In this document: positions 1-60,476 of the stretch, piece by piece
How the letters are laid out: every line of letters begins with the position of its first letter
Numbering within the stretch: the stretch's first letter is position 1
Assembly (NCBI GenBank): GCA_002069815.1
Contig: MWCB01000004.1
Coordinates: forward strand, 1 to 60,476
Reading direction: 5' to 3'
Source of the DNA: Tenericutes bacterium ADurb.Bin239
GTDB taxonomy: Bacteria; Bacillota_I; Bacilli_A; RFN20; CAG-826
DNA: 60,476 bases
Made by a program: the position numbers and the translations under genes
Notes under the pieces: model-generated
Seen by the model: only the letters and a program-made list of their open reading frames with translations
What the model was told of the DNA's origin: nothing
Databases searched by the model: none

Positions 1-211
1 CTAAAAAAACCATTTTTTGCAAAAAATGATTCTTTCAGTTTTTTATCTTGTCAATTTAACCTTTTCTTCTATTATACAATAATTTTATATAATAAAGTAA
101 TTACTTCTGTGCTAAAATCATATAGAGTAATTAAACTTTTTGATGGAGTTATCCACGGTCTCCACAGCCCTTATTATTATCATTACTATATGAAAGGAAT
201 TAAATAGTAGT
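1..211. other. Tail of the intergenic region upstream of dnaN; candidate oriC segment
   Basis: Non-coding and very AT-rich (for example ttctattatacaataattttatataataaagtaatta). It sits directly upstream of dnaN in the canonical dnaN-yaaA-recF-gyrB-gyrA origin context and contains DnaA-box-like 9-mers at 149-166. Confidence 0.45.
149..166 (+). promoter_or_regulatory. Two adjacent DnaA-box-like 9-mers
   Basis: TTATCCACG (149-157) has 1 mismatch to the consensus TTATCCACA. GTCTCCACA (158-166) has 2 mismatches. Confidence 0.4.
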
Positions 212-1345
212 ATGAAATTTAAGATCAATCGCGAACAATTTCTTAAAGGCTTAAACATAGCCTCGCGCCCCACTCTCGCTAAGTCTCCTATTCCTATATT
301 AGGAAACCTCTTATTATCGTTAGATGAAACCGGATTAACACTCCTTGGATCGAGTAACGAGTTAGCGATCCGCACCCACATTCCAATGCGAGTTAATGAC
401 CTTGAAGTTATTCGAATGTTCTTACCTGGCGAAACATTGATTTCGAGTAAAACACTCAATGAATCAATTAGAAAAATGGAAGGCAACGAAATTGATGTTG
501 AAATTATCGATCGTACCATCGCCCAAATTAGTGATGGACGCACTGAATACCGACTCGGCGCGATTGATTCTAAAGACTACCCTGATATTGATTTAAGTCA
601 AGATGGCACTACTTTTGAAATTGGTGCAAAAGACTTTGTTAAGCTTGTTGATCAAACTTCTTTTGCTGCGAGCGTAAGAGAACAACGTCCAATCTTAACG
701 GCCTTAAACTTGAACGCGGTTAATGGTACTTTAACAGCGGTCGCCACGGACAGCGCTCGCCTCGCTAATAAAGTTGTTACCCTAAAAGACAACGTTTCTT
801 TTGTCGCTAATGTTCCCGCTAGGATTATGAACGACGTTGCCAAACTATTGGAATCAATGGTCGGTATTGAAACGATTGAAGTTAGTGCGTCCGCGAACAA
901 AATTAATTTTATGTTTGATGACACGCTCGTTGTTTCTCGTTTAGTAGCGGGCGAATATCCGCCAACGAGAAGCATTATCCCAAAGACACACGCTAGTTTC
1001 TTAGAAGCTAACGCTAATGAACTCTTAAAAGCAATGGATCGCGTTTCAATTTTATATGCCGCGGAAAAAGACAACATTGTTAAACTTTCACTAAGTCCCG
1101 AAAGTGTAGTTGTCTCCGCTCGTTCAACTTTCAGTGCCGAAAGTGCTCGGGAAGAAGTTGCGCTTTGCAAGTATGTCGGTGAACCACTTGAGATTTCATT
1201 TAATTACACCTTAGTTTCAAGCGCAATCAAAGCTACACAAGCCGAAGAAGTGACGATTGGATTCAACGGCGGACACAAGCCGTTTAGCATCAGAGTTGCC
1301 ACAGATGACTCCCTTGTGTTAATTGTTACACCAGTTCGCACGTAA
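212..1345 (+). CDS. dnaN: DNA polymerase III beta sliding clamp
   Basis: 377-aa ORF of clamp length. It is the first gene of the conserved Firmicutes origin gene order, and the N-terminus MKFKINREQFLKGLN is typical of DnaN. Confidence 0.9.
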   Translation: MKFKINREQFLKGLNIASRPTLAKSPIPILGNLLLSLDETGLTLLGSSNELAIRTHIPMRVNDLEVIRMFLPGETLISSKTLNESIRKMEGNEIDVEIIDRTIAQISDGRTEYRLGAIDSKDYPDIDLSQDGTTFEIGAKDFVKLVDQTSFAASVREQRPILTALNLNAVNGTLTAVATDSARLANKVVTLKDNVSFVANVPARIMNDVAKLLESMVGIETIEVSASANKINFMFDDTLVVSRLVAGEYPPTRSIIPKTHASFLEANANELLKAMDRVSILYAAEKDNIVKLSLSPESVVVSARSTFSAESAREEVALCKYVGEPLEISFNYTLVSSAIKATQAEEVTIGFNGGHKPFSIRVATDDSLVLIVTPVRT

Positions 1346-1444
1346 CTAAATTAGAGCCATTTAGGGCGAAAAATAACCATTTAATGAGTAAAACCATGCA
1401 AAATAGATAAAAGTTGCTCTAAATGCATAAAAATGAGTAAATTT

Positions 1445-1475
1445 AAGGGAATATTTATATTCCCTTTTCTTTTTT
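1445..1475 (+). terminator. Rho-independent terminator after dnaN
   Basis: aagggaatat / atattccctt form a perfect 10-bp inverted repeat followed by a T-run (cccttttctttttt). Confidence 0.6.
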
Positions 1476-1476
1476 A

Positions 1477-1485
1477 TGGTATAAT
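1477..1485 (+). promoter_or_regulatory. Extended -10 element (TGgTATAAT) for the yaaA-recF-gyrBA unit
   Basis: tggtataat lies about 30 nt upstream of the GTG start at 1515. The RBS aaggag is at 1500-1505. Confidence 0.4.
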
Positions 1486-1514
1486 ACCATCATAGCGACA
1501 AGGAGACGAAAGTA

Positions 1515-1718
1515 GTGAGTGACAAACCTTATCTTACTTTGCAGCAAGTTTTAAAGAAATATAACCTAGTCCACACTGGTGGTCACGCAAAGTTTATAAT
1601 CCAAAACGGTGAAGTAAAAGTCGATGGTGTTGTCGAAACTAGACGCGGTCGAAAACTTTACGGTGGTGAGACAATATCTTACTTAAACCAAGAAGTAGTG
1701 GTGAAAGATGTTAATTAG
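1515..1718 (+). CDS. yaaA: S4-domain RNA-binding protein (YaaA/RlbA-like)
   Basis: 67-aa ORF with a GTG start and RBS. It occupies the conserved position between dnaN and recF, and the VDGVVETRRGRKL stretch is S4-like. Confidence 0.75.
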   Translation: MSDKPYLTLQQVLKKYNLVHTGGHAKFIIQNGEVKVDGVVETRRGRKLYGGETISYLNQEVVVKDVN

Positions 1719-2775
1719 TAATCTTGAATTATTAAACTATCGTAACTACACAAAGCTTAACGTTATCTTCACTAGCGGCTTAAACGTCATTGTTGGTGAT
1801 AACGGGACAGGTAAAACAAATGTTGTGGAAGCGATTCATCTCTTTGCTTTTGCCAAAAGTTTTCGTACCAACGAAACAAAAGCACTTATTAAACACGAAA
1901 CACCAAAAGCTATTGTTAGTGCGACCGTTCATACCCCAAGTAGAACCGACATTAGCATTGAACTAAATCCGCGCAGTAAAAAGGTACTTGTAAATGGGAA
2001 GACGTTGTCAAAAATATCACAACTAAGTCGATATGTAAGAACGACAACCTTCGAACCCGAAGATGTTCTCTTCTTTGACGCAAGTCCAGCGAAAAGAAGA
2101 CGATTCATTGATTCAAATCTAAGCAGTCAGGATGAAATCTACCTTGCCACACTCGTTCGCTATGAAAAACTGCTTAAAGAACGAAACGCATTACTAAAGG
2201 ACGACGATAACGATGAAGCACTTGATCTAATTGATAAGCCTTTTATTGAAACCGCAGCGATCCTTGTTGAAAAACGCCTGAAGTTTGTCAGGGAGTTAAA
2301 CAAATACGTCAATGAAGTGCTCCTAAAACTAAGTGATGAAGCGTTTAATGTAAAACTAGTGTACGAATGTTCATTTGGTAGCGCCGCTAATATTGAAAAA
2401 AGTGGATTACGACTTTTAAAAGAAAACAGAGCACGCGAACGAGTTCTAGAAAGCACTTCTTTTGGTCCACATCGCGATGACTTGCTAGCTAAAATCAACG
2501 GACACGGAGTTAAAGAACACGCATCACAAGGGCAAAAACGATTAATTATGATTGCGCTTGCCTTAGCGCCTTACTTCCTAGAAAAAGACTTACACAAAAA
2601 ACCGATTATTATTCTTGATGATGTCTTAAGTGAGTTAGACGCTTATCACCAAGAACGATTAATAGAGTTATTACTCACCTGCAATCAAGCATTTATTACC
2701 GCAACATCTTATGAAAATCACGCTCATGCCATTTATGAGGTTACACCAGCGAGAGAACTAAGGAGGATTACCTGA
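1708..2775 (+). CDS. recF: DNA replication and repair protein RecF
   Basis: Walker A GDNGTGKTN, signature SQGQKR and Walker B IIILDDVLSELD. It overlaps the yaaA stop, and its TGA stop overlaps the gyrB ATG. Confidence 0.93.
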   Translation: MLISNLELLNYRNYTKLNVIFTSGLNVIVGDNGTGKTNVVEAIHLFAFAKSFRTNETKALIKHETPKAIVSATVHTPSRTDISIELNPRSKKVLVNGKTLSKISQLSRYVRTTTFEPEDVLFFDASPAKRRRFIDSNLSSQDEIYLATLVRYEKLLKERNALLKDDDNDEALDLIDKPFIETAAILVEKRLKFVRELNKYVNEVLLKLSDEAFNVKLVYECSFGSAANIEKSGLRLLKENRARERVLESTSFGPHRDDLLAKINGHGVKEHASQGQKRLIMIALALAPYFLEKDLHKKPIIILDDVLSELDAYHQERLIELLLTCNQAFITATSYENHAHAIYEVTPARELRRIT

Positions 2776-4775
2776 TGAGTGAAGAAAAGAAACCAAAAGT
2801 TGTAGACATCGAACTAGAACAAGCTAAACAAGAAATGAAAGCACGCGAAAGCTATACGGCGGAAGACATTCAAGTATTAGAGGGTCTTGTCGCTGTCCGG
2901 CAACGGCCAGGAATGTATATTGGAACTACTGGTATTCCTGGTCTTCACCACTTAGTGTGGGAAATCGTCGACAACGCTGTTGATGAAGCACTTGCTGGCT
3001 TTTGTGACACAATTGAAGTAACAATAAATAATGATGGATCAATAACGGTTAATGATAATGGCCGCGGAATGCCAGTTGGAATTGTTTCACAAACCGGAAA
3101 AACGGCCGTAGAAACGATCTTTACTGTGTTACACGCTGGTGGTAAATTCGGTAAAGGCGCTTATCAAGTTGCTGGCGGACTCCACGGTGTTGGAGCCGCA
3201 GTTGTTAATGCCCTTAGTGAAAGAGTTGAAGTTAATGTTTTTAAGGATGGTCGCGAATATTACTTAGCGTTTAATAATGGTGGCCACACGGAAGGCGAGT
3301 TAAAAGATGTTGGTCCCACTAAGCGACGTGGAACAAGAGTAACTTTTAAGCCTGATCCAATTATCTTCGTGGAGTCAGTGGAATTTGATTATAAAATAAT
3401 TAGCACTAGACTTCGCCAGATGGCATATTTAAACCGCGGCATTAAAATCATTGTTGAAGACAAACGCGGCGAAGAAGTAAAACGCGAAGAATTTTATTAT
3501 GAAGGCGGAATCGCGGAATACGTTCGTCATATTAATAAAAACCGCACACCAATTACGGAAGACGTTATCTTTATTGAAGGGAAAGGTGATGTTGAGGTTG
3601 CTGGTAACAAGAGTCACATTTTAGTGGAAGTGGCAATTCAATACACCACTGAATATAAAGAAACAATATTCTCGTTTGCTAATAACATTCAAACGGGAGA
3701 CGGGGGGACGCATGAGCAAGGTTTCCGTCTTGCGGTTGGTCGTATTTTTAATAACTACGCGAAAGATGCAAAAGTTCATAAAACCGAAGAAGACAAATTT
3801 ACTTATGAAGACGTTGTTGAAGGAATGACCGCAATTATCTCAATTAAGCATCCAAACCCACAGTTTGAAGGACAAACCAAAGGAAAACTAGGGAACACCG
3901 ACGTCCGTGCGGTCGTCAGTCAAGTTTTAGGCGAAAAACTTGAAGAATACTTATTAGAAAATCCTGATCAAGCGAAACTTATCTTAGATAAAATTAGTCT
4001 CTCATCAAAAGCAAGAAGAGCGGCTGCTCTAGCCCGCGAAGGAATTCGTCGCAAGGATGGAATTGAATTTACCACACTACCCGGCAAACTTGCCGATTGC
4101 AGCAGTCGCAACCCCGAAGAAAGTGAACTCTTCATTGTTGAAGGTAATAGTGCGGGCGGTAGCGCAAAAAACGGTCGAAACCGTCATACGCAAGCAATCC
4201 TACCTTTACGCGGAAAAATCTTAAATGTACAAAAAGCCCAAGAGCGACGAATCTATGAAAACGCCGAAATTGGAAACATGATTCAAGCAATCGGCGCGGG
4301 AATTGCCGAAGAATTTGATATAACCAAGGCTCGTTATCATAAAATTATTATCATGACAGACGCGGACGTAGATGGTAGTCATATTCGTGTTTTACTTTTG
4401 ACTTTCTTTAATCGGTTTATGCGTCCACTTATTCAAAACGGGTACGTATATATTGCGCAACCACCCCTTTATAAAGTTGATTATCGTGGCAAGCAATATT
4501 ATTGTTACAACGACGATCAATTAGAGCAACTAAAGGTTGATTTAGATCTTCGTCCAGGCTATCCTTTCCAACGCTATAAAGGGTTAGGGGAAATGGACGC
4601 CCAACAGCTTTGGGAAACAACCATGGATCCCAAAAACCGCAAATTATTACAAGTGCACATTGAAGATGCTATTGAGGCTGATCAAGTGTTTGAAGATTTA
4701 ATGGGAGAAAAGGTCGAACCTCGCAAAGACTTCATTAATGAAAATGCTCTCTTTGTGAAGAACCTCGACGTATAA
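2775..4775 (+). CDS. gyrB: DNA gyrase subunit B
   Basis: Motifs [25 protein letters not shown] (Toprim), PLRGKILNV and [12 protein letters not shown]. Confidence 0.98.
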
Positions 4776-4785
4776 GGAGAACATT

Positions 4786-7317
4786 ATGGCAGAAGATACA
4801 AACAAAAAAGATATGCTTGAAGAAGAAAAGCACGAATTAGAAGGCATTGACAGTGGAACACATCCTGTTGATGTTGTTGATGAAGTTCGCAAATCATTTT
4901 TAGACTATGCAATGTCAGTTATTGTAAGTCGGGCAATTCCTGATGTTCGCGACGGATTTAAACCTGTTCACCGCCGGATTGTTTATGGTATGCACGAAGC
5001 AGGAATGACTCCCGATAAACCTTATAAAAAGTGTGCGCGGATTGTTGGGGATGTTATGGGTAAGTATCACCCCCACGGCGACCAAGCGATTTATTCAACA
5101 TTAGTGAGAATGGCACAACCGTTTAGCTTACGCTATCCATTAGTGGACGGACACGGTAACTTTGGTAGCGTTGATGGGGACGAAGCAGCCGCAATGCGTT
5201 ATACCGAAGCAAGAATGGAAAAACTTGCTACTGAAATGGTGCGTGATATTAATTTAAATACGGTTGACTTCGGTGGTAACTATGACGGTAGTGAAAAAGA
5301 ACCAGACGTATTACCGTCTCGTTTCCCAAACCTAATTGTTAATGGAAGCGACGGCATTGCCGTCGGGATGGCCACCTATATGGTTCCGCATAACTTAACG
5401 GAAACAATTAATGCGATTAATCTCGTGGCTAAAAATCCAGACGTTACTCCGCGCGAAATTATGGAAAAAGCGATGCATGGCCCCGATTTTCCAACAGGCG
5501 CTAGTATTTTAGGACGAAAAGGCATCTTAGATTATTTTGAAACAGGCGAAGGCAGCATCATTGTTCGCACTAAAACTCATTTTGAAACTAAAGGTGATCG
5601 TACTTGGATTGTAATTGATGAATTACCGTACAAATTAAATAAAGCGACAACCATTGAACAAATTGCAATTTTAGTTCGTAACAAAGAAATTGATGGTATT
5701 GTTGATATTCGTGATGAATCAAATAAAGAAGGAATAAGAGTAGTTATAGAATTGCGTCGTGACGTTGTTCCGGAAGTAGTGCTAAACAACTTACTCAAAC
5801 AAACACGGTTACAGACATCTTTTAAAATCACAAACTTATGTTTAGTTAACAAGGTTCCACGCATTTTAAATATGAAAGAATTACTTGTGGAATACTTAAA
5901 CTTCCAAGTTGAAATTATTCGACGTCGAACTGAGCATCAACTCGCACAAGCCGAAGCCCGTGATCATGTTGTGGAAGGCTTATTGAAAGCGATTGATAAC
6001 ATTGACGAAATTGTAACAATTATTAAAAATAGTGATTCGGGTGAAGACGCAAGTCAAAAACTTATAGAACGGTTTAACTTTAGCGAAATTCAAACCCGCG
6101 AAGTTCTTGGCATGACTTTACGGCGTTTAACGGGCTTAGAAAAAGATAAATTGCATAATGAACGCGAAATGTTGCTTGCAAACATTGAAAACTATCGCTT
6201 TATCTTATCCGCTCGCGAACATATGGTGGATGTTGTTCTTGAAGAACTAGAAGAAATTAAAGCTAAATATGGTGACAAACGCATGACCGAAATTAGTGAC
6301 GATGTTGCGGACATTGACAATGAAGACCTAATTCCAGTGGAAGATGTTGTTGTTATGCTTACGAACCAGGGCTATATTAAACGCGTTGATCCTGAAGAAT
6401 TTAGAATGATTAAACGTGGAGGTGTTGGGGTTAAAGGGATGCGCACGAAAGAAGAAGAAATCGTTGATATTATTCTTCACACAAGCACACACACCGATAT
6501 TTTATTTTTCACAAGCAAAGGAAAAGTATATCGTAAGCGAGGATACCAAATCCCCCAATATCGTCGTGAAGGAAAAGGGTTACCGGTCATTAATCTTTTA
6601 AATATTGAAAAAGAAGAAGCAGTTCGCGCTATTGTATCAACTGATATATATGATGAAGATCACTATCTTTTATATGTAACACGCAACGGTGTTACTAAAC
6701 GAACAACTTTAGCTGAATTTGCGCGCATTAATGTCAGTGGTAAAATTGCGATTGATCTTCGAGAAGATGATGAATTAATGGATGTAAAAATCACTGATGG
6801 TACAGCCATAATCGGTATCGGTTCAAGTAATGGTAAAATGGCCAGCTTCTATGAAACTGACGTTCGTGCTATGGGACGAACCGCTGCGGGGGTCCGCGGC
6901 ATTAGACTTGATGAAGGCGCTTATGTTGTCGGTGTTACTACTAGTTTAGAAGGGAACCTGATCTTTGCTTTAACTACTAAAGGTTATGGCAAACTTACAC
7001 TAGCCGATGAATATCGGTTGACAAAACGCGGATCTAAAGGTGTTATTACGATTAAAGAAAGCGAACGTACTGGTACCCTTGCGGGCATTCGTGCTATTAA
7101 AGGCGATGAAGACTTATTTGTTACTACTGAAAGTGGGATGGTGATTCGCACTAACTTTAAAGAAATTAGTATGACAAGTCGCAATACGATGGGAGTACGT
7201 GTGATTCGCTTACGTCCAGACGATGTTGTCTCTTCTTTTGCTGTTGTTGAAAAAGGCATTGCTTACGAGGAAGAAGAACACGAGAATGAAGAAAGGGTCG
7301 AACACCACGAAGAATAA
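4786..7317 (+). CDS. gyrA: DNA gyrase subunit A
   Basis: Motifs [10 protein letters not shown] and [11 protein letters not shown] (catalytic Tyr region), followed by C-terminal beta-pinwheel repeats. It ends in an acidic tail [16 protein letters not shown]. Confidence 0.98.
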
Positions 7318-7319
7318 TT

Positions 7320-8321
7320 ATGAAAATATTAATTTGCTTTCCGCGTAAAAAAATTGATGTCTTCTTTGAAGGGGCAATGCTTGAGTATCAAATAAATAAA
7401 GCATGCCAAAAAGATGATGTAACGGTTGTTACTAAGTTTAGTCCTGATATTGATATCGCTAATTTTATCAATTTAAACAGCAAGTCCTCAAAGATAATAA
7501 GACAATCAGTCGTGGAGAGTATACCCACGATCTTATGGATGTTCTTTGCCAACAACGATAATTACGCACGCATTATTGAAACAAGAAAAGATGGAGAACT
7601 TTACATTCCTCTTTCGCGTCTTGAATTGATAAATATGATGGACGGAGTAGTTGTCCCTGCGCAAGAGGCGCGGGTCATATTACGAAAATTAGGAGTTAAA
7701 ATTCCAATCTTTGTCCTCTACGGCGCCGTTGATACAAGGCGAATGGATGAACTTACATCCAGCAAAACCGATGTATTTCGTCGTTATTTCCGCCTAAGTG
7801 ATGATCAAAAATATGCGGTGACAGTTACAAATATTAAAGCTAGCGAAAACATTGAACAGCTTAATGATTTAGCGGCAGCAGTACCTGATTATAATTTCTA
7901 TGCTTTTGTGAGCGGGGGAACGTCTTTTCTTGATAAAGTTCGCTTAAAGGCAATGGATAAATTAACATCGCCAAATCTAATCGTTACCAAACTTGTTCCT
8001 GAAGACGTATACCGCACTGGATTAATTGGTGCAAGTTACTTTATTGATTTAGGATATGACAAGATGAACGTAATGACGTTATATGAAGCAATTTATTTAA
8101 AAATCCCGCTTATTCTGCGGAAAAATGTCATCTTTAAAGAAATAATTGATAACACGAAAGCATATATTGTTAACGATTATAATGGTGCGGCTTATTTAAT
8201 TAGAACCGGGGCCGATACAGACAAAAATACCGAAAAAGCCTTTGAATACACAAAAATAAATAACGCTGCGACCTTTACGGACGCGATTTATAACTTATTT
8301 TATAAGATATATACTCGCTAA
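7320..8321 (+). CDS. Hypothetical protein, weakly GT-B (GT4-like) glycosyltransferase fold
   Basis: 333-aa ORF starting 2 nt after the gyrA stop. The only recognisable element is a GT4-like C-terminal stretch, TLYEAIYLKIPLILRKN. The assignment is weak. Confidence 0.35.
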   Translation: MKILICFPRKKIDVFFEGAMLEYQINKACQKDDVTVVTKFSPDIDIANFINLNSKSSKIIRQSVVESIPTILWMFFANNDNYARIIETRKDGELYIPLSRLELINMMDGVVVPAQEARVILRKLGVKIPIFVLYGAVDTRRMDELTSSKTDVFRRYFRLSDDQKYAVTVTNIKASENIEQLNDLAAAVPDYNFYAFVSGGTSFLDKVRLKAMDKLTSPNLIVTKLVPEDVYRTGLIGASYFIDLGYDKMNVMTLYEAIYLKIPLILRKNVIFKEIIDNTKAYIVNDYNGAAYLIRTGADTDKNTEKAFEYTKINNAATFTDAIYNLFYKIYTR

Positions 8322-8354
8322 ATTGAAATTAAAGGTTTACCTTTGATAAAATAA

Positions 8355-8567
8355 AAGTGTTCGATGAAAAGACTAGTAGTAATTCGCGGTTGACCAGTGA
8401 CTCGCTGATAGTGTGAAGGCGAGCAACTAAAGATTATGAATTCCACCTTGGAGAACAAAGCTTAATCGCTTCGTTTGTCGCGTTAAGACAATAATGAGAA
8501 ATACAGTTATGTATAAACTTAGGTGGCACCACGTTAATGACGTCCTAAATTAGGGCGTTTTATTTTT
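8355..8567 (+). promoter_or_regulatory. T-box leader (tRNA-sensing riboswitch) controlling serS
   Basis: Stem I-like gatgaaaag...agta, and the T-box motif aacttaggtggcaccacg (8515-8533). A terminator follows, gacgtcctaa/ttagggcgt plus ttttattttt. A possible Ser specifier AGC lies at 8422-8424 and is followed by A. Confidence 0.8.
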
Positions 8568-8587
8568 AGAGAAAGGAGACCACGGCA

Positions 8588-9865
8588 ATGTTAGACATTA
8601 ATTTAATTAGAAATGAAGGAGCAAAAGTAAAAGCGCTACTTGCGAAAAAAGGATGGGACTTTAATCCTAACATTATTTTGTCACTTGACGAAAAAAGACG
8701 TAAACTCCGTGTTGAAGTTGAAGAAACAAAAGCTAAACTCAATAAATTAAGCGCAAGTGTACCTGTTGTTAAAAAGGCGGGCGGTGATATTCAGGCTGTT
8801 TTTGCTGAGGTAAAAGCACTAAAAGCCGAAAACGAGGCCAAAGAAAACGAATTAAAGAAACTTGATGAAGAAGTCTTTAATTTACTAATTGAACTTCCTA
8901 ATTTACCTGACGAAGATCTCGTTGCGGGCGGCAAAGAAAATAATAAAGTTGTTTATACGTTTGGGCAAAAACCAACTTTTGATTTTCCGATTAAAGATCA
9001 TGTCGAACTTTGTGAAACTCTAGGGCTTGTTGATTATAAAAGGGCGGCAAAGATTTCTGGAAGCGGAACATGGATATATACAAAAGCAGGCGCTTTACTT
9101 GAATGGGCTCTTTTAAACTTCTTCGTTCAAGAACACTTAAGAGCGGGATATGATATGATTTTACCTCCGCACCTATTAAATTATGAAAGCGGCTATACTG
9201 CAGGTCAATTTCCTAAATTTAAAGAAGATGTCTTTTGGTTAGAAGGAACAGAACCCCATAAGTTTTTACTTCCAACTTCAGAAACAGCGCTTGTTAATTT
9301 CCATCGTGATGAAATTTTAAAAGAAGAAGATTTACCCAAAAAATATTTTTCGTACACTCCTTGTTATCGCAGTGAAGCTGGGAGTTATCGTACTGAAGAG
9401 CGCGGTATGATTCGCGGTTATCAATTTAATAAAGTTGAGATATTCCAATACACAAGAGCTGAAGATTCACCCAAAGCCTTTGAAAGTATGGTAAAACACG
9501 CTTCAGGGTTAGTGGAAAAACTCGGATTACATTTTCAGGTAAGCAAACTTGCGGCAGGTGATTGTTCTCATTCAATGGCAAGAACTTATGATATTGAAGT
9601 ATATATCCCATCAATGGGCCTGTATAAAGAAGTAAGCAGCGTGAGTAACGCGCGTGATTACCAAGCTCGACGCGGGATGGCGCGCTACCGTGATAAAGAA
9701 ACAAACGCTATTAAATATTTACACACATTAAATGGATCAGGACTTGCTACATCGCGCTTAATTCCAGCTATCGTTGAGCAATTCCAACAGAAAGATGGCA
9801 GTGTTGTTGTTCCTAAAGTTCTCCAACCCTTCGTTGGATTAAGTGTTTTACATCCTGACGCGTAG
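8588..9865 (+). CDS. serS: Seryl-tRNA synthetase
   Basis: 425 aa with an N-terminal coiled-coil arm and class II motifs (YRSEAGS, GSGLATSR). It is preceded by a T-box leader. Confidence 0.95.
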   Translation: MLDINLIRNEGAKVKALLAKKGWDFNPNIILSLDEKRRKLRVEVEETKAKLNKLSASVPVVKKAGGDIQAVFAEVKALKAENEAKENELKKLDEEVFNLLIELPNLPDEDLVAGGKENNKVVYTFGQKPTFDFPIKDHVELCETLGLVDYKRAAKISGSGTWIYTKAGALLEWALLNFFVQEHLRAGYDMILPPHLLNYESGYTAGQFPKFKEDVFWLEGTEPHKFLLPTSETALVNFHRDEILKEEDLPKKYFSYTPCYRSEAGSYRTEERGMIRGYQFNKVEIFQYTRAEDSPKAFESMVKHASGLVEKLGLHFQVSKLAAGDCSHSMARTYDIEVYIPSMGLYKEVSSVSNARDYQARRGMARYRDKETNAIKYLHTLNGSGLATSRLIPAIVEQFQQKDGSVVVPKVLQPFVGLSVLHPDA

Positions 9866-9879
9866 TTGTTATAATGAAG

Positions 9880-9964
9880 GTGCCATCGCGATGGTTATTC
9901 TTCGAACCAGGTCAGGACGGGAACGTAGCAGCCTTAAGATTACTTAATCATGTGCGGTGGTTTT
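9880..9964 (+). ncRNA. ffs: Small (4.5S-type) signal recognition particle RNA
   Basis: The domain IV core accaggtcaggacgggaacgtagcagcc closely matches E. coli 4.5S ACCAGGUCAGGUCCGGAAGGAAGCAGCC. The 5' ccatcgcg and 3' tgtgcggtgg ends can pair. An extended -10 (tgtTATAAT) lies at 9867-9875 and a T-run at 9961-9964. The ends are approximate. Confidence 0.75.
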
Positions 9965-9971
9965 AATTTAG

Positions 9972-10430
9972 ATGAACAAAACTGATGAAAAATATATGAG
10001 AGTAGCGCTTAAAGAAGCGCACAAAGCAGCGGCCCTCAACGAAGTACCGGTGGGCGCTGTTATTGTATGCAATGATAAAGTTATTGCTAGAGGTTTTAAT
10101 AAGCGCGAAATTAATAATGACCCGTTGGGTCACGCTGAACTAATTGCTATTCGTAAAGCTAGTAAAAAACGGAATAATTGGCGATTAGTGGATTGTGATC
10201 TTTATGTAACGGTAGAACCTTGCGCTATGTGTGCGGGCGCTATTATGTGGAGTCGCTTTAAACGTGTAGTGTATGGCGCTAATGATCCTAAAGGTGGGGC
10301 AATGGGTGAAATCTTTAATTTATTTGATGAAAAAATAGTAAATCATATCCCCGAAATTAAAAGCGGAGTCCTCGCCAGTGAATGTAAAGACTTAATTCAA
10401 TCATTTTTCCGTAATAAAAGACAATTATAG
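9972..10430 (+). CDS. tadA: tRNA-specific adenosine deaminase
   Basis: CDA zinc motifs GHAELIAI and VTVEPCAMCAGAI; 152 aa. Confidence 0.9.
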   Translation: MNKTDEKYMRVALKEAHKAAALNEVPVGAVIVCNDKVIARGFNKREINNDPLGHAELIAIRKASKKRNNWRLVDCDLYVTVEPCAMCAGAIMWSRFKRVVYGANDPKGGAMGEIFNLFDEKIVNHIPEIKSGVLASECKDLIQSFFRNKRQL

Positions 10431-10519
10431 AGCGAATATAAAAAGATAATACTTTTATCTTGAAAAGATAAATAAAAAGTTAGACAATGTATAAAGCAAA
10501 GCCTCAAGGAGGATGCTTT

Positions 10520-13072
10520 ATGCTTGTTCTAAAAGATATTTATAAAGACTATTATGTGGCCAAAAAGCCGCTTCATGTTTTAAAAGGTTTGAACCTTACC
10601 TTTCCTAAACAACAATTTATAACAATTCTCGGTCCGTCTGGTTGTGGTAAAACAACACTTTTAAACTTAATCGGTGGACTTGATAAATATACATCAGGTG
10701 ATTTAATTATTGAAGGTAAATCAACCAAAGAATTTAAAGATAAAGATTGGGACGCCTATCGCAACCATCGGGTTGGTTTTGTTTTCCAAAGTTATAACTT
10801 GATTCCACATCTAAATGTACTTGAAAACGTTGAAATATCTCTCACTCTTTCTGGTATGGCAAGTAGCGAGCGTCGCGAAAAAGCAAAACAAGAACTTATT
10901 AATGTTGGTTTAGAAAGCGAATTATATAAGAGGCCAAACCAACTTTCAGGCGGTCAACTTCAACGTGTTGCGATTGCGCGCGCCCTTGTTAACGATCCTT
11001 CTATTGTTCTTGCTGATGAACCAACGGGTGCTTTAGATAGTAAAACAAGCGACCAAGTTATAGGGATTCTTAAAGAAATTAGTAAAACACGGTTAGTTAT
11101 TATGGTTACACATAACGAAAATATCGCTAAACGTTTCAGCGATCGTATTATTCGGATGTTAGATGGCAAAATTACAAGTGACACTGACGAAAAAATAAAT
11201 AAAGATAAACATAAAGCAAAAGAACCAACGGAGATGGAAAAAAATAAAGGAACGGCGATGTCGTTTCTTACTGCTCTTAAAAATAGTTATAAAAATATCT
11301 TAACAAAAAAAGGGAGAACCGTATTAACTGCACTCGCTGGATCACTTGGTATTATTGGAATTGGTTTAGTAGCCGCGGTAAGCAACGGATTTCAGGGATA
11401 CATCAATCGTCTTGAGCGCGACACAATGGCTCATTATCCAATTGCAGTCTTTGCTCAAACAATGGATATGAAAGCGGGAATTAAACGTCCCGACAGAACG
11501 ACGGAGTTTCCAGAGGGCGAAGAAATTATAGTGTATAACGAAAATGATTATCAACAAACCCCAATTACTATAACTAATAATAGAATCACTCCAGAATTTT
11601 TAGAATTAGTGGAAGATTTGAAGAAAGACGGATTGGCCGCAAGCACGATGGTTAATTATCCGACTCAAATGCAAATATTAGCAAAACCACCTACCGACAG
11701 TGCGCGCACGGTCGTATGGCCTTATTACGTTAGCGTTACCCCATTACCATTTGGGGTGTTTACACAATTACCAGGCGATGAAGCCTATATCAGTGAGTTT
11801 TATGACTTAATCGGAGAGAATTCAAAGTTTGCAACCGAACGTAATGAAATTATGTTTGTGGTTGATACTTATAATCGCATTTCAGTGCAAGCTTTAGAAC
11901 GAATGGGTATTGTTGATAATTCATCAAGTATTCAAAAACTAGACTTTAATGACATCATTGGGCGGCAATTTAAAATGGTGTCAAACAACGAAATATATAA
12001 GAAGGCACTCGGCAATATTGATGACTATGTGGTACTTGATTTTATGGGTCAACCACGCACTATTGAAAAATATCGTTTTCAAAATCCACAACAGTTATTT
12101 GACGACCCGCTAGTTGGTGAAATGTTAACAATTACCGGCATTTTGCGGGCGAAAGAAGGAATTCAGTTTGAAATGCTTGCGCCTGGACTCGTATACACTC
12201 AAGAGTTAAATCAATATATGCATGAAACTAACAAACATAACGATATTGCTAAAGCGCAAGTAAACAATGTTGTTATTCGTAATCCAAACATTACCGAGGA
12301 AAACATTAATACTGCGATCGAATTTTATCAAGCACAAACAGATTGGAGTGGCGCTAAACCAGTCACCCCGACAACAATACGAATTGATAGGTTTTTAACT
12401 AATTTAAAAATTTATGGGGTTAATATTGAAGATATAAGTTCGGAAAACACTATCTATGAAACAATGCTAACTGAACTTTTAAACGCTACTTATTCACCAG
12501 TGGAATCAATTGCCATTTTTGCTAAAGATGCTGACGCTAAAAAAGAAATCAAAGCACGGATTGATGAATACAACGCAACGCGTGAAGATGAAAAAGACAA
12601 GATTATTATTTTTGATGCAGTAGAATTTTTTAGTAATTCACTAGCGACAATGGTTGATATTATTTCAATCGTATTAATTGTATTTACAAGTATATCGCTT
12701 GTTGTTTCTGGTTTCTTAATTGGCATTATTACATATGTAAGTGTTATTGAACGGATAAAAGAGATTGGGATATTGCGCGCTATCGGTGCTCGTAAAAAAG
12801 ATATATCGCGATTATTTAACGCTGAAACATTTATTATTGGTTTACTAGCGGGAGTGATTGGGGTAGTGATGACGTATCTATTATCAATACCGATAAATAT
12901 TATTCTTAACAACATTTTCCCTGATCAACACATTGGACGAATTGCGTTTTTGGCGCCACTAGCAGCAATAGCGCTAATTGTATTCAATGTTTTATTGACC
13001 GTTACAGCGGGATTAATTCCAAGTAAGATTGCAGCGAACAAAGACCCGGTTGTGGCACTTCGCACGGAATAG
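10520..13072 (+). CDS. ABC transporter, fused ATPase and FtsX/MacB-type permease
   Basis: Walker A GPSGCGKTT, signature LSGGQLQRV and Walker B VLADEPT. A large extracytoplasmic region is followed by C-terminal FtsX-like TM helices. The start was moved to the ATG at 10520 because the RBS aaggagg lies at 10506-10512. Confidence 0.85.
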   Translation: MLVLKDIYKDYYVAKKPLHVLKGLNLTFPKQQFITILGPSGCGKTTLLNLIGGLDKYTSGDLIIEGKSTKEFKDKDWDAYRNHRVGFVFQSYNLIPHLNVLENVEISLTLSGMASSERREKAKQELINVGLESELYKRPNQLSGGQLQRVAIARALVNDPSIVLADEPTGALDSKTSDQVIGILKEISKTRLVIMVTHNENIAKRFSDRIIRMLDGKITSDTDEKINKDKHKAKEPTEMEKNKGTAMSFLTALKNSYKNILTKKGRTVLTALAGSLGIIGIGLVAAVSNGFQGYINRLERDTMAHYPIAVFAQTMDMKAGIKRPDRTTEFPEGEEIIVYNENDYQQTPITITNNRITPEFLELVEDLKKDGLAASTMVNYPTQMQILAKPPTDSARTVVWPYYVSVTPLPFGVFTQLPGDEAYISEFYDLIGENSKFATERNEIMFVVDTYNRISVQALERMGIVDNSSSIQKLDFNDIIGRQFKMVSNNEIYKKALGNIDDYVVLDFMGQPRTIEKYRFQNPQQLFDDPLVGEMLTITGILRAKEGIQFEMLAPGLVYTQELNQYMHETNKHNDIAKAQVNNVVIRNPNITEENINTAIEFYQAQTDWSGAKPVTPTTIRIDRFLTNLKIYGVNIEDISSENTIYETMLTELLNATYSPVESIAIFAKDADAKKEIKARIDEYNATREDEKDKIIIFDAVEFFSNSLATMVDIISIVLIVFTSISLVVSGFLIGIITYVSVIERIKEIGILRAIGARKKDISRLFNAETFIIGLLAGVIGVVMTYLLSIPINIILNNIFPDQHIGRIAFLAPLAAIALIVFNVLLTVTAGLIPSKIAANKDPVVALRTE

Positions 13073-13098
13073 TTATTATCAAGTAGAAAGGATTAGTC

Positions 13099-15582
13099 AT
13101 GGATCATCTTGAAACGAAAAAGAAAAGACCAGGTACGGCAACGACCATAATTAAGAAAAGCGAAATTAAGGTCGATGAGGTAATTCGTTATAGTCCAAAA
13201 TATAATGAAGGTCTAAGCACACAACAAGTTAATGCCCGAAAAGCAGCAAGGATGACTAATGAAAAGCCAAATAAAGGGGTCAAGTCTATCTTTTCGATTT
13301 TGATGCGTAATCTTTTTTCGTTCTTTAACATTTTACTTTATGTTATAGGCGCCGCTCTTATTTATATTAAGGAATGGCAGAGTTTACTATTTCTTGTAAT
13401 CTTATTCTTTAATATCATGATTGGGTTAATCCAAGACTTACGTGCTCGCCACACGTTAAAAAAACTTTTAATTTTGAATGAACAACGGGTAATAGTAGTG
13501 CGTGACGGTATTGAAATTGAAGTGGCTACTGATGATGTTGTCCTTGACGATATTATTAAATTAAAATTAGGTGATCAAATTGCGGCAGATGGGCTTGTTG
13601 TTCATGGCGCGGTCGGTGTTAATGAATCACTATTAACTGGAGAACCAAATATTGTTCATAAAGGTAAAGATGACCGCGTTTTGTCAGGTTCTTTTGTCAC
13701 AACAGGCACATGTTACTATCTTGTTGATACAATTGGAAAACTAGGATATGCGCAAAAATTACAATTACGGGCGAAAGTATTTAAACGTCCTACTTCTGAA
13801 CTTTTGAATTCAATCAATTCATTATTTAAAGTCATCGGCTTTATTGTTATTGGTATGGCCTTACTAATGATATTTAATGGTTTTTATCAAGGATCAACAT
13901 TTGAAGATAGTGTTCGTTCTATTGCTGGTTCACTTGTGGCTATGATTCCTTCAGGAATGTATTTATTAACAAGCATGACTCTAGCGGTAGGGGTTATTCG
14001 CCTTGGGTCCAAAAATACCCTTGTTAATGAAATGTATTCAATTGAAATGTTAGCGCGAGTTAATGTTTTGTGTTTAGACAAAACTGGAACAATAACAGAC
14101 GGTACGATGAAAGTAAATGAAGTAGTGCCATTAAAAGGCGCTAAAGGAATTGATCTCGATGTTGTCGTTGCCACCATTTTACGCGCTACTAAAGATGAAA
14201 ATCCAACAGCTTTAGCGCTTAAAAAACATTTCACCACACGTAAATACATGCAGTTTACTAAAGTTTTACCATTTAATAGTGAATCAAAGTGCAGCGGGGC
14301 CATTATGGAAGGAAAGACGTATATTATGGGCGCATCAAGTATGGTCCTCGGCCCTAAAGCCCAAAAGCAAGTTGAAAAAGTTGAACGGATATATTTAGAA
14401 CGTGGTTTACGAGTGCTTGTCCTAGCAATATCAACAAAACCATTTATTGCTAATAAATTACCAATTGACTTAGAACCGCTAGCGTTAATTATTATTCAAG
14501 ATAATATTCGTGCCGAAGCTTACGAAGTTATTAAATTGTTTCAAGACAATGGTGTAGAAGTAAAGATTATTTCAGGAGATGATCCTGTCAGTGTTAGTGA
14601 AATAGCGCGTCAGGTCGGCATTAATAACGCTGAAAGCTTATTAGACTTTTCAAGTATTGACGATCCTAGTCATCATTCACTTGAAGATTTTACAATATAT
14701 GGACGAGTTCGTCCTGAACAAAAAGAAGGAATTGTAACAAAGTTACAAAGTGATGGTAAAGTTGTAGCGATGATAGGGGATGGGGTGAATGATGTCTTAG
14801 CTTTGAAGGCGGCGCAATGTTCAATTGCAATGGGAGCAGGCAGCCCCGCCGCACGCGGGGTCAGTCACTTAGTACTTCTTGATAATAACTTTGATGTATT
14901 ACCATCAATTGTGGATGAAGGACGAAGAGCAATTAACAACTTACAAAAAACATGGTCACTATTTTTAGTTAAAACTATCTTTGCGATTATATTCTCGTTT
15001 ATGTTTGTGACCGCGGGTCTTTTAGGTCCTAAAGGATCAGGCATTAGATATCCGTTTGAACCTAAACATCTATATATATGGGAGTTATTGTCACTAGGTA
15101 TTCCCGCTTTCTTTTTATCAATGCAGCCGAATAAAGAAAGAGTCAAAGGTACATTTATGGATAACGTCATCCGTCGAAGTGTTCCGGCAGGTATATTAAT
15201 GGTCGTTGGGGCGTTTATGCTCTACACTACTAAAAACTTTGGCGAAATGTTTGGAATGGGTATTGGTAACACCTCGGAAGAAATGATTACAATGTCAATT
15301 CTTACAATTTCTTTCTTATCGTTCGTAATCTTGTTTAGAAACTCATTACCTTTTAATCGTTATCGGCTCATCCTTTTCTTAACACTTAGTATTTTAGCGG
15401 TTGGTGTTATTGTTTTAGATAATACGTTAGGTATTACGTTTACAGGTCCTTATTTCTTAGATCTTAATTTATCAGTATTACAACCGATTCACTACGGAAT
15501 ATTAATAATAATTAATTTAATGCTTACAATTCTGTACGTATTAGCCGATAATAAAATTGTAAAGAAATTAGGGAGGGAATAA
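13099..15582 (+). CDS. P-type cation-translocating ATPase, substrate not assignable
   Basis: TGEP actuator motif, phosphorylation site CLDKTGTITDG, hinge GDGVNDVLALK and about 10 TM segments. Confidence 0.88.
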   Translation: MDHLETKKKRPGTATTIIKKSEIKVDEVIRYSPKYNEGLSTQQVNARKAARMTNEKPNKGVKSIFSILMRNLFSFFNILLYVIGAALIYIKEWQSLLFLVILFFNIMIGLIQDLRARHTLKKLLILNEQRVIVVRDGIEIEVATDDVVLDDIIKLKLGDQIAADGLVVHGAVGVNESLLTGEPNIVHKGKDDRVLSGSFVTTGTCYYLVDTIGKLGYAQKLQLRAKVFKRPTSELLNSINSLFKVIGFIVIGMALLMIFNGFYQGSTFEDSVRSIAGSLVAMIPSGMYLLTSMTLAVGVIRLGSKNTLVNEMYSIEMLARVNVLCLDKTGTITDGTMKVNEVVPLKGAKGIDLDVVVATILRATKDENPTALALKKHFTTRKYMQFTKVLPFNSESKCSGAIMEGKTYIMGASSMVLGPKAQKQVEKVERIYLERGLRVLVLAISTKPFIANKLPIDLEPLALIIIQDNIRAEAYEVIKLFQDNGVEVKIISGDDPVSVSEIARQVGINNAESLLDFSSIDDPSHHSLEDFTIYGRVRPEQKEGIVTKLQSDGKVVAMIGDGVNDVLALKAAQCSIAMGAGSPAARGVSHLVLLDNNFDVLPSIVDEGRRAINNLQKTWSLFLVKTIFAIIFSFMFVTAGLLGPKGSGIRYPFEPKHLYIWELLSLGIPAFFLSMQPNKERVKGTFMDNVIRRSVPAGILMVVGAFMLYTTKNFGEMFGMGIGNTSEEMITMSILTISFLSFVILFRNSLPFNRYRLILFLTLSILAVGVIVLDNTLGITFTGPYFLDLNLSVLQPIHYGILIIINLMLTILYVLADNKIVKKLGRE

Positions 15583-15585
15583 TAT

Positions 15586-16503
15586 ATGAAAATACGAATT
15601 AGCCAAGAAGTGGCGTATGCTTTAGCTAATAATTTACCAGTGGTTGCTCTTGAATCTACGATCATTGCACACGGGATGCCTTATCCACAAAATGTGGAAA
15701 TTGCCCTTAAGGTAGAAGAAATAATTAGAACAAACGGAGCGCTTCCAGCAACGATTGCTATCATTGGAGGCGATATTGTCGTTGGCTTAGATGAAGACGA
15801 AATTGAAGAACTCGGTCAAAGAGAAGGTGTACTTAAAGTTTCGCGCCGCGATTTAGCTTATGCGATGGCCACTAAACAGTGGGGCGCTACAACTGTTGCC
15901 GCTACAATGGTTATTGCCGCTAAGGTTGGTATTAAAGTGTTTGTTACTGGTGGCGTCGGCGGAGTTCACCGTGGCGCTGAAGACACATTTGACATTTCGA
16001 GTGATCTTGAAGAACTTGCAAGAACAAATATTGCGGTCGTATGTGCAGGTCCTAAGGCTATTCTTGATGTTGAAAAAACCTTAGAGTATTTAGAAACAAA
16101 AGGAGTGCCGGTTTTAGGATATAAAACCGACAAAATGCCTATATTTTATACTTCAAGCCCATCCTTAAAAGTATTATATCGCGTTGATAGTGCTGCGGAA
16201 CTCGCTCAAATTGTTAATGCTAGCCATGCTCTTGATTTGCAAAGTGGAATTCTCGTTGTTAATCCCATTCCAGAAAAAGATGCCTTACCGTATAAAGACG
16301 TTGAGAAAGTAATTGAAGAAGCAATTACAGAAATGGAAAAAGAAGGTATTAGAGGCAAAGAGCAAACACCTTATCTTCTTACTAAAATTAATGAATTAAC
16401 CAAAGGCAAGAGTCAAATAGCTAATGAGGCACTTATTGTTAATAACGCTAAATTAGGAGCAATGATTGCTAAAAATATTAGTAGGGAGTTATATGAAGAC
16501 TAA
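15586..16503 (+). CDS. psuG: Pseudouridine-5'-phosphate glycosidase
   Basis: IndA/PsuG-like N-terminus (PVVALESTIIAHGMPYPQN) and the GGVGGVHRGAE motif; 305 aa. Confidence 0.85.
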   Translation: MKIRISQEVAYALANNLPVVALESTIIAHGMPYPQNVEIALKVEEIIRTNGALPATIAIIGGDIVVGLDEDEIEELGQREGVLKVSRRDLAYAMATKQWGATTVAATMVIAAKVGIKVFVTGGVGGVHRGAEDTFDISSDLEELARTNIAVVCAGPKAILDVEKTLEYLETKGVPVLGYKTDKMPIFYTSSPSLKVLYRVDSAAELAQIVNASHALDLQSGILVVNPIPEKDALPYKDVEKVIEEAITEMEKEGIRGKEQTPYLLTKINELTKGKSQIANEALIVNNAKLGAMIAKNISRELYED

Positions 16504-17038
16504 GGCACGCTTAGGAAATTCATTAAAAAAGTTTATGGCGACGATGCCGCTGGATACAATCAGCGTTATTAATATTACAAAAGATTGTAAAGTAAATCGC
16601 CAAACGTTTTATTATCACTTTCGTAACATATACGATTTATTAACATGGGTGTTCTTAAATGAAGAAATTGAAAAACCATCAAACGATGAATTAGAAGAAG
16701 CAATCTTCATTGTTTTGCGTTATGTTAAATATAATGAAGCCTTAATTGCAAATACATTAGCGAGTGCCGCTAAAGACTTAGTAAGAGAATTTCTCTTTAA
16801 CTACTTATATAACGTTTCCCTTAGTTATTTAGCAAAGAAAGATCCAGAAGACAAATTGACAATTAATGAAAGAAAATTATTGGCGCGAGTGTATGGTGCG
16901 GGGTTAGCGAGCAGTGTCATCTCGTGGTTTGAAGGCGAATATTCATTCCCAGAACACGAATTTGTGATGAATTTAGTAACCTTCTTTAATGATTTCCCGC
17001 TTGATGCCATTAGATACAAAGGAAGAGGCTATGCATAG
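16493..17038 (+). CDS. TetR/AcrR-family regulator (DhaS-like)
   Basis: HTH ISVINITKDCKVNRQTFYYHFRNIYDLLTWVF. The start was placed at the ATG at 16493, which has the RBS gtagggag and overlaps the psuG stop. Confidence 0.8.
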   Translation: MKTKARLGNSLKKFMATMPLDTISVINITKDCKVNRQTFYYHFRNIYDLLTWVFLNEEIEKPSNDELEEAIFIVLRYVKYNEALIANTLASAAKDLVREFLFNYLYNVSLSYLAKKDPEDKLTINERKLLARVYGAGLASSVISWFEGEYSFPEHEFVMNLVTFFNDFPLDAIRYKGRGYA

Positions 17039-18203
17039 TTTCAATTTAAACATTCAAACGGAATTAATTTTTGGCAAGGGCCGTCATTTAGAAATTGCAA
17101 AAGTTATCAAGCGTTATAACAAAAAGAATGTGATTATTCTTTATGGTGAAAGTTTTGCAGTAAGAAGCGGGCTTTTAGAGACAGTTACAAATTTACTTGA
17201 TGAAAGCGAAATTGAGTACGTTCTCTATGGAGGTATTACTCCCAATCCCGAAGTAAAGCATGTACGTGAAGCCAAAGCGATTGCCAAGGAATATAACGTT
17301 GATCTTATTCTAGCAATTGGTGGAGGTAGTGTTATTGATGTTGCTAAATCACTTTCTGTTAACTTTTATTATGATGGGGATGAATTAGATTTTAGTAAAA
17401 GAATTATTAAACCGAAGAAAGCCTTACCACTCGGCGTTATTTTAACCCACGCATCAGCGGGTAGTGAAATGTCGGCGAGCTGTGTGATTAGTGATTCTAG
17501 TTCTAACTTTAAGCAAGGCTTTCGAACGGATTTAATTCGACCAATCTTTGCTATCACTAATCCTGAATTGACATATAGTGTTTCAATGTATCAAACTGCA
17601 GTTGGAATTGTTGATACTTTTATGCACTCACTAGAACGCTATTTTAATAAAAGCGACCGAATTGAACTCGCTGATCGCTTTGCGGAAGGTATATTTATTA
17701 CGTTACGTGATTGTGCTGAGGCTTTAATTGTTGATCCATATGATGAAGTAGCGCGCGCTAATTTAATGTTGGCGAGCACATTTAGTCATAATGATATTAC
17801 CAGCTTAGGAAAAAAAGCTAATTTAACCGCTCATACTTTAGAACACGCTATTAGTGCTCTTTATCCTAAAGTTGCTCATGGTCATGGGTTAGCGGTCATT
17901 TACCCAGCGTGGCTTTTCTATTATTTTGATGAATTAAAAGAAAAACTTGATCGTTTCGCCAAAGTTGTCTTCCATCTTCACGATAAAGATATAGATACAA
18001 ACGCAAAAAATGGTATTTTAGCGCTTAAAGATTTATTTATACGGTTAGGATTAACAACAACATTATCAAGTCTTGGTGTAAAACACGAAGACATTGAAAC
18101 TTTAGCGGACATAGTAACAGATGGTGGTACAAGTACGTTGTATCATGATCAAAAAAGTCTCACTAAAGATGATATAATCAAACTTTATGAAAGCTGTTTT
18201 TAA
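17031..18203 (+). CDS. Iron-containing (group III) alcohol dehydrogenase
   Basis: GGGSVIDVAK nucleotide motif and His-rich metal site HTLEHAISALYPKVAHGHG. The start was placed at MHSFNLN with the RBS ggaagagg. Confidence 0.85.
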   Translation: MHSFNLNIQTELIFGKGRHLEIAKVIKRYNKKNVIILYGESFAVRSGLLETVTNLLDESEIEYVLYGGITPNPEVKHVREAKAIAKEYNVDLILAIGGGSVIDVAKSLSVNFYYDGDELDFSKRIIKPKKALPLGVILTHASAGSEMSASCVISDSSSNFKQGFRTDLIRPIFAITNPELTYSVSMYQTAVGIVDTFMHSLERYFNKSDRIELADRFAEGIFITLRDCAEALIVDPYDEVARANLMLASTFSHNDITSLGKKANLTAHTLEHAISALYPKVAHGHGLAVIYPAWLFYYFDELKEKLDRFAKVVFHLHDKDIDTNAKNGILALKDLFIRLGLTTTLSSLGVKHEDIETLADIVTDGGTSTLYHDQKSLTKDDIIKLYESCF

Positions 18204-18221
18204 AATTATTGGAGGATAAAT

Positions 18222-19343
18222 ATGAAAAAAGAAGATCTCATAAGCATACTTGTGTACGTCTTAATGCTTATTATTGCCCTTTTTATTGGGTTACGAATTA
18301 TTACTCCCGCGCTTGATGCGCTTGACTTAGTGACCGACCTAGAAAGATATGGCTTTGCAATTTTAACAATTCTAGTTGGTATTATTATTAATGTTGTCTT
18401 ATTTGAGTTAGGTCATGTATTTGGCGCTCTTTTAGGAGGATATAGTGTCATAAGTGTAAATATATTAGGGTTAGCGTACTACAAAACGAAAAATGGATGG
18501 AAATTTGGATTTAGACGTTATGAAGGATTAACAGGAGAAACTAAGATTATTGCTAAAAGTGATAAAACTAAACCTCGTTTATACTTATTTGGTCCCACTG
18601 TTATGGTTCTTTTAGAATTCGTAGTTGCCATTGTTATTTTCTTAGCAACCCGGAAAAATCAAGCTATTCATCATCAAGTTTTAATTGTTGCAGGTATTGG
18701 AGCGATGCTTCTTGTTTATAACATTATGCCGTTTAAACTTGATAATTTTACCGATGGTTATTACATTTTACTTTTAGGCAAAAAAGTAAATGTTGAAGCA
18801 TATAATGAACTTATTCGTATTGAATCACTTGTGTACAATAATGAACCAGTTACAGACATTAAAGAATTTAAAGAAGTGACAACGATGACAGCACGATTAA
18901 GTTTATATCGGTTATATCAAATGATTGATAAAAAGGCATGGAATGAAGCTTTAACCCTTATTGAAAGTTTGGAAAAGCATACAAACAAAGTTGAACATGA
19001 ATTTATTGCGCGTATCAAAGCTCAAAAACTTTATATTTATCTTTTAACAAAAGCGAGCGAAGCAGCATCTGGCTACTGGTTTAACGAACTAGGGGCCGCG
19101 GATCGTAAGTTTATTAGTAATGACTTAACGATTGAAACCATGCGTGCGTATCTGCTTTATAGTGGTTTAGTTACCAAAAGCCAAAGTGAATGTGCTTTCG
19201 TGCTAAATCGTGCTCCCAAAGCACTGCGTGCTAGATTAAATGATTTCCGCAAAGAGGAAGAAATTGCTCTTTTTACTGAAGCATACAATACAATTGTTGC
19301 GCTTCCTGGTAACGAAAATTTAAAACTTCCAGTCCTTAAATAA
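18222..19343 (+). CDS. Polytopic membrane protein with a helical-repeat C-terminal domain; degenerate zincin-like motif
   Basis: About 5 TM segments. FELGHVFG sits where M50/DUF3267-type proteins carry HExxH. The soluble C-terminal half looks helical. Function is unknown. Confidence 0.5.
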   Translation: MKKEDLISILVYVLMLIIALFIGLRIITPALDALDLVTDLERYGFAILTILVGIIINVVLFELGHVFGALLGGYSVISVNILGLAYYKTKNGWKFGFRRYEGLTGETKIIAKSDKTKPRLYLFGPTVMVLLEFVVAIVIFLATRKNQAIHHQVLIVAGIGAMLLVYNIMPFKLDNFTDGYYILLLGKKVNVEAYNELIRIESLVYNNEPVTDIKEFKEVTTMTARLSLYRLYQMIDKKAWNEALTLIESLEKHTNKVEHEFIARIKAQKLYIYLLTKASEAASGYWFNELGAADRKFISNDLTIETMRAYLLYSGLVTKSQSECAFVLNRAPKALRARLNDFRKEEEIALFTEAYNTIVALPGNENLKLPVLK

Positions 19344-19345
19344 AT

Positions 19346-19399
19346 TAAAAAACACCAGTGTTTAATGTCTTTATTAAGAATGACTGGTGTTTTTCTTTT
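19346..19399. terminator. Bidirectional terminator between convergent genes
   Basis: aacaccagt (19351-19359) pairs with actggtgtt (19383-19391), flanked by A-runs and T-runs. Confidence 0.6.
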
Positions 19400-19400
19400 G

Positions 19401-19898
19401 TTATTTTTTCGATGCTTCTTTTTTCTCGGCGGGCTTTTTAGCCACTAACGAGTCGCGAATTTCTCGAAGTAATAAAATTTCTTCGCTCGGTTCGGGTTCG
19501 GGTTCTGGTTCAGGAGCAGCTTCGACTTCTTGATGTAGAAGTTTAGCCCGTAATTTTTCTGCTCTTTCATTAAGAATGGTGGCAACTTTAACAATAACGA
19601 ACAAAACAAGTGCAATTAACAAAAAGTTAATAATAGCTTGAACGAATAATCCCCACTTAATAGCAATTTCAGCAACAGCGACGGTAACACCATCTTCCGC
19701 AAGAACCTCAGGCCTAATAACCCATTTTAATAATGAAACTTCATTACCAAGAAGCAAAGAGAGTGGCGGCATAATAATGTGATTTACTAAACTAGTAATA
19801 ATAGCGTTAAATGCTCCACCGATGATAATACCAACAGCGAGATTTAAGACATTACCGCGAGCAATGAATTCTTTAAATTCTTTAAAAAACTTTCTCAT
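19401..19898 (-). CDS. mscL: Large-conductance mechanosensitive channel with an extended acidic tail
   Basis: The N-terminus FKEFIARGNVLNLAVGIIIGGAFNAIITSLV is canonical MscL. At 165 aa it is longer than usual because of a tail carrying a (PE)5 run. Confidence 0.92.
   Translation of the reverse strand: MRKFFKEFKEFIARGNVLNLAVGIIIGGAFNAIITSLVNHIIMPPLSLLLGNEVSLLKWVIRPEVLAEDGVTVAVAEIAIKWGLFVQAIINFLLIALVLFVIVKVATILNERAEKLRAKLLHQEVEAAPEPEPEPEPSEEILLLREIRDSLVAKKPAEKKEASKK
19488..19514 (-). repeat. Hexanucleotide tandem repeat encoding (Pro-Glu)n in the mscL tail
   Basis: The plus strand reads ggttcg ggttcg ggttct ggttca. The protein reads APEPEPEPEPEPS. Confidence 0.8.
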
Positions 19899-20073
19899 AT
19901 TCTATTCCTTTCTGTTTACAATTTTAGCATAAACATATTCATATGCACTAAAACTAACACCGCAATAAGTTCTAAAAAATGCAAAACTTTTTAAAATAAG
20001 ATATATTGATAATGTTACTTTGAAAAAAAGTGACAAGGGAAACAGCAATTATTCACTAATAAAGGAGAAAAAT

Positions 20074-20928
20074 ATGCCAAAATTTAAAATCATTGTTGAT
20101 TCAACGGTTGACTTAAGCCCTGAATTGTACAAATTAATCGATCCTGTTTTAGTGCCGCTTAATATTCATATTGGTGAAGAAACATATAGAGACTATTATG
20201 AATTGAGTGCTGAAAAATTATATGAAAGAGTAAATGCGCTAAAAATTGGACCAAAAACAAGCGCCGTTGCCCCTGGATTATTTAAAGAAATATTTGGAAA
20301 AATCAAAGCAGAAGGTTACACAGGAGCTTTATTTGTTGGTATTGGCAATTTCTTAAGCGCTACTTTGCAAAGTGCGCGGTTAGGCGCTGAAGAAGTAAAG
20401 GGATTAAAAATTCGTCTCGTTGATTCGCATTCATTATCTACTGGTAGCGGCCTACTTGCTTTACGTGCCTACGATTTACGCGAAGAAGGAAAAACACTTG
20501 ATGAGGTCGCTGATTACTTAGAAAAAATCGCGCCCAAGTCAAGAGCACAGTTTATCGTTGATAATTTAGACATGCTTGCTGCTGGCGGACGTGTCAGTGG
20601 CATCAAATTATTTTTTGGCCGCATTTTACGTGCTCACCCATTCCTTCAAGTTAACAATGATAAATTAGAAGTTGTTGCAACGCCAAAAGGGAAGAGTGAA
20701 AAAGCGCTTGACTTAATGATTAATGTCGCGCGAGAAGAAATCACTGCTGGACTTGAATCACCACGTGTTTTCATTACACACTCCCAGGGTGGATCACGTA
20801 TTGACTATATTTATGAACAACTTAAAGAATTCGTAGACCCTAAAAACATTTACATTTCGGAAGCTGGCGCCGTTATTTCAAGTCATTGTGGCCACGGTAC
20901 AATTGGTATTTTATACATTCGGAAATAA
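20074..20928 (+). CDS. DegV-family fatty-acid-binding protein
   Basis: MPKFKIIVDSTVDL start with the RBS aaaggag, and the DegV-like C-terminus SSHCGHGTIGI. Confidence 0.85.
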   Translation: MPKFKIIVDSTVDLSPELYKLIDPVLVPLNIHIGEETYRDYYELSAEKLYERVNALKIGPKTSAVAPGLFKEIFGKIKAEGYTGALFVGIGNFLSATLQSARLGAEEVKGLKIRLVDSHSLSTGSGLLALRAYDLREEGKTLDEVADYLEKIAPKSRAQFIVDNLDMLAAGGRVSGIKLFFGRILRAHPFLQVNNDKLEVVATPKGKSEKALDLMINVAREEITAGLESPRVFITHSQGGSRIDYIYEQLKEFVDPKNIYISEAGAVISSHCGHGTIGILYIRK

Positions 20929-20947
20929 TAGTTAGTAAATCGTTACT

Positions 20948-20975
20948 AAAATGCCGCTTAAATGCGGCATTTTTT
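20948..20975. terminator. Terminator between convergent degV and zur
   Basis: aaaatgccgc ttaa atgcggcatttttt hairpin flanked by A and T runs. Confidence 0.65.
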
Positions 20976-21351
20976 AGTTATTTTGTAAATTAACACAATT
21001 ATTACAATATCCATAAATTGTTAAATCATGACTTGTAGCAGTAAACTTATGGCGTTTCGTGTTTTTGTTAATCATATTTTCAATTTCGCAATCAATCGGA
21101 AATCTTGCCAAACAATTAGTGCATATCATAAAGTGATGATGTTCGCCATTAATTAAATAATAATAAGCGGTTTTATTAATCGTGCTTTTTCCTAAAACAT
21201 TTTCTTTTTCAAAATATTCTAAAGCGCGATATATGGTTGAAAGATAAATTGATTCATTTTTTAATAATTTTTCAATATCTTCAGCACATAACAGAGAAGA
21301 ATTACCTTTAAATAAATTAAGAACTAGTTTTCGAGCGGGTGTTAGGCGCAT
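20974..21351 (-). CDS. zur: Fur-family metalloregulator, probably Zur
   Basis: wHTH followed by the HHHF and CxxC...CxxC motifs (CTNC, CNNC). It is the last gene of a zinc-uptake operon. The start was placed at MRLTPARK because the RBS aaggagg lies inside the longer ORF. Confidence 0.8.
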   Translation of the reverse strand: MRLTPARKLVLNLFKGNSSLLCAEDIEKLLKNESIYLSTIYRALEYFEKENVLGKSTINKTAYYYLINGEHHHFMICTNCLARFPIDCEIENMINKNTKRHKFTATSHDLTIYGYCNNCVNLQNN

Positions 21352-22168
21352 TTTTAATCCTCCTTTTAGCAAGAATGATGCGGATAATAAAGGTCACTAT
21401 TAGGAAAGCACTAAAAATCATAATAATTGCTGGTCCAGTTGGCAATGTTAAATGATAGGAAAAAGTTATTCCTAAAAATGTAGTGATAATTGAAAAAAGA
21501 ACACCGAGCCAAAGAGTCATATTGAAACTTTTTGTAAGTTGTCTTGAAATTAAAACAGGGAATAATATGAATGCGGAAATAAGAAGTGCACCGATGGCGC
21601 GCACTCCTACTACCACAAAAATTGAAGTTAAAGCGGAGAGTGCGTATTTTAGAAACTTAGTGTTAACCCCCGCAAAACGGGCATAAGTTACATCAAAAGT
21701 CGTTATTAAGAGTTTTCGATAGAAGACCAAGACAAAAGCAATGACGAGTGCCGCTAATACACTAGCTCCGATAAGTTCGGGAATAGTGACGGTTAAGAGA
21801 CTACCCACTAATAATGACTCTATCGACCGATTAAAACCTTCACTTTTACTAATAATTATAAGGCCAAGCGCTAAAGCAAAGACGCTCACAACCCCAATCG
21901 CCGCATCATTATCAAGATCAGCGCGTTCAGTTAAGAAAGTAATAGCAAAAGACGCTACGAGTGCAAAAGGAAGCGCAATATAAAGTGGTTCATTACTAAA
22001 AAGAAGGCCAATGACTACACCAGTAAAAGCAATATGCGCCATCCCATCAGCAATAAGAGATTGTTTAGATAAAACAAGAAACGGACTTAAAAGGGCAGCC
22101 GCTAATGAAATAAGAAGAGCTAGTAAAAGAGCATAAACCATAAACCCATACTGTAAAAAACTAAACAT
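21317..22168 (-). CDS. znuB: Metal (Zn/Mn) ABC transporter permease
   Basis: 283-aa polytopic protein of ZnuB/AdcB type lying between the ATPase and Zur. It overlaps both neighbours. Confidence 0.85.
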   Translation of the reverse strand: MFSFLQYGFMVYALLLALLISLAAALLSPFLVLSKQSLIADGMAHIAFTGVVIGLLFSNEPLYIALPFALVASFAITFLTERADLDNDAAIGVVSVFALALGLIIISKSEGFNRSIESLLVGSLLTVTIPELIGASVLAALVIAFVLVFYRKLLITTFDVTYARFAGVNTKFLKYALSALTSIFVVVGVRAIGALLISAFILFPVLISRQLTKSFNMTLWLGVLFSIITTFLGITFSYHLTLPTGPAIIMIFSAFLIVTFIIRIILAKRRIKNAPNTRSKTSS

Positions 22169-22868
22169 GAATACTTTTCTCCTTTTCTAAATAGTCATGC
22201 AAGTGGCCAAAAAACTTAATTTCTCGATCAATATATAAAACATTAGCGCAGTCACATAAAGCACCATGAAGTTCATGGGTAACAAAAATTATAGTTTTAC
22301 CTTCCTTATGTAAATCAGTGATAATATCGTTAAAATAACTACGGAACGAAGGATCAAGCGCAGAAGTTGGTTCATCTAAAATAATAAAATCAGGATTACT
22401 AATAAGGGCCCGTATAATATATACTCTTTGTTGTTGACCCCCTGAGAGATGCGCCATTGGTTTTTTTAATAAGTGCGGGATTTGCATTTTTTTAAGCCAA
22501 GACTTGATTAATTCTCGCTCGCTTTTACTTATGAATAATGATTGTTTAGAAAAACCACTATATATAGCTTCTTCAACAGTAATAGGAAAGTTTAAGTTTT
22601 GATTAAGTTTTTGGGGTAAGTATCCTAAGCGGTTATGACCACGCTCTATTGTTCCCGCGGTAGGTTCTAATAAATTAGCGAGCAAACGAATAAAAGTAGT
22701 TTTACCAGAACCATTAGGACCAATTACATAAAGAAGCATGCCTTGGCTAACTGTAAAATTAATGTTTTTTAATGCTAAAACATCACCAAAATTGACGCTT
22801 ACATCCGTAAGTTTAATCGCTAAAGGCTTGTTTAATGTTTGCGATGTTTTGGGCGAAGAGATCGGCAT
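22161..22868 (-). CDS. znuC: Metal ABC transporter ATP-binding protein
   Basis: Walker A GPNGSGKTT, signature LSGGQQQRV and Walker B IILDEPT. A good RBS (aaaggag) lies 9 nt upstream of the ATG, which places the start 56 nt inside znuA. Confidence 0.88.
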   Translation of the reverse strand: MPISSPKTSQTLNKPLAIKLTDVSVNFGDVLALKNINFTVSQGMLLYVIGPNGSGKTTFIRLLANLLEPTAGTIERGHNRLGYLPQKLNQNLNFPITVEEAIYSGFSKQSLFISKSERELIKSWLKKMQIPHLLKKPMAHLSGGQQQRVYIIRALISNPDFIILDEPTSALDPSFRSYFNDIITDLHKEGKTIIFVTHELHGALCDCANVLYIDREIKFFGHLHDYLEKEKSIHV

Positions 22869-23715
22869 ATGTTACATTCTCCTTTGCTTGTTGTGCGGTG
22901 ATATTGTGGTACCCATGAAGTTCTAAAAGAGTAATATCATAGTTTTCTTTTGCTAATTCGTTTTTGATTAAATTAGCAACGCGAGGTTCCACTAATTCTT
23001 CAATAAATAAGTAATGAACATTAGCGGTTTTAATCTCATTAATAAAATCAATAATTTCTTGAGAAACAAAATCGACATCTGGTTTATAACTCTCATTAAT
23101 TGTTTTAATCGTCATGTTAAAATGATCAGCAAAATAACTAAGCGCGTTATGTCCAGCGAAGAAAATAGTAGGATCTTCAATTTGATTTAAAAATGTTTGT
23201 AATTCATTTTCAAGTGTTAGTAACTCTTCAGTATAAGCATCATAATTATCCGTAAAATAAGCGCTATTTGCGGGGAAAATGTCGCTAATTACGTTTAAGA
23301 GATTACTCATAACACGAACATGTATAAGAGGATCAGTCCAGAAATGTAAACTGTCATGATTGTGATTGTGACTGTGATTATCAGAATCTTCTATCAACTC
23401 TTCAATTATGGCCCACTCACTCATGTTGAAAGAATTCTCGTTTGTAACAAGCGACTTGACCCATGTATCTAGTTCAGGACTAGTGTAAACAAATAACTTA
23501 GCGTTATTAATTGCGGCAACATCACGCGGCGTTGGTTCAAAGTCATGGAGTTCACTACCCCACGGCAATATATTTTTAACATCTATTTTATCGCCAACAA
23601 TATTTAAAACAGCATCGTAACCAACAAAAGATGTTACAACAATATTAGGGTTTCGAGCATTGTTACAACCCGATAGCACTAAGAGTGATAGAAGTAATAA
23701 TGTTTTGTGTTTCAT
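22813..23715 (-). CDS. znuA: Zinc ABC transporter substrate-binding lipoprotein
   Basis: Lipobox LVLSGC, cluster-9 SBP size, and a His-rich loop DSDNHSHNHNHDSLH typical of Zn-specific ZnuA/AdcA. Confidence 0.85.
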   Translation of the reverse strand: MKHKTLLLLSLLVLSGCNNARNPNIVVTSFVGYDAVLNIVGDKIDVKNILPWGSELHDFEPTPRDVAAINNAKLFVYTSPELDTWVKSLVTNENSFNMSEWAIIEELIEDSDNHSHNHNHDSLHFWTDPLIHVRVMSNLLNVISDIFPANSAYFTDNYDAYTEELLTLENELQTFLNQIEDPTIFFAGHNALSYFADHFNMTIKTINESYKPDVDFVSQEIIDFINEIKTANVHYLFIEELVEPRVANLIKNELAKENYDITLLELHGYHNITAQQAKENVTYADLFAQNIANIKQAFSD

Positions 23716-23724
23716 AATATTCTA

Positions 23725-23745
23725 ATTTGCGAATGATTCGCAAAT
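23725..23745. promoter_or_regulatory. Zur/Fur-type operator (perfect 10-1-10 palindrome)
   Basis: atttgcgaat g attcgcaaat lies 10-30 nt upstream of the znuA start codon. It resembles Firmicutes Zur boxes (TCGTAAT-N-ATTACGA class). Confidence 0.7.
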
Positions 23746-23774
23746 AAATTATAACATGCAACCTTAAACTGTAA

Positions 23775-23805
23775 AAAGAAAAGGCGCCGTGATTAGCGCC
23801 TCACT
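23775..23805 (-). terminator. Terminator after pmbA
   Basis: ggcgc...gcgcc hairpin with a T-run on the minus strand (ggcgctaatcacggcgccttttcttttt). Confidence 0.55.
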
Positions 23806-23823
23806 CTTTTGCGTATTAATTTG

Positions 23824-25143
23824 TTAGCCAGCAATCTTTAATGATTTAACTAGAATGCTAGAGGTTATGTAACTGCTAAGTTGTAATTCGTTTTCATTGC
23901 CAACCGCTTTCACGTCCATAAACATTTTGACTAAATTACCAGCAACGGTAATTAAGTTTACGGGCTCGGCTAATTTGCCATCACGAATCATAAAGCCAGC
24001 GGCTTGTAAACTAAAGTCACCACTAATGGCGTTAAGCCCAGAGTGTAGCCCCATTAGTTCATTGATAAAAACGCCTTCTTTAATATCTTTAATCAATGTG
24101 TTAAAGTCATTACGTCCTGGTTTTAAAGCGATGTTAGTAATTCCAATACTAATCTTACCGCCAGTGTTACGGCCATGCCCTGTCGGGGCAACCCCCATTT
24201 TAGTAGCGGTGCTTAAGTTATGGAAAAAAGTTTGCAAAACTCCATTTTTAATAATCGGTTTATTTGTTTTAGCGACACCTTCGTCATCAAAATAACGATA
24301 GAAGAGGTTATTAGTTAGCGGCGCATCAAAAACGGTTACTTTTGAACTTGCAATTCGCTCGTTTAATTTATTGGCAAAAAGAGATGTTTTCTTTTCAACG
24401 CGTTCAGCGCTTGCATTGGTAAGATAGGCCGCCAAAAGACTAGCGGTCATCTTTGGATTAAAAACAACAGGATAATCTTTTGTCGCACAAGGACTACCCC
24501 CAAGCTTTTTAATAACATCATCGACAACTTTATTAACAAAACCATCAGCGCTAAATTTAGCGTAATCATTATCGAAGAAAACTTCAAAGTTTGACTTAAC
24601 ATCATCACCGTCTTTAGCCACCACCTGGGTATAGTAGTAATAATAATTTTGTTTGTTACCAAGTTTTAAACTGTGTGAATTATATAGTTTATAATCACTT
24701 TCTTGTTCACTATAACCAACCATAGAAACAGCATTAATAAGCGGATGCCCCGCTTTAAGTGCTTTTTCAATCGCAAATAAAGATTCAAGTTTTTCACTTT
24801 CACTAATTGTGGCGAGTTTTTTATTGAAGAAACTCTTTTTCCGATAACGCGGGCTACCTTCAAAAATAATACTTAAGTCTTCACTTTCAGAGACGCCAGC
24901 ACTCATTTTAATTTGTGCCACTAAATATTGAGCGGTTGTTTTGTCATCTTTTTCACTCATGGCAAAGCCCATTTTTCCTTTATAGATACCACGAGCCATA
25001 ATTTTAATTGAGGAGGATAAGTTATAACGTTCAACACTAGCGTCATAAACACTCATTTCGGTTGTTTTGTTTGCTTGAATAACGAGTTCAGCAGCTTCGA
25101 GACCCTTTTCTTGCGCTAACGCAAAAAATTTCTTGACATTCAT
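23824..25143 (-). CDS. pmbA: TldE/PmbA metalloprotease partner subunit
   Basis: 439 aa of PmbA/TldD family size. It is paired with TldD through an ATGA start/stop overlap and lacks the HExxxH motif. Confidence 0.85.
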   Translation of the reverse strand: MNVKKFFALAQEKGLEAAELVIQANKTTEMSVYDASVERYNLSSSIKIMARGIYKGKMGFAMSEKDDKTTAQYLVAQIKMSAGVSESEDLSIIFEGSPRYRKKSFFNKKLATISESEKLESLFAIEKALKAGHPLINAVSMVGYSEQESDYKLYNSHSLKLGNKQNYYYYYTQVVAKDGDDVKSNFEVFFDNDYAKFSADGFVNKVVDDVIKKLGGSPCATKDYPVVFNPKMTASLLAAYLTNASAERVEKKTSLFANKLNERIASSKVTVFDAPLTNNLFYRYFDDEGVAKTNKPIIKNGVLQTFFHNLSTATKMGVAPTGHGRNTGGKISIGITNIALKPGRNDFNTLIKDIKEGVFINELMGLHSGLNAISGDFSLQAAGFMIRDGKLAEPVNLITVAGNLVKMFMDVKAVGNENELQLSSYITSSILVKSLKIAG

Positions 25144-26534
25144 TGTAATTTACCTCCTCTTCCCCCGACAACAATTTCGCTGACACGAATAGTGGGTTGA
25201 CCAACATCAACCGGAATCGTTCCACTTTCTGCGCCACAATTTCCTTGGGCGCGTAATAAATCGTTAGCGACCATATCAATTTTCATTAAAATTTCAGCGC
25301 CATTACCAATTAAAGAAGCGCCTTTCACTAATTCAGCAATTTTACCATCACGAATAATATAAGCTTCTTCACACGCAAAGTTAAAGTCGCCAGTTGAAGG
25401 ATCAACAGACCCTCCACCTAAAGACTTTGCATATAGCCCGAGTTTAACGCTCCCAATAATTTCTTCAGGTGTATATTTTCCAGCTGCAATGTATGTATTT
25501 GACATCCGACTAGTCGGTTCAAAGGTATAGTTTTGACGACGGCCGGTGCCATTGCTTTGTTCGTTCATGCGCCGACCATTGAAACGATCAATGAGATAAT
25601 TTTGTAAAATGCCGTTTTTAATTAAAACATTTTTCTTTGTTTTCATGCCTTCATCATCAATATTATTTGATCCCCACGCGTTGACAATCGTGCCATCGTC
25701 CACGGCCGTAACAGCGGGATGGGCAACTTGTTTACCAATCTTGCCAGCAAAAGGCGACAAACCCTTACTTACTGAACTTGCTTCAAGCGGATGACCACAA
25801 GCTTCATGGAAAATAACGCCACCAAAACCATTTCCAATAACAACTGGCATTTTCCCGCTTGGACATTCAACAGCTGTTAACTTTTTAACCGCAACATCAG
25901 CGACTTCACGCGCTATTTTTTCAAGATCTAAACCTTCAACATATTCAAATCCGCGATGTGCTCCTGGACCTGTATAGCTATATTCAAAAGCACCAGGGGC
26001 CATAGCAATCGCTTGGAAAACCACGCGTAAACGTTCTTGTCTATCACTAAAGGCATTACCCTCACTATTAAAAATAGTAATGTTTCGCACTTCAGTTACT
26101 AGTATAGTAACCGCACGAACAATGCTGGGGCTATAATCCTTAATAACTTTATTAGCGGTTTTTAGTTTTTCAATGATATCTTTAACTTCTACGAATTCAA
26201 GACTCTTTTCTATTTCGTGGTTTTTACGGACTCGTACTGTTTTTAGTTTTTCAACAGTAAGAGCGCGATTTCCTTCAAAACCAGCACTTAAAGAAGTGGC
26301 AAGTTTTAATAATCCTTTTTTAGTTAAGTCGCTCGTGTGACCATAAACACTTTGTAATCCTTTTAAAATACGGATGCCTGCCCCATATGTTAACGAAGTA
26401 GCGGGCGGCTGCGTTTTACCGTTTTCGACAGTGTAATTACCGCTATAAGTTTCTTCTAAGAAGATTTCAGCGAAATCACCGCCAGTACTAAGGGCCGCGT
26501 TTAGCACTTCAAGGGCAAGTTTTTTTGAAATCAT
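25140..26534 (-). CDS. tldD: TldD metalloprotease
   Basis: HEACGHPLE metal-binding motif and GNCG near the C-terminus; 464 aa. Confidence 0.9.
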   Translation of the reverse strand: MISKKLALEVLNAALSTGGDFAEIFLEETYSGNYTVENGKTQPPATSLTYGAGIRILKGLQSVYGHTSDLTKKGLLKLATSLSAGFEGNRALTVEKLKTVRVRKNHEIEKSLEFVEVKDIIEKLKTANKVIKDYSPSIVRAVTILVTEVRNITIFNSEGNAFSDRQERLRVVFQAIAMAPGAFEYSYTGPGAHRGFEYVEGLDLEKIAREVADVAVKKLTAVECPSGKMPVVIGNGFGGVIFHEACGHPLEASSVSKGLSPFAGKIGKQVAHPAVTAVDDGTIVNAWGSNNIDDEGMKTKKNVLIKNGILQNYLIDRFNGRRMNEQSNGTGRRQNYTFEPTSRMSNTYIAAGKYTPEEIIGSVKLGLYAKSLGGGSVDPSTGDFNFACEEAYIIRDGKIAELVKGASLIGNGAEILMKIDMVANDLLRAQGNCGAESGTIPVDVGQPTIRVSEIVVGGRGGKLQ

Positions 26535-26650
26535 AATACCTTCCTCCTAATTAAAAATGATAACAAAGAAGAAAGATAAATAGTAAAAAAGCGCTTTGAA
26601 GCACCCTTTAAATAGTAAAAAGATTGATTTTAACGAGATATGCTGATTAT

Positions 26651-27685
26651 TTAGTTATTTGCTTTATTAATTGAATATGAATTTTTTCGTTTCTTATTCG
26701 ATGATTTACGAACAATAAGTTTAGGCTTAACTCTAATGTTTTGACCAATAGTAGGCGTGACGTAAGTTTTATCGTTTAATTTGGTCATGATGTTTTCCAC
26801 AATATCTTTATGAATAAGATCGATTGGTTGGGCGATAGTTGTGACATTTAACATTTTTAACCAATTTAATTCGTCAAAAACAATAAGTGGTAGATTTATT
26901 TTTTCTTCACGCATGACTTCCATTACTTCAGAGCCAAAGGTGTTTGTCCCAGCGATAATAGCGTCCACATTATGGGTTTTAATAAAAGTCCGACATTCAT
27001 TTTTAATACTAACGCCGAGTGGATAACGACAAATTAATTCTTTGTTAATAGGTAAATCTAATTCTTCATGCGCTTGGATGTAGCCTTTAGAACGGCTTGG
27101 AGTAAAATCTAATTTGACAGTTAAAAGAAGAACGTTTCTAAGACCTTGATCTAATAAATGTTTTGTCGCTAAATATGCACCGTGACCATCATCAACACAT
27201 ACCGCATCAACATAAGGATAAGCTTGGCGGAATAGTTGCAACAAAGGGATATTTTGTTTGTTAATCAAGGTAATTAAATCTTCATTTTTATTGGAAATAG
27301 GTGTAAAAATAAGCGCATCCACTTTACTAGAAAGGAAGGAAGTAATGTTTTCTCTTTCAATGTCTGAATTTTCAAAAGAGTAAGCAATTAATACTTTATA
27401 GCCTTGTTTTTCAAAGTCAATAATTAAATTTTTGAGCACCAAGTGATAGAAGTAGTTTTCAATATCAGCAATAATAATACCGATGGTATTACTTTTCCCA
27501 CGTTGTAAAATTTGTGCATTGTAGTTATAGATATAACCTAATTTTTTAGCCATGTTTCTAATTTCAATACGTTTTTCTTCTGAAACATAACCACGCTTTG
27601 AAAGGGCGCGCGAAACGGTTGCTACTGAAACATTGCAAGCCTTTGCAATGTCTTTAATGCTGGTCGATTTTCTTTTTACCACCAT
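26651..27685 (-). CDS. LacI-family transcriptional regulator
   Basis: N-terminal HTH IKDIAKACNVSVATVSRALS followed by a periplasmic-binding-protein-like sugar-binding core. It is divergent from the kinase gene. Confidence 0.9.
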   Translation of the reverse strand: MVVKRKSTSIKDIAKACNVSVATVSRALSKRGYVSEEKRIEIRNMAKKLGYIYNYNAQILQRGKSNTIGIIIADIENYFYHLVLKNLIIDFEKQGYKVLIAYSFENSDIERENITSFLSSKVDALIFTPISNKNEDLITLINKQNIPLLQLFRQAYPYVDAVCVDDGHGAYLATKHLLDQGLRNVLLLTVKLDFTPSRSKGYIQAHEELDLPINKELICRYPLGVSIKNECRTFIKTHNVDAIIAGTNTFGSEVMEVMREEKINLPLIVFDELNWLKMLNVTTIAQPIDLIHKDIVENIMTKLNDKTYVTPTIGQNIRVKPKLIVRKSSNKKRKNSYSINKANN

Positions 27686-27750
27686 AATGAATTATCCTTG
27701 TATTGTAAATAACTCTTGACTTATCTTCATTATAGCATTAAAATTAAATA

Positions 27751-27764
27751 TGTAAACGTTTACA
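27751..27764. promoter_or_regulatory. Perfect 14-bp LacI/CcpA-type palindrome (cre-like operator)
   Basis: TGTAAACGTTTACA lies in the lacI / xylB-like divergent intergenic region. It fits the cre consensus TGWAANCGNTNWCA exactly. Confidence 0.75.
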
Positions 27765-27783
27765 CATGATAATTAGAGGAAAC

Positions 27784-29259
27784 ATGAAACACTTTATCGG
27801 AGTTGACATCGGAACAAGTGGCACTAAAGCAGTCCTTTTTGATGAAAAAGGAACACAAATTGGTGACTATAAAGTTCGGTATCCGCTGCATAGACCACAG
27901 GTTAAGTGGGCGGAACAAAATCCGGATGATTATTTTAATGCAACCGTTACATGTCTTAAAAACTTAGTGGAAACAACCAAAGTTAATAAAGACCAAATTA
28001 TTGCCCTTGGTTTGACTGGTCAAATGCATGGGCTTGTTTTATTAGATGATAACGATCAATTATTACGGCCCGCTATTATTTGGTGCGATAATCGCACTGA
28101 TGCTGAAGTCAAAGAATTAGAAAAACGCTTTGGAAAGAAAATGAGTCAAATTACTGGCACGGTTCCCACCCCAGCCTTCACTCTCGCGAAGTTATTATGG
28201 GTTAAAAATAATGAGCCGGCCATTTTTAATAAAATTAATAAAATCTTATTGCCAAAAGATTATGTTCGTTATCGTTTAACTGGTTGTTTTGTTAGCGAAT
28301 ATTCCGATACATCGGGAACACAATTAATGAATATTAAGACATATGAATATGATAAAGAAATTCTTGATTATGTTGGAATTAGTGAAGATAAACTGCCTAA
28401 ACTCGTCTCAAGTGTTGATCGCAGCGGAAAACTTAGTCCTAAAATTGCTGATCAAATTGGTTTGTCGCGCGATTTAGTTGTGGCAGGTGGCGCTGGTGAT
28501 CAGGCGGCAAGTGCTTTCGGTACAATGACATTTGAAGAAGGGCAATTTAGTATTAGTTTAGGATCAAGTGGTGTTGTATTTGCGCCAAGCCCCTTAGTTA
28601 TAGATGAAACGGGCGCGATTCAAACCTTTGCGTATTATGCGCCTAATAAATATCATATTATGGGTGTCACACAAGGGTGTGCACTATCAGTTCAATGGTT
28701 AAAAGCAAACATTTATGGTCGCGCTACTAATTTTGAGAAAATTGAAAGAGAAGTGTCTTATGTCCAACCCAAAGAAAGGACGCCGCTTTTCTTGCCATAT
28801 TTACAAGGCGAAAGAACACCAATCTTGAATCCAAATGCAGAAGGAGTCATTTTTGGTATCACCGCGAACACAAAACGAAGTGAGATAGCGTATGCTGTCT
28901 TTGAAGGAGTAGCTTTTTCGCTCCGTCACAGTTTAGAAGCAATTGTTAAACTAGGAGTTGTTCCCAAGAACATTAAAGTTGGCGGAGGAATGAGTAAGAA
29001 TTTAGTGTTAGTTCAAATTCTCGCTAATGTACTACAAATACCACTAATTGTTCCTTGTGTAGAAGAAACAGGTTGCTTTGGAGCAGCACTTATGGCCGGA
29101 ATTAGTGTCGGCCATTATACTTCAGTGGAAGATGCTATTGCTCGTGTTAATCATCCTAAGACTAAAGTTTATTATCCTGATAAAACATTAAAAGCTTTAT
29201 ACGATAAACGGTTTAGCCGTTACGTTGAACTATATCGCGCTATTGAGCCTTTGTTCTGA
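27784..29259 (+). CDS. xylB: FGGY-family carbohydrate kinase, xylulokinase-like
   Basis: GVDIGTSGTKAV and LTGQMHGLVLLD motifs. The start was moved to MKHFIG with the RBS agagga. Confidence 0.8.
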   Translation: MKHFIGVDIGTSGTKAVLFDEKGTQIGDYKVRYPLHRPQVKWAEQNPDDYFNATVTCLKNLVETTKVNKDQIIALGLTGQMHGLVLLDDNDQLLRPAIIWCDNRTDAEVKELEKRFGKKMSQITGTVPTPAFTLAKLLWVKNNEPAIFNKINKILLPKDYVRYRLTGCFVSEYSDTSGTQLMNIKTYEYDKEILDYVGISEDKLPKLVSSVDRSGKLSPKIADQIGLSRDLVVAGGAGDQAASAFGTMTFEEGQFSISLGSSGVVFAPSPLVIDETGAIQTFAYYAPNKYHIMGVTQGCALSVQWLKANIYGRATNFEKIEREVSYVQPKERTPLFLPYLQGERTPILNPNAEGVIFGITANTKRSEIAYAVFEGVAFSLRHSLEAIVKLGVVPKNIKVGGGMSKNLVLVQILANVLQIPLIVPCVEETGCFGAALMAGISVGHYTSVEDAIARVNHPKTKVYYPDKTLKALYDKRFSRYVELYRAIEPLF

Positions 29260-29302
29260 TTCCAATTTGGTGAAAACTAGATTGGTATAAAGGTGCGTAG
29301 TA

Positions 29303-29320
29303 TGTGTAAACGTTTACACA
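29303..29320. promoter_or_regulatory. Perfect 18-bp palindrome containing the same 14-bp operator core
   Basis: TGTGTAAACGTTTACACA lies 13 nt upstream of the first GH32-like gene, just 5' of its RBS aaaggagg. Confidence 0.75.
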
Positions 29321-29332
29321 AAAGGAGGCAAG

Positions 29333-30910
29333 ATGGGAAAATTAAGAAAAATAATCGGTAACGTGATTATTTTATCAATGTTAGTACTATCTGGTTGTCA
29401 AAGGGCGGGAGGAAGTATGATTACAAGAAAAATGATTAAGATTCACGATAACACGGAAACTTATAATAAAGAACTTGGCGCCCGTTCGCTTTTACCAATT
29501 GGAAAATCACGTATTCATTATCGACCTTCCGCTGGATGGTTAGGAGATGCTCACCCAATGTATAAAGATGGGGTGTGGTATTTATATTATCTTGATTTAC
29601 CATTTAATACTCCAAATCGTATTGCCCTATCAGGCGTTCGTCAAGGTTTAGCTATTTCCACCGATTTAGTGCATTGGGAAGAGCTAAATCCAACAATTGA
29701 TAATACAAAAAGAGCGTGGTGGGCTATCGCTAATGTTAAGAAGGATAATCAAATATATTCAATGTTTAATGATGTAGTTACTAATATAGGTTACGGATTA
29801 GCTAAAAGTGATGATTTTGTAAACTTCGTTGATTATGGCGCAGTTTATCCTTATTCATATGTCTTAGGTGATGAAGCGCGCGATCCTACACTCTTTTACG
29901 ATGAAAAAGAAGATCTTTATTACTTCATTTATGGTGTGAAAAATAATTCAAAGGTTTACGATAACACTCAAGGCAAATTATATTATTCCACGACAAGAGA
30001 TTTTCAATCATTTAGTGAACCGAAGGTACTATACAATCCCGATAACGCAAGTGTAACCGAATGTCCCGAACTATTTAAGATTGGAAAGAAGTACTATCTA
30101 GTAATGACTTGGGGAACGGACCGAGTCGGAACAGCACGTTATCGTGTTTCTGATAGTATTACTGGCCCGTGGAGTGCGCCACTTATTGATACAATCCAAA
30201 CAACAGAATTTATGGCTCCTAATAGTCGAAGTAACGGGAAAGAGCATATTACTTTTGGCTGGATTCCTACTTATAAAAATAATGAAGACGGAAATACGTG
30301 GCAGTGGGGCGGTGATTTAGCGTTCCCCTTAAAACTTATTCCGCGCAAAGACCATTCGCTTCGTGCGGAACTTGCGATTGATGTTAACAAGATTCGCGCT
30401 GATCAAACATATGATTTTGCACGCGATAAATATGATTATGTTAAAGGCAGTGGCTGGTATATGTCAAATAAAGGATTTGCGTATGAAGAACACGCTTCTT
30501 ACGGTGAAGTGTGGCTTGGCGGAAATCACAATTATTTTGAAATGAATATGGATGTTACCTTTGGCAAAGATAATCGGGGCTTTGGTGTAAGTTTTAGGAC
30601 CGGCAATCACGGTTTTAATGGTTACGAAATCTTTATTGATCCCGTAACAAATACCATGCATCTTCGATATCACTTTGAACGAAGAGTAAGTTTAGTAACG
30701 ATGCCAATTAATATTAAACCGTATACCACGATGCCCTTTAAATTAATAGTGGATGGTCCAATCTTTGAAGCTTATCTTAATAATGAATTTGCTTTCTCGG
30801 GCCGCGCTCATATTCCCGCGACAAGAAATGCTATTGGGCTTTTTTCAGAATATGGCTCCGCTAAATTTGAAAATATTAATGTATTTGATTTAAAGAGAAT
30901 TTATCAATAA
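29333..30910 (+). CDS. Lipoprotein, divergent GH32-like (clan GH-J) five-bladed beta-propeller hydrolase with a C-terminal beta-sandwich (paralog A)
   Basis: Lipobox LVLSGC. Motif triad WLGDAHPMY (in place of WMNDPNG), ARDPTLF (RDP) and TECPELF (EC). Confidence 0.7.
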   Translation: MGKLRKIIGNVIILSMLVLSGCQRAGGSMITRKMIKIHDNTETYNKELGARSLLPIGKSRIHYRPSAGWLGDAHPMYKDGVWYLYYLDLPFNTPNRIALSGVRQGLAISTDLVHWEELNPTIDNTKRAWWAIANVKKDNQIYSMFNDVVTNIGYGLAKSDDFVNFVDYGAVYPYSYVLGDEARDPTLFYDEKEDLYYFIYGVKNNSKVYDNTQGKLYYSTTRDFQSFSEPKVLYNPDNASVTECPELFKIGKKYYLVMTWGTDRVGTARYRVSDSITGPWSAPLIDTIQTTEFMAPNSRSNGKEHITFGWIPTYKNNEDGNTWQWGGDLAFPLKLIPRKDHSLRAELAIDVNKIRADQTYDFARDKYDYVKGSGWYMSNKGFAYEEHASYGEVWLGGNHNYFEMNMDVTFGKDNRGFGVSFRTGNHGFNGYEIFIDPVTNTMHLRYHFERRVSLVTMPINIKPYTTMPFKLIVDGPIFEAYLNNEFAFSGRAHIPATRNAIGLFSEYGSAKFENINVFDLKRIYQ

Positions 30911-30922
30911 AGGAGGCGTTGA

Positions 30923-32410
30923 ATGTTCAAAAAAATATCAATTCGTAAAATAGTTCCATTATTACTCTTAACGATTGCTTTAGTGGGGTGTAAACCTACT
31001 CCGCAAAGCAGCGACACTTCTGAACCAGATACAACAACCGAGGAGGCAACAATGTTACACTTTACCTTTCCGTTCAATGATCCTGAAAACTATCCCTATC
31101 CCTACATCGGAGATGTTCACCCTTTTTACGACCAAGCAAGCGAAACGTGGTATATGTTTTATTTAGACACATCTGGTCAATTTCACTCCAAATTACTGAC
31201 AAGTAAAGATGGTGTTTCGTGGGTTGAAAACAAGGACTTTTGGATTTATAGTGGACTCCAAAATTATGCAGTACTTAATGTTTTTGAACGCGATGGCGTA
31301 TATTGGTCATACTACGCTGAATATCATGCAAGTCGGAGCACTGATTTAATTAATTGGTATTACGCAGGCGGCGAATATCAAATCCCGCATGATTCCGCGC
31401 AATTCCCGGGCGGAATGCGTGATCCCTCGGTTACGTATGACGAAGAAACAAACACATATTACGCGATCGGATTAAATTATCCACGGCGCATTTTCAGTGA
31501 AGGAATATATGAATCTAATCTAGCAATTACAAAAAGTATTGGTGATAATCAAAAAGCATGGGAACCGCATCATAATAAGGTTTTCGCTACTAACCTAATG
31601 AACAAAGACTTTGAATGTCCACAATTACTTAAGATTGGTAGAAGATGGTATGTTGTCGCTTCTCAATACGGCAATAGTATTCACGGTGTTGGTCGCACTA
31701 GTTATTTAATTGGTGACCTTGATAAAAATCCGTTTGAAATTAATTGGCAAACAAAAACGTTACACCATTTAACAACGGAAGACTTGTGTGCAGCGCAAAT
31801 TGCTAAAAAAGATGACAAGTTTTATATTTATGGTTGGATTCCAAAAGAACATAATCGCGGATTCTGGGGTGGATTTATTAATCTCCCCACAGAAGTATAT
31901 GCGTTAGAAGATGGAACACTTGCGACACGCTTTGATAGTGAATTTGCCGCGAAGGTTCGGGGTGCAAACGTCGATAAAATTGAAGAAGACATAACATTAA
32001 ATATTGGCGAAAAGGTAGAAGTTAACACTTTCAATCGTCTTGATAACGAATATCATTTTACAATGTCAGATGACGCTGTCCTTGAAATTAAACAAGAGAT
32101 TAATAATTATCGTATTGTTGTTACTAATTCGATAACAGCACCCAAGGTACAAGTGTTTACCGCGACATACAATTGCTTTACTTATGATTTAAGACCAGGT
32201 GCGCTAGCGGGTGATAACGTGCTACGTGTTCTTGGTGAAGGTCGAAACTTAGAAATAGCACTTAATGACACGTATGTGTTAACAAGTCGGATTGAGCGTA
32301 GTCTAACTTTAGACGGAGAAACAGATACAAATATTGTCGTAGCTAAACAAGGCACGATTAATTTAAGTTTAGTAAGTGCCAACAAACTAAAAAAACTCTC
32401 AGAATTATAA
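30923..32410 (+). CDS. Lipoprotein, divergent GH32-like hydrolase (paralog B)
   Basis: Lipobox ALVGC. Motifs YIGDVHPFY, MRDPSVTY and FECPQLL, plus YIYGWIPKEHNRGFWGG shared with paralogs C and D. Confidence 0.7.
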   Translation: MFKKISIRKIVPLLLLTIALVGCKPTPQSSDTSEPDTTTEEATMLHFTFPFNDPENYPYPYIGDVHPFYDQASETWYMFYLDTSGQFHSKLLTSKDGVSWVENKDFWIYSGLQNYAVLNVFERDGVYWSYYAEYHASRSTDLINWYYAGGEYQIPHDSAQFPGGMRDPSVTYDEETNTYYAIGLNYPRRIFSEGIYESNLAITKSIGDNQKAWEPHHNKVFATNLMNKDFECPQLLKIGRRWYVVASQYGNSIHGVGRTSYLIGDLDKNPFEINWQTKTLHHLTTEDLCAAQIAKKDDKFYIYGWIPKEHNRGFWGGFINLPTEVYALEDGTLATRFDSEFAAKVRGANVDKIEEDITLNIGEKVEVNTFNRLDNEYHFTMSDDAVLEIKQEINNYRIVVTNSITAPKVQVFTATYNCFTYDLRPGALAGDNVLRVLGEGRNLEIALNDTYVLTSRIERSLTLDGETDTNIVVAKQGTINLSLVSANKLKKLSEL

Positions 32411-32423
32411 AAAGGAGGAATTT

Positions 32424-34337
32424 ATGAGAAGAACACCAAAAATTGTGTTAGCGCTAGCAGCGTTCTTAATGCTTACTGCATGTCGAACAAGCAGCATTCC
32501 CGGAGAAATAAATCCTGATGATTATGTTTTCCGAGTTAACAAAACATGGGACCGCACTGGTATCCGTAATCATTATCATGGTGGATCGAATATTGGCCCC
32601 ATTGAATGGCTCTCAGTCGAACCATTAGTGCAATATGTCCGTAGTACGGATGAACTTCATTACTTACTCGCGGAAGAAATTATTCATAACGATGACCATA
32701 CTTCATTAATTAAAGTACGGCAAAATGCTAAATGGCATACAGGTGAAGATTTTACCGCTGAAGACGTAATTGCTTTCTTCCACATTAACTTTGTTAGTGT
32801 TACTAACTATATTGCTAAACCACTGGAAGAAGTTGACAACAAAACAGTGAAGATTACATGGAAAACGTGGATGGAACCAAATGCGAACGTGAAAAACCTT
32901 CTTCTTGCCGAAACCAAAGTTGGTTCAGTCCAATATAGTACGTTTAAATCGGTTGTGGACCGATGTCAAGAAATATTACGTTCCCAAGAACGAGCGCCAG
33001 AAGGTTATAACGACTGGGCTCCATTTGGCTACATTAACTCTAAAGCAAGCGAAACATTATATATGGAAAATTACAACACCTTTAGAGCAATGAACCCAAA
33101 AACATTCGTGGCCACTGGTCCGTTTAAAGTTGAACGTGTTACTCAAAATCAAATGGTTTTAGTGCGCAATAAAGATTATTATTTCGCTGATAACATTAAG
33201 TTTGGAACAGTGTTAGGCTACAATACCCCAGATATTAACGGTATTTATAACCTGTTATCCACGGATAAAATTGACTATCAAGACGGACTTGCTCCCGAAG
33301 CAACGCTTAATTCAATCTTAACGCAAAATCCAAAATTAACGCACCTCAAGATGTTTGATCCAGGCGCGATTGGATTAGTGTTTAATTTAGAAAAGGAAAT
33401 TTGGGCCCCTAAAGTACGTGAAGCTTTCCAATATCTTTTCAATCGCGAAGAAATGAAAAACGCCGGTAATAAATATGGCATTACTTCAAATTTCCCACTT
33501 GTGGGTATGGCTCCAAGTGAAGCAAAAGCGTGGATGAAAGAAAGTGATTATAATCGTATACCAACGTATACTTTCGATCAAAACAGAGCCGCGCAGCTTT
33601 TAAACGAAGCGGGCTGGACTAAATCGGGTGGTAAATGGATGGTTGGTGGTGTACCTGTTAAATTATCACTGGGATATGATGGCAGTCACCCTGGCATGAG
33701 CGGAGTGGCAGAAGGCGTTTCAAGTACACTTAATACTTTCGGTATTGAATTAGTGTTAAAACGCGCCGCTGATTTTGGAACATGGTTTGATACCGCTAAA
33801 ACCCAAGAAAGTGTGTATGACTTTGTTGTTAATTGGACGGATTTAAATATGTCGTTCTCTTATCCAACCGGATCATTTAATTACGTTTTAAATGACATCA
33901 ATGGTCCAATTATGCATCTCCAATATTTCACCCAAGAAGATTACGAAAATGGAATTATTGATGACGAAAGATTAATTGGTAAACCAAAACTCACCTTACC
34001 AAAGGCTGACGGAAGTGGTGAAACTTTCCGCATTAGTGAGTACTTACCAACAATGTATTCGTTAACTGAAGAAGAACTTCACGCGCGACTTGCGGATATG
34101 GTCCTTGGTTTAGCGTCCCAAAACTTTGGGTTATCATTCTATCAAAACGTTACTGGATCATTCTTAAATAAAGATCTAATTGCAACGTTGCCGTTACAAG
34201 AACACATTGCCCAAAATCGCAATGTTACGTATGTTCCTGAAGTTGGCAGCGATGATTTCTACGCTGTCGCGCGGACGAACCTATGGTTCTCCCAAGGTAT
34301 TGTCTTCTCCAAAGGATATTACGAACCTCGTCCCTAA
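32424..34337 (+). CDS. Family-5 (peptide/nickel/oligosaccharide, Opp/Dpp-type) ABC substrate-binding lipoprotein
   Basis: Lipobox LMLTAC; 637 aa. It is followed directly by OppB/C/D/F-type components. Confidence 0.75.
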   Translation: MRRTPKIVLALAAFLMLTACRTSSIPGEINPDDYVFRVNKTWDRTGIRNHYHGGSNIGPIEWLSVEPLVQYVRSTDELHYLLAEEIIHNDDHTSLIKVRQNAKWHTGEDFTAEDVIAFFHINFVSVTNYIAKPLEEVDNKTVKITWKTWMEPNANVKNLLLAETKVGSVQYSTFKSVVDRCQEILRSQERAPEGYNDWAPFGYINSKASETLYMENYNTFRAMNPKTFVATGPFKVERVTQNQMVLVRNKDYYFADNIKFGTVLGYNTPDINGIYNLLSTDKIDYQDGLAPEATLNSILTQNPKLTHLKMFDPGAIGLVFNLEKEIWAPKVREAFQYLFNREEMKNAGNKYGITSNFPLVGMAPSEAKAWMKESDYNRIPTYTFDQNRAAQLLNEAGWTKSGGKWMVGGVPVKLSLGYDGSHPGMSGVAEGVSSTLNTFGIELVLKRAADFGTWFDTAKTQESVYDFVVNWTDLNMSFSYPTGSFNYVLNDINGPIMHLQYFTQEDYENGIIDDERLIGKPKLTLPKADGSGETFRISEYLPTMYSLTEEELHARLADMVLGLASQNFGLSFYQNVTGSFLNKDLIATLPLQEHIAQNRNVTYVPEVGSDDFYAVARTNLWFSQGIVFSKGYYEPRP

Positions 34338-34351
34338 ATAAAGGAGCATAA

Positions 34352-35422
34352 ATGGAAAACAAAAAACCAAAGAGAGTAAAACAAGCACTGATTGCCATTG
34401 GTACATTCATTAGAGATTTTCTCTTTAAAACACGATTCTTATGGCGACGAATCGGCTTTGCCCTTATTACGCTTTTATTAGCGACTATCTTTGGTTTTTT
34501 CCTTATTAAAATGATGCCAGGCGACCCTGTCACAATGTTTGCTAAACGATTAAGTGACGAACGGCGGATTCCAATGGATGAAGCATATCGCCTGGCCACA
34601 ATGCTTTTAAACTATGACCCTAACGCTACTGTTTGGCAACAATTTGGTCGTTATGTCAGCGGTTTAGTTAAGGGTGATTTTGGCACATCAATGTACCGGA
34701 ACGACGTTACGGTTACTGTTATCATCAAGAACTTTCTCCCCTGGACGTTATTTATTTCAAGTCTTGCCCTTCTTCTTAGTTTTCTAGTTGGTATTTTAAT
34801 GGGCGGACGCATGGCTTATAAACGCAAAGGTTTTTTCAACGCTGGTGCTAATAGTTTCATCGTCGTTTCCGGTGCTGTTCCTGATTATTTGTGGGGAATG
34901 ATATTAATCTTTATCTTCGGTGTAACATTACGCTGGTTCCCCATTCAAGGAAATTATGATATTCTCCTTGAACTCAAAGGCTGGCCTTTTATCACTAATG
35001 TTTTATATCACGCCTTTCTCCCCATTATTGCTTTTTCAATTGTGCAAATTGGCGGTTGGGCGTTAGCGATGCGCGGCTCTGCTCTCGGGGTTCTTGGTGA
35101 AGACTATATTTATGCGGCAAAAGCGCGCGGACTTAGTGAACGCACGATTGTATCACGCTACTTGCGTAAAAACTCACTTTTACCCCTTATTACTTCACTA
35201 GCGATGTCATTTGCCGTTCTCTTTGGTGGTTCGCCGCTGATGGAAACAATCTTTAACTATCCAGGCTTTGGTAGCGAATTCTCGAAAGCGATTGGAACGC
35301 GTGATTATTTCTTAATTCAAGGCTTAATGGTATTTATGAGTTTTGTCATGATTCTGGCAAACTTAATTGCTGATTCACTTTATTCAATTATTGATCCACG
35401 GATTCGGAGGGATAACACCTAA
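34352..35422 (+). CDS. ABC permease, OppB/DppB type
   Basis: N-terminal FGFFLIKMMPGDPV motif typical of DppB/OppB, with 6 TM segments. Confidence 0.85.
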   Translation: MENKKPKRVKQALIAIGTFIRDFLFKTRFLWRRIGFALITLLLATIFGFFLIKMMPGDPVTMFAKRLSDERRIPMDEAYRLATMLLNYDPNATVWQQFGRYVSGLVKGDFGTSMYRNDVTVTVIIKNFLPWTLFISSLALLLSFLVGILMGGRMAYKRKGFFNAGANSFIVVSGAVPDYLWGMILIFIFGVTLRWFPIQGNYDILLELKGWPFITNVLYHAFLPIIAFSIVQIGGWALAMRGSALGVLGEDYIYAAKARGLSERTIVSRYLRKNSLLPLITSLAMSFAVLFGGSPLMETIFNYPGFGSEFSKAIGTRDYFLIQGLMVFMSFVMILANLIADSLYSIIDPRIRRDNT

Positions 35423-36330
35423 TGAAAGACGTTAGAATACGTTTTAAGAAAAGTATGATCCGCTTTTGGAAAAGTTTTAAAAGTGGTGTAGTGAGACTAT
35501 ATAAAACATTAACTTATAACACGAAAACAAAAGTAGGACTTGCTATTTTACTTCTCTTTGTCATTGGCGCTTTTATTGGTCCTGTTATTTTTCCGTATAG
35601 TCCACTTACCAACGAAGTGAATAAATTTGCCCCGCCATCCGCTGAGCATTGGTTAGGTACTGATAACTTAGGTCGTGACTTATTTAGACAGATGTTATAC
35701 GGTAGTCGTGATGTATTAGTTATTGCCTTATTAACATCAGTTTTCACAATTATTATTGCGGTCACCATCGGTATTTCTAGCGGATTCATCGGTGGAATAT
35801 ATGACCGAATTATTCAAACGATAACTAACCTCTTTTTAACCATTCCAAGCTTTCCAATTATGATTATAATGGCCTCATTCTTTACGATTGAAGAGCCGGT
35901 ATCTTTTGCGCTCGTTTTAAGTATTTGGAACTGGGCCGGATTATCGCGGGCAATCCGTGCCCAAGTCATTTCCTTGAAAGAACGTGACTTTATTCAAATA
36001 TGTAATGTTATGGGTATGCGTAAAAGTCATATCATATTTAAAGAATTAATGCCGAATATATCCTCGTATATTTTCATTAATTTTATTCTAATTATGCGGA
36101 ACGCAATTACCGCAAGTGTTGGAATTATGATGCTTGGCTTAGCAGCGTTTGAACCATCAAACTGGGGCGCCATTCTTTTACGCGCTAAAGACATTGGAGC
36201 GCTTTTAATTCCCGAAGCAACACTATTTTGGTTAACGCCAATTATTGCTATTGCTTTATTTCAAACGGGCTCAATCTTACTTGCAAGCGGACTCGATGAA
36301 ACACTAAATCCGCGATTACGGAGGAACTAA
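35422..36330 (+). CDS. ABC permease, OppC/DppC type
   Basis: EHWLGTDNLGRDLFRQMLYGSR motif typical of OppC/DppC. Confidence 0.85.
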   Translation: MKDVRIRFKKSMIRFWKSFKSGVVRLYKTLTYNTKTKVGLAILLLFVIGAFIGPVIFPYSPLTNEVNKFAPPSAEHWLGTDNLGRDLFRQMLYGSRDVLVIALLTSVFTIIIAVTIGISSGFIGGIYDRIIQTITNLFLTIPSFPIMIIMASFFTIEEPVSFALVLSIWNWAGLSRAIRAQVISLKERDFIQICNVMGMRKSHIIFKELMPNISSYIFINFILIMRNAITASVGIMMLGLAAFEPSNWGAILLRAKDIGALLIPEATLFWLTPIIAIALFQTGSILLASGLDETLNPRLRRN

Positions 36331-37373
36331 TGATTAATCAAGAAACAAGGTTATATCCGTATAGTGAAGATTACATTTTAGAAATCAATAATTTATTAAT
36401 TGATTACAAAATGAAAAAAATCACGCTCCGTGCGAACAATAACATTAATTTAAAGATTCGCCGTAATTCTTTCACCGCGTTTGTAGGCGAGTCAGGAAGC
36501 GGGAAAACAACGCTGGCGGTTTCCTTTATTGATGCCCTAGTCGAACCAGGCGAAGTCACTGGTGGCGAAATAGTTTTCCATTCAAAAGATGGAACATCAG
36601 TTAATTTATCAGATGAAAGCGCTGATTTTAAACGCAAATTCCGGTGGGAAAAAATTTCGATGGTTTTCCAAGGGGCGCAAAGCTCGTTAAATCCAGTTAT
36701 GACCATTTATAGTCAATTTAAAGAAACGTATTTAGCGCATCGTCCTCAAACTAAAGATGACATTATTAGAGCGAAAACAATTGAAGTTTTAAATATTGTT
36801 AACTTAGATGCCCTTCACATTATGCGCATGTATCCCCATGAATTAAGTGGTGGGATGAAACAAAGAGTAATGATTGCTTTTGCGCTGCTCCTTGATCCTG
36901 AATTAATTATTTTAGATGAGCCAACAACCGCACTTGATGTTATTACGCAAGAAACAATCTTCCGCATCTTAAAACGAATTAATGAAGAGATGGGAATTAC
37001 GATGGTGTTATTAACTCACGATATTGCAGTAGTAGCGACGTACGCTGATTATATTGCGGTGATGTATGGTGGTGAAATTATGGAATTTGGCAGTGTGTAT
37101 GATGTCTTTGCCAAAAAACACCACCCTTATACTGAAGGATTAATTCGTGCAACCCCATCTTTAATTGGTACCCTTGATGAAATGCGTCCAATTGAAGGTA
37201 ATCCCATTAGCCTAGTGGAACCATGTCATCACTGTGTGTTCGCCGCTCGTTGTGAAAAACGATTTGAACCGTGTAAAGAAGGGAAACCAAACCTTACCAA
37301 AATCGGCAAAGATCACTATGTTAAGTGTTACTTATTTGATAAAGAATACAAACGAAAGGGGGAAAAGGCATGA
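36330..37373 (+). CDS. ABC ATPase, OppD/DppD type
   Basis: Walker A GESGSGKTT, signature LSGGMKQRV, Walker B ILDEPTTALD, and a C-terminal HPYTEGL oligopeptide-type extension carrying Cys residues. Confidence 0.88.
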   Translation: MINQETRLYPYSEDYILEINNLLIDYKMKKITLRANNNINLKIRRNSFTAFVGESGSGKTTLAVSFIDALVEPGEVTGGEIVFHSKDGTSVNLSDESADFKRKFRWEKISMVFQGAQSSLNPVMTIYSQFKETYLAHRPQTKDDIIRAKTIEVLNIVNLDALHIMRMYPHELSGGMKQRVMIAFALLLDPELIILDEPTTALDVITQETIFRILKRINEEMGITMVLLTHDIAVVATYADYIAVMYGGEIMEFGSVYDVFAKKHHPYTEGLIRATPSLIGTLDEMRPIEGNPISLVEPCHHCVFAARCEKRFEPCKEGKPNLTKIGKDHYVKCYLFDKEYKRKGEKA

Positions 37374-38362
37374 AAAAGCCACTAATTGAATTAGTAGATA
37401 TTGACATGTATTTTACCCGCAGTAAAAGTTTGTTGCATAAGGAACGAAGAGTACACGTCTTAAAGAAATTGAACCTTAATATTTATGAGGGCGAAATTTT
37501 AGCAGTTGTAGGTGAATCAGGCTGTGGTAAGACAACCGTTGGGCGAATTATTACTGGACTATTAAAACCAACACGCGGAAATCTTCTTTATGAAGGTGAA
37601 AGTGCCATTAATATCCTTAATATGAAAAGTAAAGCATACAAAGACGCAGTTCAATTTATCCAACAAGATAGTTATGCGGCCCTTAATCCCGTAAGAACGA
37701 TTTTCCAATCGCTTTCCGCACCAATTAAGACTAAAAATCGCAAGATGACTCATGATGAAGTTTATGATGAAGTGTATCAAAACTTAGTAAAGGTCGGGCT
37801 GACTCCTCCCGAAGAAATCTTAATGAAATATCCACATCAATTAAGTGGGGGACAGCGGCAGAGAGTATTAATGGCACGAGCCATTTCGTTAAAACCAAAA
37901 CTTATTGTTGCGGACGAACCAGTTAGTATGATTGACGTTTCCTTACGACTTTCGATTTTAAACTTAATGATGGATTTGAATAAACAATTAAATATTTCGT
38001 TTGTCTATATTACTCATGACTTAGCGACAGCACGGTATATCGCTAATAAAGGGCGAATCGCCGTTATGTATTTGGGAGAAATTGTAGAATTAGCACCAGT
38101 TGAAGATTTACTTGCTAATCCGCGCCATCCTTATACCCAAGCTCTGCTTGCCGCTGTGCCAATTCCTGATCCAGTCTTAGCTAAACGCGACCGTGTTGTG
38201 CCGATTAAACAAGCTGAACATATGGATTTAACAAATAGAGCGGATGGCTGTAGTTTTTATCCGCGCTGTCCATACGGTAAAGAAGAATGCACGAAAGGAG
38301 ATATTCCTTATAAGAGTGTAGGAAACACGAAATATAAATGCGTAAAGGATGTTAAAAAATGA
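37370..38362 (+). CDS. ABC ATPase, OppF/DppF type
   Basis: Walker A GESGCGKTT, signature LSGGQRQRV, Walker B VADEPVSMID and C-terminal HPYTQALL. Confidence 0.88.
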   Translation: MKKPLIELVDIDMYFTRSKSLLHKERRVHVLKKLNLNIYEGEILAVVGESGCGKTTVGRIITGLLKPTRGNLLYEGESAINILNMKSKAYKDAVQFIQQDSYAALNPVRTIFQSLSAPIKTKNRKMTHDEVYDEVYQNLVKVGLTPPEEILMKYPHQLSGGQRQRVLMARAISLKPKLIVADEPVSMIDVSLRLSILNLMMDLNKQLNISFVYITHDLATARYIANKGRIAVMYLGEIVELAPVEDLLANPRHPYTQALLAAVPIPDPVLAKRDRVVPIKQAEHMDLTNRADGCSFYPRCPYGKEECTKGDIPYKSVGNTKYKCVKDVKK

Positions 38363-38532
38363 GATATTTCTTTAGTTTCTCCATTATTATAGTTGTGTTT
38401 TCGATTGTGACTTTACTTTATAGCGAGGCACACACCAAGGAACGGTTAATATCGTTTATCTCTTTAGGCGTAGGTCTTTTAGTGTTAGTTGTTAGTAGCG
38501 TCATTATGTATCGGAGGAAATATGTCCAATAA
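38359..38532 (+). CDS. Candidate 57-aa two-TM small membrane protein
   Basis: Its ATG overlaps the oppF-like TGA (ATGA). It reads MRYFFSFSIIIVVFSIVTLLYSEAHTKERLISFISLGVGLLVLVVSSVIMYRRKYVQ. It fills an otherwise empty 160-nt gap, and its end overlaps the next gene's start. It was hand-translated and is not in the supplied ORF track. Confidence 0.35.
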   Translation: MRYFFSFSIIIVVFSIVTLLYSEAHTKERLISFISLGVGLLVLVVSSVIMYRRKYVQ

Positions 38533-40525
38533 AGTCTTCCCTATAATGTTAGCGTTTAGCACCATTCTTATGAGTGCGTGCAGTCTTGGTTTTGGCGGAA
38601 AAGAAAAAGTTGCCGCATACCATGAACTGTATGATCGTTTTCCGACGCGAAGAATATTTAAAATGCCCGCAAACCATACGAAAGCTCATTATGGTTATAC
38701 GGAAAATGATAGACAAGGTCATCATTCATGGTATTACGGGCAATACACGAAACAAGGCTTTGTTGAAGTGCCTTATAATGAGAAAAAACAAGAATTTACC
38801 AATAGTGAAGTACGACTTAACGGCGCCTTTATGGAAGGGGGCGGGGCGACAAGATGTTGGATTGCTAAATATAGCGGAAGAATAGTCGTTGATGGAAAGT
38901 TTATCGCTAAAGAAAAATCAGTATTACTTATTATGCTTCGTAACGTCATTATGGCCGAATACGAAATACCGAAAAATGCCACCAAATACATTGAAATTTC
39001 GCTCACAATTGATTTTAAAGAAGAACTATATTTCATTGTAAATGGAAGTGCCTTATTTAATCCAACGATTCATTTTGGGACAAAAGATGATACACCGCTT
39101 CATTATGATTCAGCGGTTGATACAAGTTATCCCCATGTTGGTGATGTTCATCCTCTATACGTAGACGGACAATTACGCAATTATTATTTATCGACTAATG
39201 GTTATTTTACCGCGGATATGGTGATTAGTGATGACTTAGTGGTGTTCCGTGATACACATACGAAGGCATCAACGACAAATCCACCGATGACCGAAGGCTT
39301 TGCTACACACGTCTTTAAATACAAAGATGTATATTATAGTTACTACGGCGCTTATAATCGTTATGAACGCACCAAAAGCATTAACGGCTTTCTCTTTGAA
39401 AACGGCGTAGAGATAGATGAAAAAGTTAATGTTCTCGGTCATTTTAATATTGATGAAAGATACATTTGGGGTCGTGACCCCTATACGTTCTTTGATCCTG
39501 ATATTAATAAATATCGTATCGTATCACTAAATTATATTAAAGACCGAACTTCAACATCATATCCCGAAATAGATCTTGCTCTTTATACAAGTATTAATAA
39601 CGAGCCACATTTATTTTCAAGTAATGCGATACCCCTTCTTAATTTAGGAGTAACAAATAATGAACCAGAAGTACCAATGATGATGAAAATAAATAAGCGC
39701 TGGTATTTATTTGCTTGCCTCAGTGGGCGCACGCATAACGGCGTAGGCCCATTATCTTATTGGATAGGGGACGAAAATAAAAAGATTGAAAAAGTTGATT
39801 GGAATAGTAAAAAAGAACACATCTTAACGGGAGAAGATTTGTGCGCTGCGCAAATTGCCAAAGTTAGAGGGCGCTATTATCTTTATGGCTGGATTGCCCA
39901 AGACCACATTAATTCGCGCTGGGGTGGAACGATTAATATTCCCCAAGAAGTGTATCAGCAGGAAGACGGGACCCTTGGCGTTCGGCTTGATGAGTACCTT
40001 ACGGAAAAACTATCAAAAGGTACGATATCTGATGTATTCCTTGATTCTTATGCTACGAATGATTTATTCGATAAAGATACAAAAACACTGCAAAAAGCCA
40101 ATAAAAATAACACATTTGCATCTTTAGCGCTCACAAGTAAACATAAACGGGCGCTAATTAGAGCTAAACTTTCTAACTTAGGAAACGATGCCGTCACTGG
40201 TATTGAGATAAATAACAACGGAAACATATATCAAGTCCGATATAGTTCTAAATCAAATAATATTCAAGTTATAAAAAAGGGGGTGGGAACAGCTTTTAGC
40301 AAGTATGAGACAGACACAGAAAGTCATAATGAATTAGATTTTGTCGTTATAGCTGAAGGAAGTATTCTTGAGGCGTTCATCAATGGGCGCTATGCGCTAA
40401 GTGCACGAATTGATGAAACATTAACTAATTTTGACGTTAGTGTTTATACGACAAAAAACGAAATTCAGCTTGACGAATTTAAAGTTAGCCAATTGGCAAC
40501 CAAAAATAATTTTCAAGATAATTAA
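38522..40525 (+). CDS. Lipoprotein with an N-terminal extra domain and a divergent GH32-like hydrolase module (paralog C)
   Basis: Lipobox ILMSAC, reached from the ATG at 38522 (RBS ggagga). Motifs HVGDVHPLY, GRDPYTFF and EPEVPMMM (EVP in place of ECP). LTGEDLCAAQIAK...YLYGWI is shared with paralog B. Confidence 0.65.
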   Translation: MSNKVFPIMLAFSTILMSACSLGFGGKEKVAAYHELYDRFPTRRIFKMPANHTKAHYGYTENDRQGHHSWYYGQYTKQGFVEVPYNEKKQEFTNSEVRLNGAFMEGGGATRCWIAKYSGRIVVDGKFIAKEKSVLLIMLRNVIMAEYEIPKNATKYIEISLTIDFKEELYFIVNGSALFNPTIHFGTKDDTPLHYDSAVDTSYPHVGDVHPLYVDGQLRNYYLSTNGYFTADMVISDDLVVFRDTHTKASTTNPPMTEGFATHVFKYKDVYYSYYGAYNRYERTKSINGFLFENGVEIDEKVNVLGHFNIDERYIWGRDPYTFFDPDINKYRIVSLNYIKDRTSTSYPEIDLALYTSINNEPHLFSSNAIPLLNLGVTNNEPEVPMMMKINKRWYLFACLSGRTHNGVGPLSYWIGDENKKIEKVDWNSKKEHILTGEDLCAAQIAKVRGRYYLYGWIAQDHINSRWGGTINIPQEVYQQEDGTLGVRLDEYLTEKLSKGTISDVFLDSYATNDLFDKDTKTLQKANKNNTFASLALTSKHKRALIRAKLSNLGNDAVTGIEINNNGNIYQVRYSSKSNNIQVIKKGVGTAFSKYETDTESHNELDFVVIAEGSILEAFINGRYALSARIDETLTNFDVSVYTTKNEIQLDEFKVSQLATKNNFQDN

Positions 40526-40539
40526 TGAAAGGAGTTATT

Positions 40540-41373
40540 ATGAAAAAGAAAATTGGATTACTATTAATTTTATCGCTTTTAACCATTACTGGTTGTAAAG
40601 ACAAACCATCATCAGAAGCACCACAAAGCGAAAGCCCAGTATCAACACCCGTTTCTAGTTCAGAGGAAGAACGCGTTGTTCAAACATATATTGATTGGGA
40701 CTTTGATGAATTAGCGGTTGGTGATGATATTCCAAATACCGCGACTGAAGGTGCTGGTTTTGCGGCTTTCCGCAAAGATGACAATAATGAAGTTTGGGTT
40801 CGTTCGAAAAACCCACAAGATTGGGCGGCAGTATATTTTGGAACTCCCGACCCAGTTGAAGGTGGCGAAATCTTCCTTAAAGACTTTGCGGTCATTAGTG
40901 AAGCATTGCTACCAAGTGCTACTGCGGCCGACGGCTCATCAAATGACGGCGGGTTCCCGCTTTTAGTGGGAGCAGTTGGACGGTATGATGCCGCTGTGGC
41001 ATTTAACGGTGAAAACTCATCAGTTAACCTTTGGCATGCTGGTAATACCGATGGTGGCCCAGTTGCCACAACCCAACACAATGAAGCGTGGGGAGATCGT
41101 GGTAGCAAGGTTGAATCATTAACCCTTGAACAAGATGTCGTTTATACCTTTACCGTCGCGGGAAAATATCAAGGAATGACCGCCGAAGGTGATGAATACT
41201 TCACCATCTATGTTTTCGTTGATGATCTTCTAGTTATTGAAAAAGCCGACATCGCTTACTGGACCGGTGGATTTGGACTCCGTGGCTGGCAATCCGCAGT
41301 TGAATACAATTCAATTAAAGTCACCGATTTCCCACTTGTGTGTCCAGATGGTATTGACCACTATAGCGCCTAA
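40540..41373 (+). CDS. Lipoprotein with a concanavalin-A-like/LamG (DUF1080-like) beta-sandwich
   Basis: Lipobox LTITGC, reached from the ATG at 40540 (RBS gaaaggag), followed by a Ser/Pro-rich linker. The C-terminal pattern GGFGLRGWQSAVEYNSIKVTDF resembles the G-x-IGLQ...V-x-F-x-N-I-x-I ending of DUF1080/3-keto-disaccharide hydrolase-like domains. Confidence 0.55.
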   Translation: MKKKIGLLLILSLLTITGCKDKPSSEAPQSESPVSTPVSSSEEERVVQTYIDWDFDELAVGDDIPNTATEGAGFAAFRKDDNNEVWVRSKNPQDWAAVYFGTPDPVEGGEIFLKDFAVISEALLPSATAADGSSNDGGFPLLVGAVGRYDAAVAFNGENSSVNLWHAGNTDGGPVATTQHNEAWGDRGSKVESLTLEQDVVYTFTVAGKYQGMTAEGDEYFTIYVFVDDLLVIEKADIAYWTGGFGLRGWQSAVEYNSIKVTDFPLVCPDGIDHYSA

Positions 41374-41576
41374 ACATTAGGATTTAAAGATTTATTTTAA
41401 ACGGCACTACTTTATCATGGGCTGCTGTGACGGGTGCACACGCATATGCAGTTTGTAACGATGAAGAATTACTTTCAAAGTCGTTAGATCCATTCATCTA
41501 AGCAAGCCTATTGCTTACTAAGGGCCGTAATTTCTAGCAAAAAAACTAGACAAAAAATCACTTAAGGAGCGAAGAT

Positions 41577-43039
41577 ATGTTTAAAAAAATATTTTATCGA
41601 CCCCAAACGGGCGTCTGCGCGGACTTTATTCCGTTTTACGACGAAGGCGAATTCAAACTATACTTTCTACGAGATTATCGGGACTTTGATAAACATGGTG
41701 AAGGAACACCATGGCAACTAACAGTTACCAAGGATTTAATTAGTTTTACCGATGAAGTTGAAGTTATTTCCCGGGGAACCAAAGAAGAGCAAGACTTATA
41801 TGTGTTTACTGGTTGTGTCAATAAGATTGATGGTAAGTATCACATCTTTTACACGGGCCATAACCCACACTTAAGAAGACAAGGTAAACCCGAGCAAGCA
41901 GTAATGCACGCTGTTAGTAAAGACGGGGTAAATTTTACTAAAATCCCCGCTGACACATTCTTCGCTCCTGGTGATAAATATGAAATGCATGACTGGCGTG
42001 ATCCCTTCATCTTTTTTGACAAAGATAAGGGACACTATGTTATGCTCTTAGCCGCCAGAACCAAAGAAGGACCAGCAATCCGGAAAGGGTGTACTGCGGT
42101 TTGTGTCTCGAAAGACTTAAAGAAATGGAAAGTCACGGGCAACATTTTAGAACCACGCGCTTTCTTCACTCACGAATGCCCTGATTACTTTGAAATTGGG
42201 GAATGGAAGTATATTATTTATTCCGAATTCAGTGATCGGTGTATTACTCGTTATAAAATGAGTAAAGATGGTGTTACATGGTTAACACCAAAAGTTGATA
42301 ACCATGTAACACCATCTTTACTCATTTTATAACGAGTAAAGATGGTGTTACATGGTTAACACCAAAAGTTGATAATTTTGATGGTCGCGCCTATTACGCC
42401 GCAAAAAGCGCCTGTAATGGTAAGAATCGTTATCTATTTGGTTGGATTCCCACTAAAAAAGATAGTGATCATGCTCACTGGGATTGGGGTGGTGATTTAG
42501 CAATCCATGAAATAATCCAAGGGAAAGATGGAACACTTTATACTAAGATGCCACGCAGCATTAAAGAATCGTTTACCAAAACATATTTAGATGTTAAAGA
42601 AATAGTACTGGGTACGGCGACCACTGATGAAGTTAAGACAATTATTAATCGTGAAATTGATGAATATTACTTAGAATGTGAAATTGAGTTTGATGAAAAT
42701 TTAACCGGTGTCGGACTCTTACTTAATTTTGATGAAGTAGCGGATCGCGGATACGGTTATACACTTAATTTATTTAATAATTTATTCGCATTTGATGTTT
42801 ATCCAAATCAGCCATGGAACTTAACAAACTTTATTAACGTACATCGTCCCCTTGAACTTAAACGCAAATATAAATTGCAATTACTTGTTGAGAAAAACAT
42901 TGCGGTTGCGTATCTCGACGATAAATATGCACTCTCCACTAGAATGTATCCGCTAGCGACACCAACCTTTAATTTAGGACTAATCGCTAAAAATGGAGTC
43001 GCTAAATTTAAAAACTTAAAAATTAAAACACGTAAATAA
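41577..43039 (+). pseudogene. Cytoplasmic divergent GH32-like hydrolase (paralog D), interrupted by a 74-nt foldback duplication
   Basis: There is no signal peptide. Motifs YRPQ...CADFIPFY, WRDPFIFF and HECPDYF. The ORF stops at TAA 42330-42332, inside the inserted segment. The remainder (FDGRAYY...YLFGWIPTKKD...WGGDLAIHE...) continues in the frame shifted by 2. Deleting 42302-42375 restores one 463-aa ORF. Confidence 0.8.
42247..42375. repeat. Foldback (inverted plus direct) duplication
   Basis: 42302-42336 is the exact reverse complement of 42247-42281 (35 nt). 42334-42375 is an exact direct copy of 42260-42301 (42 nt). The net insertion is 74 nt. Confidence 0.95.
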
Positions 43040-43063
43040 CTTCGGTGATTGAAATTAATTTAA

Positions 43064-43987
43064 CTACCAATTTACTGTTATGTTAATGTCTTGTTTATAA
43101 TCACCAAAATTTGATCCAAAAAGATTGATGCCCCCCTTATATCGGGCATCATCTTGGACCCCGATTTTAAGCGAGAAGTAATGATTTTCTTTAATGTTTA
43201 ATTCATCAATAGTGACGTCACTCACTTTTATGTTATTGATAAAACAACCATTTTTAGTTACTTCCCAAGTTGTCAAGATGCCATATTGTGTTAATTCTTG
43301 TGGCCACCAACTTGGGTTTTGTTTTCCGGCGCGGCCCCCGAAGTCGCCGGGACTAGTCCATTCCCCAATTAAAACATTGTTAATCCATACTGAAATATCG
43401 GATTTCCAGTCATTACGATAGAAAGGAGCTTCGGAACAAACTTCAAATGAAACCGTTAATTTTTCAAGTTTGCGCGGCAGCATTTTATTACTAATCCAAT
43501 ACTCCAAGTAACCACTGTGAAACCAAATTAATCCAGCCTTATTTCGATCGGGATCAAAGAAACTAGTGTTGTCATTATCGTCATTTCCTAATTTGTGGGT
43601 TGAAGTAGCAATACCACAGTTTGGTTCAACATCAAAATTAACATAACTACCGATTGGAACTTTATATTTCATGGAGTGTTGAACGTTATCATATTCATGG
43701 AAAATATCAATAGTTACCTCATCACAGTTACGACTACAAATCTTTGATTTTCCGTTTCTTGTGTAAATTTCTTTAACTTCGATAAGTTCACAATCAGCAA
43801 GAACATTAACGTGAACCGAAGTTGAAGAAAGTGGTAATTCAAGCTTGTCTGATAGTTCTTTTACACTTAAGCTCGCAGTATTTAGAAGTTTTAAAATATC
43901 AAGACGTTCAGGCGAAGATAATGCACGTGCCACCTTTGTTAATTTCTTTTTGTCTTGGGCAAGCGATAGTTTTAAATTATTAATCAT
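43064..43987 (-). CDS. ArsR-type wHTH regulator fused to a roughly 200-aa beta-rich C-terminal domain
   Basis: The N-terminus ALSSPERLDILKLLNTASLSVKELSDKLELPLSSTSVHVNVL is ArsR/SmtB-like. The C-terminal half (WINNVLIGEWTSPGDFGGRAGKQNPSWWPQ...) is not a known effector domain that I can name. The gene is divergent from the GH2 operon. Confidence 0.7.
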   Translation of the reverse strand: MINNLKLSLAQDKKKLTKVARALSSPERLDILKLLNTASLSVKELSDKLELPLSSTSVHVNVLADCELIEVKEIYTRNGKSKICSRNCDEVTIDIFHEYDNVQHSMKYKVPIGSYVNFDVEPNCGIATSTHKLGNDDNDNTSFFDPDRNKAGLIWFHSGYLEYWISNKMLPRKLEKLTVSFEVCSEAPFYRNDWKSDISVWINNVLIGEWTSPGDFGGRAGKQNPSWWPQELTQYGILTTWEVTKNGCFINNIKVSDVTIDELNIKENHYFSLKIGVQDDARYKGGINLFGSNFGDYKQDINITVNW

Positions 43988-44042
43988 AATAGTGGCTCCT
44001 TAATTCATTCTTTACTCTATTATAAAACCTTAATAATAAAAA

Positions 44043-44103
44043 TACTACTACAAAAAAACTGAAGTAGTAAAAACGGAATAGTATTTCTTTTTGAATAACT
44101 ATT
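44043..44103. promoter_or_regulatory. Candidate operator region (two imperfect inverted repeats) between the ArsR-like gene and GH2
   Basis: tactactac-N9-gaagtagta (44043-44069, 1 mismatch) and aatagt-N15-actatt (44077-44103). No binding data exist. Confidence 0.3.
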
Positions 44104-44153
44104 GAGTTAATTTATATGTGATAATAAAATGAAACTGACGAAAGGGAAAGTGC

Positions 44154-45893
44154 ATGATAATTAGAAACGAATATCCGCGTCCAGAGTTTAAACGCGCAGT
44201 TTGGCAAACGTTAAACGGATTGTGGGATTTTGAATTTGATGACACAAATAGTGGGATAGCAAAAGGCTTTTACAAAGTAAGCCATTTATTATCTCGTAAA
44301 ATAGTTGTACCTTTTGCCTATCAAACGGAAGCAAGTGGTATTAATGAAACAGAAGATCACCCCGTTATGTGGTATAAAAAAACATTTACATTAGAGGAAG
44401 GACTAAAAGGCAAGAATATTCTTCTTACGTTTAATGCAGTTGATTATAGTGCCACGGTGTGGGTTAATGGCATATATGTGGGTGAACATCATAATGGTTA
44501 TTCACGATTTTCGTTTAACATCACGAAACTACTAAAACAAAAAGGTGAAAATGTCATTACCGTTCGCGTAGTGGATGATGTTGATGCGAATCAGCCGCGC
44601 GGCAAACAATCGTGGATTGGCGAAACACATCGCTGTTGGTATTATGCAACAAGTGGAATATGGCAAAGTGTATGGCTTGAAGCAGTCGGGGAAGATCATC
44701 TAGTAAAAACACTAATTGTCCCAAACATCGATAAAAATAATGTTTTATTTACTTTTGAAACAAATGGATGTGCAAGCGATATTGATGTTGAAATATCATT
44801 CAAAGGTGAAGTAGTTAAGAAAATTAAAAGTACACTTGATGGCAAGATTACTAAACTAACAGCGGAATTGTTGCCATATGACGCAATTGATGAAATTCAT
44901 TATTGGTCTCCTAATCATCCCAATCTATATCAAGTGAAATTAACACTCTACATGAAAAACAAAGTAGTAGATGAAGTTGATACTTACTTTGGGTTTCGAA
45001 AAATTTCACTTGATGGACTGGGGAATATTTTATTAAACAATCGCCCCCTTTATCAAAAACTTATCCTTGATCAAGGCTATTGGGCTAAAACTGGACTAAC
45101 ACCGCCATCACACGAAGCATTAGCGCATGATATTAGATTAGCAAAAGAAATGGGCTTCAATGGAGCGCGTAAACATCAAAAAATAGAAGATTCGTATTTC
45201 TATTATTACGCTGATAAATTAGGATTCCTCGTCTGGGCAGAAATGCCAAGCGGATATCAATATGACTATAAAGAAGTTAGTAAAGTTAGCAGCCAATTTT
45301 ATGATTTAATTATTCAACTCTATAACTTCCCTAGCATTATCACTTGGGTTCCCCTAAATGAGAGCTGGGGCGTTCGTAAAATACTCGTTAATAAAGAACA
45401 GCAAGCCCTAGGTAAAAGTTTATATTATTTAGCCAAAGCAATTGATCCCACGCGCCTTGTTAATATTAATGACGGCTGGGAAAATCCGTTGTTAACGGAC
45501 TTTATTTCAATTCATGATTATTCGCGTTATGGCGAAGATTTTGCTAAAGAAAGTTCAAAAGAGGGAGTAGTTAAAGCTTATCCAATGGGCCGCAAAACGA
45601 TTATTGGAACAGAATATAATCCCACTAAGCCAGTCTTAATCACTGAATTCGGCGGTATTTCTATTCGTGAATTCATGAAAAAAGATAATGATTGGGGCTA
45701 TGCTGGAAATGAAGACTTAGAAGGTTTTTATAAACGGTTTAAAATCCTTATGGATAATATAAAAGCTTCTGATATTCAGGGATATTGTTATACGCAATTA
45801 ACTGATGTTATGCAAGAAACAAATGGGTTATTAGACGCGAATCATAATCCCAAAATAAATCTTAAAAAAATTAAGGATATTTTAAATGGATAA
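44154..45893 (+). CDS. GH2-family glycoside hydrolase (cytoplasmic)
   Basis: Sugar-binding domain pattern VWVNGIYVGEHHNGYSRFSFNIT, catalytic acid region PLNESWG and nucleophile region LITEFGG. There is no signal peptide. Confidence 0.8.
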   Translation: MIIRNEYPRPEFKRAVWQTLNGLWDFEFDDTNSGIAKGFYKVSHLLSRKIVVPFAYQTEASGINETEDHPVMWYKKTFTLEEGLKGKNILLTFNAVDYSATVWVNGIYVGEHHNGYSRFSFNITKLLKQKGENVITVRVVDDVDANQPRGKQSWIGETHRCWYYATSGIWQSVWLEAVGEDHLVKTLIVPNIDKNNVLFTFETNGCASDIDVEISFKGEVVKKIKSTLDGKITKLTAELLPYDAIDEIHYWSPNHPNLYQVKLTLYMKNKVVDEVDTYFGFRKISLDGLGNILLNNRPLYQKLILDQGYWAKTGLTPPSHEALAHDIRLAKEMGFNGARKHQKIEDSYFYYYADKLGFLVWAEMPSGYQYDYKEVSKVSSQFYDLIIQLYNFPSIITWVPLNESWGVRKILVNKEQQALGKSLYYLAKAIDPTRLVNINDGWENPLLTDFISIHDYSRYGEDFAKESSKEGVVKAYPMGRKTIIGTEYNPTKPVLITEFGGISIREFMKKDNDWGYAGNEDLEGFYKRFKILMDNIKASDIQGYCYTQLTDVMQETNGLLDANHNPKINLKKIKDILNG

Positions 45894-46659
45894 AAATATT
45901 GGTCGTGTTTTTTCAATCGAAGAATTTAGTGTCTATGACGGACCGGGAATTAGAACTACTGTCTTTCTCAAAGGGTGCCCGCTCCAATGTGAGTGGTGTC
46001 ATAACCCTGAAGGCCGGATTTATGAAAAACAAGAAGTTCATGATCCCCGCACGGGAAAACTATTAAGAATAAGTGGTACTGATTACACTGTTGATGAATT
46101 AGTGACTAAATTACTCAAGAACGCAAAAGTTCTTAATATGAACGGGGGAGGTGTCACCTTTTCAGGAGGCGAACCACTCTACCAACCTGAATTTCTAAAT
46201 AAAGTGTTAATAAGACTAAAAGGGAAAGTTCATATTGCAATTCAAACCTCAGGATATGCGACGCAAGAAGTGTTTGAGGAAACACTTAAAAATGTCGATT
46301 TAGTGCTCTTTGACTTAAAGATTATGGATAACGAGCTTGCCCAAAAATTCCAAAAAGCAGATAACAGGGTTATCTTCAATAATCTTGAAGTATTAAAGAA
46401 AACAAAAGTACCATTTATTGCAAGAGTCCCGCTTATTCCTGAACTTACGGACACAGACGCGAACCTTTCCCAAATAGCGGAACTACTAGCGGATGCTAAA
46501 AACTTAATGATGGTTGAAATTCTTCCTTATAACAAAATGGCCGGAGCCAAACATCGCATGCTTGGGAAAAAATATGAACCACACTTTGATGAAAACAAAG
46601 AATTAAACTTAAATATAGAAATCCTTACGCGCAAAGGATTTAAAGTGAAGGTGAATTAA
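45886..46659 (+). CDS. Glycyl-radical-enzyme activating enzyme (radical SAM), short PflA-like form
   Basis: GIRTTVFLKGCPLQCEWCHNPEG carries CX3CX2C at 45976-45999, and the VTFSGGEPL motif is present. At 257 aa it has no Cys-rich ferredoxin-like insert. Its ATG overlaps the GH2 stop. Confidence 0.9.
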   Translation: MDKNIGRVFSIEEFSVYDGPGIRTTVFLKGCPLQCEWCHNPEGRIYEKQEVHDPRTGKLLRISGTDYTVDELVTKLLKNAKVLNMNGGGVTFSGGEPLYQPEFLNKVLIRLKGKVHIAIQTSGYATQEVFEETLKNVDLVLFDLKIMDNELAQKFQKADNRVIFNNLEVLKKTKVPFIARVPLIPELTDTDANLSQIAELLADAKNLMMVEILPYNKMAGAKHRMLGKKYEPHFDENKELNLNIEILTRKGFKVKVN

Positions 46660-46660
46660 G

Positions 46661-48709
46661 ATGAATGAAAGAGTTAAAGTAATTCTTGAGAGACTCCATG
46701 ACCGAAAGTATCGTGAACTTCGGGTTAATTATGAAGTTAATCTAGCAAGCGAGTACGCTAAAAAGAAAGTACCGTTTCCTTTACGCGCGAGCGATCGACT
46801 CCAAAAACTAGCCGAGGCCGAAAAAGCAATCGTATACCCAGGTGACAGAATTGGTTTTTATCGTACGATTCGCAACATTCCGAAAATATTAACCGATAAA
46901 GAGTTTGATGATCTTGGTAAAAAGTATTTCTTATTCGATGGTGCCCAAGTTGGTAATATCAGCAGTGATTATGAATATACTTTAAAAGTTGGTTTTGATA
47001 AACGGTTAGAAGAAGTTGAAACTCAGATAAAAAAGGCAAACACGAACGCTGAATTAAATGAATTAAAAGCAATGAAAGAATCAATTTTGGCCATTTATAC
47101 AATTGCTGACAAATATCGCGCTGCGTATAAAAACAATAAGGAAATGCGCGAGATTCTTACAAGAATACCGCGTAAAGGAGCCACAAGTTTTCATGAAGCA
47201 CTTGTGTTTTTACGCTTATTAAATTTCACCCTTTGGTTAAACGCTAATAAACATAATACCTTAGGGCGCTTTGATCAATACATGTATCCTTATTTCAAAA
47301 AAGATATTGAAAGCGGACGTTTAACCAAAGAAGAAGCGTTCGTATTAATTCAAGAATTTTTCCTCTCACTTAACTTTGATAGTGATTTATATCCTGGTGT
47401 GCAACAAGGGGATAATGGTCAAAGTTTAGTGTTAGGGGGCGTTGATTTAAAAGGTAAGGAAGCCTTTAATGAATTATCAAAATTATGTTTAGAAGCTTCT
47501 TTGGAGTTAAATCTCATTGATCCAAAAATTAATATGCGTGTTAGTGCAAACACTGCCGATAAATGGTTCCTACTTGGCACAAAGTTAACGAAAAAGGGTT
47601 TAGGATTCCCTCAATATTCAAATGATGATGTAGTTATTCCCGCATTAGTAAAGTGGGGCTACAAACTTGAGCATGCGCGCGACTATGTAGTGGCGGCTTG
47701 TTGGGAATTTATCATTCCAAAATATGCAATGGATATTCCTAATGTTGACGCTGTTAATTTTCCCGAACTTGTTAACAAAACGATTAAAGAAAAACTACTT
47801 GTTTCCAAAACATACGATGAGTTTGAAAAATATTTCAATCAAAACATTCATGGTGAAGTGGAAAGAATGGTAAAAGCTTACGGTAATTATTATATTATTC
47901 CGTCTCCCTTCCAATCTTTGCTAATGGATGGATGTGTTGAACGGCGGAAAGACATTAGTGAAGAAGCTCTTTATCAAAACTTTGGTTTCCATGGCGCTGG
48001 TATTGCTACTGCTGTTGATTCTTTAGCAGTTATTAAAAGCAAAATATTCAAAGAAGAGAAAATAAGTAAACAAGGTCTCATTGATGCCTTAAAGTCAAAT
48101 TATGAAGGGTATGAAGAGTTGCGTCACATCTTACAAAACGGTCCAAAAATGGGTAATAACGATGATGATATTGATGATATAGCGGTCAGAATGCTAGATG
48201 TGTACGCTGATGCATGTAGTAAATATAGAAATGCGCGCGGCGGAATTATCCGTCCAGGAACAGGAACGGCCATGTATTATATTTGGCACTCAGAGAGACT
48301 AGGTGCAACACCTGATGGTCGTAAAGCTGGCGAACCGTTTGGCGCTAACTATTCGCCATCCATTAATTCGCGCTTTAACGGGGTTCTTTCCGTTATTCAG
48401 TCATTTTCCAAACCAAATCTTGAAAGAGTGTGTAATGGTGGACCACTCACTTTAGAATTCCATGACACCGTCTTCCGCAATGAAGAAGGCGTTAGCAAAG
48501 TTGCTGCGCTCGTTCAAACATTTGTGAAACTTCGCGGACATCAATTACAACTAAATGCAGTTAATCGCGAAACATTACTAGATGCCCAAAAACATCCCGA
48601 AAAACATAAGAACTTAATCGTTCGAGTGTGGGGCTGGAGCGGGTATTTTAATGAATTAGACCCAGTGTATCAAAATCACGTTATTCAAAGACTTGAATTC
48701 TTACAATAA
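46661..48709 (+). CDS. Glycyl radical enzyme, PFL2/dehydratase-like clade, unusually short
   Basis: The C-terminal fingerprint NLIVRVWGWSGYF matches RVxG[FWY], with the radical Gly at residue 658 (48632-48634). A single-Cys loop VVAACWEF has Cys347 (47699-47701) and Glu349. It is 682 aa and starts 1 nt after the activase stop. Confidence 0.88.
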   Translation: MNERVKVILERLHDRKYRELRVNYEVNLASEYAKKKVPFPLRASDRLQKLAEAEKAIVYPGDRIGFYRTIRNIPKILTDKEFDDLGKKYFLFDGAQVGNISSDYEYTLKVGFDKRLEEVETQIKKANTNAELNELKAMKESILAIYTIADKYRAAYKNNKEMREILTRIPRKGATSFHEALVFLRLLNFTLWLNANKHNTLGRFDQYMYPYFKKDIESGRLTKEEAFVLIQEFFLSLNFDSDLYPGVQQGDNGQSLVLGGVDLKGKEAFNELSKLCLEASLELNLIDPKINMRVSANTADKWFLLGTKLTKKGLGFPQYSNDDVVIPALVKWGYKLEHARDYVVAACWEFIIPKYAMDIPNVDAVNFPELVNKTIKEKLLVSKTYDEFEKYFNQNIHGEVERMVKAYGNYYIIPSPFQSLLMDGCVERRKDISEEALYQNFGFHGAGIATAVDSLAVIKSKIFKEEKISKQGLIDALKSNYEGYEELRHILQNGPKMGNNDDDIDDIAVRMLDVYADACSKYRNARGGIIRPGTGTAMYYIWHSERLGATPDGRKAGEPFGANYSPSINSRFNGVLSVIQSFSKPNLERVCNGGPLTLEFHDTVFRNEEGVSKVAALVQTFVKLRGHQLQLNAVNRETLLDAQKHPEKHKNLIVRVWGWSGYFNELDPVYQNHVIQRLEFLQ

Positions 48710-48726
48710 AAAGGAGGGATTATGTT

Positions 48727-50253
48727 ATGCATAAACGCAAAACCTTATTTATTACCGGAGTACTTTTGCTTATGAGCACATTATCAGGCTGTAAAGTTAA
48801 TCCACAAGAAAGTATAAAGCAAAGCGAAGATATTGTGGAACTAGGCACAAAGTACAAGGTAATGGAGGATTATTTCTACAATCCTATGGTTATTGATTTC
48901 CGCATGGGTGATCCGTGGCTTTACTACCATGACGGTTATTATTACTATACGCAATCTGAAGGGACACGAGTCCGCGTTACCAAATCGCCATATATGACAC
49001 AATTAACATCCAATCCGAATGATGAAACACGGACTAAAATTTTATTCCGTCAAAAAAGTATTGATGTCGTTGAAATTTGGGCTCCTGAAATTTTCTTCTT
49101 TGAAGGACATTGGTATATTTACTTCACGGCAACTAAAGACGCTAAAACTGAAATTGAAAAAGATACTGGTCGCCGCACTTATGGGATGAAAAGCGTTACT
49201 GACGATGCCTTTGGCGAATGGGAAACCCCGGTTGAAATTAAATTACCAATGGATTATCGCTCAATTGACGCAACATTTTTAGATTATGATGGTCGTCAAT
49301 ACATTATTTGGTCAGGATGGCCCAACGCTGAAAATCTCAATTGGCGACAAAATCTTTATATTACTGAACTTGTAACTGGCAATCCACTTCTTGCTAAAAG
49401 TACCGCTGATACTGAACGGCACATTATTAGTGTTCCTCATTACGAATGGGAAAATTCAAGCATTTTCCAAAATGAAGGACCAAGTGCCATTATTTCACCA
49501 GATGGAACCCCGATTATTTTCTATGCTGGGAACTTCTCTGGTGATGATAGTTACTGTGTCGGCTATATTACTTTAACTGGGACAGACTTAACGAATTTTG
49601 ATCATTGGACCAAAAATCCCGAACCATTGATGGCAACTGATATGGCTTACTCGGAAATTATTGCGCCAGGTCATTGTTCAATTGTTAAGTCGCCCGATCA
49701 AACCGAATGGTGGATTATGTATCACTCGGCAAAATATTCAGGTGCGGGTTGGGACCGAATGGCCCGTTTACAAAAAATGGAGTGGGTTAACGGCAAACCG
49801 CATGTTGAAAAAATTACGAAGATTGCTGATCCTAATCCGCTCCCATCTGGTGAAGCAGGGGGACGTCAACGGCTTTATGAAGCAGAAGATGCGGTATTAA
49901 CCGAAGACTGTTTCGTTATTGATAAAGAAGGATACGCTGCTGGAGATAATGCTGTTTCCATTTCAGAAAATGGAAGTATTACCTTTGAAATTGGAGTACC
50001 AGCAAACGGCCCATATGTTGTCGGTATTCGTTTCTCAAACCGCGACTCTTCATTATTCAATATGAACGTCACGGTTAATGGTAATGAGATGCTTGTCTAC
50101 GCTCCGCGCACCCAATACGATGATTCCTTCACTATTGCCTATTTTTTCACCGATTTATACATCAAACGCGAAGGTTTAAACACAATTAGTATAAACGCTG
50201 ACCCAAGCATTTATATTGACTGTTTAATATTAGATTTAATGAATCATAAATAA
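48727..50253 (+). CDS. GH43-family lipoprotein with a C-terminal CBM6/35-like module
   Basis: Lipobox LSGC. GH43 pattern GDPWLYYHDGYYYY, IWAPEIFFFEGHWYIYF and NEGPSAI. The C-terminal module begins RLYEAEDAVL. Confidence 0.75.
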   Translation: MHKRKTLFITGVLLLMSTLSGCKVNPQESIKQSEDIVELGTKYKVMEDYFYNPMVIDFRMGDPWLYYHDGYYYYTQSEGTRVRVTKSPYMTQLTSNPNDETRTKILFRQKSIDVVEIWAPEIFFFEGHWYIYFTATKDAKTEIEKDTGRRTYGMKSVTDDAFGEWETPVEIKLPMDYRSIDATFLDYDGRQYIIWSGWPNAENLNWRQNLYITELVTGNPLLAKSTADTERHIISVPHYEWENSSIFQNEGPSAIISPDGTPIIFYAGNFSGDDSYCVGYITLTGTDLTNFDHWTKNPEPLMATDMAYSEIIAPGHCSIVKSPDQTEWWIMYHSAKYSGAGWDRMARLQKMEWVNGKPHVEKITKIADPNPLPSGEAGGRQRLYEAEDAVLTEDCFVIDKEGYAAGDNAVSISENGSITFEIGVPANGPYVVGIRFSNRDSSLFNMNVTVNGNEMLVYAPRTQYDDSFTIAYFFTDLYIKREGLNTISINADPSIYIDCLILDLMNHK

Positions 50254-50270
50254 AAGGAGGTAATGCATTT

Positions 50271-52520
50271 ATGAAAAGATTCTTTAAAAGATTGTCGACA
50301 TTATTAGTGCCCTTGCTCGTCATAAGTTTATCAGCATGTCGCACTAAATCATCATCGCGAGATGTCAGTCAACCTGTGTCAGAAACTTCAACCGTTGTTG
50401 AAGATTACTACACAATTAACGTTTCTTCAATTGCAACCGAAATGCTCGTAGATACGGAAATGGTGTTAAACCCAACCTTTACCAATTTGGGTGAACCCGC
50501 AACTCCAAACTACAAAGTTGAAATTTTGCAAGAAGGAACAACCGATGTTACCGCTGCAGTGTATACCGCGGCAACGAAAAAATTTGCCCCAACCGAAGTT
50601 GGAGTTTACGAGGTAACCTTTACTGTTCTTAATGATGAGGGCGAAGTCCTAGTCGTTAGTGGCGGAACAAGTTTCAGTGCTAAAGTAACGATTAACGTCG
50701 TTATTCAAAGTTTTGAACCACTAGCTTCCGCTGGACCTGATGTATCAATTGATGAATCTGGAGAAGTAGCAACGATCACCTTTGGTGATTCCTACCTCGA
50801 AGGGAATAAAATGATTACGAGTGGTCAATATAAGGTTACAGGTCTAACCTTCCAAGGTAACTATTCAATTACTTATAAATTAGGAAATGTTAGACATAGT
50901 GAAGCTTATCACGATCCCGCCTTCTATTTAGGGTGGACCAGAAATACAATTGATGCCCAAGACGACTGTTTTAAATTAAGTACGGGCGATGGCACCGTTG
51001 CAACCTGGATTTGGGGCGGAACAGGGTTAGCCGATCTTAGCAGTAACTTAGATCATGGCTGGTTCCATAATGTATGGTTTAATGCCCCTGGGTCAGTGAG
51101 TGATAATCAACCAATTGCTGGTGATCACTATATTACTTTTGAACGATTCATTAGTGAAGATGGTAAAGCAACATATGGGATCAAATATGACAATGTTGCG
51201 TTCAACTTCCTTGAAATCGGCAAAAACTTCACCGACTTATTATCAAATGTCTGGATTGAAGCGCATAATACTAGCGCGACGCTTTCGGTGGCAGGATATG
51301 GCGTCGTGAGCGACACGATTAGCCCAGAAGTAGTCCTCTCTTACCCAGAATATACAACCGAAGATACTATTCACTTACGTGGCGGGGCAACGATTACAGA
51401 TAATGGTGATTACGGACATCTCATCGTTCCTTATTTCACCGTTCTTGATCCAGAAGGCGAAGAAGTAGTCGTAACCCAAAATTCATTTGAACCAACCATG
51501 GTTGGTGATTATGAGGTTACTTGTAACGTTAAAGATATCGCGGGCAACACCGCTTCAGCGACTACCACAATTACCGTTACTGAACCAGAAGTCACGCTAT
51601 ATGTATTTGATTTAGATAATACAACGCCAGTGGCTCGTACTAATTCAGGCGTCATCTTATATTATGGCGTTACTTTAGAAGGCGAACCAGTTGCCGTCGA
51701 TAGTGTTCAAATCCTTAAAGGTGATACTTTAGAAACAGCAGTTGATGTCACAGCGGAAACTTACGAAATCGTTGAATCCGTCGACAAATCGCTAGCGTAT
51801 GAAGTGTTTACACCCAAAGAAGCTGGTATGTATTTACTCAAACTTACTGTTGGTGATACAGTCCGCACTAAACAAATTAATGTCACTGATAGTTGTGAAC
51901 AAGTATATGGTCAAAAATATTGGGAAAGCGCCTATGAAAACTTCATTATGGGTCGCGAAACCTATATCTACCGCAATGTCGGCGGCGGGAAAACAGTTGG
52001 GAAAGTTGGTAATGACTTCACCCGTAAAACAAACTGGACCATAAGTTTTGAAATTACTGATTTAAAATACGCAGCGCAAGGTAAATTTATGATCACAATT
52101 GGCGCTGGTAAAGCTGATGGTGGATGGGGCGGATGGGAAGACCTCGCTGTCGGCGGTAATGTTAACGATGATCTCTGGGGCTTTGAAACATGTACGGTCG
52201 GTGTTGGCTGGCAAACATATCAATGGCGTTCCAACTGGCAAGATAAGACGACCGAATTTATGCCAGACCCCGAAGATCCAACAGTTGGATGTGGACGTCC
52301 CGCTAGTGCGTATACGCAATATGGCACTGGCACCCACTCATACAAAATTGTTTGTAGTACAGATAGCGAAGGCGCTGTTACATATTCATTCTTTATCGAT
52401 GATATGCCAGAAGCAGTCCACCGTTTACCTGCTGCTCACAATGAAATTAACTCCACAGACTTTATGCAATTCTCATCCAACAGCATGAACGGAATTATTA
52501 CTAATTTCAAAATAGTCTAA
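50271..52520 (+). CDS. Large surface lipoprotein with Ig-like (DUF5011/Big-like) repeats and LamG-like regions
   Basis: Lipobox ISLSAC; 749 aa. It carries an Ig-like segment ...DNGDYGHLIVPYFTVLDPEGEEVVVTQNSFEPTMVGDYEVTCNVKDIAGNTASATTTITV. No catalytic motif was recognised. Confidence 0.55.
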   Translation: MKRFFKRLSTLLVPLLVISLSACRTKSSSRDVSQPVSETSTVVEDYYTINVSSIATEMLVDTEMVLNPTFTNLGEPATPNYKVEILQEGTTDVTAAVYTAATKKFAPTEVGVYEVTFTVLNDEGEVLVVSGGTSFSAKVTINVVIQSFEPLASAGPDVSIDESGEVATITFGDSYLEGNKMITSGQYKVTGLTFQGNYSITYKLGNVRHSEAYHDPAFYLGWTRNTIDAQDDCFKLSTGDGTVATWIWGGTGLADLSSNLDHGWFHNVWFNAPGSVSDNQPIAGDHYITFERFISEDGKATYGIKYDNVAFNFLEIGKNFTDLLSNVWIEAHNTSATLSVAGYGVVSDTISPEVVLSYPEYTTEDTIHLRGGATITDNGDYGHLIVPYFTVLDPEGEEVVVTQNSFEPTMVGDYEVTCNVKDIAGNTASATTTITVTEPEVTLYVFDLDNTTPVARTNSGVILYYGVTLEGEPVAVDSVQILKGDTLETAVDVTAETYEIVESVDKSLAYEVFTPKEAGMYLLKLTVGDTVRTKQINVTDSCEQVYGQKYWESAYENFIMGRETYIYRNVGGGKTVGKVGNDFTRKTNWTISFEITDLKYAAQGKFMITIGAGKADGGWGGWEDLAVGGNVNDDLWGFETCTVGVGWQTYQWRSNWQDKTTEFMPDPEDPTVGCGRPASAYTQYGTGTHSYKIVCSTDSEGAVTYSFFIDDMPEAVHRLPAAHNEINSTDFMQFSSNSMNGIITNFKIV

Positions 52521-52533
52521 GGACACAAAAACA

Positions 52534-54156
52534 ATGAGAAATAAATTTAGATTAACCTCATTATTATTACTCACGGGGGCCCTTGTGGCCCTCGTGGGGT
52601 GCACCACTACTGGTTCGGGTAGTGGCGGTCAAGGATCTCCTACGGGTAAGACTACCGTTTCACTGTGGGGTTGGGGAGATGAAAAGGAAGTCGAAGTATT
52701 CCAAAATTTACTTCGTAATTATAATTCAACTAATGAAGATAATATCTATGTTAACTTTGTTAAAAAACCAAGTAATAGTTACTATAGCGTTTTAGAAACG
52801 GCTTTAACTGGCCGCCAAGCACCAGACTTATTCTATTTAGGTGACTCAATGATTAAGCGGTTCACAGCCGCAGGTTATGTCCAAGAACTTGATCAATATA
52901 TTGCAACAAGTGAAATTATTGACATGGATGATATTTGGAGCACGCTCATGAAGCGATACCAATTTAATCCACAAACGTATCAATACGGACCAACGGAACA
53001 CATTTGGGGATTGCCAAAAGATATTGGTCCCACCGTTATTTTTTATAATGAGGACGCCTTCAGTGCTAAAGGAATCAGTGTTATAAGTGCAAAAGATGAT
53101 GATAACGATGGGGTTGTTAAAGTTAATGGCACTAATTATCCCGCGGTGGGCTATAACGATGAATTAAAAGTGTTTAATAATAAAATCGCGATGACCTTTG
53201 AAGAGTGTGATGTTTTATCGGCATTGCTCTCAAGTGGTAGTACAAACGCACGAACGCACCAAACTAAATGGGGTTTTTATTCAAATTGGTGGTTTTACGC
53301 AGGATGGAGTGTTGGCGGTGATGTTTTACACTTTAAAGAAACTGATGACCCAGCGTATAACGGTGGTTATTGGGAGTTCACTCTTGATGATACAAATCCA
53401 AACTATCGCGCCCTTAAAGATGTCACAGTTCACGGCAAAAACTATGTGAAAGGTCAATTTATTGATTATTATAGCCTTGCTTATTTAGCGGCAAATAAGA
53501 GTGTCGCTGATGCACATATAAATGCGGGCGAACTTGTTAAATTACCGTCAATGCGGGAAGTGTTTGATTACTGGTTAACTTACTTCAGCGGGGGCTTATC
53601 ACCAAAACCGGCTGATATTTCAACTGAACTGGCGCTCTTTACAAGTCAAGATGTAGCAATGTTTGTTGAGGGACGCTATGTTGTCCCCCAATTTAGAAGT
53701 GACGCTCAATTTAATTGGAACGTGGCGCCCTTACCGCGTCATAAAGATGGTGTTTCAGCTGGACATAGTGGCTCGATGTGTCTATCAATGTCTGTTCGTT
53801 CAAGCGTTAAAGAACAAGCTTTTAAAATTATTGAGTACTTATGCGGACCACATGGTCAAGATGCTTTAGCCGAAAGTGGCTTTAACGTTCCTAACCAAAT
53901 AAGTCTCGCTAGTGATCCAACAGCGAACTTCCTAAATAGTACGGAAAAACCACAAAACAATGAAATTTATCTTGAAGCCGCGGCGATTCAAAGAGGGGGC
54001 GACTGGACTTTCCTTGCGGATGACCGCTGGATTGAGATTTGGGCTCCCACTTTAAATGGCGACGTTATGAATGGGGTTAAAACGGTTGATCAACTATTTA
54101 GTCTTTACAAAGATCAAGTTAATGCCTATCTTAAACAATATACTGAGAAAAAGTAA
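52534..54156 (+). CDS. Family-1 carbohydrate ABC substrate-binding lipoprotein
   Basis: Lipobox ALVGC followed by a Gly/Ser linker; 540 aa. It is followed by MalF/MalG-type permeases. Confidence 0.8.
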   Translation: MRNKFRLTSLLLLTGALVALVGCTTTGSGSGGQGSPTGKTTVSLWGWGDEKEVEVFQNLLRNYNSTNEDNIYVNFVKKPSNSYYSVLETALTGRQAPDLFYLGDSMIKRFTAAGYVQELDQYIATSEIIDMDDIWSTLMKRYQFNPQTYQYGPTEHIWGLPKDIGPTVIFYNEDAFSAKGISVISAKDDDNDGVVKVNGTNYPAVGYNDELKVFNNKIAMTFEECDVLSALLSSGSTNARTHQTKWGFYSNWWFYAGWSVGGDVLHFKETDDPAYNGGYWEFTLDDTNPNYRALKDVTVHGKNYVKGQFIDYYSLAYLAANKSVADAHINAGELVKLPSMREVFDYWLTYFSGGLSPKPADISTELALFTSQDVAMFVEGRYVVPQFRSDAQFNWNVAPLPRHKDGVSAGHSGSMCLSMSVRSSVKEQAFKIIEYLCGPHGQDALAESGFNVPNQISLASDPTANFLNSTEKPQNNEIYLEAAAIQRGGDWTFLADDRWIEIWAPTLNGDVMNGVKTVDQLFSLYKDQVNAYLKQYTEKK

Positions 54157-55095
54157 ATGAAGTCAAAGCGTAAAAATTATAAACGACGAGAAGAGTTACT
54201 AGGAACCTTTTTTGCTTCACTCCCTGTTATAGGGTTCCTTGTTTTTGGTATAGTGCCGCTCGTCTTGTCGTTTATAATGAGCTTTTCTTATATGCCAAGC
54301 TTTGATATTAGAGCAATGAAGGTTTTAGAATGGGGGAAACTCTTTAATAATTATAGGACCGTTTTAACTGATCCACTTTTTTATAAGAGTGTTGGAAATA
54401 CACTTTACGCGGCTCTTGCTTTACCACTCTCAATTATCATTGCCCTTATTTTAGCGGTATTACTCAATCAAAAGATTAAAGGGAAAAAGTTTTACCGCAC
54501 CATCTTTTTTATTCCGTATGTATGTTCAATTGTAGCGGTCACCCTTATGTGGCGGACATTACTAAATCGAAACTATGGCGCTATTAACCAATTTTTAGGA
54601 CTATTTGGGATTGAACCAATTGCGTGGTTAACAGATGATCGTTTTTATATGCCCGCTATGATTTTAATGTCGATCTGGTGTAGTGTTGGTTTTAACTTAA
54701 TTTTATATTCAGCGGCATTAACAAACATTAGTCCGACAATTTATGAAGCGGCGGACATTGATGGCGCTGGTCCAGTTCGCAAATTCTTTAGTATAACGCT
54801 GCCATTATTATCACCGACAACGTTTTATTTATTTATTGTCGGTATGATTGGCGCACTTCAAGAATTTGTCCGTTTCCAGTCGATGAACGCTGTTAATAGT
54901 AGTTTAATTAGTCCAACTGGTCCAAATAATGCTGGACTGACAATAGTTTTCTATTTGTATAACCTTGCTTTCTCACAGGCCGGTGGACTAGGATTAGCGG
55001 CCGCAACATCATGGATATTAGCGATTATTACAATTATTTTGACAATATTCAGCTTCCGTATTTCCCGAAAGGCGATTTATTATGACCAGGCGTAA
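54157..55095 (+). CDS. Carbohydrate ABC permease (MalF/UgpA type)
   Basis: 6 TM segments and the EAA-loop region YEAADIDGAGPVRKFFSITLP. Confidence 0.85.
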   Translation: MKSKRKNYKRREELLGTFFASLPVIGFLVFGIVPLVLSFIMSFSYMPSFDIRAMKVLEWGKLFNNYRTVLTDPLFYKSVGNTLYAALALPLSIIIALILAVLLNQKIKGKKFYRTIFFIPYVCSIVAVTLMWRTLLNRNYGAINQFLGLFGIEPIAWLTDDRFYMPAMILMSIWCSVGFNLILYSAALTNISPTIYEAADIDGAGPVRKFFSITLPLLSPTTFYLFIVGMIGALQEFVRFQSMNAVNSSLISPTGPNNAGLTIVFYLYNLAFSQAGGLGLAAATSWILAIITIILTIFSFRISRKAIYYDQA

Positions 55096-55942
55096 AGTAC
55101 TTAAAATTGTTACCCATATTGTGCTTTCCTTAACCGCACTAGCGTATATTATTCCCTTTTATATTGTCTTTATTACTGCTTTTAAAGCTAATAACGCAGT
55201 TGCAACCGCGACCCCTTTTATTTGGTTTCCAGTTGGTGACCAATTAGGGGTTCAAGGATTTATTGATGTTTTTAAAACATATACGATTTTTTCCACTGGT
55301 AAATCAATGGTTGCCACTGGATTTAAAAACACACTTATTATTATTGTTCCTGTCATTGTGGGAGGGATGTTTAGTAGTAGTCTAGCGGCATACGCTTTTG
55401 CCAAAATGAAGTTTAGACTCAAAAAAGCAATGTTTACTACACTAATGTTTTCAATGATGCTGCCAGGTATAATCTTACTAATCCCCTCCTACTTTGTCTA
55501 CGATAATCTTGCGTTAACAAATACTTTTTTCCCACTGATTGTGCCACCGATGTTTGGTTCAGCTCTGGGGGTCTTTTTCTTAAGACAATATTACACAGGT
55601 ATTCCTGATGAATTACTTGAAGCAGCGAAGATGGACGGATTGGGACACTTTGGAATTTACTTCCGAATTGTGCTTCCACTTTCGATACCAGCCCTTATTG
55701 CCCAAGGTTTATTAGGACTTGTCGCGACATATAACGATTACCTAAATCCCTTAATTTATTTACTTGATGAAGAGAAATACACCCTTCAAATTGCGCTCTC
55801 AATGTTTGCGTCAGGGAACACTAATAGTCTCCATACCGTTATGGCGGGATCAATTATTGCGATGTTACCGATGCTTATTATTTACTTCTTACTCCAAAAA
55901 CACTTTGTGAATGGTTTAACAATGTCAGGAATGAAAGGATAA
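55082..55942 (+). CDS. Carbohydrate ABC permease (MalG/UgpE type)
   Basis: EAA loop LLEAAKMDGLGHFGIYFRIVLP. It overlaps the upstream permease by 14 nt. No cognate ATPase gene is present in the locus. Confidence 0.85.
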   Translation: MTRRKVLKIVTHIVLSLTALAYIIPFYIVFITAFKANNAVATATPFIWFPVGDQLGVQGFIDVFKTYTIFSTGKSMVATGFKNTLIIIVPVIVGGMFSSSLAAYAFAKMKFRLKKAMFTTLMFSMMLPGIILLIPSYFVYDNLALTNTFFPLIVPPMFGSALGVFFLRQYYTGIPDELLEAAKMDGLGHFGIYFRIVLPLSIPALIAQGLLGLVATYNDYLNPLIYLLDEEKYTLQIALSMFASGNTNSLHTVMAGSIIAMLPMLIIYFLLQKHFVNGLTMSGMKG

Positions 55943-55997
55943 CTATTAAAAATAGTTCACCTTACAATAAACATAAGTAAAAAAGATTAACTTTTAG

Positions 55998-56026
55998 TTG
56001 TCAATTTCCTTTAATAATGCTATTAT
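55998..56026 (+). promoter_or_regulatory. Sigma-70-type promoter for rpmE
   Basis: TTGTCA, a 17-nt spacer, then TATTAT, about 50 nt upstream of the rpmE ATG. Confidence 0.45.
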
Positions 56027-56078
56027 TACCTATGCTTACTTAGGTTAAATTGAGTTAATCTAGGCGGAAGGAGATATT

Positions 56079-56282
56079 ATGAAAAAAGGAATTCACCCCA
56101 AAATGGAAAAAATCACAATTACTTGTGTTAGTTGTGATACAACATTTGAAGCATTATCAACTAAAAAAGAAATCCGGGTTGACACATGTTCAAACTGCCA
56201 TCCATTTTATACAGGGAAACAACGTTTCACCCAAGCGGATGGACGTGTTGATAAATTTAATAAAAAATACGGAATCAAGTAA
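56079..56282 (+). CDS. rpmE: 50S ribosomal protein L31 (Zn-ribbon type A)
   Basis: MKKGIHPK start with the CxxC...CxxC pattern ([14 protein letters not shown]); 67 aa. Confidence 0.95.
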
Positions 56283-56293
56283 AATTACGAATG

Positions 56294-56322
56294 AAAAACT
56301 GCTAATAACGAGGCAGTTTTTT
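56294..56322 (+). terminator. Rho-independent terminator after rpmE
   Basis: aaaaactgc / gcagttttt form a 9-bp stem with a 10-nt loop and a T-run. Confidence 0.7.
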
Positions 56323-56341
56323 CAAATATAAGAGGTGCGAT

Positions 56342-57922
56342 ATGAAAAAACGTTTTTACATTACAACCCCCATTTATTATCCGAGCGCTAAATTACATAT
56401 AGGACATGCCTATTGTACAGTTTTAAGTGATATTTTAGCGCGTTATAATCGCATGATTGGAAAAGAAGTTTACTTTTTAACGGGTAGTGATGAACACGGG
56501 CAAAAAATTGCAGAAAACGCCGCGAAAGCAGGCAAGACACCACAACAGTTTGCAGATGATATTGTAAAAACGTTTAAAGACCTATGGGAAAAGTTAGAAA
56601 TCACTAATGATCAATTTATTAGAACAACGGATCCTAAACATGTTGCCGCTGTCCAAAAAATCTTTTCTAAACTATTAGAACAAGGCGATATTTATTTAGG
56701 GAGTTACGAAGGATGGTATTGTACTCCTTGTGAATCATTTTGGACTAGTACGCAAGTAGGCGAAGAAAAACTTTGTCCTGATTGTGGAAGAAGTGTTCAT
56801 TTAGCCAGCGAAGAATCATATTTCTTTAAAACAGATAAATATGTTGATGGTTTACTTAAGAAATATGAAGAGATACCTAACTTTATTACTCCAGTAGCAC
56901 GTAAAAATGAAATGATTAATACATTTATTAAACCAGGACTTAGCGACTTGGCGGTTTCCCGCACAAGTATTGATTGGGGTATTAGTGTAAAAGAAAACGA
57001 GCGCCACGTAGTCTACGTCTGGGTTGATGCTTTAATTAATTATATTTCAGCATTAGGTTATTTAAGTGAAGATGATAAACTTTTCCACAAGTTTTGGCAA
57101 AGTGATGATGTTGAAATTGTTCAAATCTTAGGTGCGGATATTACGAGATTTCACACTATTTACTGGCCAATGATTCTTAAAGCTTTAGGATTACGTCAAG
57201 CTGACCGTTATTTTGTGCATGGTTTATTGATGATGAAAGATGGCAAAATGAGTAAATCGAAAGGTAATGTTATTGATCCGCTGCCACTCATTGAAAAATA
57301 TGGAGTGGATGCGGTGCGTTATTATTTAGCACGAGAAATTGTTTTTGGAAGTGATGGTCAATTTACCCCCGAACAATTTGTTGAACGCTTTAATGTTGAT
57401 TTAGTAAATGACTTTGGTAATTTATTAAATAGGACAGTTACGATGATTGAAAAGTATTGTGAGAGTGTTATTCCATTCTATAAAGGGCAAATTACACCAT
57501 TTGACCGTGAGATTGAAGAACTCGCACTTGATGTTGTAAAAGAATATAAAGCAAACTTTGATGACTTAAAAGTAACCGAAGCAATAATTAGTGCTTTTAA
57601 ACTTATCAGCGCATCAAATAAATATATTGACAATACCAAACCGTGGGAACTTAATGCTCAAGGTAAAAAAGAAGAATTAGATGCCGCAATGAATCATTTA
57701 GCGAATAACCTTTATATAAGCGCCATCTTACTGCAGCCTGTGTTAGTTAATGCGCCACAAGAGTTATTTAAACAACTAGGAGTGCCCATTGAATTACAAG
57801 ATTTTAAGTTATTAAATAAATATGGTGTGTTAGGGGGACAAAAGGTTAGTAAAGGTGATCCTTTATTCCCGCGTCTAAAAGTTAATGAAGAAGTCGAACA
57901 CATTAAAAATTTAATGAAATGA
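56342..57922 (+). CDS. metG: Methionyl-tRNA synthetase (short form, no C-terminal tRNA-binding domain)
   Basis: HIGHAY (HIGH) and KMSKS motifs with a CPxC/CPDC zinc knuckle; 526 aa. Confidence 0.95.
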   Translation: MKKRFYITTPIYYPSAKLHIGHAYCTVLSDILARYNRMIGKEVYFLTGSDEHGQKIAENAAKAGKTPQQFADDIVKTFKDLWEKLEITNDQFIRTTDPKHVAAVQKIFSKLLEQGDIYLGSYEGWYCTPCESFWTSTQVGEEKLCPDCGRSVHLASEESYFFKTDKYVDGLLKKYEEIPNFITPVARKNEMINTFIKPGLSDLAVSRTSIDWGISVKENERHVVYVWVDALINYISALGYLSEDDKLFHKFWQSDDVEIVQILGADITRFHTIYWPMILKALGLRQADRYFVHGLLMMKDGKMSKSKGNVIDPLPLIEKYGVDAVRYYLAREIVFGSDGQFTPEQFVERFNVDLVNDFGNLLNRTVTMIEKYCESVIPFYKGQITPFDREIEELALDVVKEYKANFDDLKVTEAIISAFKLISASNKYIDNTKPWELNAQGKKEELDAAMNHLANNLYISAILLQPVLVNAPQELFKQLGVPIELQDFKLLNKYGVLGGQKVSKGDPLFPRLKVNEEVEHIKNLMK

Positions 57923-59274
57923 CAATTAAAGAAAACGATATTTTCATCGTTACGGGTAGTGATTACACAAGTGAAGGTATTGGCCTAGCTAAGGTCAACG
58001 ATTTTCCTATTTTCATTAATAATTTAATAATTGGTGAAGAAGCGGAAATTAAAATAACGAAAGTTATGCGTAAGTTTGCGCTTGGTAAAATAATTCGCTT
58101 CACCAAGATGTCAAGTGATCGCATTACACCGCTTATTCCTGAAACTATCCATCTTGCAGGATGTCAATTTACCCAACTTGCGTATCCAAAAGAAGTTGAA
58201 TATAAACTTTCCAAAGTTGAAAGGGCGCTGCGGGTTATAGGCGGTATTAATTATAAGGTTGAAAAGATTCATGCGGCGACGAATCCTTACTTTTATCGTA
58301 ATAAAACTGTATTACCGTTTGGTAAGCGTAAAAGTGGAAAAGTAATAACTGGTTTATTTCGCCATAACACCCATGAGATTATCGCAATGGAAAAGACGCA
58401 TCTTGATGACGAACTTGCTAGTAAAGTTGTTGCTGAAATTCGTAATTTAATAGAAAAATATAACTATGAAGTTTATGACGAAAAGAGTCACACCGGCGAA
58501 GTGCGGAAAGTAATGGTTCGAACGAGTCATTATTTAAAAGAGGTGATGGTTGTCCTCATTACAAGAAATGAAGAAACACCTAATTTAGATGCATTTTGCC
58601 GCGATTTAGTGGCAATTTGTCCTGAAGTGACTACTATTATTCAAAATATTAATGACGAAAGAACAAATGTTATATTAGGCAAAAAAGAAAAAGTTTTATA
58701 TGGCCCAGGCGTTATTAGTGAAGAACTTCATGGTCTTAAATTTACCTTATCTAGTAAATCGTTTTTCCAAGTTAATACGCTCCAAGCTGAAGTTCTTTAT
58801 AAGCGAGTGTTAGAACTTGCTGAAATCACTAATAATGATGTAGTATTAGATGCTTATTCTGGTACTGGAACAATTGCTTTACTAGCGGCAAAAAAAGCTA
58901 ACCAAGTCGTCGGTGTGGAAATAGTGAAAGATGCCGTAAAAGATGCTGAGAAAAATGCAAAACAAAATGGCATTACCAATGTTAAATTTTATAAAGATGA
59001 TGCAGGAGCGTTTTTAACAAGAGAAATGAATAACTATAATTTTAATGTAGTGTTTGTTGATCCACCTCGTAAAGGACTAAGTGACGAGTTTGTTAATGCT
59101 TTGTTAAAAGCTTCGCCGCCGAAAATAATGTATGTATCTTGTGATCCCGCTACTTTAGCGAGAGATTTACAAAAACTTACGAAGAAATATAAAATTAATC
59201 ATATTGAATGTGTTGATATGTTTCCGCGTACCGCTCACGTGGAAACAATCGTTGGCTTGATTTTAAAGAAATAA
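57919..59274 (+). CDS. rlmD: 23S rRNA (uracil-C5)-methyltransferase, RlmD/RumA family
   Basis: N-terminal TRAM-like domain, SAM motif DAYSGTGTI, FVDPPRKG, and catalytic Cys context YVSCDPATLARD. ATGA overlap with metG. Confidence 0.85.
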   Translation: MTIKENDIFIVTGSDYTSEGIGLAKVNDFPIFINNLIIGEEAEIKITKVMRKFALGKIIRFTKMSSDRITPLIPETIHLAGCQFTQLAYPKEVEYKLSKVERALRVIGGINYKVEKIHAATNPYFYRNKTVLPFGKRKSGKVITGLFRHNTHEIIAMEKTHLDDELASKVVAEIRNLIEKYNYEVYDEKSHTGEVRKVMVRTSHYLKEVMVVLITRNEETPNLDAFCRDLVAICPEVTTIIQNINDERTNVILGKKEKVLYGPGVISEELHGLKFTLSSKSFFQVNTLQAEVLYKRVLELAEITNNDVVLDAYSGTGTIALLAAKKANQVVGVEIVKDAVKDAEKNAKQNGITNVKFYKDDAGAFLTREMNNYNFNVVFVDPPRKGLSDEFVNALLKASPPKIMYVSCDPATLARDLQKLTKKYKINHIECVDMFPRTAHVETIVGLILKK

Positions 59275-59339
59275 AACCCATTTATTTTTAATAAAAAATC
59301 TGAATTTTTGGACAAAGACATGACCCATGAATGCCACTT

Positions 59340-59366
59340 TTACTTAATAGATTTTCTATTAAGTAA
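59340..59366. repeat. Perfect 12-bp inverted repeat with a 3-nt spacer
   Basis: ttacttaataga ttt tctattaagtaa lies in the 250-nt AT-rich gap between rlmD and the nucleotidyltransferase gene. No T-run follows it. Confidence 0.9.
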
Positions 59367-59522
59367 TTATGCCAAGAGATAGCCTATATCTAGGGTTGTA
59401 AGTGGTAACATGTGTTTTATCTTTTTATTGAAGTGCAAAATATGTTGTTTTATCATATAACGATTTAAAGATTTATACTTTAGATGGTCGGTTATGGGAA
59501 ATATCTTTTTGGAGGTACTTCT

Positions 59523-60179
59523 ATGTACGATTATGTAAGAAATAAAGATAAGGATTTTTTGATGAACATGAGGAGCGTGTGCTCTGATTTAATCAACCAG
59601 CTTGTTCAGCTCATAAATAGTGAGGACACGCTTTATGTTGAAGCAAATCTCGTTGGGAGCGGAGCAAAGCATCTTGAAACGCAAAATAACAATGAACCAA
59701 TCGATTTGGATTATAACTTAGTCATTTTGGATACAAACGGTCTGGACATAAATGATTGCAGAGAGATTAAAGAATATGTTCGTAAATTATTTAATATTGT
59801 TTTAAAGAATAATGGTTGGGGAGATTGCAAAGATTCGACATCAGCTCTATCGACCGAAAGACGTCATTTTAAACAAGGTAATAAAACCGAATTCAGTATA
59901 GATTTAGCAATCATTACAGAAGATAGAGAGTCTTGGTATAGATTAATTCATGAAAAGACCGGGTTTGTTAATAACGATAGATACTATTGGAACGAAGGCC
60001 CTGACTCAAAAGGTTTAACTAAAAGGGTTGAATGGATTAAAAAGAACGACCTTTGGAATGAAGTCAGAGACGCTTATCTAAATAAGAAAAACATGTATTT
60101 AAAAAGAGGCGATCATAACCACCCATCATTTAATGTTTATATAGAGGCAGTTAACGAAGTTTATTACTCAAATAAATAG
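59523..60179 (+). CDS. Standalone Pol-beta-superfamily nucleotidyltransferase (minimal NTase fold), function unknown
   Basis: LVGSGAKHL (G-S motif), IDLDYNL (DxD) and FSIDLAI (third acidic residue). The start was placed at MYDYVRN with the RBS ggagg. 10 of 12 Arg codons are AGA/AGG, unlike the core genes. Confidence 0.6.
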   Translation: MYDYVRNKDKDFLMNMRSVCSDLINQLVQLINSEDTLYVEANLVGSGAKHLETQNNNEPIDLDYNLVILDTNGLDINDCREIKEYVRKLFNIVLKNNGWGDCKDSTSALSTERRHFKQGNKTEFSIDLAIITEDRESWYRLIHEKTGFVNNDRYYWNEGPDSKGLTKRVEWIKKNDLWNEVRDAYLNKKNMYLKRGDHNHPSFNVYIEAVNEVYYSNK

Positions 60180-60305
60180 TGTCAGAAAAGAACCTCCTTT
60201 CTGTTCTATCCTCACGAGGAGTCCCCATCAGGTATTCTCCTAGCATCAATGGTGGGGATTTTTTGTTTTTCGTAACAAAGTTATTTTCAAAATATGTCAT
60301 ATAAT

Positions 60306-60353
60306 AAAAACCCTACAAATCTTGGCTAAATTGCTTGAAAATGTAGGGTTTTT
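60306..60353. terminator. Bidirectional terminator between convergent genes
   Basis: aaaaaccctaca (60306-60317) pairs with tgtagggttttt (60342-60353). Confidence 0.6.
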
Positions 60354-60358
60354 AATGT

Positions 60359-60476
60359 CTATACCAAGACAACTTTATAATGTAGGTGCTCATCTCTAAA
60401 GCTTCTTTCTAATGTCACATCTCCTTCTAAAAGTGGTGTGTGTTCAACCAAGCTCGCTCTCTTCTCTTTGATGTAG
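60359..60476 (-). CDS. 3' end of an unidentified minus-strand gene running off the window
   Basis: An open frame reads ...YIKEKRASLVEHTPLLEGDVTLERSFRDEHLHYKVVLV*, with its stop at 60359-61. All three Arg codons are AGA. It cannot be identified from 38 residues. Confidence 0.4.
   Translation of the reverse strand, partial: YIKEKRASLVEHTPLLEGDVTLERSFRDEHLHYKVVLV

Follow-up and report, generated by a model that had tools for sequence, protein, structure and literature searches.

The window, by which we mean the whole stretch of 60,476 nucleotides analysed here, begins with the genes dnaN-recF-gyrB-gyrA and has a positive GC skew over its entire length. This gene order and skew make the plus strand the leading nascent strand, so that the plus-strand GH32 gene considered below is co-directional with the replication fork, and the insert that interrupts it sits to the right of the replication origin, at a distance of about 42 kb. 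Among the species representatives of the genome collection, the nearest is the MAG Tenericutes bacterium ADurb.Bin087 (94% amino-acid and ~87% nucleotide identity), hereafter the sister species. The window's own species was found in metagenomes from wastewater, anaerobic digesters, bioreactors and some soils.

The GH32 gene closes a plus-strand run that comprises a LacI regulator, a sugar kinase, a 525-aa GH32 paralogue, an Opp-type ABC transporter, a 678-aa GH32-like lipoprotein and a 282-aa lipoprotein; a convergent ArsR-type regulator follows after 24 nt. Three GH32-type genes thus share one cluster: the 525-aa protein with GH32N and GH32C domains (29333-30910), the 678-aa lipoprotein with a weak GH32N match (38489-40525) and the broken gene for a 462-aa cytoplasmic protein (41577-43039). 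The transporter encoded between them is of the Opp type (SBP_bac_5), not a typical sugar transporter.

The assignment to GH32, originally made from the letters alone, was borne out by the Pfam profile GH32N (PF00251), which matched residues 19-294 of the restored protein with 104.3 bits against a gathering cut-off of 22.1 bits. Its best solved relatives are the GH32 structures 6R3R and 8A9Y (E ~10−44; 5 × 10−44 for 6R3R), and its alignment to 6R3R runs unbroken through the insert site. As had been claimed for the paralogs, the restored protein is also continuous through the site when compared with the 525-aa paralogue, at 26% identity. The motifs DWRDPF and HECPDY, aligned to 6R3R, are both present, and we take them to be the conserved catalytic RDP and EC motifs of GH32. 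The N-terminus leaves no space for a signal peptide. Judged from its sequence, the restored protein is a GH32 enzyme, predicted to be a fructan or sucrose hydrolase from the name that its relatives carry at JGI, beta-fructofuranosidase.

In the window this gene is interrupted by 74 nt of extra DNA (Table 1). A model that had read only the letters of the window (the sequence-only reading) had described an inverted and a direct copy of neighbouring DNA, and on recheck both were exact: 42302-42336 is the reverse complement of 42247-42281, and 42334-42375 differs from 42260-42301 at no position. The premature TAA was found where that reading had placed it, in frame with the ORF that starts at 41577, and so was the +2 frameshift. 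Deletion of 42302-42375 restores, again as proposed, one ORF reading ...RYKMSKDGVTWLTPKVDNFDGRAYY...; its length is 462 aa, however, and not 463. The same product results from deleting any one of 43 equivalent 74-nt windows, with starts from 42260 to 42302. The break falls after residue 242, so that the final portion of the beta-propeller is lost together with the entire C-terminal domain.

Table 1. Features of the interrupted GH32 gene, its 74-nt insert and the DNA from which the insert derives (window coordinates).
Feature	Position	Strand	Remark
Truncated GH32 reading frame	41577..42332	+	242 native and 9 foreign residues (HVTPSLLIL), then stop
Short palindrome A, TTACTC-N10-GAGTAA, 9-pair stem	42244..42265	.	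Already in intact gene
New perfect hairpin, 41-bp stem (42244-42284 / 42299-42339), 14-nt loop	42244..42339	.	
Ancestral source segment: a 42247-42259, b 42260-42281, c 42282-42301	42247..42301	+	
Quasi-palindrome TTAACA-N8-TGATAA, 5/6 pairs, last 3 (TTA/TAA) perfect	42282..42301	.	Already in intact gene
Alternative perfect hairpin, 25-bp stem (42299-42323 / 42334-42358), 10-nt loop	42299..42358	.	
Inverted copy, reverse complement of 42247-42281	42302..42336	+	With microhomology, 42299-42339 matches 42244-42284
74-nt insert, one of 43 equivalent placements	42302..42375	+	No other assembly has the insert
Premature TAA in the gene frame	42330..42332	+	
Second direct copy of 42260-42301	42334..42375	+	With the first copy forms 42-bp direct repeats, 74 nt apart
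Rest of GH32 coding sequence, shifted +2	42335..43039	+	First in-frame start at 42548 gives a 163-aa ORF

The insert contains no foreign DNA: all of its 74 nt can be traced to the adjoining 58 nt. The whole window is exactly the ancestral sequence up to 42301, followed by the reverse complement of 42247-42281 and then by the ancestral sequence from 42263 onwards, with zero other changes. When the source is divided into the segments a, b and c, segment a occurs twice in the window (direct and inverted), segment c twice (both direct) and segment b three times, at 42260-81 (+), 42302-23 (inverted) and 42334-55 (+).

This arrangement creates a long hairpin. The sequence-only reading had given it a perfect 35-bp stem and a 20-nt loop; the stem is indeed perfect, but it extends to 41 bp around a loop of 14 nt and, at 98% pairing, to 44 bp around one of 8 nt. 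Likewise, the alternative hairpin described as 22 bp long does exist, as a perfect stem of 25 bp. Folding energies were −50.6 kcal/mol as ssDNA (z = −14.1) and −79.6 kcal/mol as RNA (z = −14.6). In a window of the same composition, chance alone would yield about 5 × 10−14 perfect inverted repeats of 35 bp. An inverted-repeat scan showed that the hairpin is by far the longest local inverted repeat within the 60 kb and found nothing comparable to the repeat at 42244-42339 elsewhere in the window.

Both joins of the insert lie at palindromes that were already present in the intact gene. At junction 1 (AAAAGTTGATAACCATGTAACACC) there is a 3-nt overlap, in which TAA at 42299-42301 pairs with TTA at 42282-42284, and over the arms of the surrounding palindrome TTAACA-N8-TGATAA five of six positions pair. 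Junction 2 (TCATTTTATAACGAGTAAAGATGGT) has a 6-nt overlap, GAGTAA, within the palindrome TTACTC-N10-GAGTAA (42244-42265). Here the inverted copy stops at the palindrome's left arm (TTACTC, 42244-42249), so that the new 3' end, GAGTAA, is identical to the right arm at 42260-42265. The two junctions are 38 nt apart. Overlaps this long at both junctions (≥3 nt and ≥6 nt) arose in 0.023% of randomly placed events, with the same or with random geometry. Microhomology at both junctions argues that the joins were made by annealing and extension, and hence by a polymerase, rather than by ligation or arbitrary pasting.

As single-stranded DNA, the intact allele forms two adjacent small hairpins exactly at the two switch points, and the quasi-palindrome at 42282-42301 overlaps the right arm of the second of these, ancestral hairpin B (42269-42290). 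Within the coding sequence, the pair (42244-42290; 5590-5700 on the minus strand of locus L005) reads TTACTCGTT-ATAA-AATGAGTAA and TGGTGTTA-CATGGT-TAACACCA and has an ssDNA fold z of −2.5. In the sister species, the GAGTAA arm of hairpin A is unchanged, while the left arm and the loop of hairpin B have one substitution each.

Comparison with orthologues found the gene intact in all other copies, including that of the sister species. Thirteen named assemblies have either the 462-aa gene or the intact diagnostic sequence: three from NCBI (GCA_022706375.1, GCA_040364315.1 and GCA_025563055.1), three from ENA (ERZ2647912, ERZ2647956 and ERZ795049) and seven from Logan (SRR27449287, SRR27449297, SRR13001968, SRR33935136, SRR28714611, DRR520373 and ERR14964778). 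We therefore count at least 13 public assemblies with the intact gene, as a lower bound. The exact restored protein is encoded by six of these assemblies, and protein P0001 is 99.6% identical to it (D85N, K87E). Logan contigs from eight runs in seven studies cross the site with a 74-nt skip and are otherwise 99-100% identical, and a scan of JGI metagenome contigs for the intact-form pattern added one further contig.

The closest of these relatives is a sister MAG, GCA_022706375.1, whose contig JAKJCR010000007.1 spans the whole window. Over ~60.4 kb, the two differ by one SNP and by the 74 nt, with no other indel between them. The SNP, at 38864 within the gene for the 678-aa GH32-like lipoprotein, is a G in the window and a T in the MAG; this position is polymorphic among strains, with G in five loci and T in five. 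Run X1 has the window's base at this SNP and zero mismatches over the GH32 gene, yet it shows the intact form across the site. Four apparent mismatches to the MAG proved to be a BLAST alignment that extended into the inverted copy.

Searches for the insert itself gave no second instance. Neither the insert nor a variant of it was present in the at least 13 assemblies or the eight runs, which represent strains 96.7-100% identical. Junction words matched no run in the run indexes, junction 1 had no match in the JGI metagenome contigs, and neither junction occurred in any of the 23 loci compared. A 10-kb query with the strain-specific right end had no run above 0.88 of its words. An exact-protein look-up of the 251-aa truncated product had no match, a negative of a kind that does not prove absence. 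The same type of look-up missed the 525-aa GH32 paralogue despite a DNA-identical gene in locus L016. As the intact allele is found in all other copies and in a near-identical MAG, the insert is derived, private to one record and extremely recent, and the comparison of these sequences indicates that the gene was ancestrally, and is generally, intact. The earlier claim of a very recent inactivation, if it is real, agrees with a MAG that is one SNP away in ~60 kb and lacks the insert.

The insert can be compared with several known kinds of rearrangement. Kugelberg, Roth and colleagues (Genetics 2010) reportedly described tandem inversion duplication (TID) in Salmonella. The direct-inverted-direct layout seen here, with segment b in three copies and segments a and c in two, has the topology of the bacterial TID. 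Inverted triplications in human (DUP-TRP/INV-DUP) and yeast (ODIRA) have junctions at short interrupted inverted repeats (PMC4689423, PMC11293582). The insert resembles TID and this group in having three copies of which the middle one is inverted, flanks that are only duplicated, both junctions at short, interrupted, pre-existing inverted repeats, and an origin that two switches or a snap-back can explain. It differs from them in scale, being 74 nt, or ~1000 times smaller, where they span kb to Mb. Moreover, they amplify genes under dosage selection, whereas the insert destroys a gene, and it involves no replication origin or extrachromosomal intermediate.

A second comparison is with the four-point template-switch model of Löytynoja and Goldman (2017; PMC5453318), which has also been applied to the creation of hairpins (PMC8794818). 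In such events, as here, one switch-and-return with a reverse-complement middle explains the whole change and a long perfect hairpin arises de novo. For the insert, the three fragments of the model rebuild the derived sequence exactly, from an ancestor that is established by close relatives. The four points occur in the order 3 (42244-47), 4 (42260-66), 2 (42281-84) and 1 (42301), or 4-3-1-2 in the mirror image, and point 4 precedes point 1 in both. This departs from the observed classes, in which point 4 does not come before point 1; the class in which it does is a theoretical possibility that the human and chimp data did not show (PMC5453318). Unlike the surveyed events, the insert needs an opening of freshly made duplex and brings a direct duplication of 42 nt.

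Quasipalindrome-associated template switching in Escherichia coli, explained by the Ripley model and studied in the Lovett laboratory (PMC7202029), shares with the insert the bacterial setting, replication and switches at imperfect short inverted repeats. Classic events of this type perfect an existing repeat and change few bases. The insert instead adds 74 nt and uses the palindromes as landing sites only, and the mismatch between TGATAA and TTAACA is retained. Taken together, the insert is not a new kind of genetic element: it belongs to a known kind of process and has one unusual trait, the order of its switches.

The sequence-only reading had named a template switch during replication, or a snap-back, as one process expected to leave such a footprint. 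Its testable parts hold, and both junctions are at palindromes, with 3 and 6 nt of microhomology. We mildly favour the view that the 74-nt block is a fresh, strain-private mutation that arose in the cell by a double template switch on the intact 462-aa GH32 gene. The nascent plus-sense 3' end at ...TGATAA (42301) would first leave its template, and a stall at the two template hairpins is a plausible trigger. The freed end would then pair at 42282-42287 (TTAACA/TTA), by snap-back within its own strand or on the other parental strand, the lagging-strand template, and the paired strand would be copied backwards to 42244. The new 3' end, GAGTAA, could re-pair with the original template at 42260-42265, where synthesis would resume. 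A second round of copying through 42266-42301 would complete the direct-inverted-direct order, in effect a miniature inverted triplication. Of the two ways of switching, an intra-strand snap-back of a peeled-off nascent end seems preferable to an inter-strand switch, as the order of the points needs newly made duplex to be opened and a peeled-off end supplies just that. In favour of an origin in the cell, the rest of the window is without an indel relative to the sister MAG and the assembly is otherwise clean. The role of the plus strand as leading nascent strand also speaks for it, as does the resemblance, in topology and junctions, to inverted triplications that template switching produces (PMC4689423, PMC11293582).

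It is quite possible, if in our judgement not probable, that the switch instead took place outside the cell and that the gene is intact in the organism. A polymerase would then have made the joins during MDA, or during end-repair and fill-in after enzymatic fragmentation at inverted repeats, and a few chimeric molecules would have entered the consensus of a low-coverage metagenome assembly. Several of the above observations fit such an origin and speak against one in the cell: the insert has been seen in one assembly only, with no independent observation among the indexed runs, JGI contigs and 23 loci, while the near-identical MAG and even the SNP-matched run X1 are intact. Short complementary sequences also prompt polymerases to switch template in vitro (PMC1855051, PMC7531576). 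Chimeras made by MDA are mostly inverted and intramolecular, have 2-21 nt of complementarity and occur about once per 10-22 kb (PMC1855051), and fragmentation enzymes lead to the joining of nearby opposite-strand DNA at natural inverted repeats (PMC7531576, PMC10908179). The absence of the 3-4-2-1 class from the human and chimp four-point survey (PMC5453318) likewise counts against a mutation in the cell. The left end of the window lies 51 nt from the contig end of the sister MAG, which suggests a short-read contig of modest and possibly low coverage.

The known products of such reactions nevertheless differ from what is found here. Like the insert, they join nearby opposite-strand DNA at short complementarity (PMC1855051, PMC7531576, PMC10908179, PMC13141652). 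However, they have a single inverted junction, after which the molecule stays on the wrong strand, and they are found at low allele fraction or at the scale of whole reads. The insert has two junctions and a clean return, is followed by 18 kb of correct sequence and stands in the consensus. Molecules from enzymatic fragmentation are below 5% allele fraction (PMC7531576) and would normally lose to the intact path, which junction k-mers in a consensus normally must outweigh. The sequence-only reading had also offered a chimeric foldback read as the source. We retain the option of an artefact but not in that form: foldback chimeras from nanopore sequencing have one junction and inverted parts of more than 500 bp (PMC13141652), as against two junctions 38 nt apart. 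There is also no other anomaly in the window. The insert is, in sum, either an artefact of sequencing or a replication error that happened very recently.

In one of the strains compared, locus L010 (ENA ERZ2647956, coverage of about 5), the PFL-like and SBP_bac_1 genes are each split by single-base gaps relative to the window. These splits are probably frameshifts of a low-coverage assembly, and they indicate that broken genes are not rare in these metagenome assemblies.

If the double template switch did occur in the cell, the insert is probably prone to precise loss by slippage, given that its 42-bp direct repeats are brought together by the hairpin; repeat-mediated deletion is the established process behind such a predicted loss of 74 nt. 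This leads to a bolder reading, in which the two adjacent hairpins are a recurrent hotspot and the insert a real but unstable 3-4-2-1 intermediate that toggles GH32 off and, through the 42-bp repeats, back on. It would amount to an unprogrammed switch in a wild anaerobic-digester Mollicutes-like bacterium, and we consider it highly unlikely.

Less likely again is a purely computational error, in which an assembler, a polisher or later editing of the record produced a sequence that no molecule ever had. That the insert is known from one record only would agree with this. All junction-crossing k-mers, however, are missing from the intact window and from the 23 loci on both strands at every k ≥ 11. 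An assembler could therefore not have built the joins from reads of the intact allele, and sequenced molecules must have held them. The repeats that existed beforehand, at 6-9 bp, are far below the k values of assemblers and cannot be joined by a walk through the graph, and random pasting would give the observed microhomologies in only ~0.02% of cases. A misassembly confined to the graph is thus excluded by the novelty of the junction k-mers, and systematic assembly noise was rejected in view of the lack of other long local inverted repeats and of other indels relative to the sister MAG.

The least probable reading, that of a recurrent or programmed on/off switch (a phase variation hotspot) or the footprint of a small mobile element, could draw on direct repeats that permit exact reversion and on the paired hairpins at the switch points of the intact allele, but it is at odds with the absence of the insert from all the other assemblies and runs, with its purely local sequence devoid of a recombinase site and with the lack of a comparable inverted repeat elsewhere in the window. 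A mobile element of the IS or MITE type, which would bring in foreign sequence bounded by terminal inverted repeats and duplicate its target site, was rejected because the insert is wholly local. A scan for a regulatory hairpin or terminator picked up, on the minus strand, no more than hairpin B, which is small and ancestral, and the copy of it; nothing pointed to a function.

The insert has no function of its own and is either a loss-of-function allele of one of three GH32 paralogues or an error. The sequence-only reading had expected it to leave a strongly structured element inside the operon. With the GH32 gene at the end of its co-directional run and a convergent neighbour behind it, however, the hairpin has no operon genes downstream on which to act, and no polarity is expected. 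For the biology of the organism the loss would matter little, given that the cluster retains two other GH32 paralogues and that downstream genes are untouched. Annotators should treat the gene as a pseudogene of very recent date, or else as an error of the assembly or the library, and not as a sign that the species lacks the enzyme, nor should the hairpin be taken for a regulatory element. If real, the insert would be a clean natural double template switch in an uncultured bacterium at almost zero divergence from its ancestor, with that ancestor known to the base and both landing sites identifiable. It would then show that long perfect hairpins and inverted triplications can arise in one step, and would belong to a class of switch order not seen in human data.

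Two further regions of the window vary among relatives. A block of ~13 kb (43034-55996) is missing at the syntenic position of the sister-species MAG ADurb.Bin087, where the GH32 gene and the rpmE side are just 113 nt apart (locus L001, 3710-3823). The block encodes an ArsR-type regulator, GH2 and GH43 proteins, a glycyl-radical activase with a PFL-like glycyl radical enzyme, an ABC sugar transporter and a 749-aa protein without a clear domain. It has the look of a carbohydrate-utilisation island specific to the species and including a glycyl radical enzyme, to which we assign no substrate. The second region, at 59265-60476, is shared by the window and GCA_022706375.1 (locus L011, 19214-21825) and contains a 231-aa ORF that has no Pfam hit, together with a large serine recombinase, which is 578 aa long in the MAG and is cut by the window end. 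In its place, the strains of loci L008-L010 have Fic and LacI-family genes. The boundary of the variable region is the 3' end of a U5-methyltransferase gene (451 versus 453 aa), and the region is probably a strain-specific integrated element.

Follow-up and report, generated by a model that had tools for sequence, protein, structure and literature searches.

A compact glycyl radical enzyme in a glycoside hydrolase operon of a Tenericutes bacterium and its predicted action on a free sugar

Organisation of the operon

The window analysed here is a stretch of 60,476 nucleotides from Tenericutes bacterium ADurb.Bin239 (contig MWCB01000004.1). ORF coordinates define a tightly packed operon on its forward strand (44154-55942), with genes for a family 2 glycoside hydrolase (GH2), a radical-SAM activase, a glycyl radical enzyme (GRE), a GH43 hydrolase, an Ig-like lipoprotein and a sugar ABC importer. 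Every ORF was found at the position given in the original prediction.

The first gene (44154..45893, +) carries Glyco_hydro_2_N, Glyco_hydro_2 and Glyco_hydro_2_C domains and encodes a cytoplasmic, GH2_19-like member of the furanosidase group, on which no signal peptide was found. Its acid/base (N402-E403) and nucleophile (E498) are both intact, and its best PDB matches are 7XYR (335 bits), 7SF2 and the Streptomyces galactofuranosidase 9J6M/N. Furanose specificity is a trait of GH2 group III (PMC12243196, PMC11627007), and the enzyme is predicted to be of the alpha-L-arabinofuranosidase or beta-D-galactofuranosidase type. Lipoprotein signal peptides are found on three proteins encoded further along the operon. 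The surface GH43 (48727..50253, +; PF04616 at 7.5e-37, lipobox LSGC) matches 3K1U, 9NXJ, 3AKF, 5M8B and 5M8E, and appears closest to exo-alpha-1,5-L-arabinofuranosidases. The next product, a 749-aa surface protein (50271..52520, +; lipobox LSAC), probably binds glycans. It had been described as an Ig/LamG lipoprotein; the lipoprotein part of this call stands, but the domain is a weak Bact_surface_Ig-like match here (1.9e-4, below cut-off), and a clear Laminin_G_3 match is confined to orthologous loci, on proteins in the equivalent position of locus L087. The third is the 540-aa substrate-binding lipoprotein of a CUT1-type oligosaccharide ABC system (52534..54156, +; SBP_bac_1, lipobox LVGC), which is kept in syntenic loci. 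It is followed by genes for permease 1 (54157..55095, +; BPD_transp_1, UgpA/MalF-like) and permease 2, the last gene of the operon (55082..55942, +; BPD_transp_1, UgpE/MalG-like). An ATPase gene for the importer is not present in the operon.

The predicted coupling of the genes is borne out at each junction. The activase ATG (45886) precedes the GH2 stop (TAA, 45891-45893), giving an 8-nt overlap within AAATGGATAA, and the GRE ATG (46661) follows the activase stop (46657-46659) after 1 nt. The spacing between the GRE and GH43 genes is 17 nt and carries an AGGAGG Shine-Dalgarno sequence. Gaps of 17 nt (GH43 to the Ig-like gene), 13 nt (Ig-like gene to the binding-protein gene) and 0 nt (binding-protein gene to permease 1) follow, and the two permease genes overlap by 14 nt, in agreement with the close spacing (17 nt or less) claimed for this part.

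Upstream lies a divergent gene for a 307-aa ArsR/SmtB-type HTH regulator (43064..43987, -; HTH_5/HTH_20 matches) with a C-terminal domain of about 230 aa of unknown function; an orthologous regulator occupies the same position in L001, L002, L004, L005, L083, L087 and L091. A consensus scan gave one weak promoter-like site, TTGAGT-17-TAAAAT (44102..44130, +), 24 nt 5' of the GH2 start, and a sequence scan gave no terminator-like sites of note inside the operon. Permease 2 is followed by rpmE and metG. A separate operon upstream (27766-43039) begins with a xylulokinase gene (27766-29259; 492 bits against the XylB equivalog, cut-off 380), next to which lies a divergent gene for a LacI-family regulator (26651-27685, -). 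This upstream operon, and not that of the GRE, holds the GH32-like hydrolases that had been put forward as partners of the GRE.

The GRE and its activase

The activase (257 aa; 45886..46659, +) matches Radical_SAM and Fer4_12 and scores 230.8 bits against TIGR02494 (glycyl-radical enzyme activating protein; cut-off 174). It has a DGPGIR motif and the cluster motif C31-x3-C35-x2-C38 (45976-45999). The auxiliary two-cluster ferredoxin insert is missing: the 75 aa that follow the cluster motif are free of Cys, whereas this stretch contains 7-10 in 41 of 59 clade activases. The GRE is compact (682 aa; 46661..48709, +), with PFL-like (PF02901, 1.5e-96) and Gly_radical (PF01228, 2.8e-21) matches. 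Its Cys loop, AACWE (47693-47707), contains Cys347 and Glu349, which align with Cys433 and Glu435 of glycerol dehydratase (GD), and its Gly loop, RVWGWSGYF (48623-48649), contains Gly658. Both loops are invariant, as is a flexible, Asn/Gln-rich loop, YPGVQQGDNGQS, at 47390-47425. These domains and motifs identify a genuine Cys-x-Glu GRE with its activase, as predicted.

Does this GRE belong to a characterised family? Membership of NCBIfam equivalogs was judged by bit scores against model cut-offs, and all of them score the protein far below: 332 against 678 for TIGR01774, 290 against 1109 for the PflD type (PflD/YbiW), 277 against 1100 for HypD, 278 against 1000 for HpsG, 247 against 1050 for CutC and 92 against 994 for PflB (TIGR01255). 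The best PDB sequence match is 1R8W (288 bits), followed by 8ID0 (281 bits). In Foldseek, the AF2 model (pLDDT 86) matches solved GREs with TM scores of 0.85-0.88 and 21-26% identity. With sub-cut-off equivalog scores and at most 26% identity to any solved GRE, the protein lies outside every characterised clade, and no published characterisation of its own clade was found in the literature accessible to the search.

Public annotation points to a pyruvate or 2-ketobutyrate formate-lyase, since 'pyruvate formate-lyase' and 'formate C-acetyltransferase' are among the source names. This reading is refuted at the sequence level by the PflB score and by a single Cys in place of the Cys-Cys pair; moreover, the PflB match is confined to the C-terminal part. 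Its probability is close to nil.

The best sequence and structure matches are the B12-independent GD from Clostridium butyricum (1R8W) and the GRE 1,2-propanediol dehydratases (5I2G, 9RCO). They share with the window GRE the barrel fold (TM 0.87), the Gly loop, the Cys-x-Glu Cys loop, the RFDQY and DGRK segments and a dedicated radical-SAM activase gene next door. A small-diol dehydratase acting on glycerol, 1,2-propanediol or ethylene glycol, as fermentation by-products of the released sugars, might be expected from these matches and the Cys-x-Glu motif, and a few loci do contain aldo-keto reductases or alcohol dehydrogenases. However, identity is only 24-26%, and the window GRE is about 100 residues shorter, with about 67 gone at the N-terminus. 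Sequence alignment to GD, on which our description of the pocket is based, shows N99, N199, N361 and G535 in the places of GD residues H164, S282, D447 and Y640. The steadiest neighbours of the clade are sugar porters and glycoside hydrolases, whereas microcompartment shell, aldehyde dehydrogenase and 1,3-propanediol dehydrogenase genes occur neither in the operon nor in the scanned flanking genes or recurrent neighbours. A small-diol substrate is, thus, distinctly unlikely. For GD itself the reading failed on the replaced contact residues, the TIGR01774 score and the sugar-type neighbours.

The remodelled pocket suggests a carbohydrate-like binding make-up. Trp348, the x of Cys-x-Glu, is specific to the family, and Arg531 is both family-specific and invariant. 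Because none of the candidate pocket residues varies (100% invariance) among 73 sequences with 45-63% identity to the window protein, a single substrate is likely throughout the clade.

Distribution and gene neighbourhoods of the clade

The GRE clade is present in at least 581 GTDB species from several phyla. The order GH2, activase, GRE, GH43, importer is found in eight related loci (L001, L002, L004, L005, L083, L087/88, L091), down to 52% GRE identity. The hydrolase neighbourhood is therefore conserved in related genomes and, with the GRE outside characterised clades, neither of the two findings that would have counted against the original prediction was made. The exact gene order holds only in one Bacillota sub-lineage; elsewhere the pair is accompanied by GH51, GH127 or GH27/36 and monosaccharide transporters. 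Recurrent neighbours across the clade are GH51, GH127, GH43, furanosidase-type GH2, GH27/36 and galactose mutarotase (GalM). Among the 49 long loci (at least 15 kb), 39 have sugar transporters and 45 have a transporter or one of these hydrolases. An MFS sugar porter directly adjoins the activase-GRE pair in 19 loci, and in 17 this place is taken by a CUT2 ABC system for monosaccharides. The order in L018 and L031 is CUT1 importer, GH51, LacI, activase, GRE; in L026 and L052, araD-araB-araA is divergent (head-to-head) from the GRE gene, and the L026 GRE operon includes an MglB-like binding protein. Sugar porters, mutarotase, furanosidases and araABD together fit the proposed sugar or sugar-derived substrate.

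The same neighbourhoods bear on a hydroxyproline-type dehydratase acting on Hyp from plant Hyp-rich arabinoglycoproteins, which had been raised as an alternative. HypD (trans-4-hydroxy-L-proline dehydratase, 6VXC) is also a Cys-x-Glu GRE eliminase (TM 0.85) and is abundant in gut anaerobes, and several loci encode GH127, GH43 and LamG proteins, the kinds employed on extensin arabinosides. However, identity to HypD is 22%, its equivalog falls short as given above, and the HypD activase model scores 210 against a cut-off of 425. The window GRE has no proline or P5C genes nearby; no proC, peptidase or amino-acid transporter is recurrent among clade neighbours, where sugar porters, GalM and araABD are found instead. 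The Opp-type importer cited in support of this alternative belongs to the upstream operon (27766-43039). Hydroxyproline is a highly improbable substrate.

Could the substrate be a sugar phosphate? PflD and YbiW (8ID0, 8ID7, 8YJO) are GRE isomerases, 1,5-anhydrohexitol-6-phosphate C-O lyases, in which the ring is opened via hydrogen abstraction at the carbinol carbon beside the ring CH2-O, with the Glu of Cys-x-Glu acting on the hydroxyl (PMC13450708). By analogy, a kinase would act first, and the GRE would then take a phosphorylated pentose, hexose or anhydro-alditol and cleave one of its C-O bonds. Consistent with this, the second-best sequence match, 8ID0, is PflD with 1,5-anhydromannitol-6-P. 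The later steps of the PflD/YbiW pathway use an aldolase and a reductase, and some clade loci also encode an aldolase and an aldo-keto reductase. FGGY kinases are encoded in 8 of 80 loci, and a HAD phosphatase gene lies immediately 3' of the GRE gene in L009, L011, L012, L082 and L090, an arrangement seen in several Bacteroidota loci; with these two features, a phosphorylated substrate is conceivable. The invariant Arg531 might also be counted in its favour, but the pocket is otherwise mostly Asn, Gln and Trp, with this one basic residue. Furthermore, identity to PflD/YbiW is 24-25%, and their equivalog scores well below cut-off. Their substrates are phosphorylated anhydro-alditols delivered by a PTS, whereas no PTS genes were found here and the neighbours are neutral-sugar porters, mutarotase and furanosidases; most operons, including that in the window, also lack a kinase. 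We consider this alternative unlikely.

A candidate radical cleavage of a neutral sugar

The gene content suggests an operon for the utilisation of furanoside oligosaccharides, namely arabinose- or galactofuranose-containing plant or microbial sugars, in a gut bacterium, with the oxygen-sensitive GRE probably catalysing a radical reaction of a new kind on a free sugar. The more specific proposal, to which we give a probability of about 0.42, is that the operon supplies a furanoside-derived monosaccharide and that the GRE performs Cys-x-Glu radical C-O cleavage of this neutral monosaccharide, most likely L-arabinose. Outside the cell, the GH43 exo-arabinofuranosidase-like and Ig/LamG-like lipoproteins would act on the glycan; the CUT1 importer would take up oligosaccharides, and the furanosidase-type GH2 would free the monosaccharide in the cytoplasm for processing by the translationally coupled activase and GRE. 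The activase would cleave SAM at its CX3CX2C [4Fe-4S] cluster and generate a radical on Gly658, from which a thiyl radical would form on Cys347. Cys347 would take hydrogen from a carbon that bears a hydroxyl group in a neutral sugar of galacto configuration, with D-galactose a possible substrate besides L-arabinose. Glu349 would deprotonate the hydroxyl, the ketyl radical would expel a neighbouring C-O substituent, and Cys347 would give the hydrogen back. Loss of a hydroxyl would make the reaction a dehydration, whereas loss of the ring oxygen would make it a PflD/YbiW-like ring opening (e.g., at C5-O5 of arabinopyranose, yielding a 5-deoxy-4-keto pentose); radical cleavage of a sugar-ring C-O bond has its precedent in PflD and YbiW (PMC13450708).

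Alternatively, with no net elimination, the GRE might be a radical epimerase or isomerase of a free sugar, acting for example at C4 to convert L-arabinose to D-xylose and D-galactose to D-glucose, with the products entering the xylose (XylA/XylB) and glucose routes. These are the C4 epimer pairs, which counts for the idea, and hydrolases of both the alpha-galactosidase-like and the arabinofuranosidase type are found in the clade. It would also suit the minimal Bacteroidota operons, which consist of a regulator, GalM, GH27/36/51, an MFS porter, the activase, the GRE and, in some cases, HAD and encode no further enzyme of catabolism, and the presence of XylB-equivalog kinases nearby, including that in the window. 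By contrast, GRE epimerases are not known (PMC13450708), an opposite-face hydrogen donor is not obvious with just one Cys in the Cys loop, and the kept glutamate of Cys-x-Glu points to ketyl/elimination chemistry. Epimerisation therefore seems rather unlikely.

Another possibility is that the GRE works alongside the hydrolases and cleaves a glycosidic or ether bond that they cannot cut in an oligosaccharide or glycoside, by C2 hydrogen abstraction and expulsion of the C1 aglycone. The 1,2-elimination chemistry is formally identical, the GRE gene lies between those of the cytoplasmic GH2 and the exported hydrolases, and oligosaccharides enter through the CUT1 system of the operon. Against this, the adjacent MFS and CUT2 transporters are of the monosaccharide type, the active site is invariant despite differing partner hydrolases, and GREs have buried active sites that are shaped for small substrates (PMC13450708). 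Such a role is very unlikely.

For the favoured C-O cleavage of a monosaccharide, a downstream route is suggested by loci with extra genes. Some encode an SftI/FucI-like isomerase, an XylB-like FGGY kinase, a class II FBA-type aldolase, an aldo-keto reductase and DeoC; there, an aldo-keto reductase or alcohol dehydrogenase could reduce the deoxy-keto sugar, with isomerisation, phosphorylation by the FGGY kinase and cleavage by the aldolase to follow. The isomerase/kinase/aldolase set is limited to 3-5 loci, where it may act on a different sugar. L-Arabinose is not the sole candidate, because an arabinofuranosidase-type hydrolase is found in only 18 of the 49 long loci, and others have GH36-like or GH78 enzymes.

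Arabinan and arabino-oligosaccharide operons of Bacillus subtilis and Geobacillus stearothermophilus comprise araNPQ-abfA with araABD and araL. They share with the window operon a surface or exported arabinanase or arabinofuranosidase, a CUT1 ABC importer and a cytoplasmic alpha-L-arabinofuranosidase, and with some clade loci a HAD phosphatase and, in L026 and L052, adjacent araABD. In contrast, the cytoplasmic furanosidase of the window is a GH2 of group III and not a GH51, and the activase-GRE pair, which they lack, is inserted in the window operon. The AraABD route already serves L-arabinose and co-occurs with the GRE in L026 and L052, which counts against an oxygen-sensitive alternative for that sugar.

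The operon and its glycyl radical enzyme pair

On the ORF map, the genes between 44154 and 55942 form a head-to-tail block on the forward strand. The block runs from a GH2 glycoside hydrolase gene (44154-45893) through genes for a radical-SAM activase (45886-46659), a glycyl radical enzyme (GRE; 46661-48709), a GH43 hydrolase (48727-50253), a 749-aa protein (50271-52520) and a substrate-binding protein (52534-54156) to two permease genes (54157-55095 and 55082-55942). The GH2 and activase genes overlap by 8 nt, with the activase ATG lying within the final GH2 codons (AAATGGATAA), and the GRE gene starts after a gap of a single base. Beyond the GRE the gaps are, in order, 17, 17, 13 and 0 nt, and the two permease genes overlap by 14 nt. 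The original prediction, made from the sequence alone, had given the same junctions (the overlap of activase start and GH2 stop, the 1-nt gap and later gaps of 17 nt or less), and its family assignments of the operon genes are borne out by Pfam and NCBIfam. Lipoprotein signal peptides are present on the GH43 hydrolase, the 749-aa protein and the binding protein; the GH2 has none and is therefore taken to be cytoplasmic. The gene for an ArsR-type regulator of 307 aa (43064-43987) is divergent from the operon. A promoter-like site at 44102-44130 is weakly indicated by a scan, promoter and terminator scans gave results no better than shuffled sequence, and no Rfam element was found in the operon leader.

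The GRE contains a PFL-like barrel domain (PF02901, 1.5e-96) and, C-terminally, a Gly_radical domain (PF01228, 2.8e-21). Its glycine fingerprint, RVWG658WSGYFNELDPVYQNHVIQR, agrees with the superfamily pattern RVxG[FWY]x6-8[IL]x4Qx2[IV]x2R. Conservation was assessed in an alignment of 73 members of the surrounding clade, 45-63% identical to the window protein, in which the fingerprint residues R655, W657, G658, W659, S660, Y662 and F663 are invariant. The Cys loop reads AAC347WE349; Cys347, also invariant, aligns with Cys433 of the B12-independent glycerol dehydratase (GD) of Clostridium butyricum and with the catalytic Cys of the PflD-type structure 8ID0. The Cys-x-Glu motif C347-W348-E349 is likewise present and invariant. 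Glu349 aligns with GD Glu435, and on this alignment it would contact a substrate hydroxyl (PMC13450708). The motif, the two domains and the adjacent activase agree with the proposal that this is a GRE pair of the Cys-x-Glu type.

The activase has a DGPGIR motif and a CX3CX2C motif (C31PLQC35EWC38), and scores 230.8 against TIGR02494 (cut-off 174). Among 80 loci carrying relatives of the window GRE, ORF clustering places an activase next to the GRE in at least 54, and tblastn finds an activase homologue in 74. Two further ORF clusters beside the GRE in high-GC loci (13 and 38) were rejected as antisense artefacts over the activase gene. The window activase is without the auxiliary ferredoxin-like insert (about 30 aa with two CX2CX2CX3C motifs). 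An insert with 7-10 Cys is found in 41 of 59 clade activases, including those of the closest GTDB relatives (loci L001 and L002), and 16-18 others, mostly from Bacteroidales, are also without it (0-2 Cys). The auxiliary Fe-S clusters have been lost repeatedly within one GRE family, the window activase being among the cases, and this repeated loss of the domain is a natural experiment on the purpose of those clusters.

A compact clade distinct from characterised enzymes

Does the window GRE belong to a characterised family? Identity was tested with NCBIfam equivalog HMMs at their curated cut-offs, and the scores fell short for TIGR01774 (PFL2/glycerol dehydratase; 332.3 bits, cut-off 678.2), the PflD-type/YbiW model NF007437 (290 bits, cut-off 1109), HpsG (277.7 bits, cut-off 1000), HpfG (252.7 bits, cut-off 1000) and CutC (247 bits, cut-off 1050). 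The hydroxyproline-type substrate that the original prediction had offered as an alternative fares no better: HypD (NF043068) reaches 277.5 bits where 1100 are required, the HypD activase equivalog 210.5 where 425 are required, and the neighbour census contains no proline or peptide genes, so that a hydroxyproline dehydratase is highly improbable. Pyruvate or ketobutyrate formate-lyase activity was rejected in the same manner. PflB (TIGR01255) reaches 92.1 bits against a cut-off of 994.2, and the AACWE loop has a single Cys in place of the adjacent Cys-Cys pair of PFL; the chance that the enzyme is a PFL is close to nil. In contrast to PflD/YbiW, no PTS genes were found when the genes near the operon and the recurrent neighbours were scanned.

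The top PDB sequence matches to the GRE are GD (1R8W, 288 bits) and the PflD-type 8ID0 (281 bits). A structure search gave no ranking of the known GREs, since every solved one lies equally far away (21-26% identity). With solved eliminases and isomerases of the superfamily, the confident AlphaFold (AF2) model (pLDDT 86, pTM 0.87) aligns at TM 0.85-0.88. The window GRE is short, with 682 aa versus 765-850 in characterised relatives, and about 67 N-terminal residues are absent. Relative to GD, His164, Ser282, Asp447 and Tyr640, which there serve in glycerol binding and protonation, are replaced by Asn99, Asn199, Asn361 and Gly535, the X of Cys-x-Glu is Trp (Trp348), and of the glycerol-site residues only His281 is retained, as His198. 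Asn99, Asn361 and Gly535 are invariant in the 73 clade members and Asn199 is found in 69 of them. With the GD residues replaced and the gene context against it, a small-diol dehydratase is a rather improbable reading. Membership of a characterised clade, on which the original prediction could have foundered, was not found: all equivalogs are below cut-off and the GD site residues are replaced. Judged from sequence, the window system is a bona fide GRE and activase of a distinct compact clade, with a different predicted pocket and a new physiological setting.

How widespread is this clade? In a protein search, homologues of 678-692 aa form an unbroken series, and public sources label them as nothing more than 'pyruvate formate-lyase' or 'formate C-acetyltransferase'. 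When each GTDB species was represented by one genome, at least 581 relatives were confirmed. Among the matches listed are members of Bacillota, Bacteroidota, Verrucomicrobiota (including an Akkermansia MAG), Kiritimatiellia, Lentisphaerota and Spirochaetota, and the closest GRE relatives among them belong to MAGs of uncultured gut Bacillota and of Erysipelotrichaceae. The gene is also carried by cultured bacteria such as Hungatella hathewayi DSM 13479, Acetatifactor aquisgranensis, Diplocloster modestus, Enterocloster hominis and Clostridium symbiosum. No published work on this clade was found in the literature searched, and an earlier mention in a similarity network is possible. A June 2026 review of the GRE superfamily covers six C-O eliminases, CutC, three C-S lyases and three isomerases, and includes no enzyme of this clade; GREs are among the most abundant enzyme families of the gut microbiome, and whole clades are still unassigned (PMC13450708). 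If the clade acts on a free neutral sugar, thousands of 'pyruvate formate-lyase' annotations would be corrected.

In the 73-member alignment, 131 of the 682 positions are at least 97% conserved. The invariant candidate pocket residues are N99, W192, H198, R203, D205, Y244, Q248, D251, N252, Q254, the AACWE loop, N361, R531, G533, G535, M538, Y540 and N563. Such an invariant candidate pocket argues for a single substrate, or a narrow substrate class, across the clade. The loop YPGVQQGDNGQS (residues 244-255, window 47390-47425) is almost fully invariant across phyla, yet nowhere else inside the AlphaFold model does pLDDT drop below 50 (here at residues 245-251). In the model it is a candidate substrate lid, which may become ordered upon substrate binding.

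Gene neighbourhood, candidate substrate and possible chemistry

The GH neighbourhood, whose absence from related genomes would have told against the original prediction, is conserved. The order ArsR / GH2-activase-GRE-GH43 (one or two copies)-Ig/LamG-binding protein-permease-permease recurs in loci L001, L002, L004 and L005 (GRE 58-63% identical to that of the window), L083 (98%), L091 (57%) and L087/L088 (52%). In other lineages the partners differ, but they too serve carbohydrate use. Loci from Bacteroidota combine AraC or GntR with GalM (galactose mutarotase), GH36-like and/or GH27 enzymes, GH51, an MFS sugar porter, the activase and the GRE, often with a HAD phosphatase after the GRE and GH127 nearby. 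Lachnospiraceae loci contain an oligosaccharide (CUT1) importer, GH51 (495 aa), LacI, the activase and the GRE; in other Clostridia and spirochaetes, LacI and a monosaccharide (CUT2) ABC system accompany the pair. In five loci from Prolixibacteraceae and Paludibacter (L009, L011, L012, L082 and L090), a 150-160-aa HAD phosphatase of the MDP-1/Acid_PPase type starts 5-10 nt past the GRE stop, beside an enzyme that an MFS porter feeds.

Context was counted in 49 loci of at least 15 kb. A sugar transporter is present in 39 of these, a listed GH in 29, an arabinofuranosidase-type GH in 18, and a transporter or GH in 45. The clade is tied to loci for the use of plant arabinan and arabinogalactan and of microbial furanosides. 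When the other neighbours were surveyed, nothing further recurred, and genes for microcompartments or for proline or peptide use were absent; by Pfam, the 86 operon neighbours still unannotated are heterogeneous, with no additional recurrent partner. Minority neighbours are a glycerate kinase (L058) and a GH78 rhamnosidase (L017, L042 and L054).

Which sugar is the likely substrate? The window GH2 is nearest to 7XYR (GH2_19; 335 bits), scores 232-234 bits against 9J6M/N, the GH2_18 beta-D-galactofuranosidase of Streptomyces, and reaches at most 100 bits with other GH2 enzymes. Its acid/base (N402-E403) and nucleophile (E498) are intact. The GH2_18/19 subfamily assignment follows PMC12243196, and group III GH2 enzymes act only on furanosides, namely alpha-L-Araf and beta-D-Galf (PMC12243196, PMC11627007). 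The window GH2 is thus a predicted group III (GH2_18/19) furanosidase, and the GH43 is nearest to exo-alpha-1,5-L-arabinofuranosidases. In general, GH51 enzymes act on alpha-L-Araf, GH127 on beta-L-Araf, and GH27/36 on alpha-D-Gal or beta-L-Arap; the recurrent hydrolases of the other loci (GH51, GH127, GH27/36) therefore all release L-arabinose or the stereochemically equivalent D-galactose. GalM also recurs. In L026 and L052 the GRE stands head to head with araD-araB-araA (AraA 722, cut-off 622; for the AraD family the L017 member was scored, giving 390 with a cut-off of 389), and the L026 GRE operon encodes an MglB-like binding protein.

Together, the hydrolase specificities, GalM, araD-araB-araA and the MglB-like protein make L-arabinose the leading candidate, with D-galactose or galactofuranose second. 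Support is moderate because loci with GH78 or with GH36 only exist and because the CUT2 transporters score below cut-off for all of the RbsB, AlsB, YtfQ, XylF and MglB equivalogs. The earlier idea that the substrate comes from the co-encoded hydrolases fits the sugar-related context seen across the clade, although the GH32-like enzymes that it included lie outside the operon. Cleavage at the level of the oligosaccharide is improbable, since both the monosaccharide transporters and the invariant site speak against it. A phosphorylated substrate would be in keeping with the HAD phosphatase, the kinases and Arg531; however, no PTS was found among the genes scanned and a kinase is absent from most operons, which makes this reading unlikely.

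In GRE eliminases and isomerases, the carbinol carbon loses a hydrogen to the thiyl radical and its hydroxyl loses a proton to Glu; the ketyl radical so formed then drives out a leaving group next to it (PMC13450708). The retention of Cys-x-Glu places the window enzyme with this group. Compared with GD, the pocket is enlarged by the Tyr640 to Gly replacement, is rich in Asn and Gln, and has an extra Trp beside the catalytic Cys; these substitutions suggest the usual make-up of a neutral-sugar site. The clade may represent the first GREs whose direct substrate is a common aldose without a phosphate, namely L-arabinose and/or D-galactose set free by furanosidases and enzymes of the alpha-galactosidase type. 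On such substrates the reaction would be new for GREs: it could be dehydration, radical epimerisation at C4, or ring opening by C5-O5 lysis, which would give a 5-deoxy-4-keto sugar. We give this tentative reading a probability of about 0.35.

Dehydration would yield a deoxy-ulose. Ring opening of the PflD/YbiW type would proceed by H4 abstraction and C5-O5 cleavage to a 5-deoxy-4-keto pentose, and it fits because in a pentopyranose the C5 ring CH2-O adjoins the C4 carbinol, a local arrangement shared with C1/C2 of 1,5-anhydro-hexitols. Once reduced, the product would be a 5-deoxy-aldose suited to the FucI/SftI-like isomerase, FGGY kinase and class II FBA/TBA-type aldolase of L023, L030, L058 and L069; no solved relative of the SftI-like isomerase was found. 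The same product would be in keeping with the alcohol dehydrogenase and aldo-keto reductases encoded in L017, L054 and L061. Aldolases of the FBA/TBA type have 3S specificity, which agrees with the C3 configuration that L-arabinose would pass on, and the expected end products would be DHAP and acetaldehyde. As these genes occur in only a handful of loci, the downstream route is hypothetical. A C4 epimerase, converting L-Ara to D-Xyl or D-Gal to D-Glc, would neatly explain the minimal operons and XylB-type kinases, but it has no GRE precedent and no second hydrogen donor is visible; as a reading of its own it is doubtful.

In the Diplocloster modestus locus (L061:4045-11989), the genes directly upstream of the activase and GRE encode LacI, a Zn-dependent alcohol dehydrogenase and an FGGY kinase, a bona fide DeoC (229 bits, cut-off 117), and lastly an aldo-keto reductase together with a small cupin-like protein. 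This gene set, which the other loci did not show, hints at a deoxy-sugar aldolase route. A DeoC-based 2-deoxypentose route for the clade was rejected: DeoC occurs only in L061, and the stereochemistry of L-arabinose does not lead to 2-deoxy-D-ribose.

To our knowledge, the recently found 'anhydroglycolysis' enzymes are the only GRE carbohydrate chemistry described so far. If a free neutral sugar is the substrate, the clade would extend that chemistry and add a radical, oxygen-sensitive branch to anaerobic pentose and hexose catabolism. With a free aldose, this would be a previously unrecognised anaerobic pentose/hexose route in at least 581 bacterial species of gut, rumen and sediment.

The upstream operon and other features of the window

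The GH32-like hydrolases and Opp-type importer originally counted among the partners of the GRE belong to a separate upstream operon (27766-43039). Its first gene matches the xylulokinase equivalog (492 bits, cut-off 380) and adjoins a divergently encoded LacI-family regulator gene (26651-27685). The operon also encodes three divergent GH32/GH43-like five-bladed-propeller lipoproteins, two lipoproteins of 495 and 282 aa without a family match, and the Opp-type ABC importer (SBP_bac_5, oligo_HPY), and it probably serves the uptake of a furanosidic oligosaccharide. A tblastn search of the 80 loci found none of its proteins (GH32-like, SBP_bac_5 or those without a match) near other clade members, which sets the upstream operon apart from the GRE system.

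Two gene calls in this operon differ from those in the 98%-identical locus L083. The GH32 gene at 41577-43039 is split into two ORFs (251 and 163 aa) in the window and is intact, at 462 aa, in L083. What splits it is a perfect palindrome of 57 nt at 42301-42357 (ACCATGTAACACCATCTTTACTC...GAGTAAAGATGGTGTTACATGGT), which duplicates about 33 codons in another frame; this is either a genuine inverted duplication or an error of the assembly. The ORF at 38489-40525, called mechanically from a TTG, has 678 aa, and its L083 orthologue is called at 667 aa. The lipobox MSAC lies about 35 residues in, and the true start is probably downstream of 38489.

The window opens next to the replication origin, with dnaN, a small S4-like gene, recF, gyrB and gyrA at 212-8321. 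A T-box leader (8355-8550; 93.8 bits against a gathering score of 93) precedes the gene for seryl-tRNA synthetase, and a small SRP RNA is found at 9880-9966 (59.3 bits). Most genes are on the forward strand, and GC skew is positive across most of the window, turning negative only near 24-26 kb.
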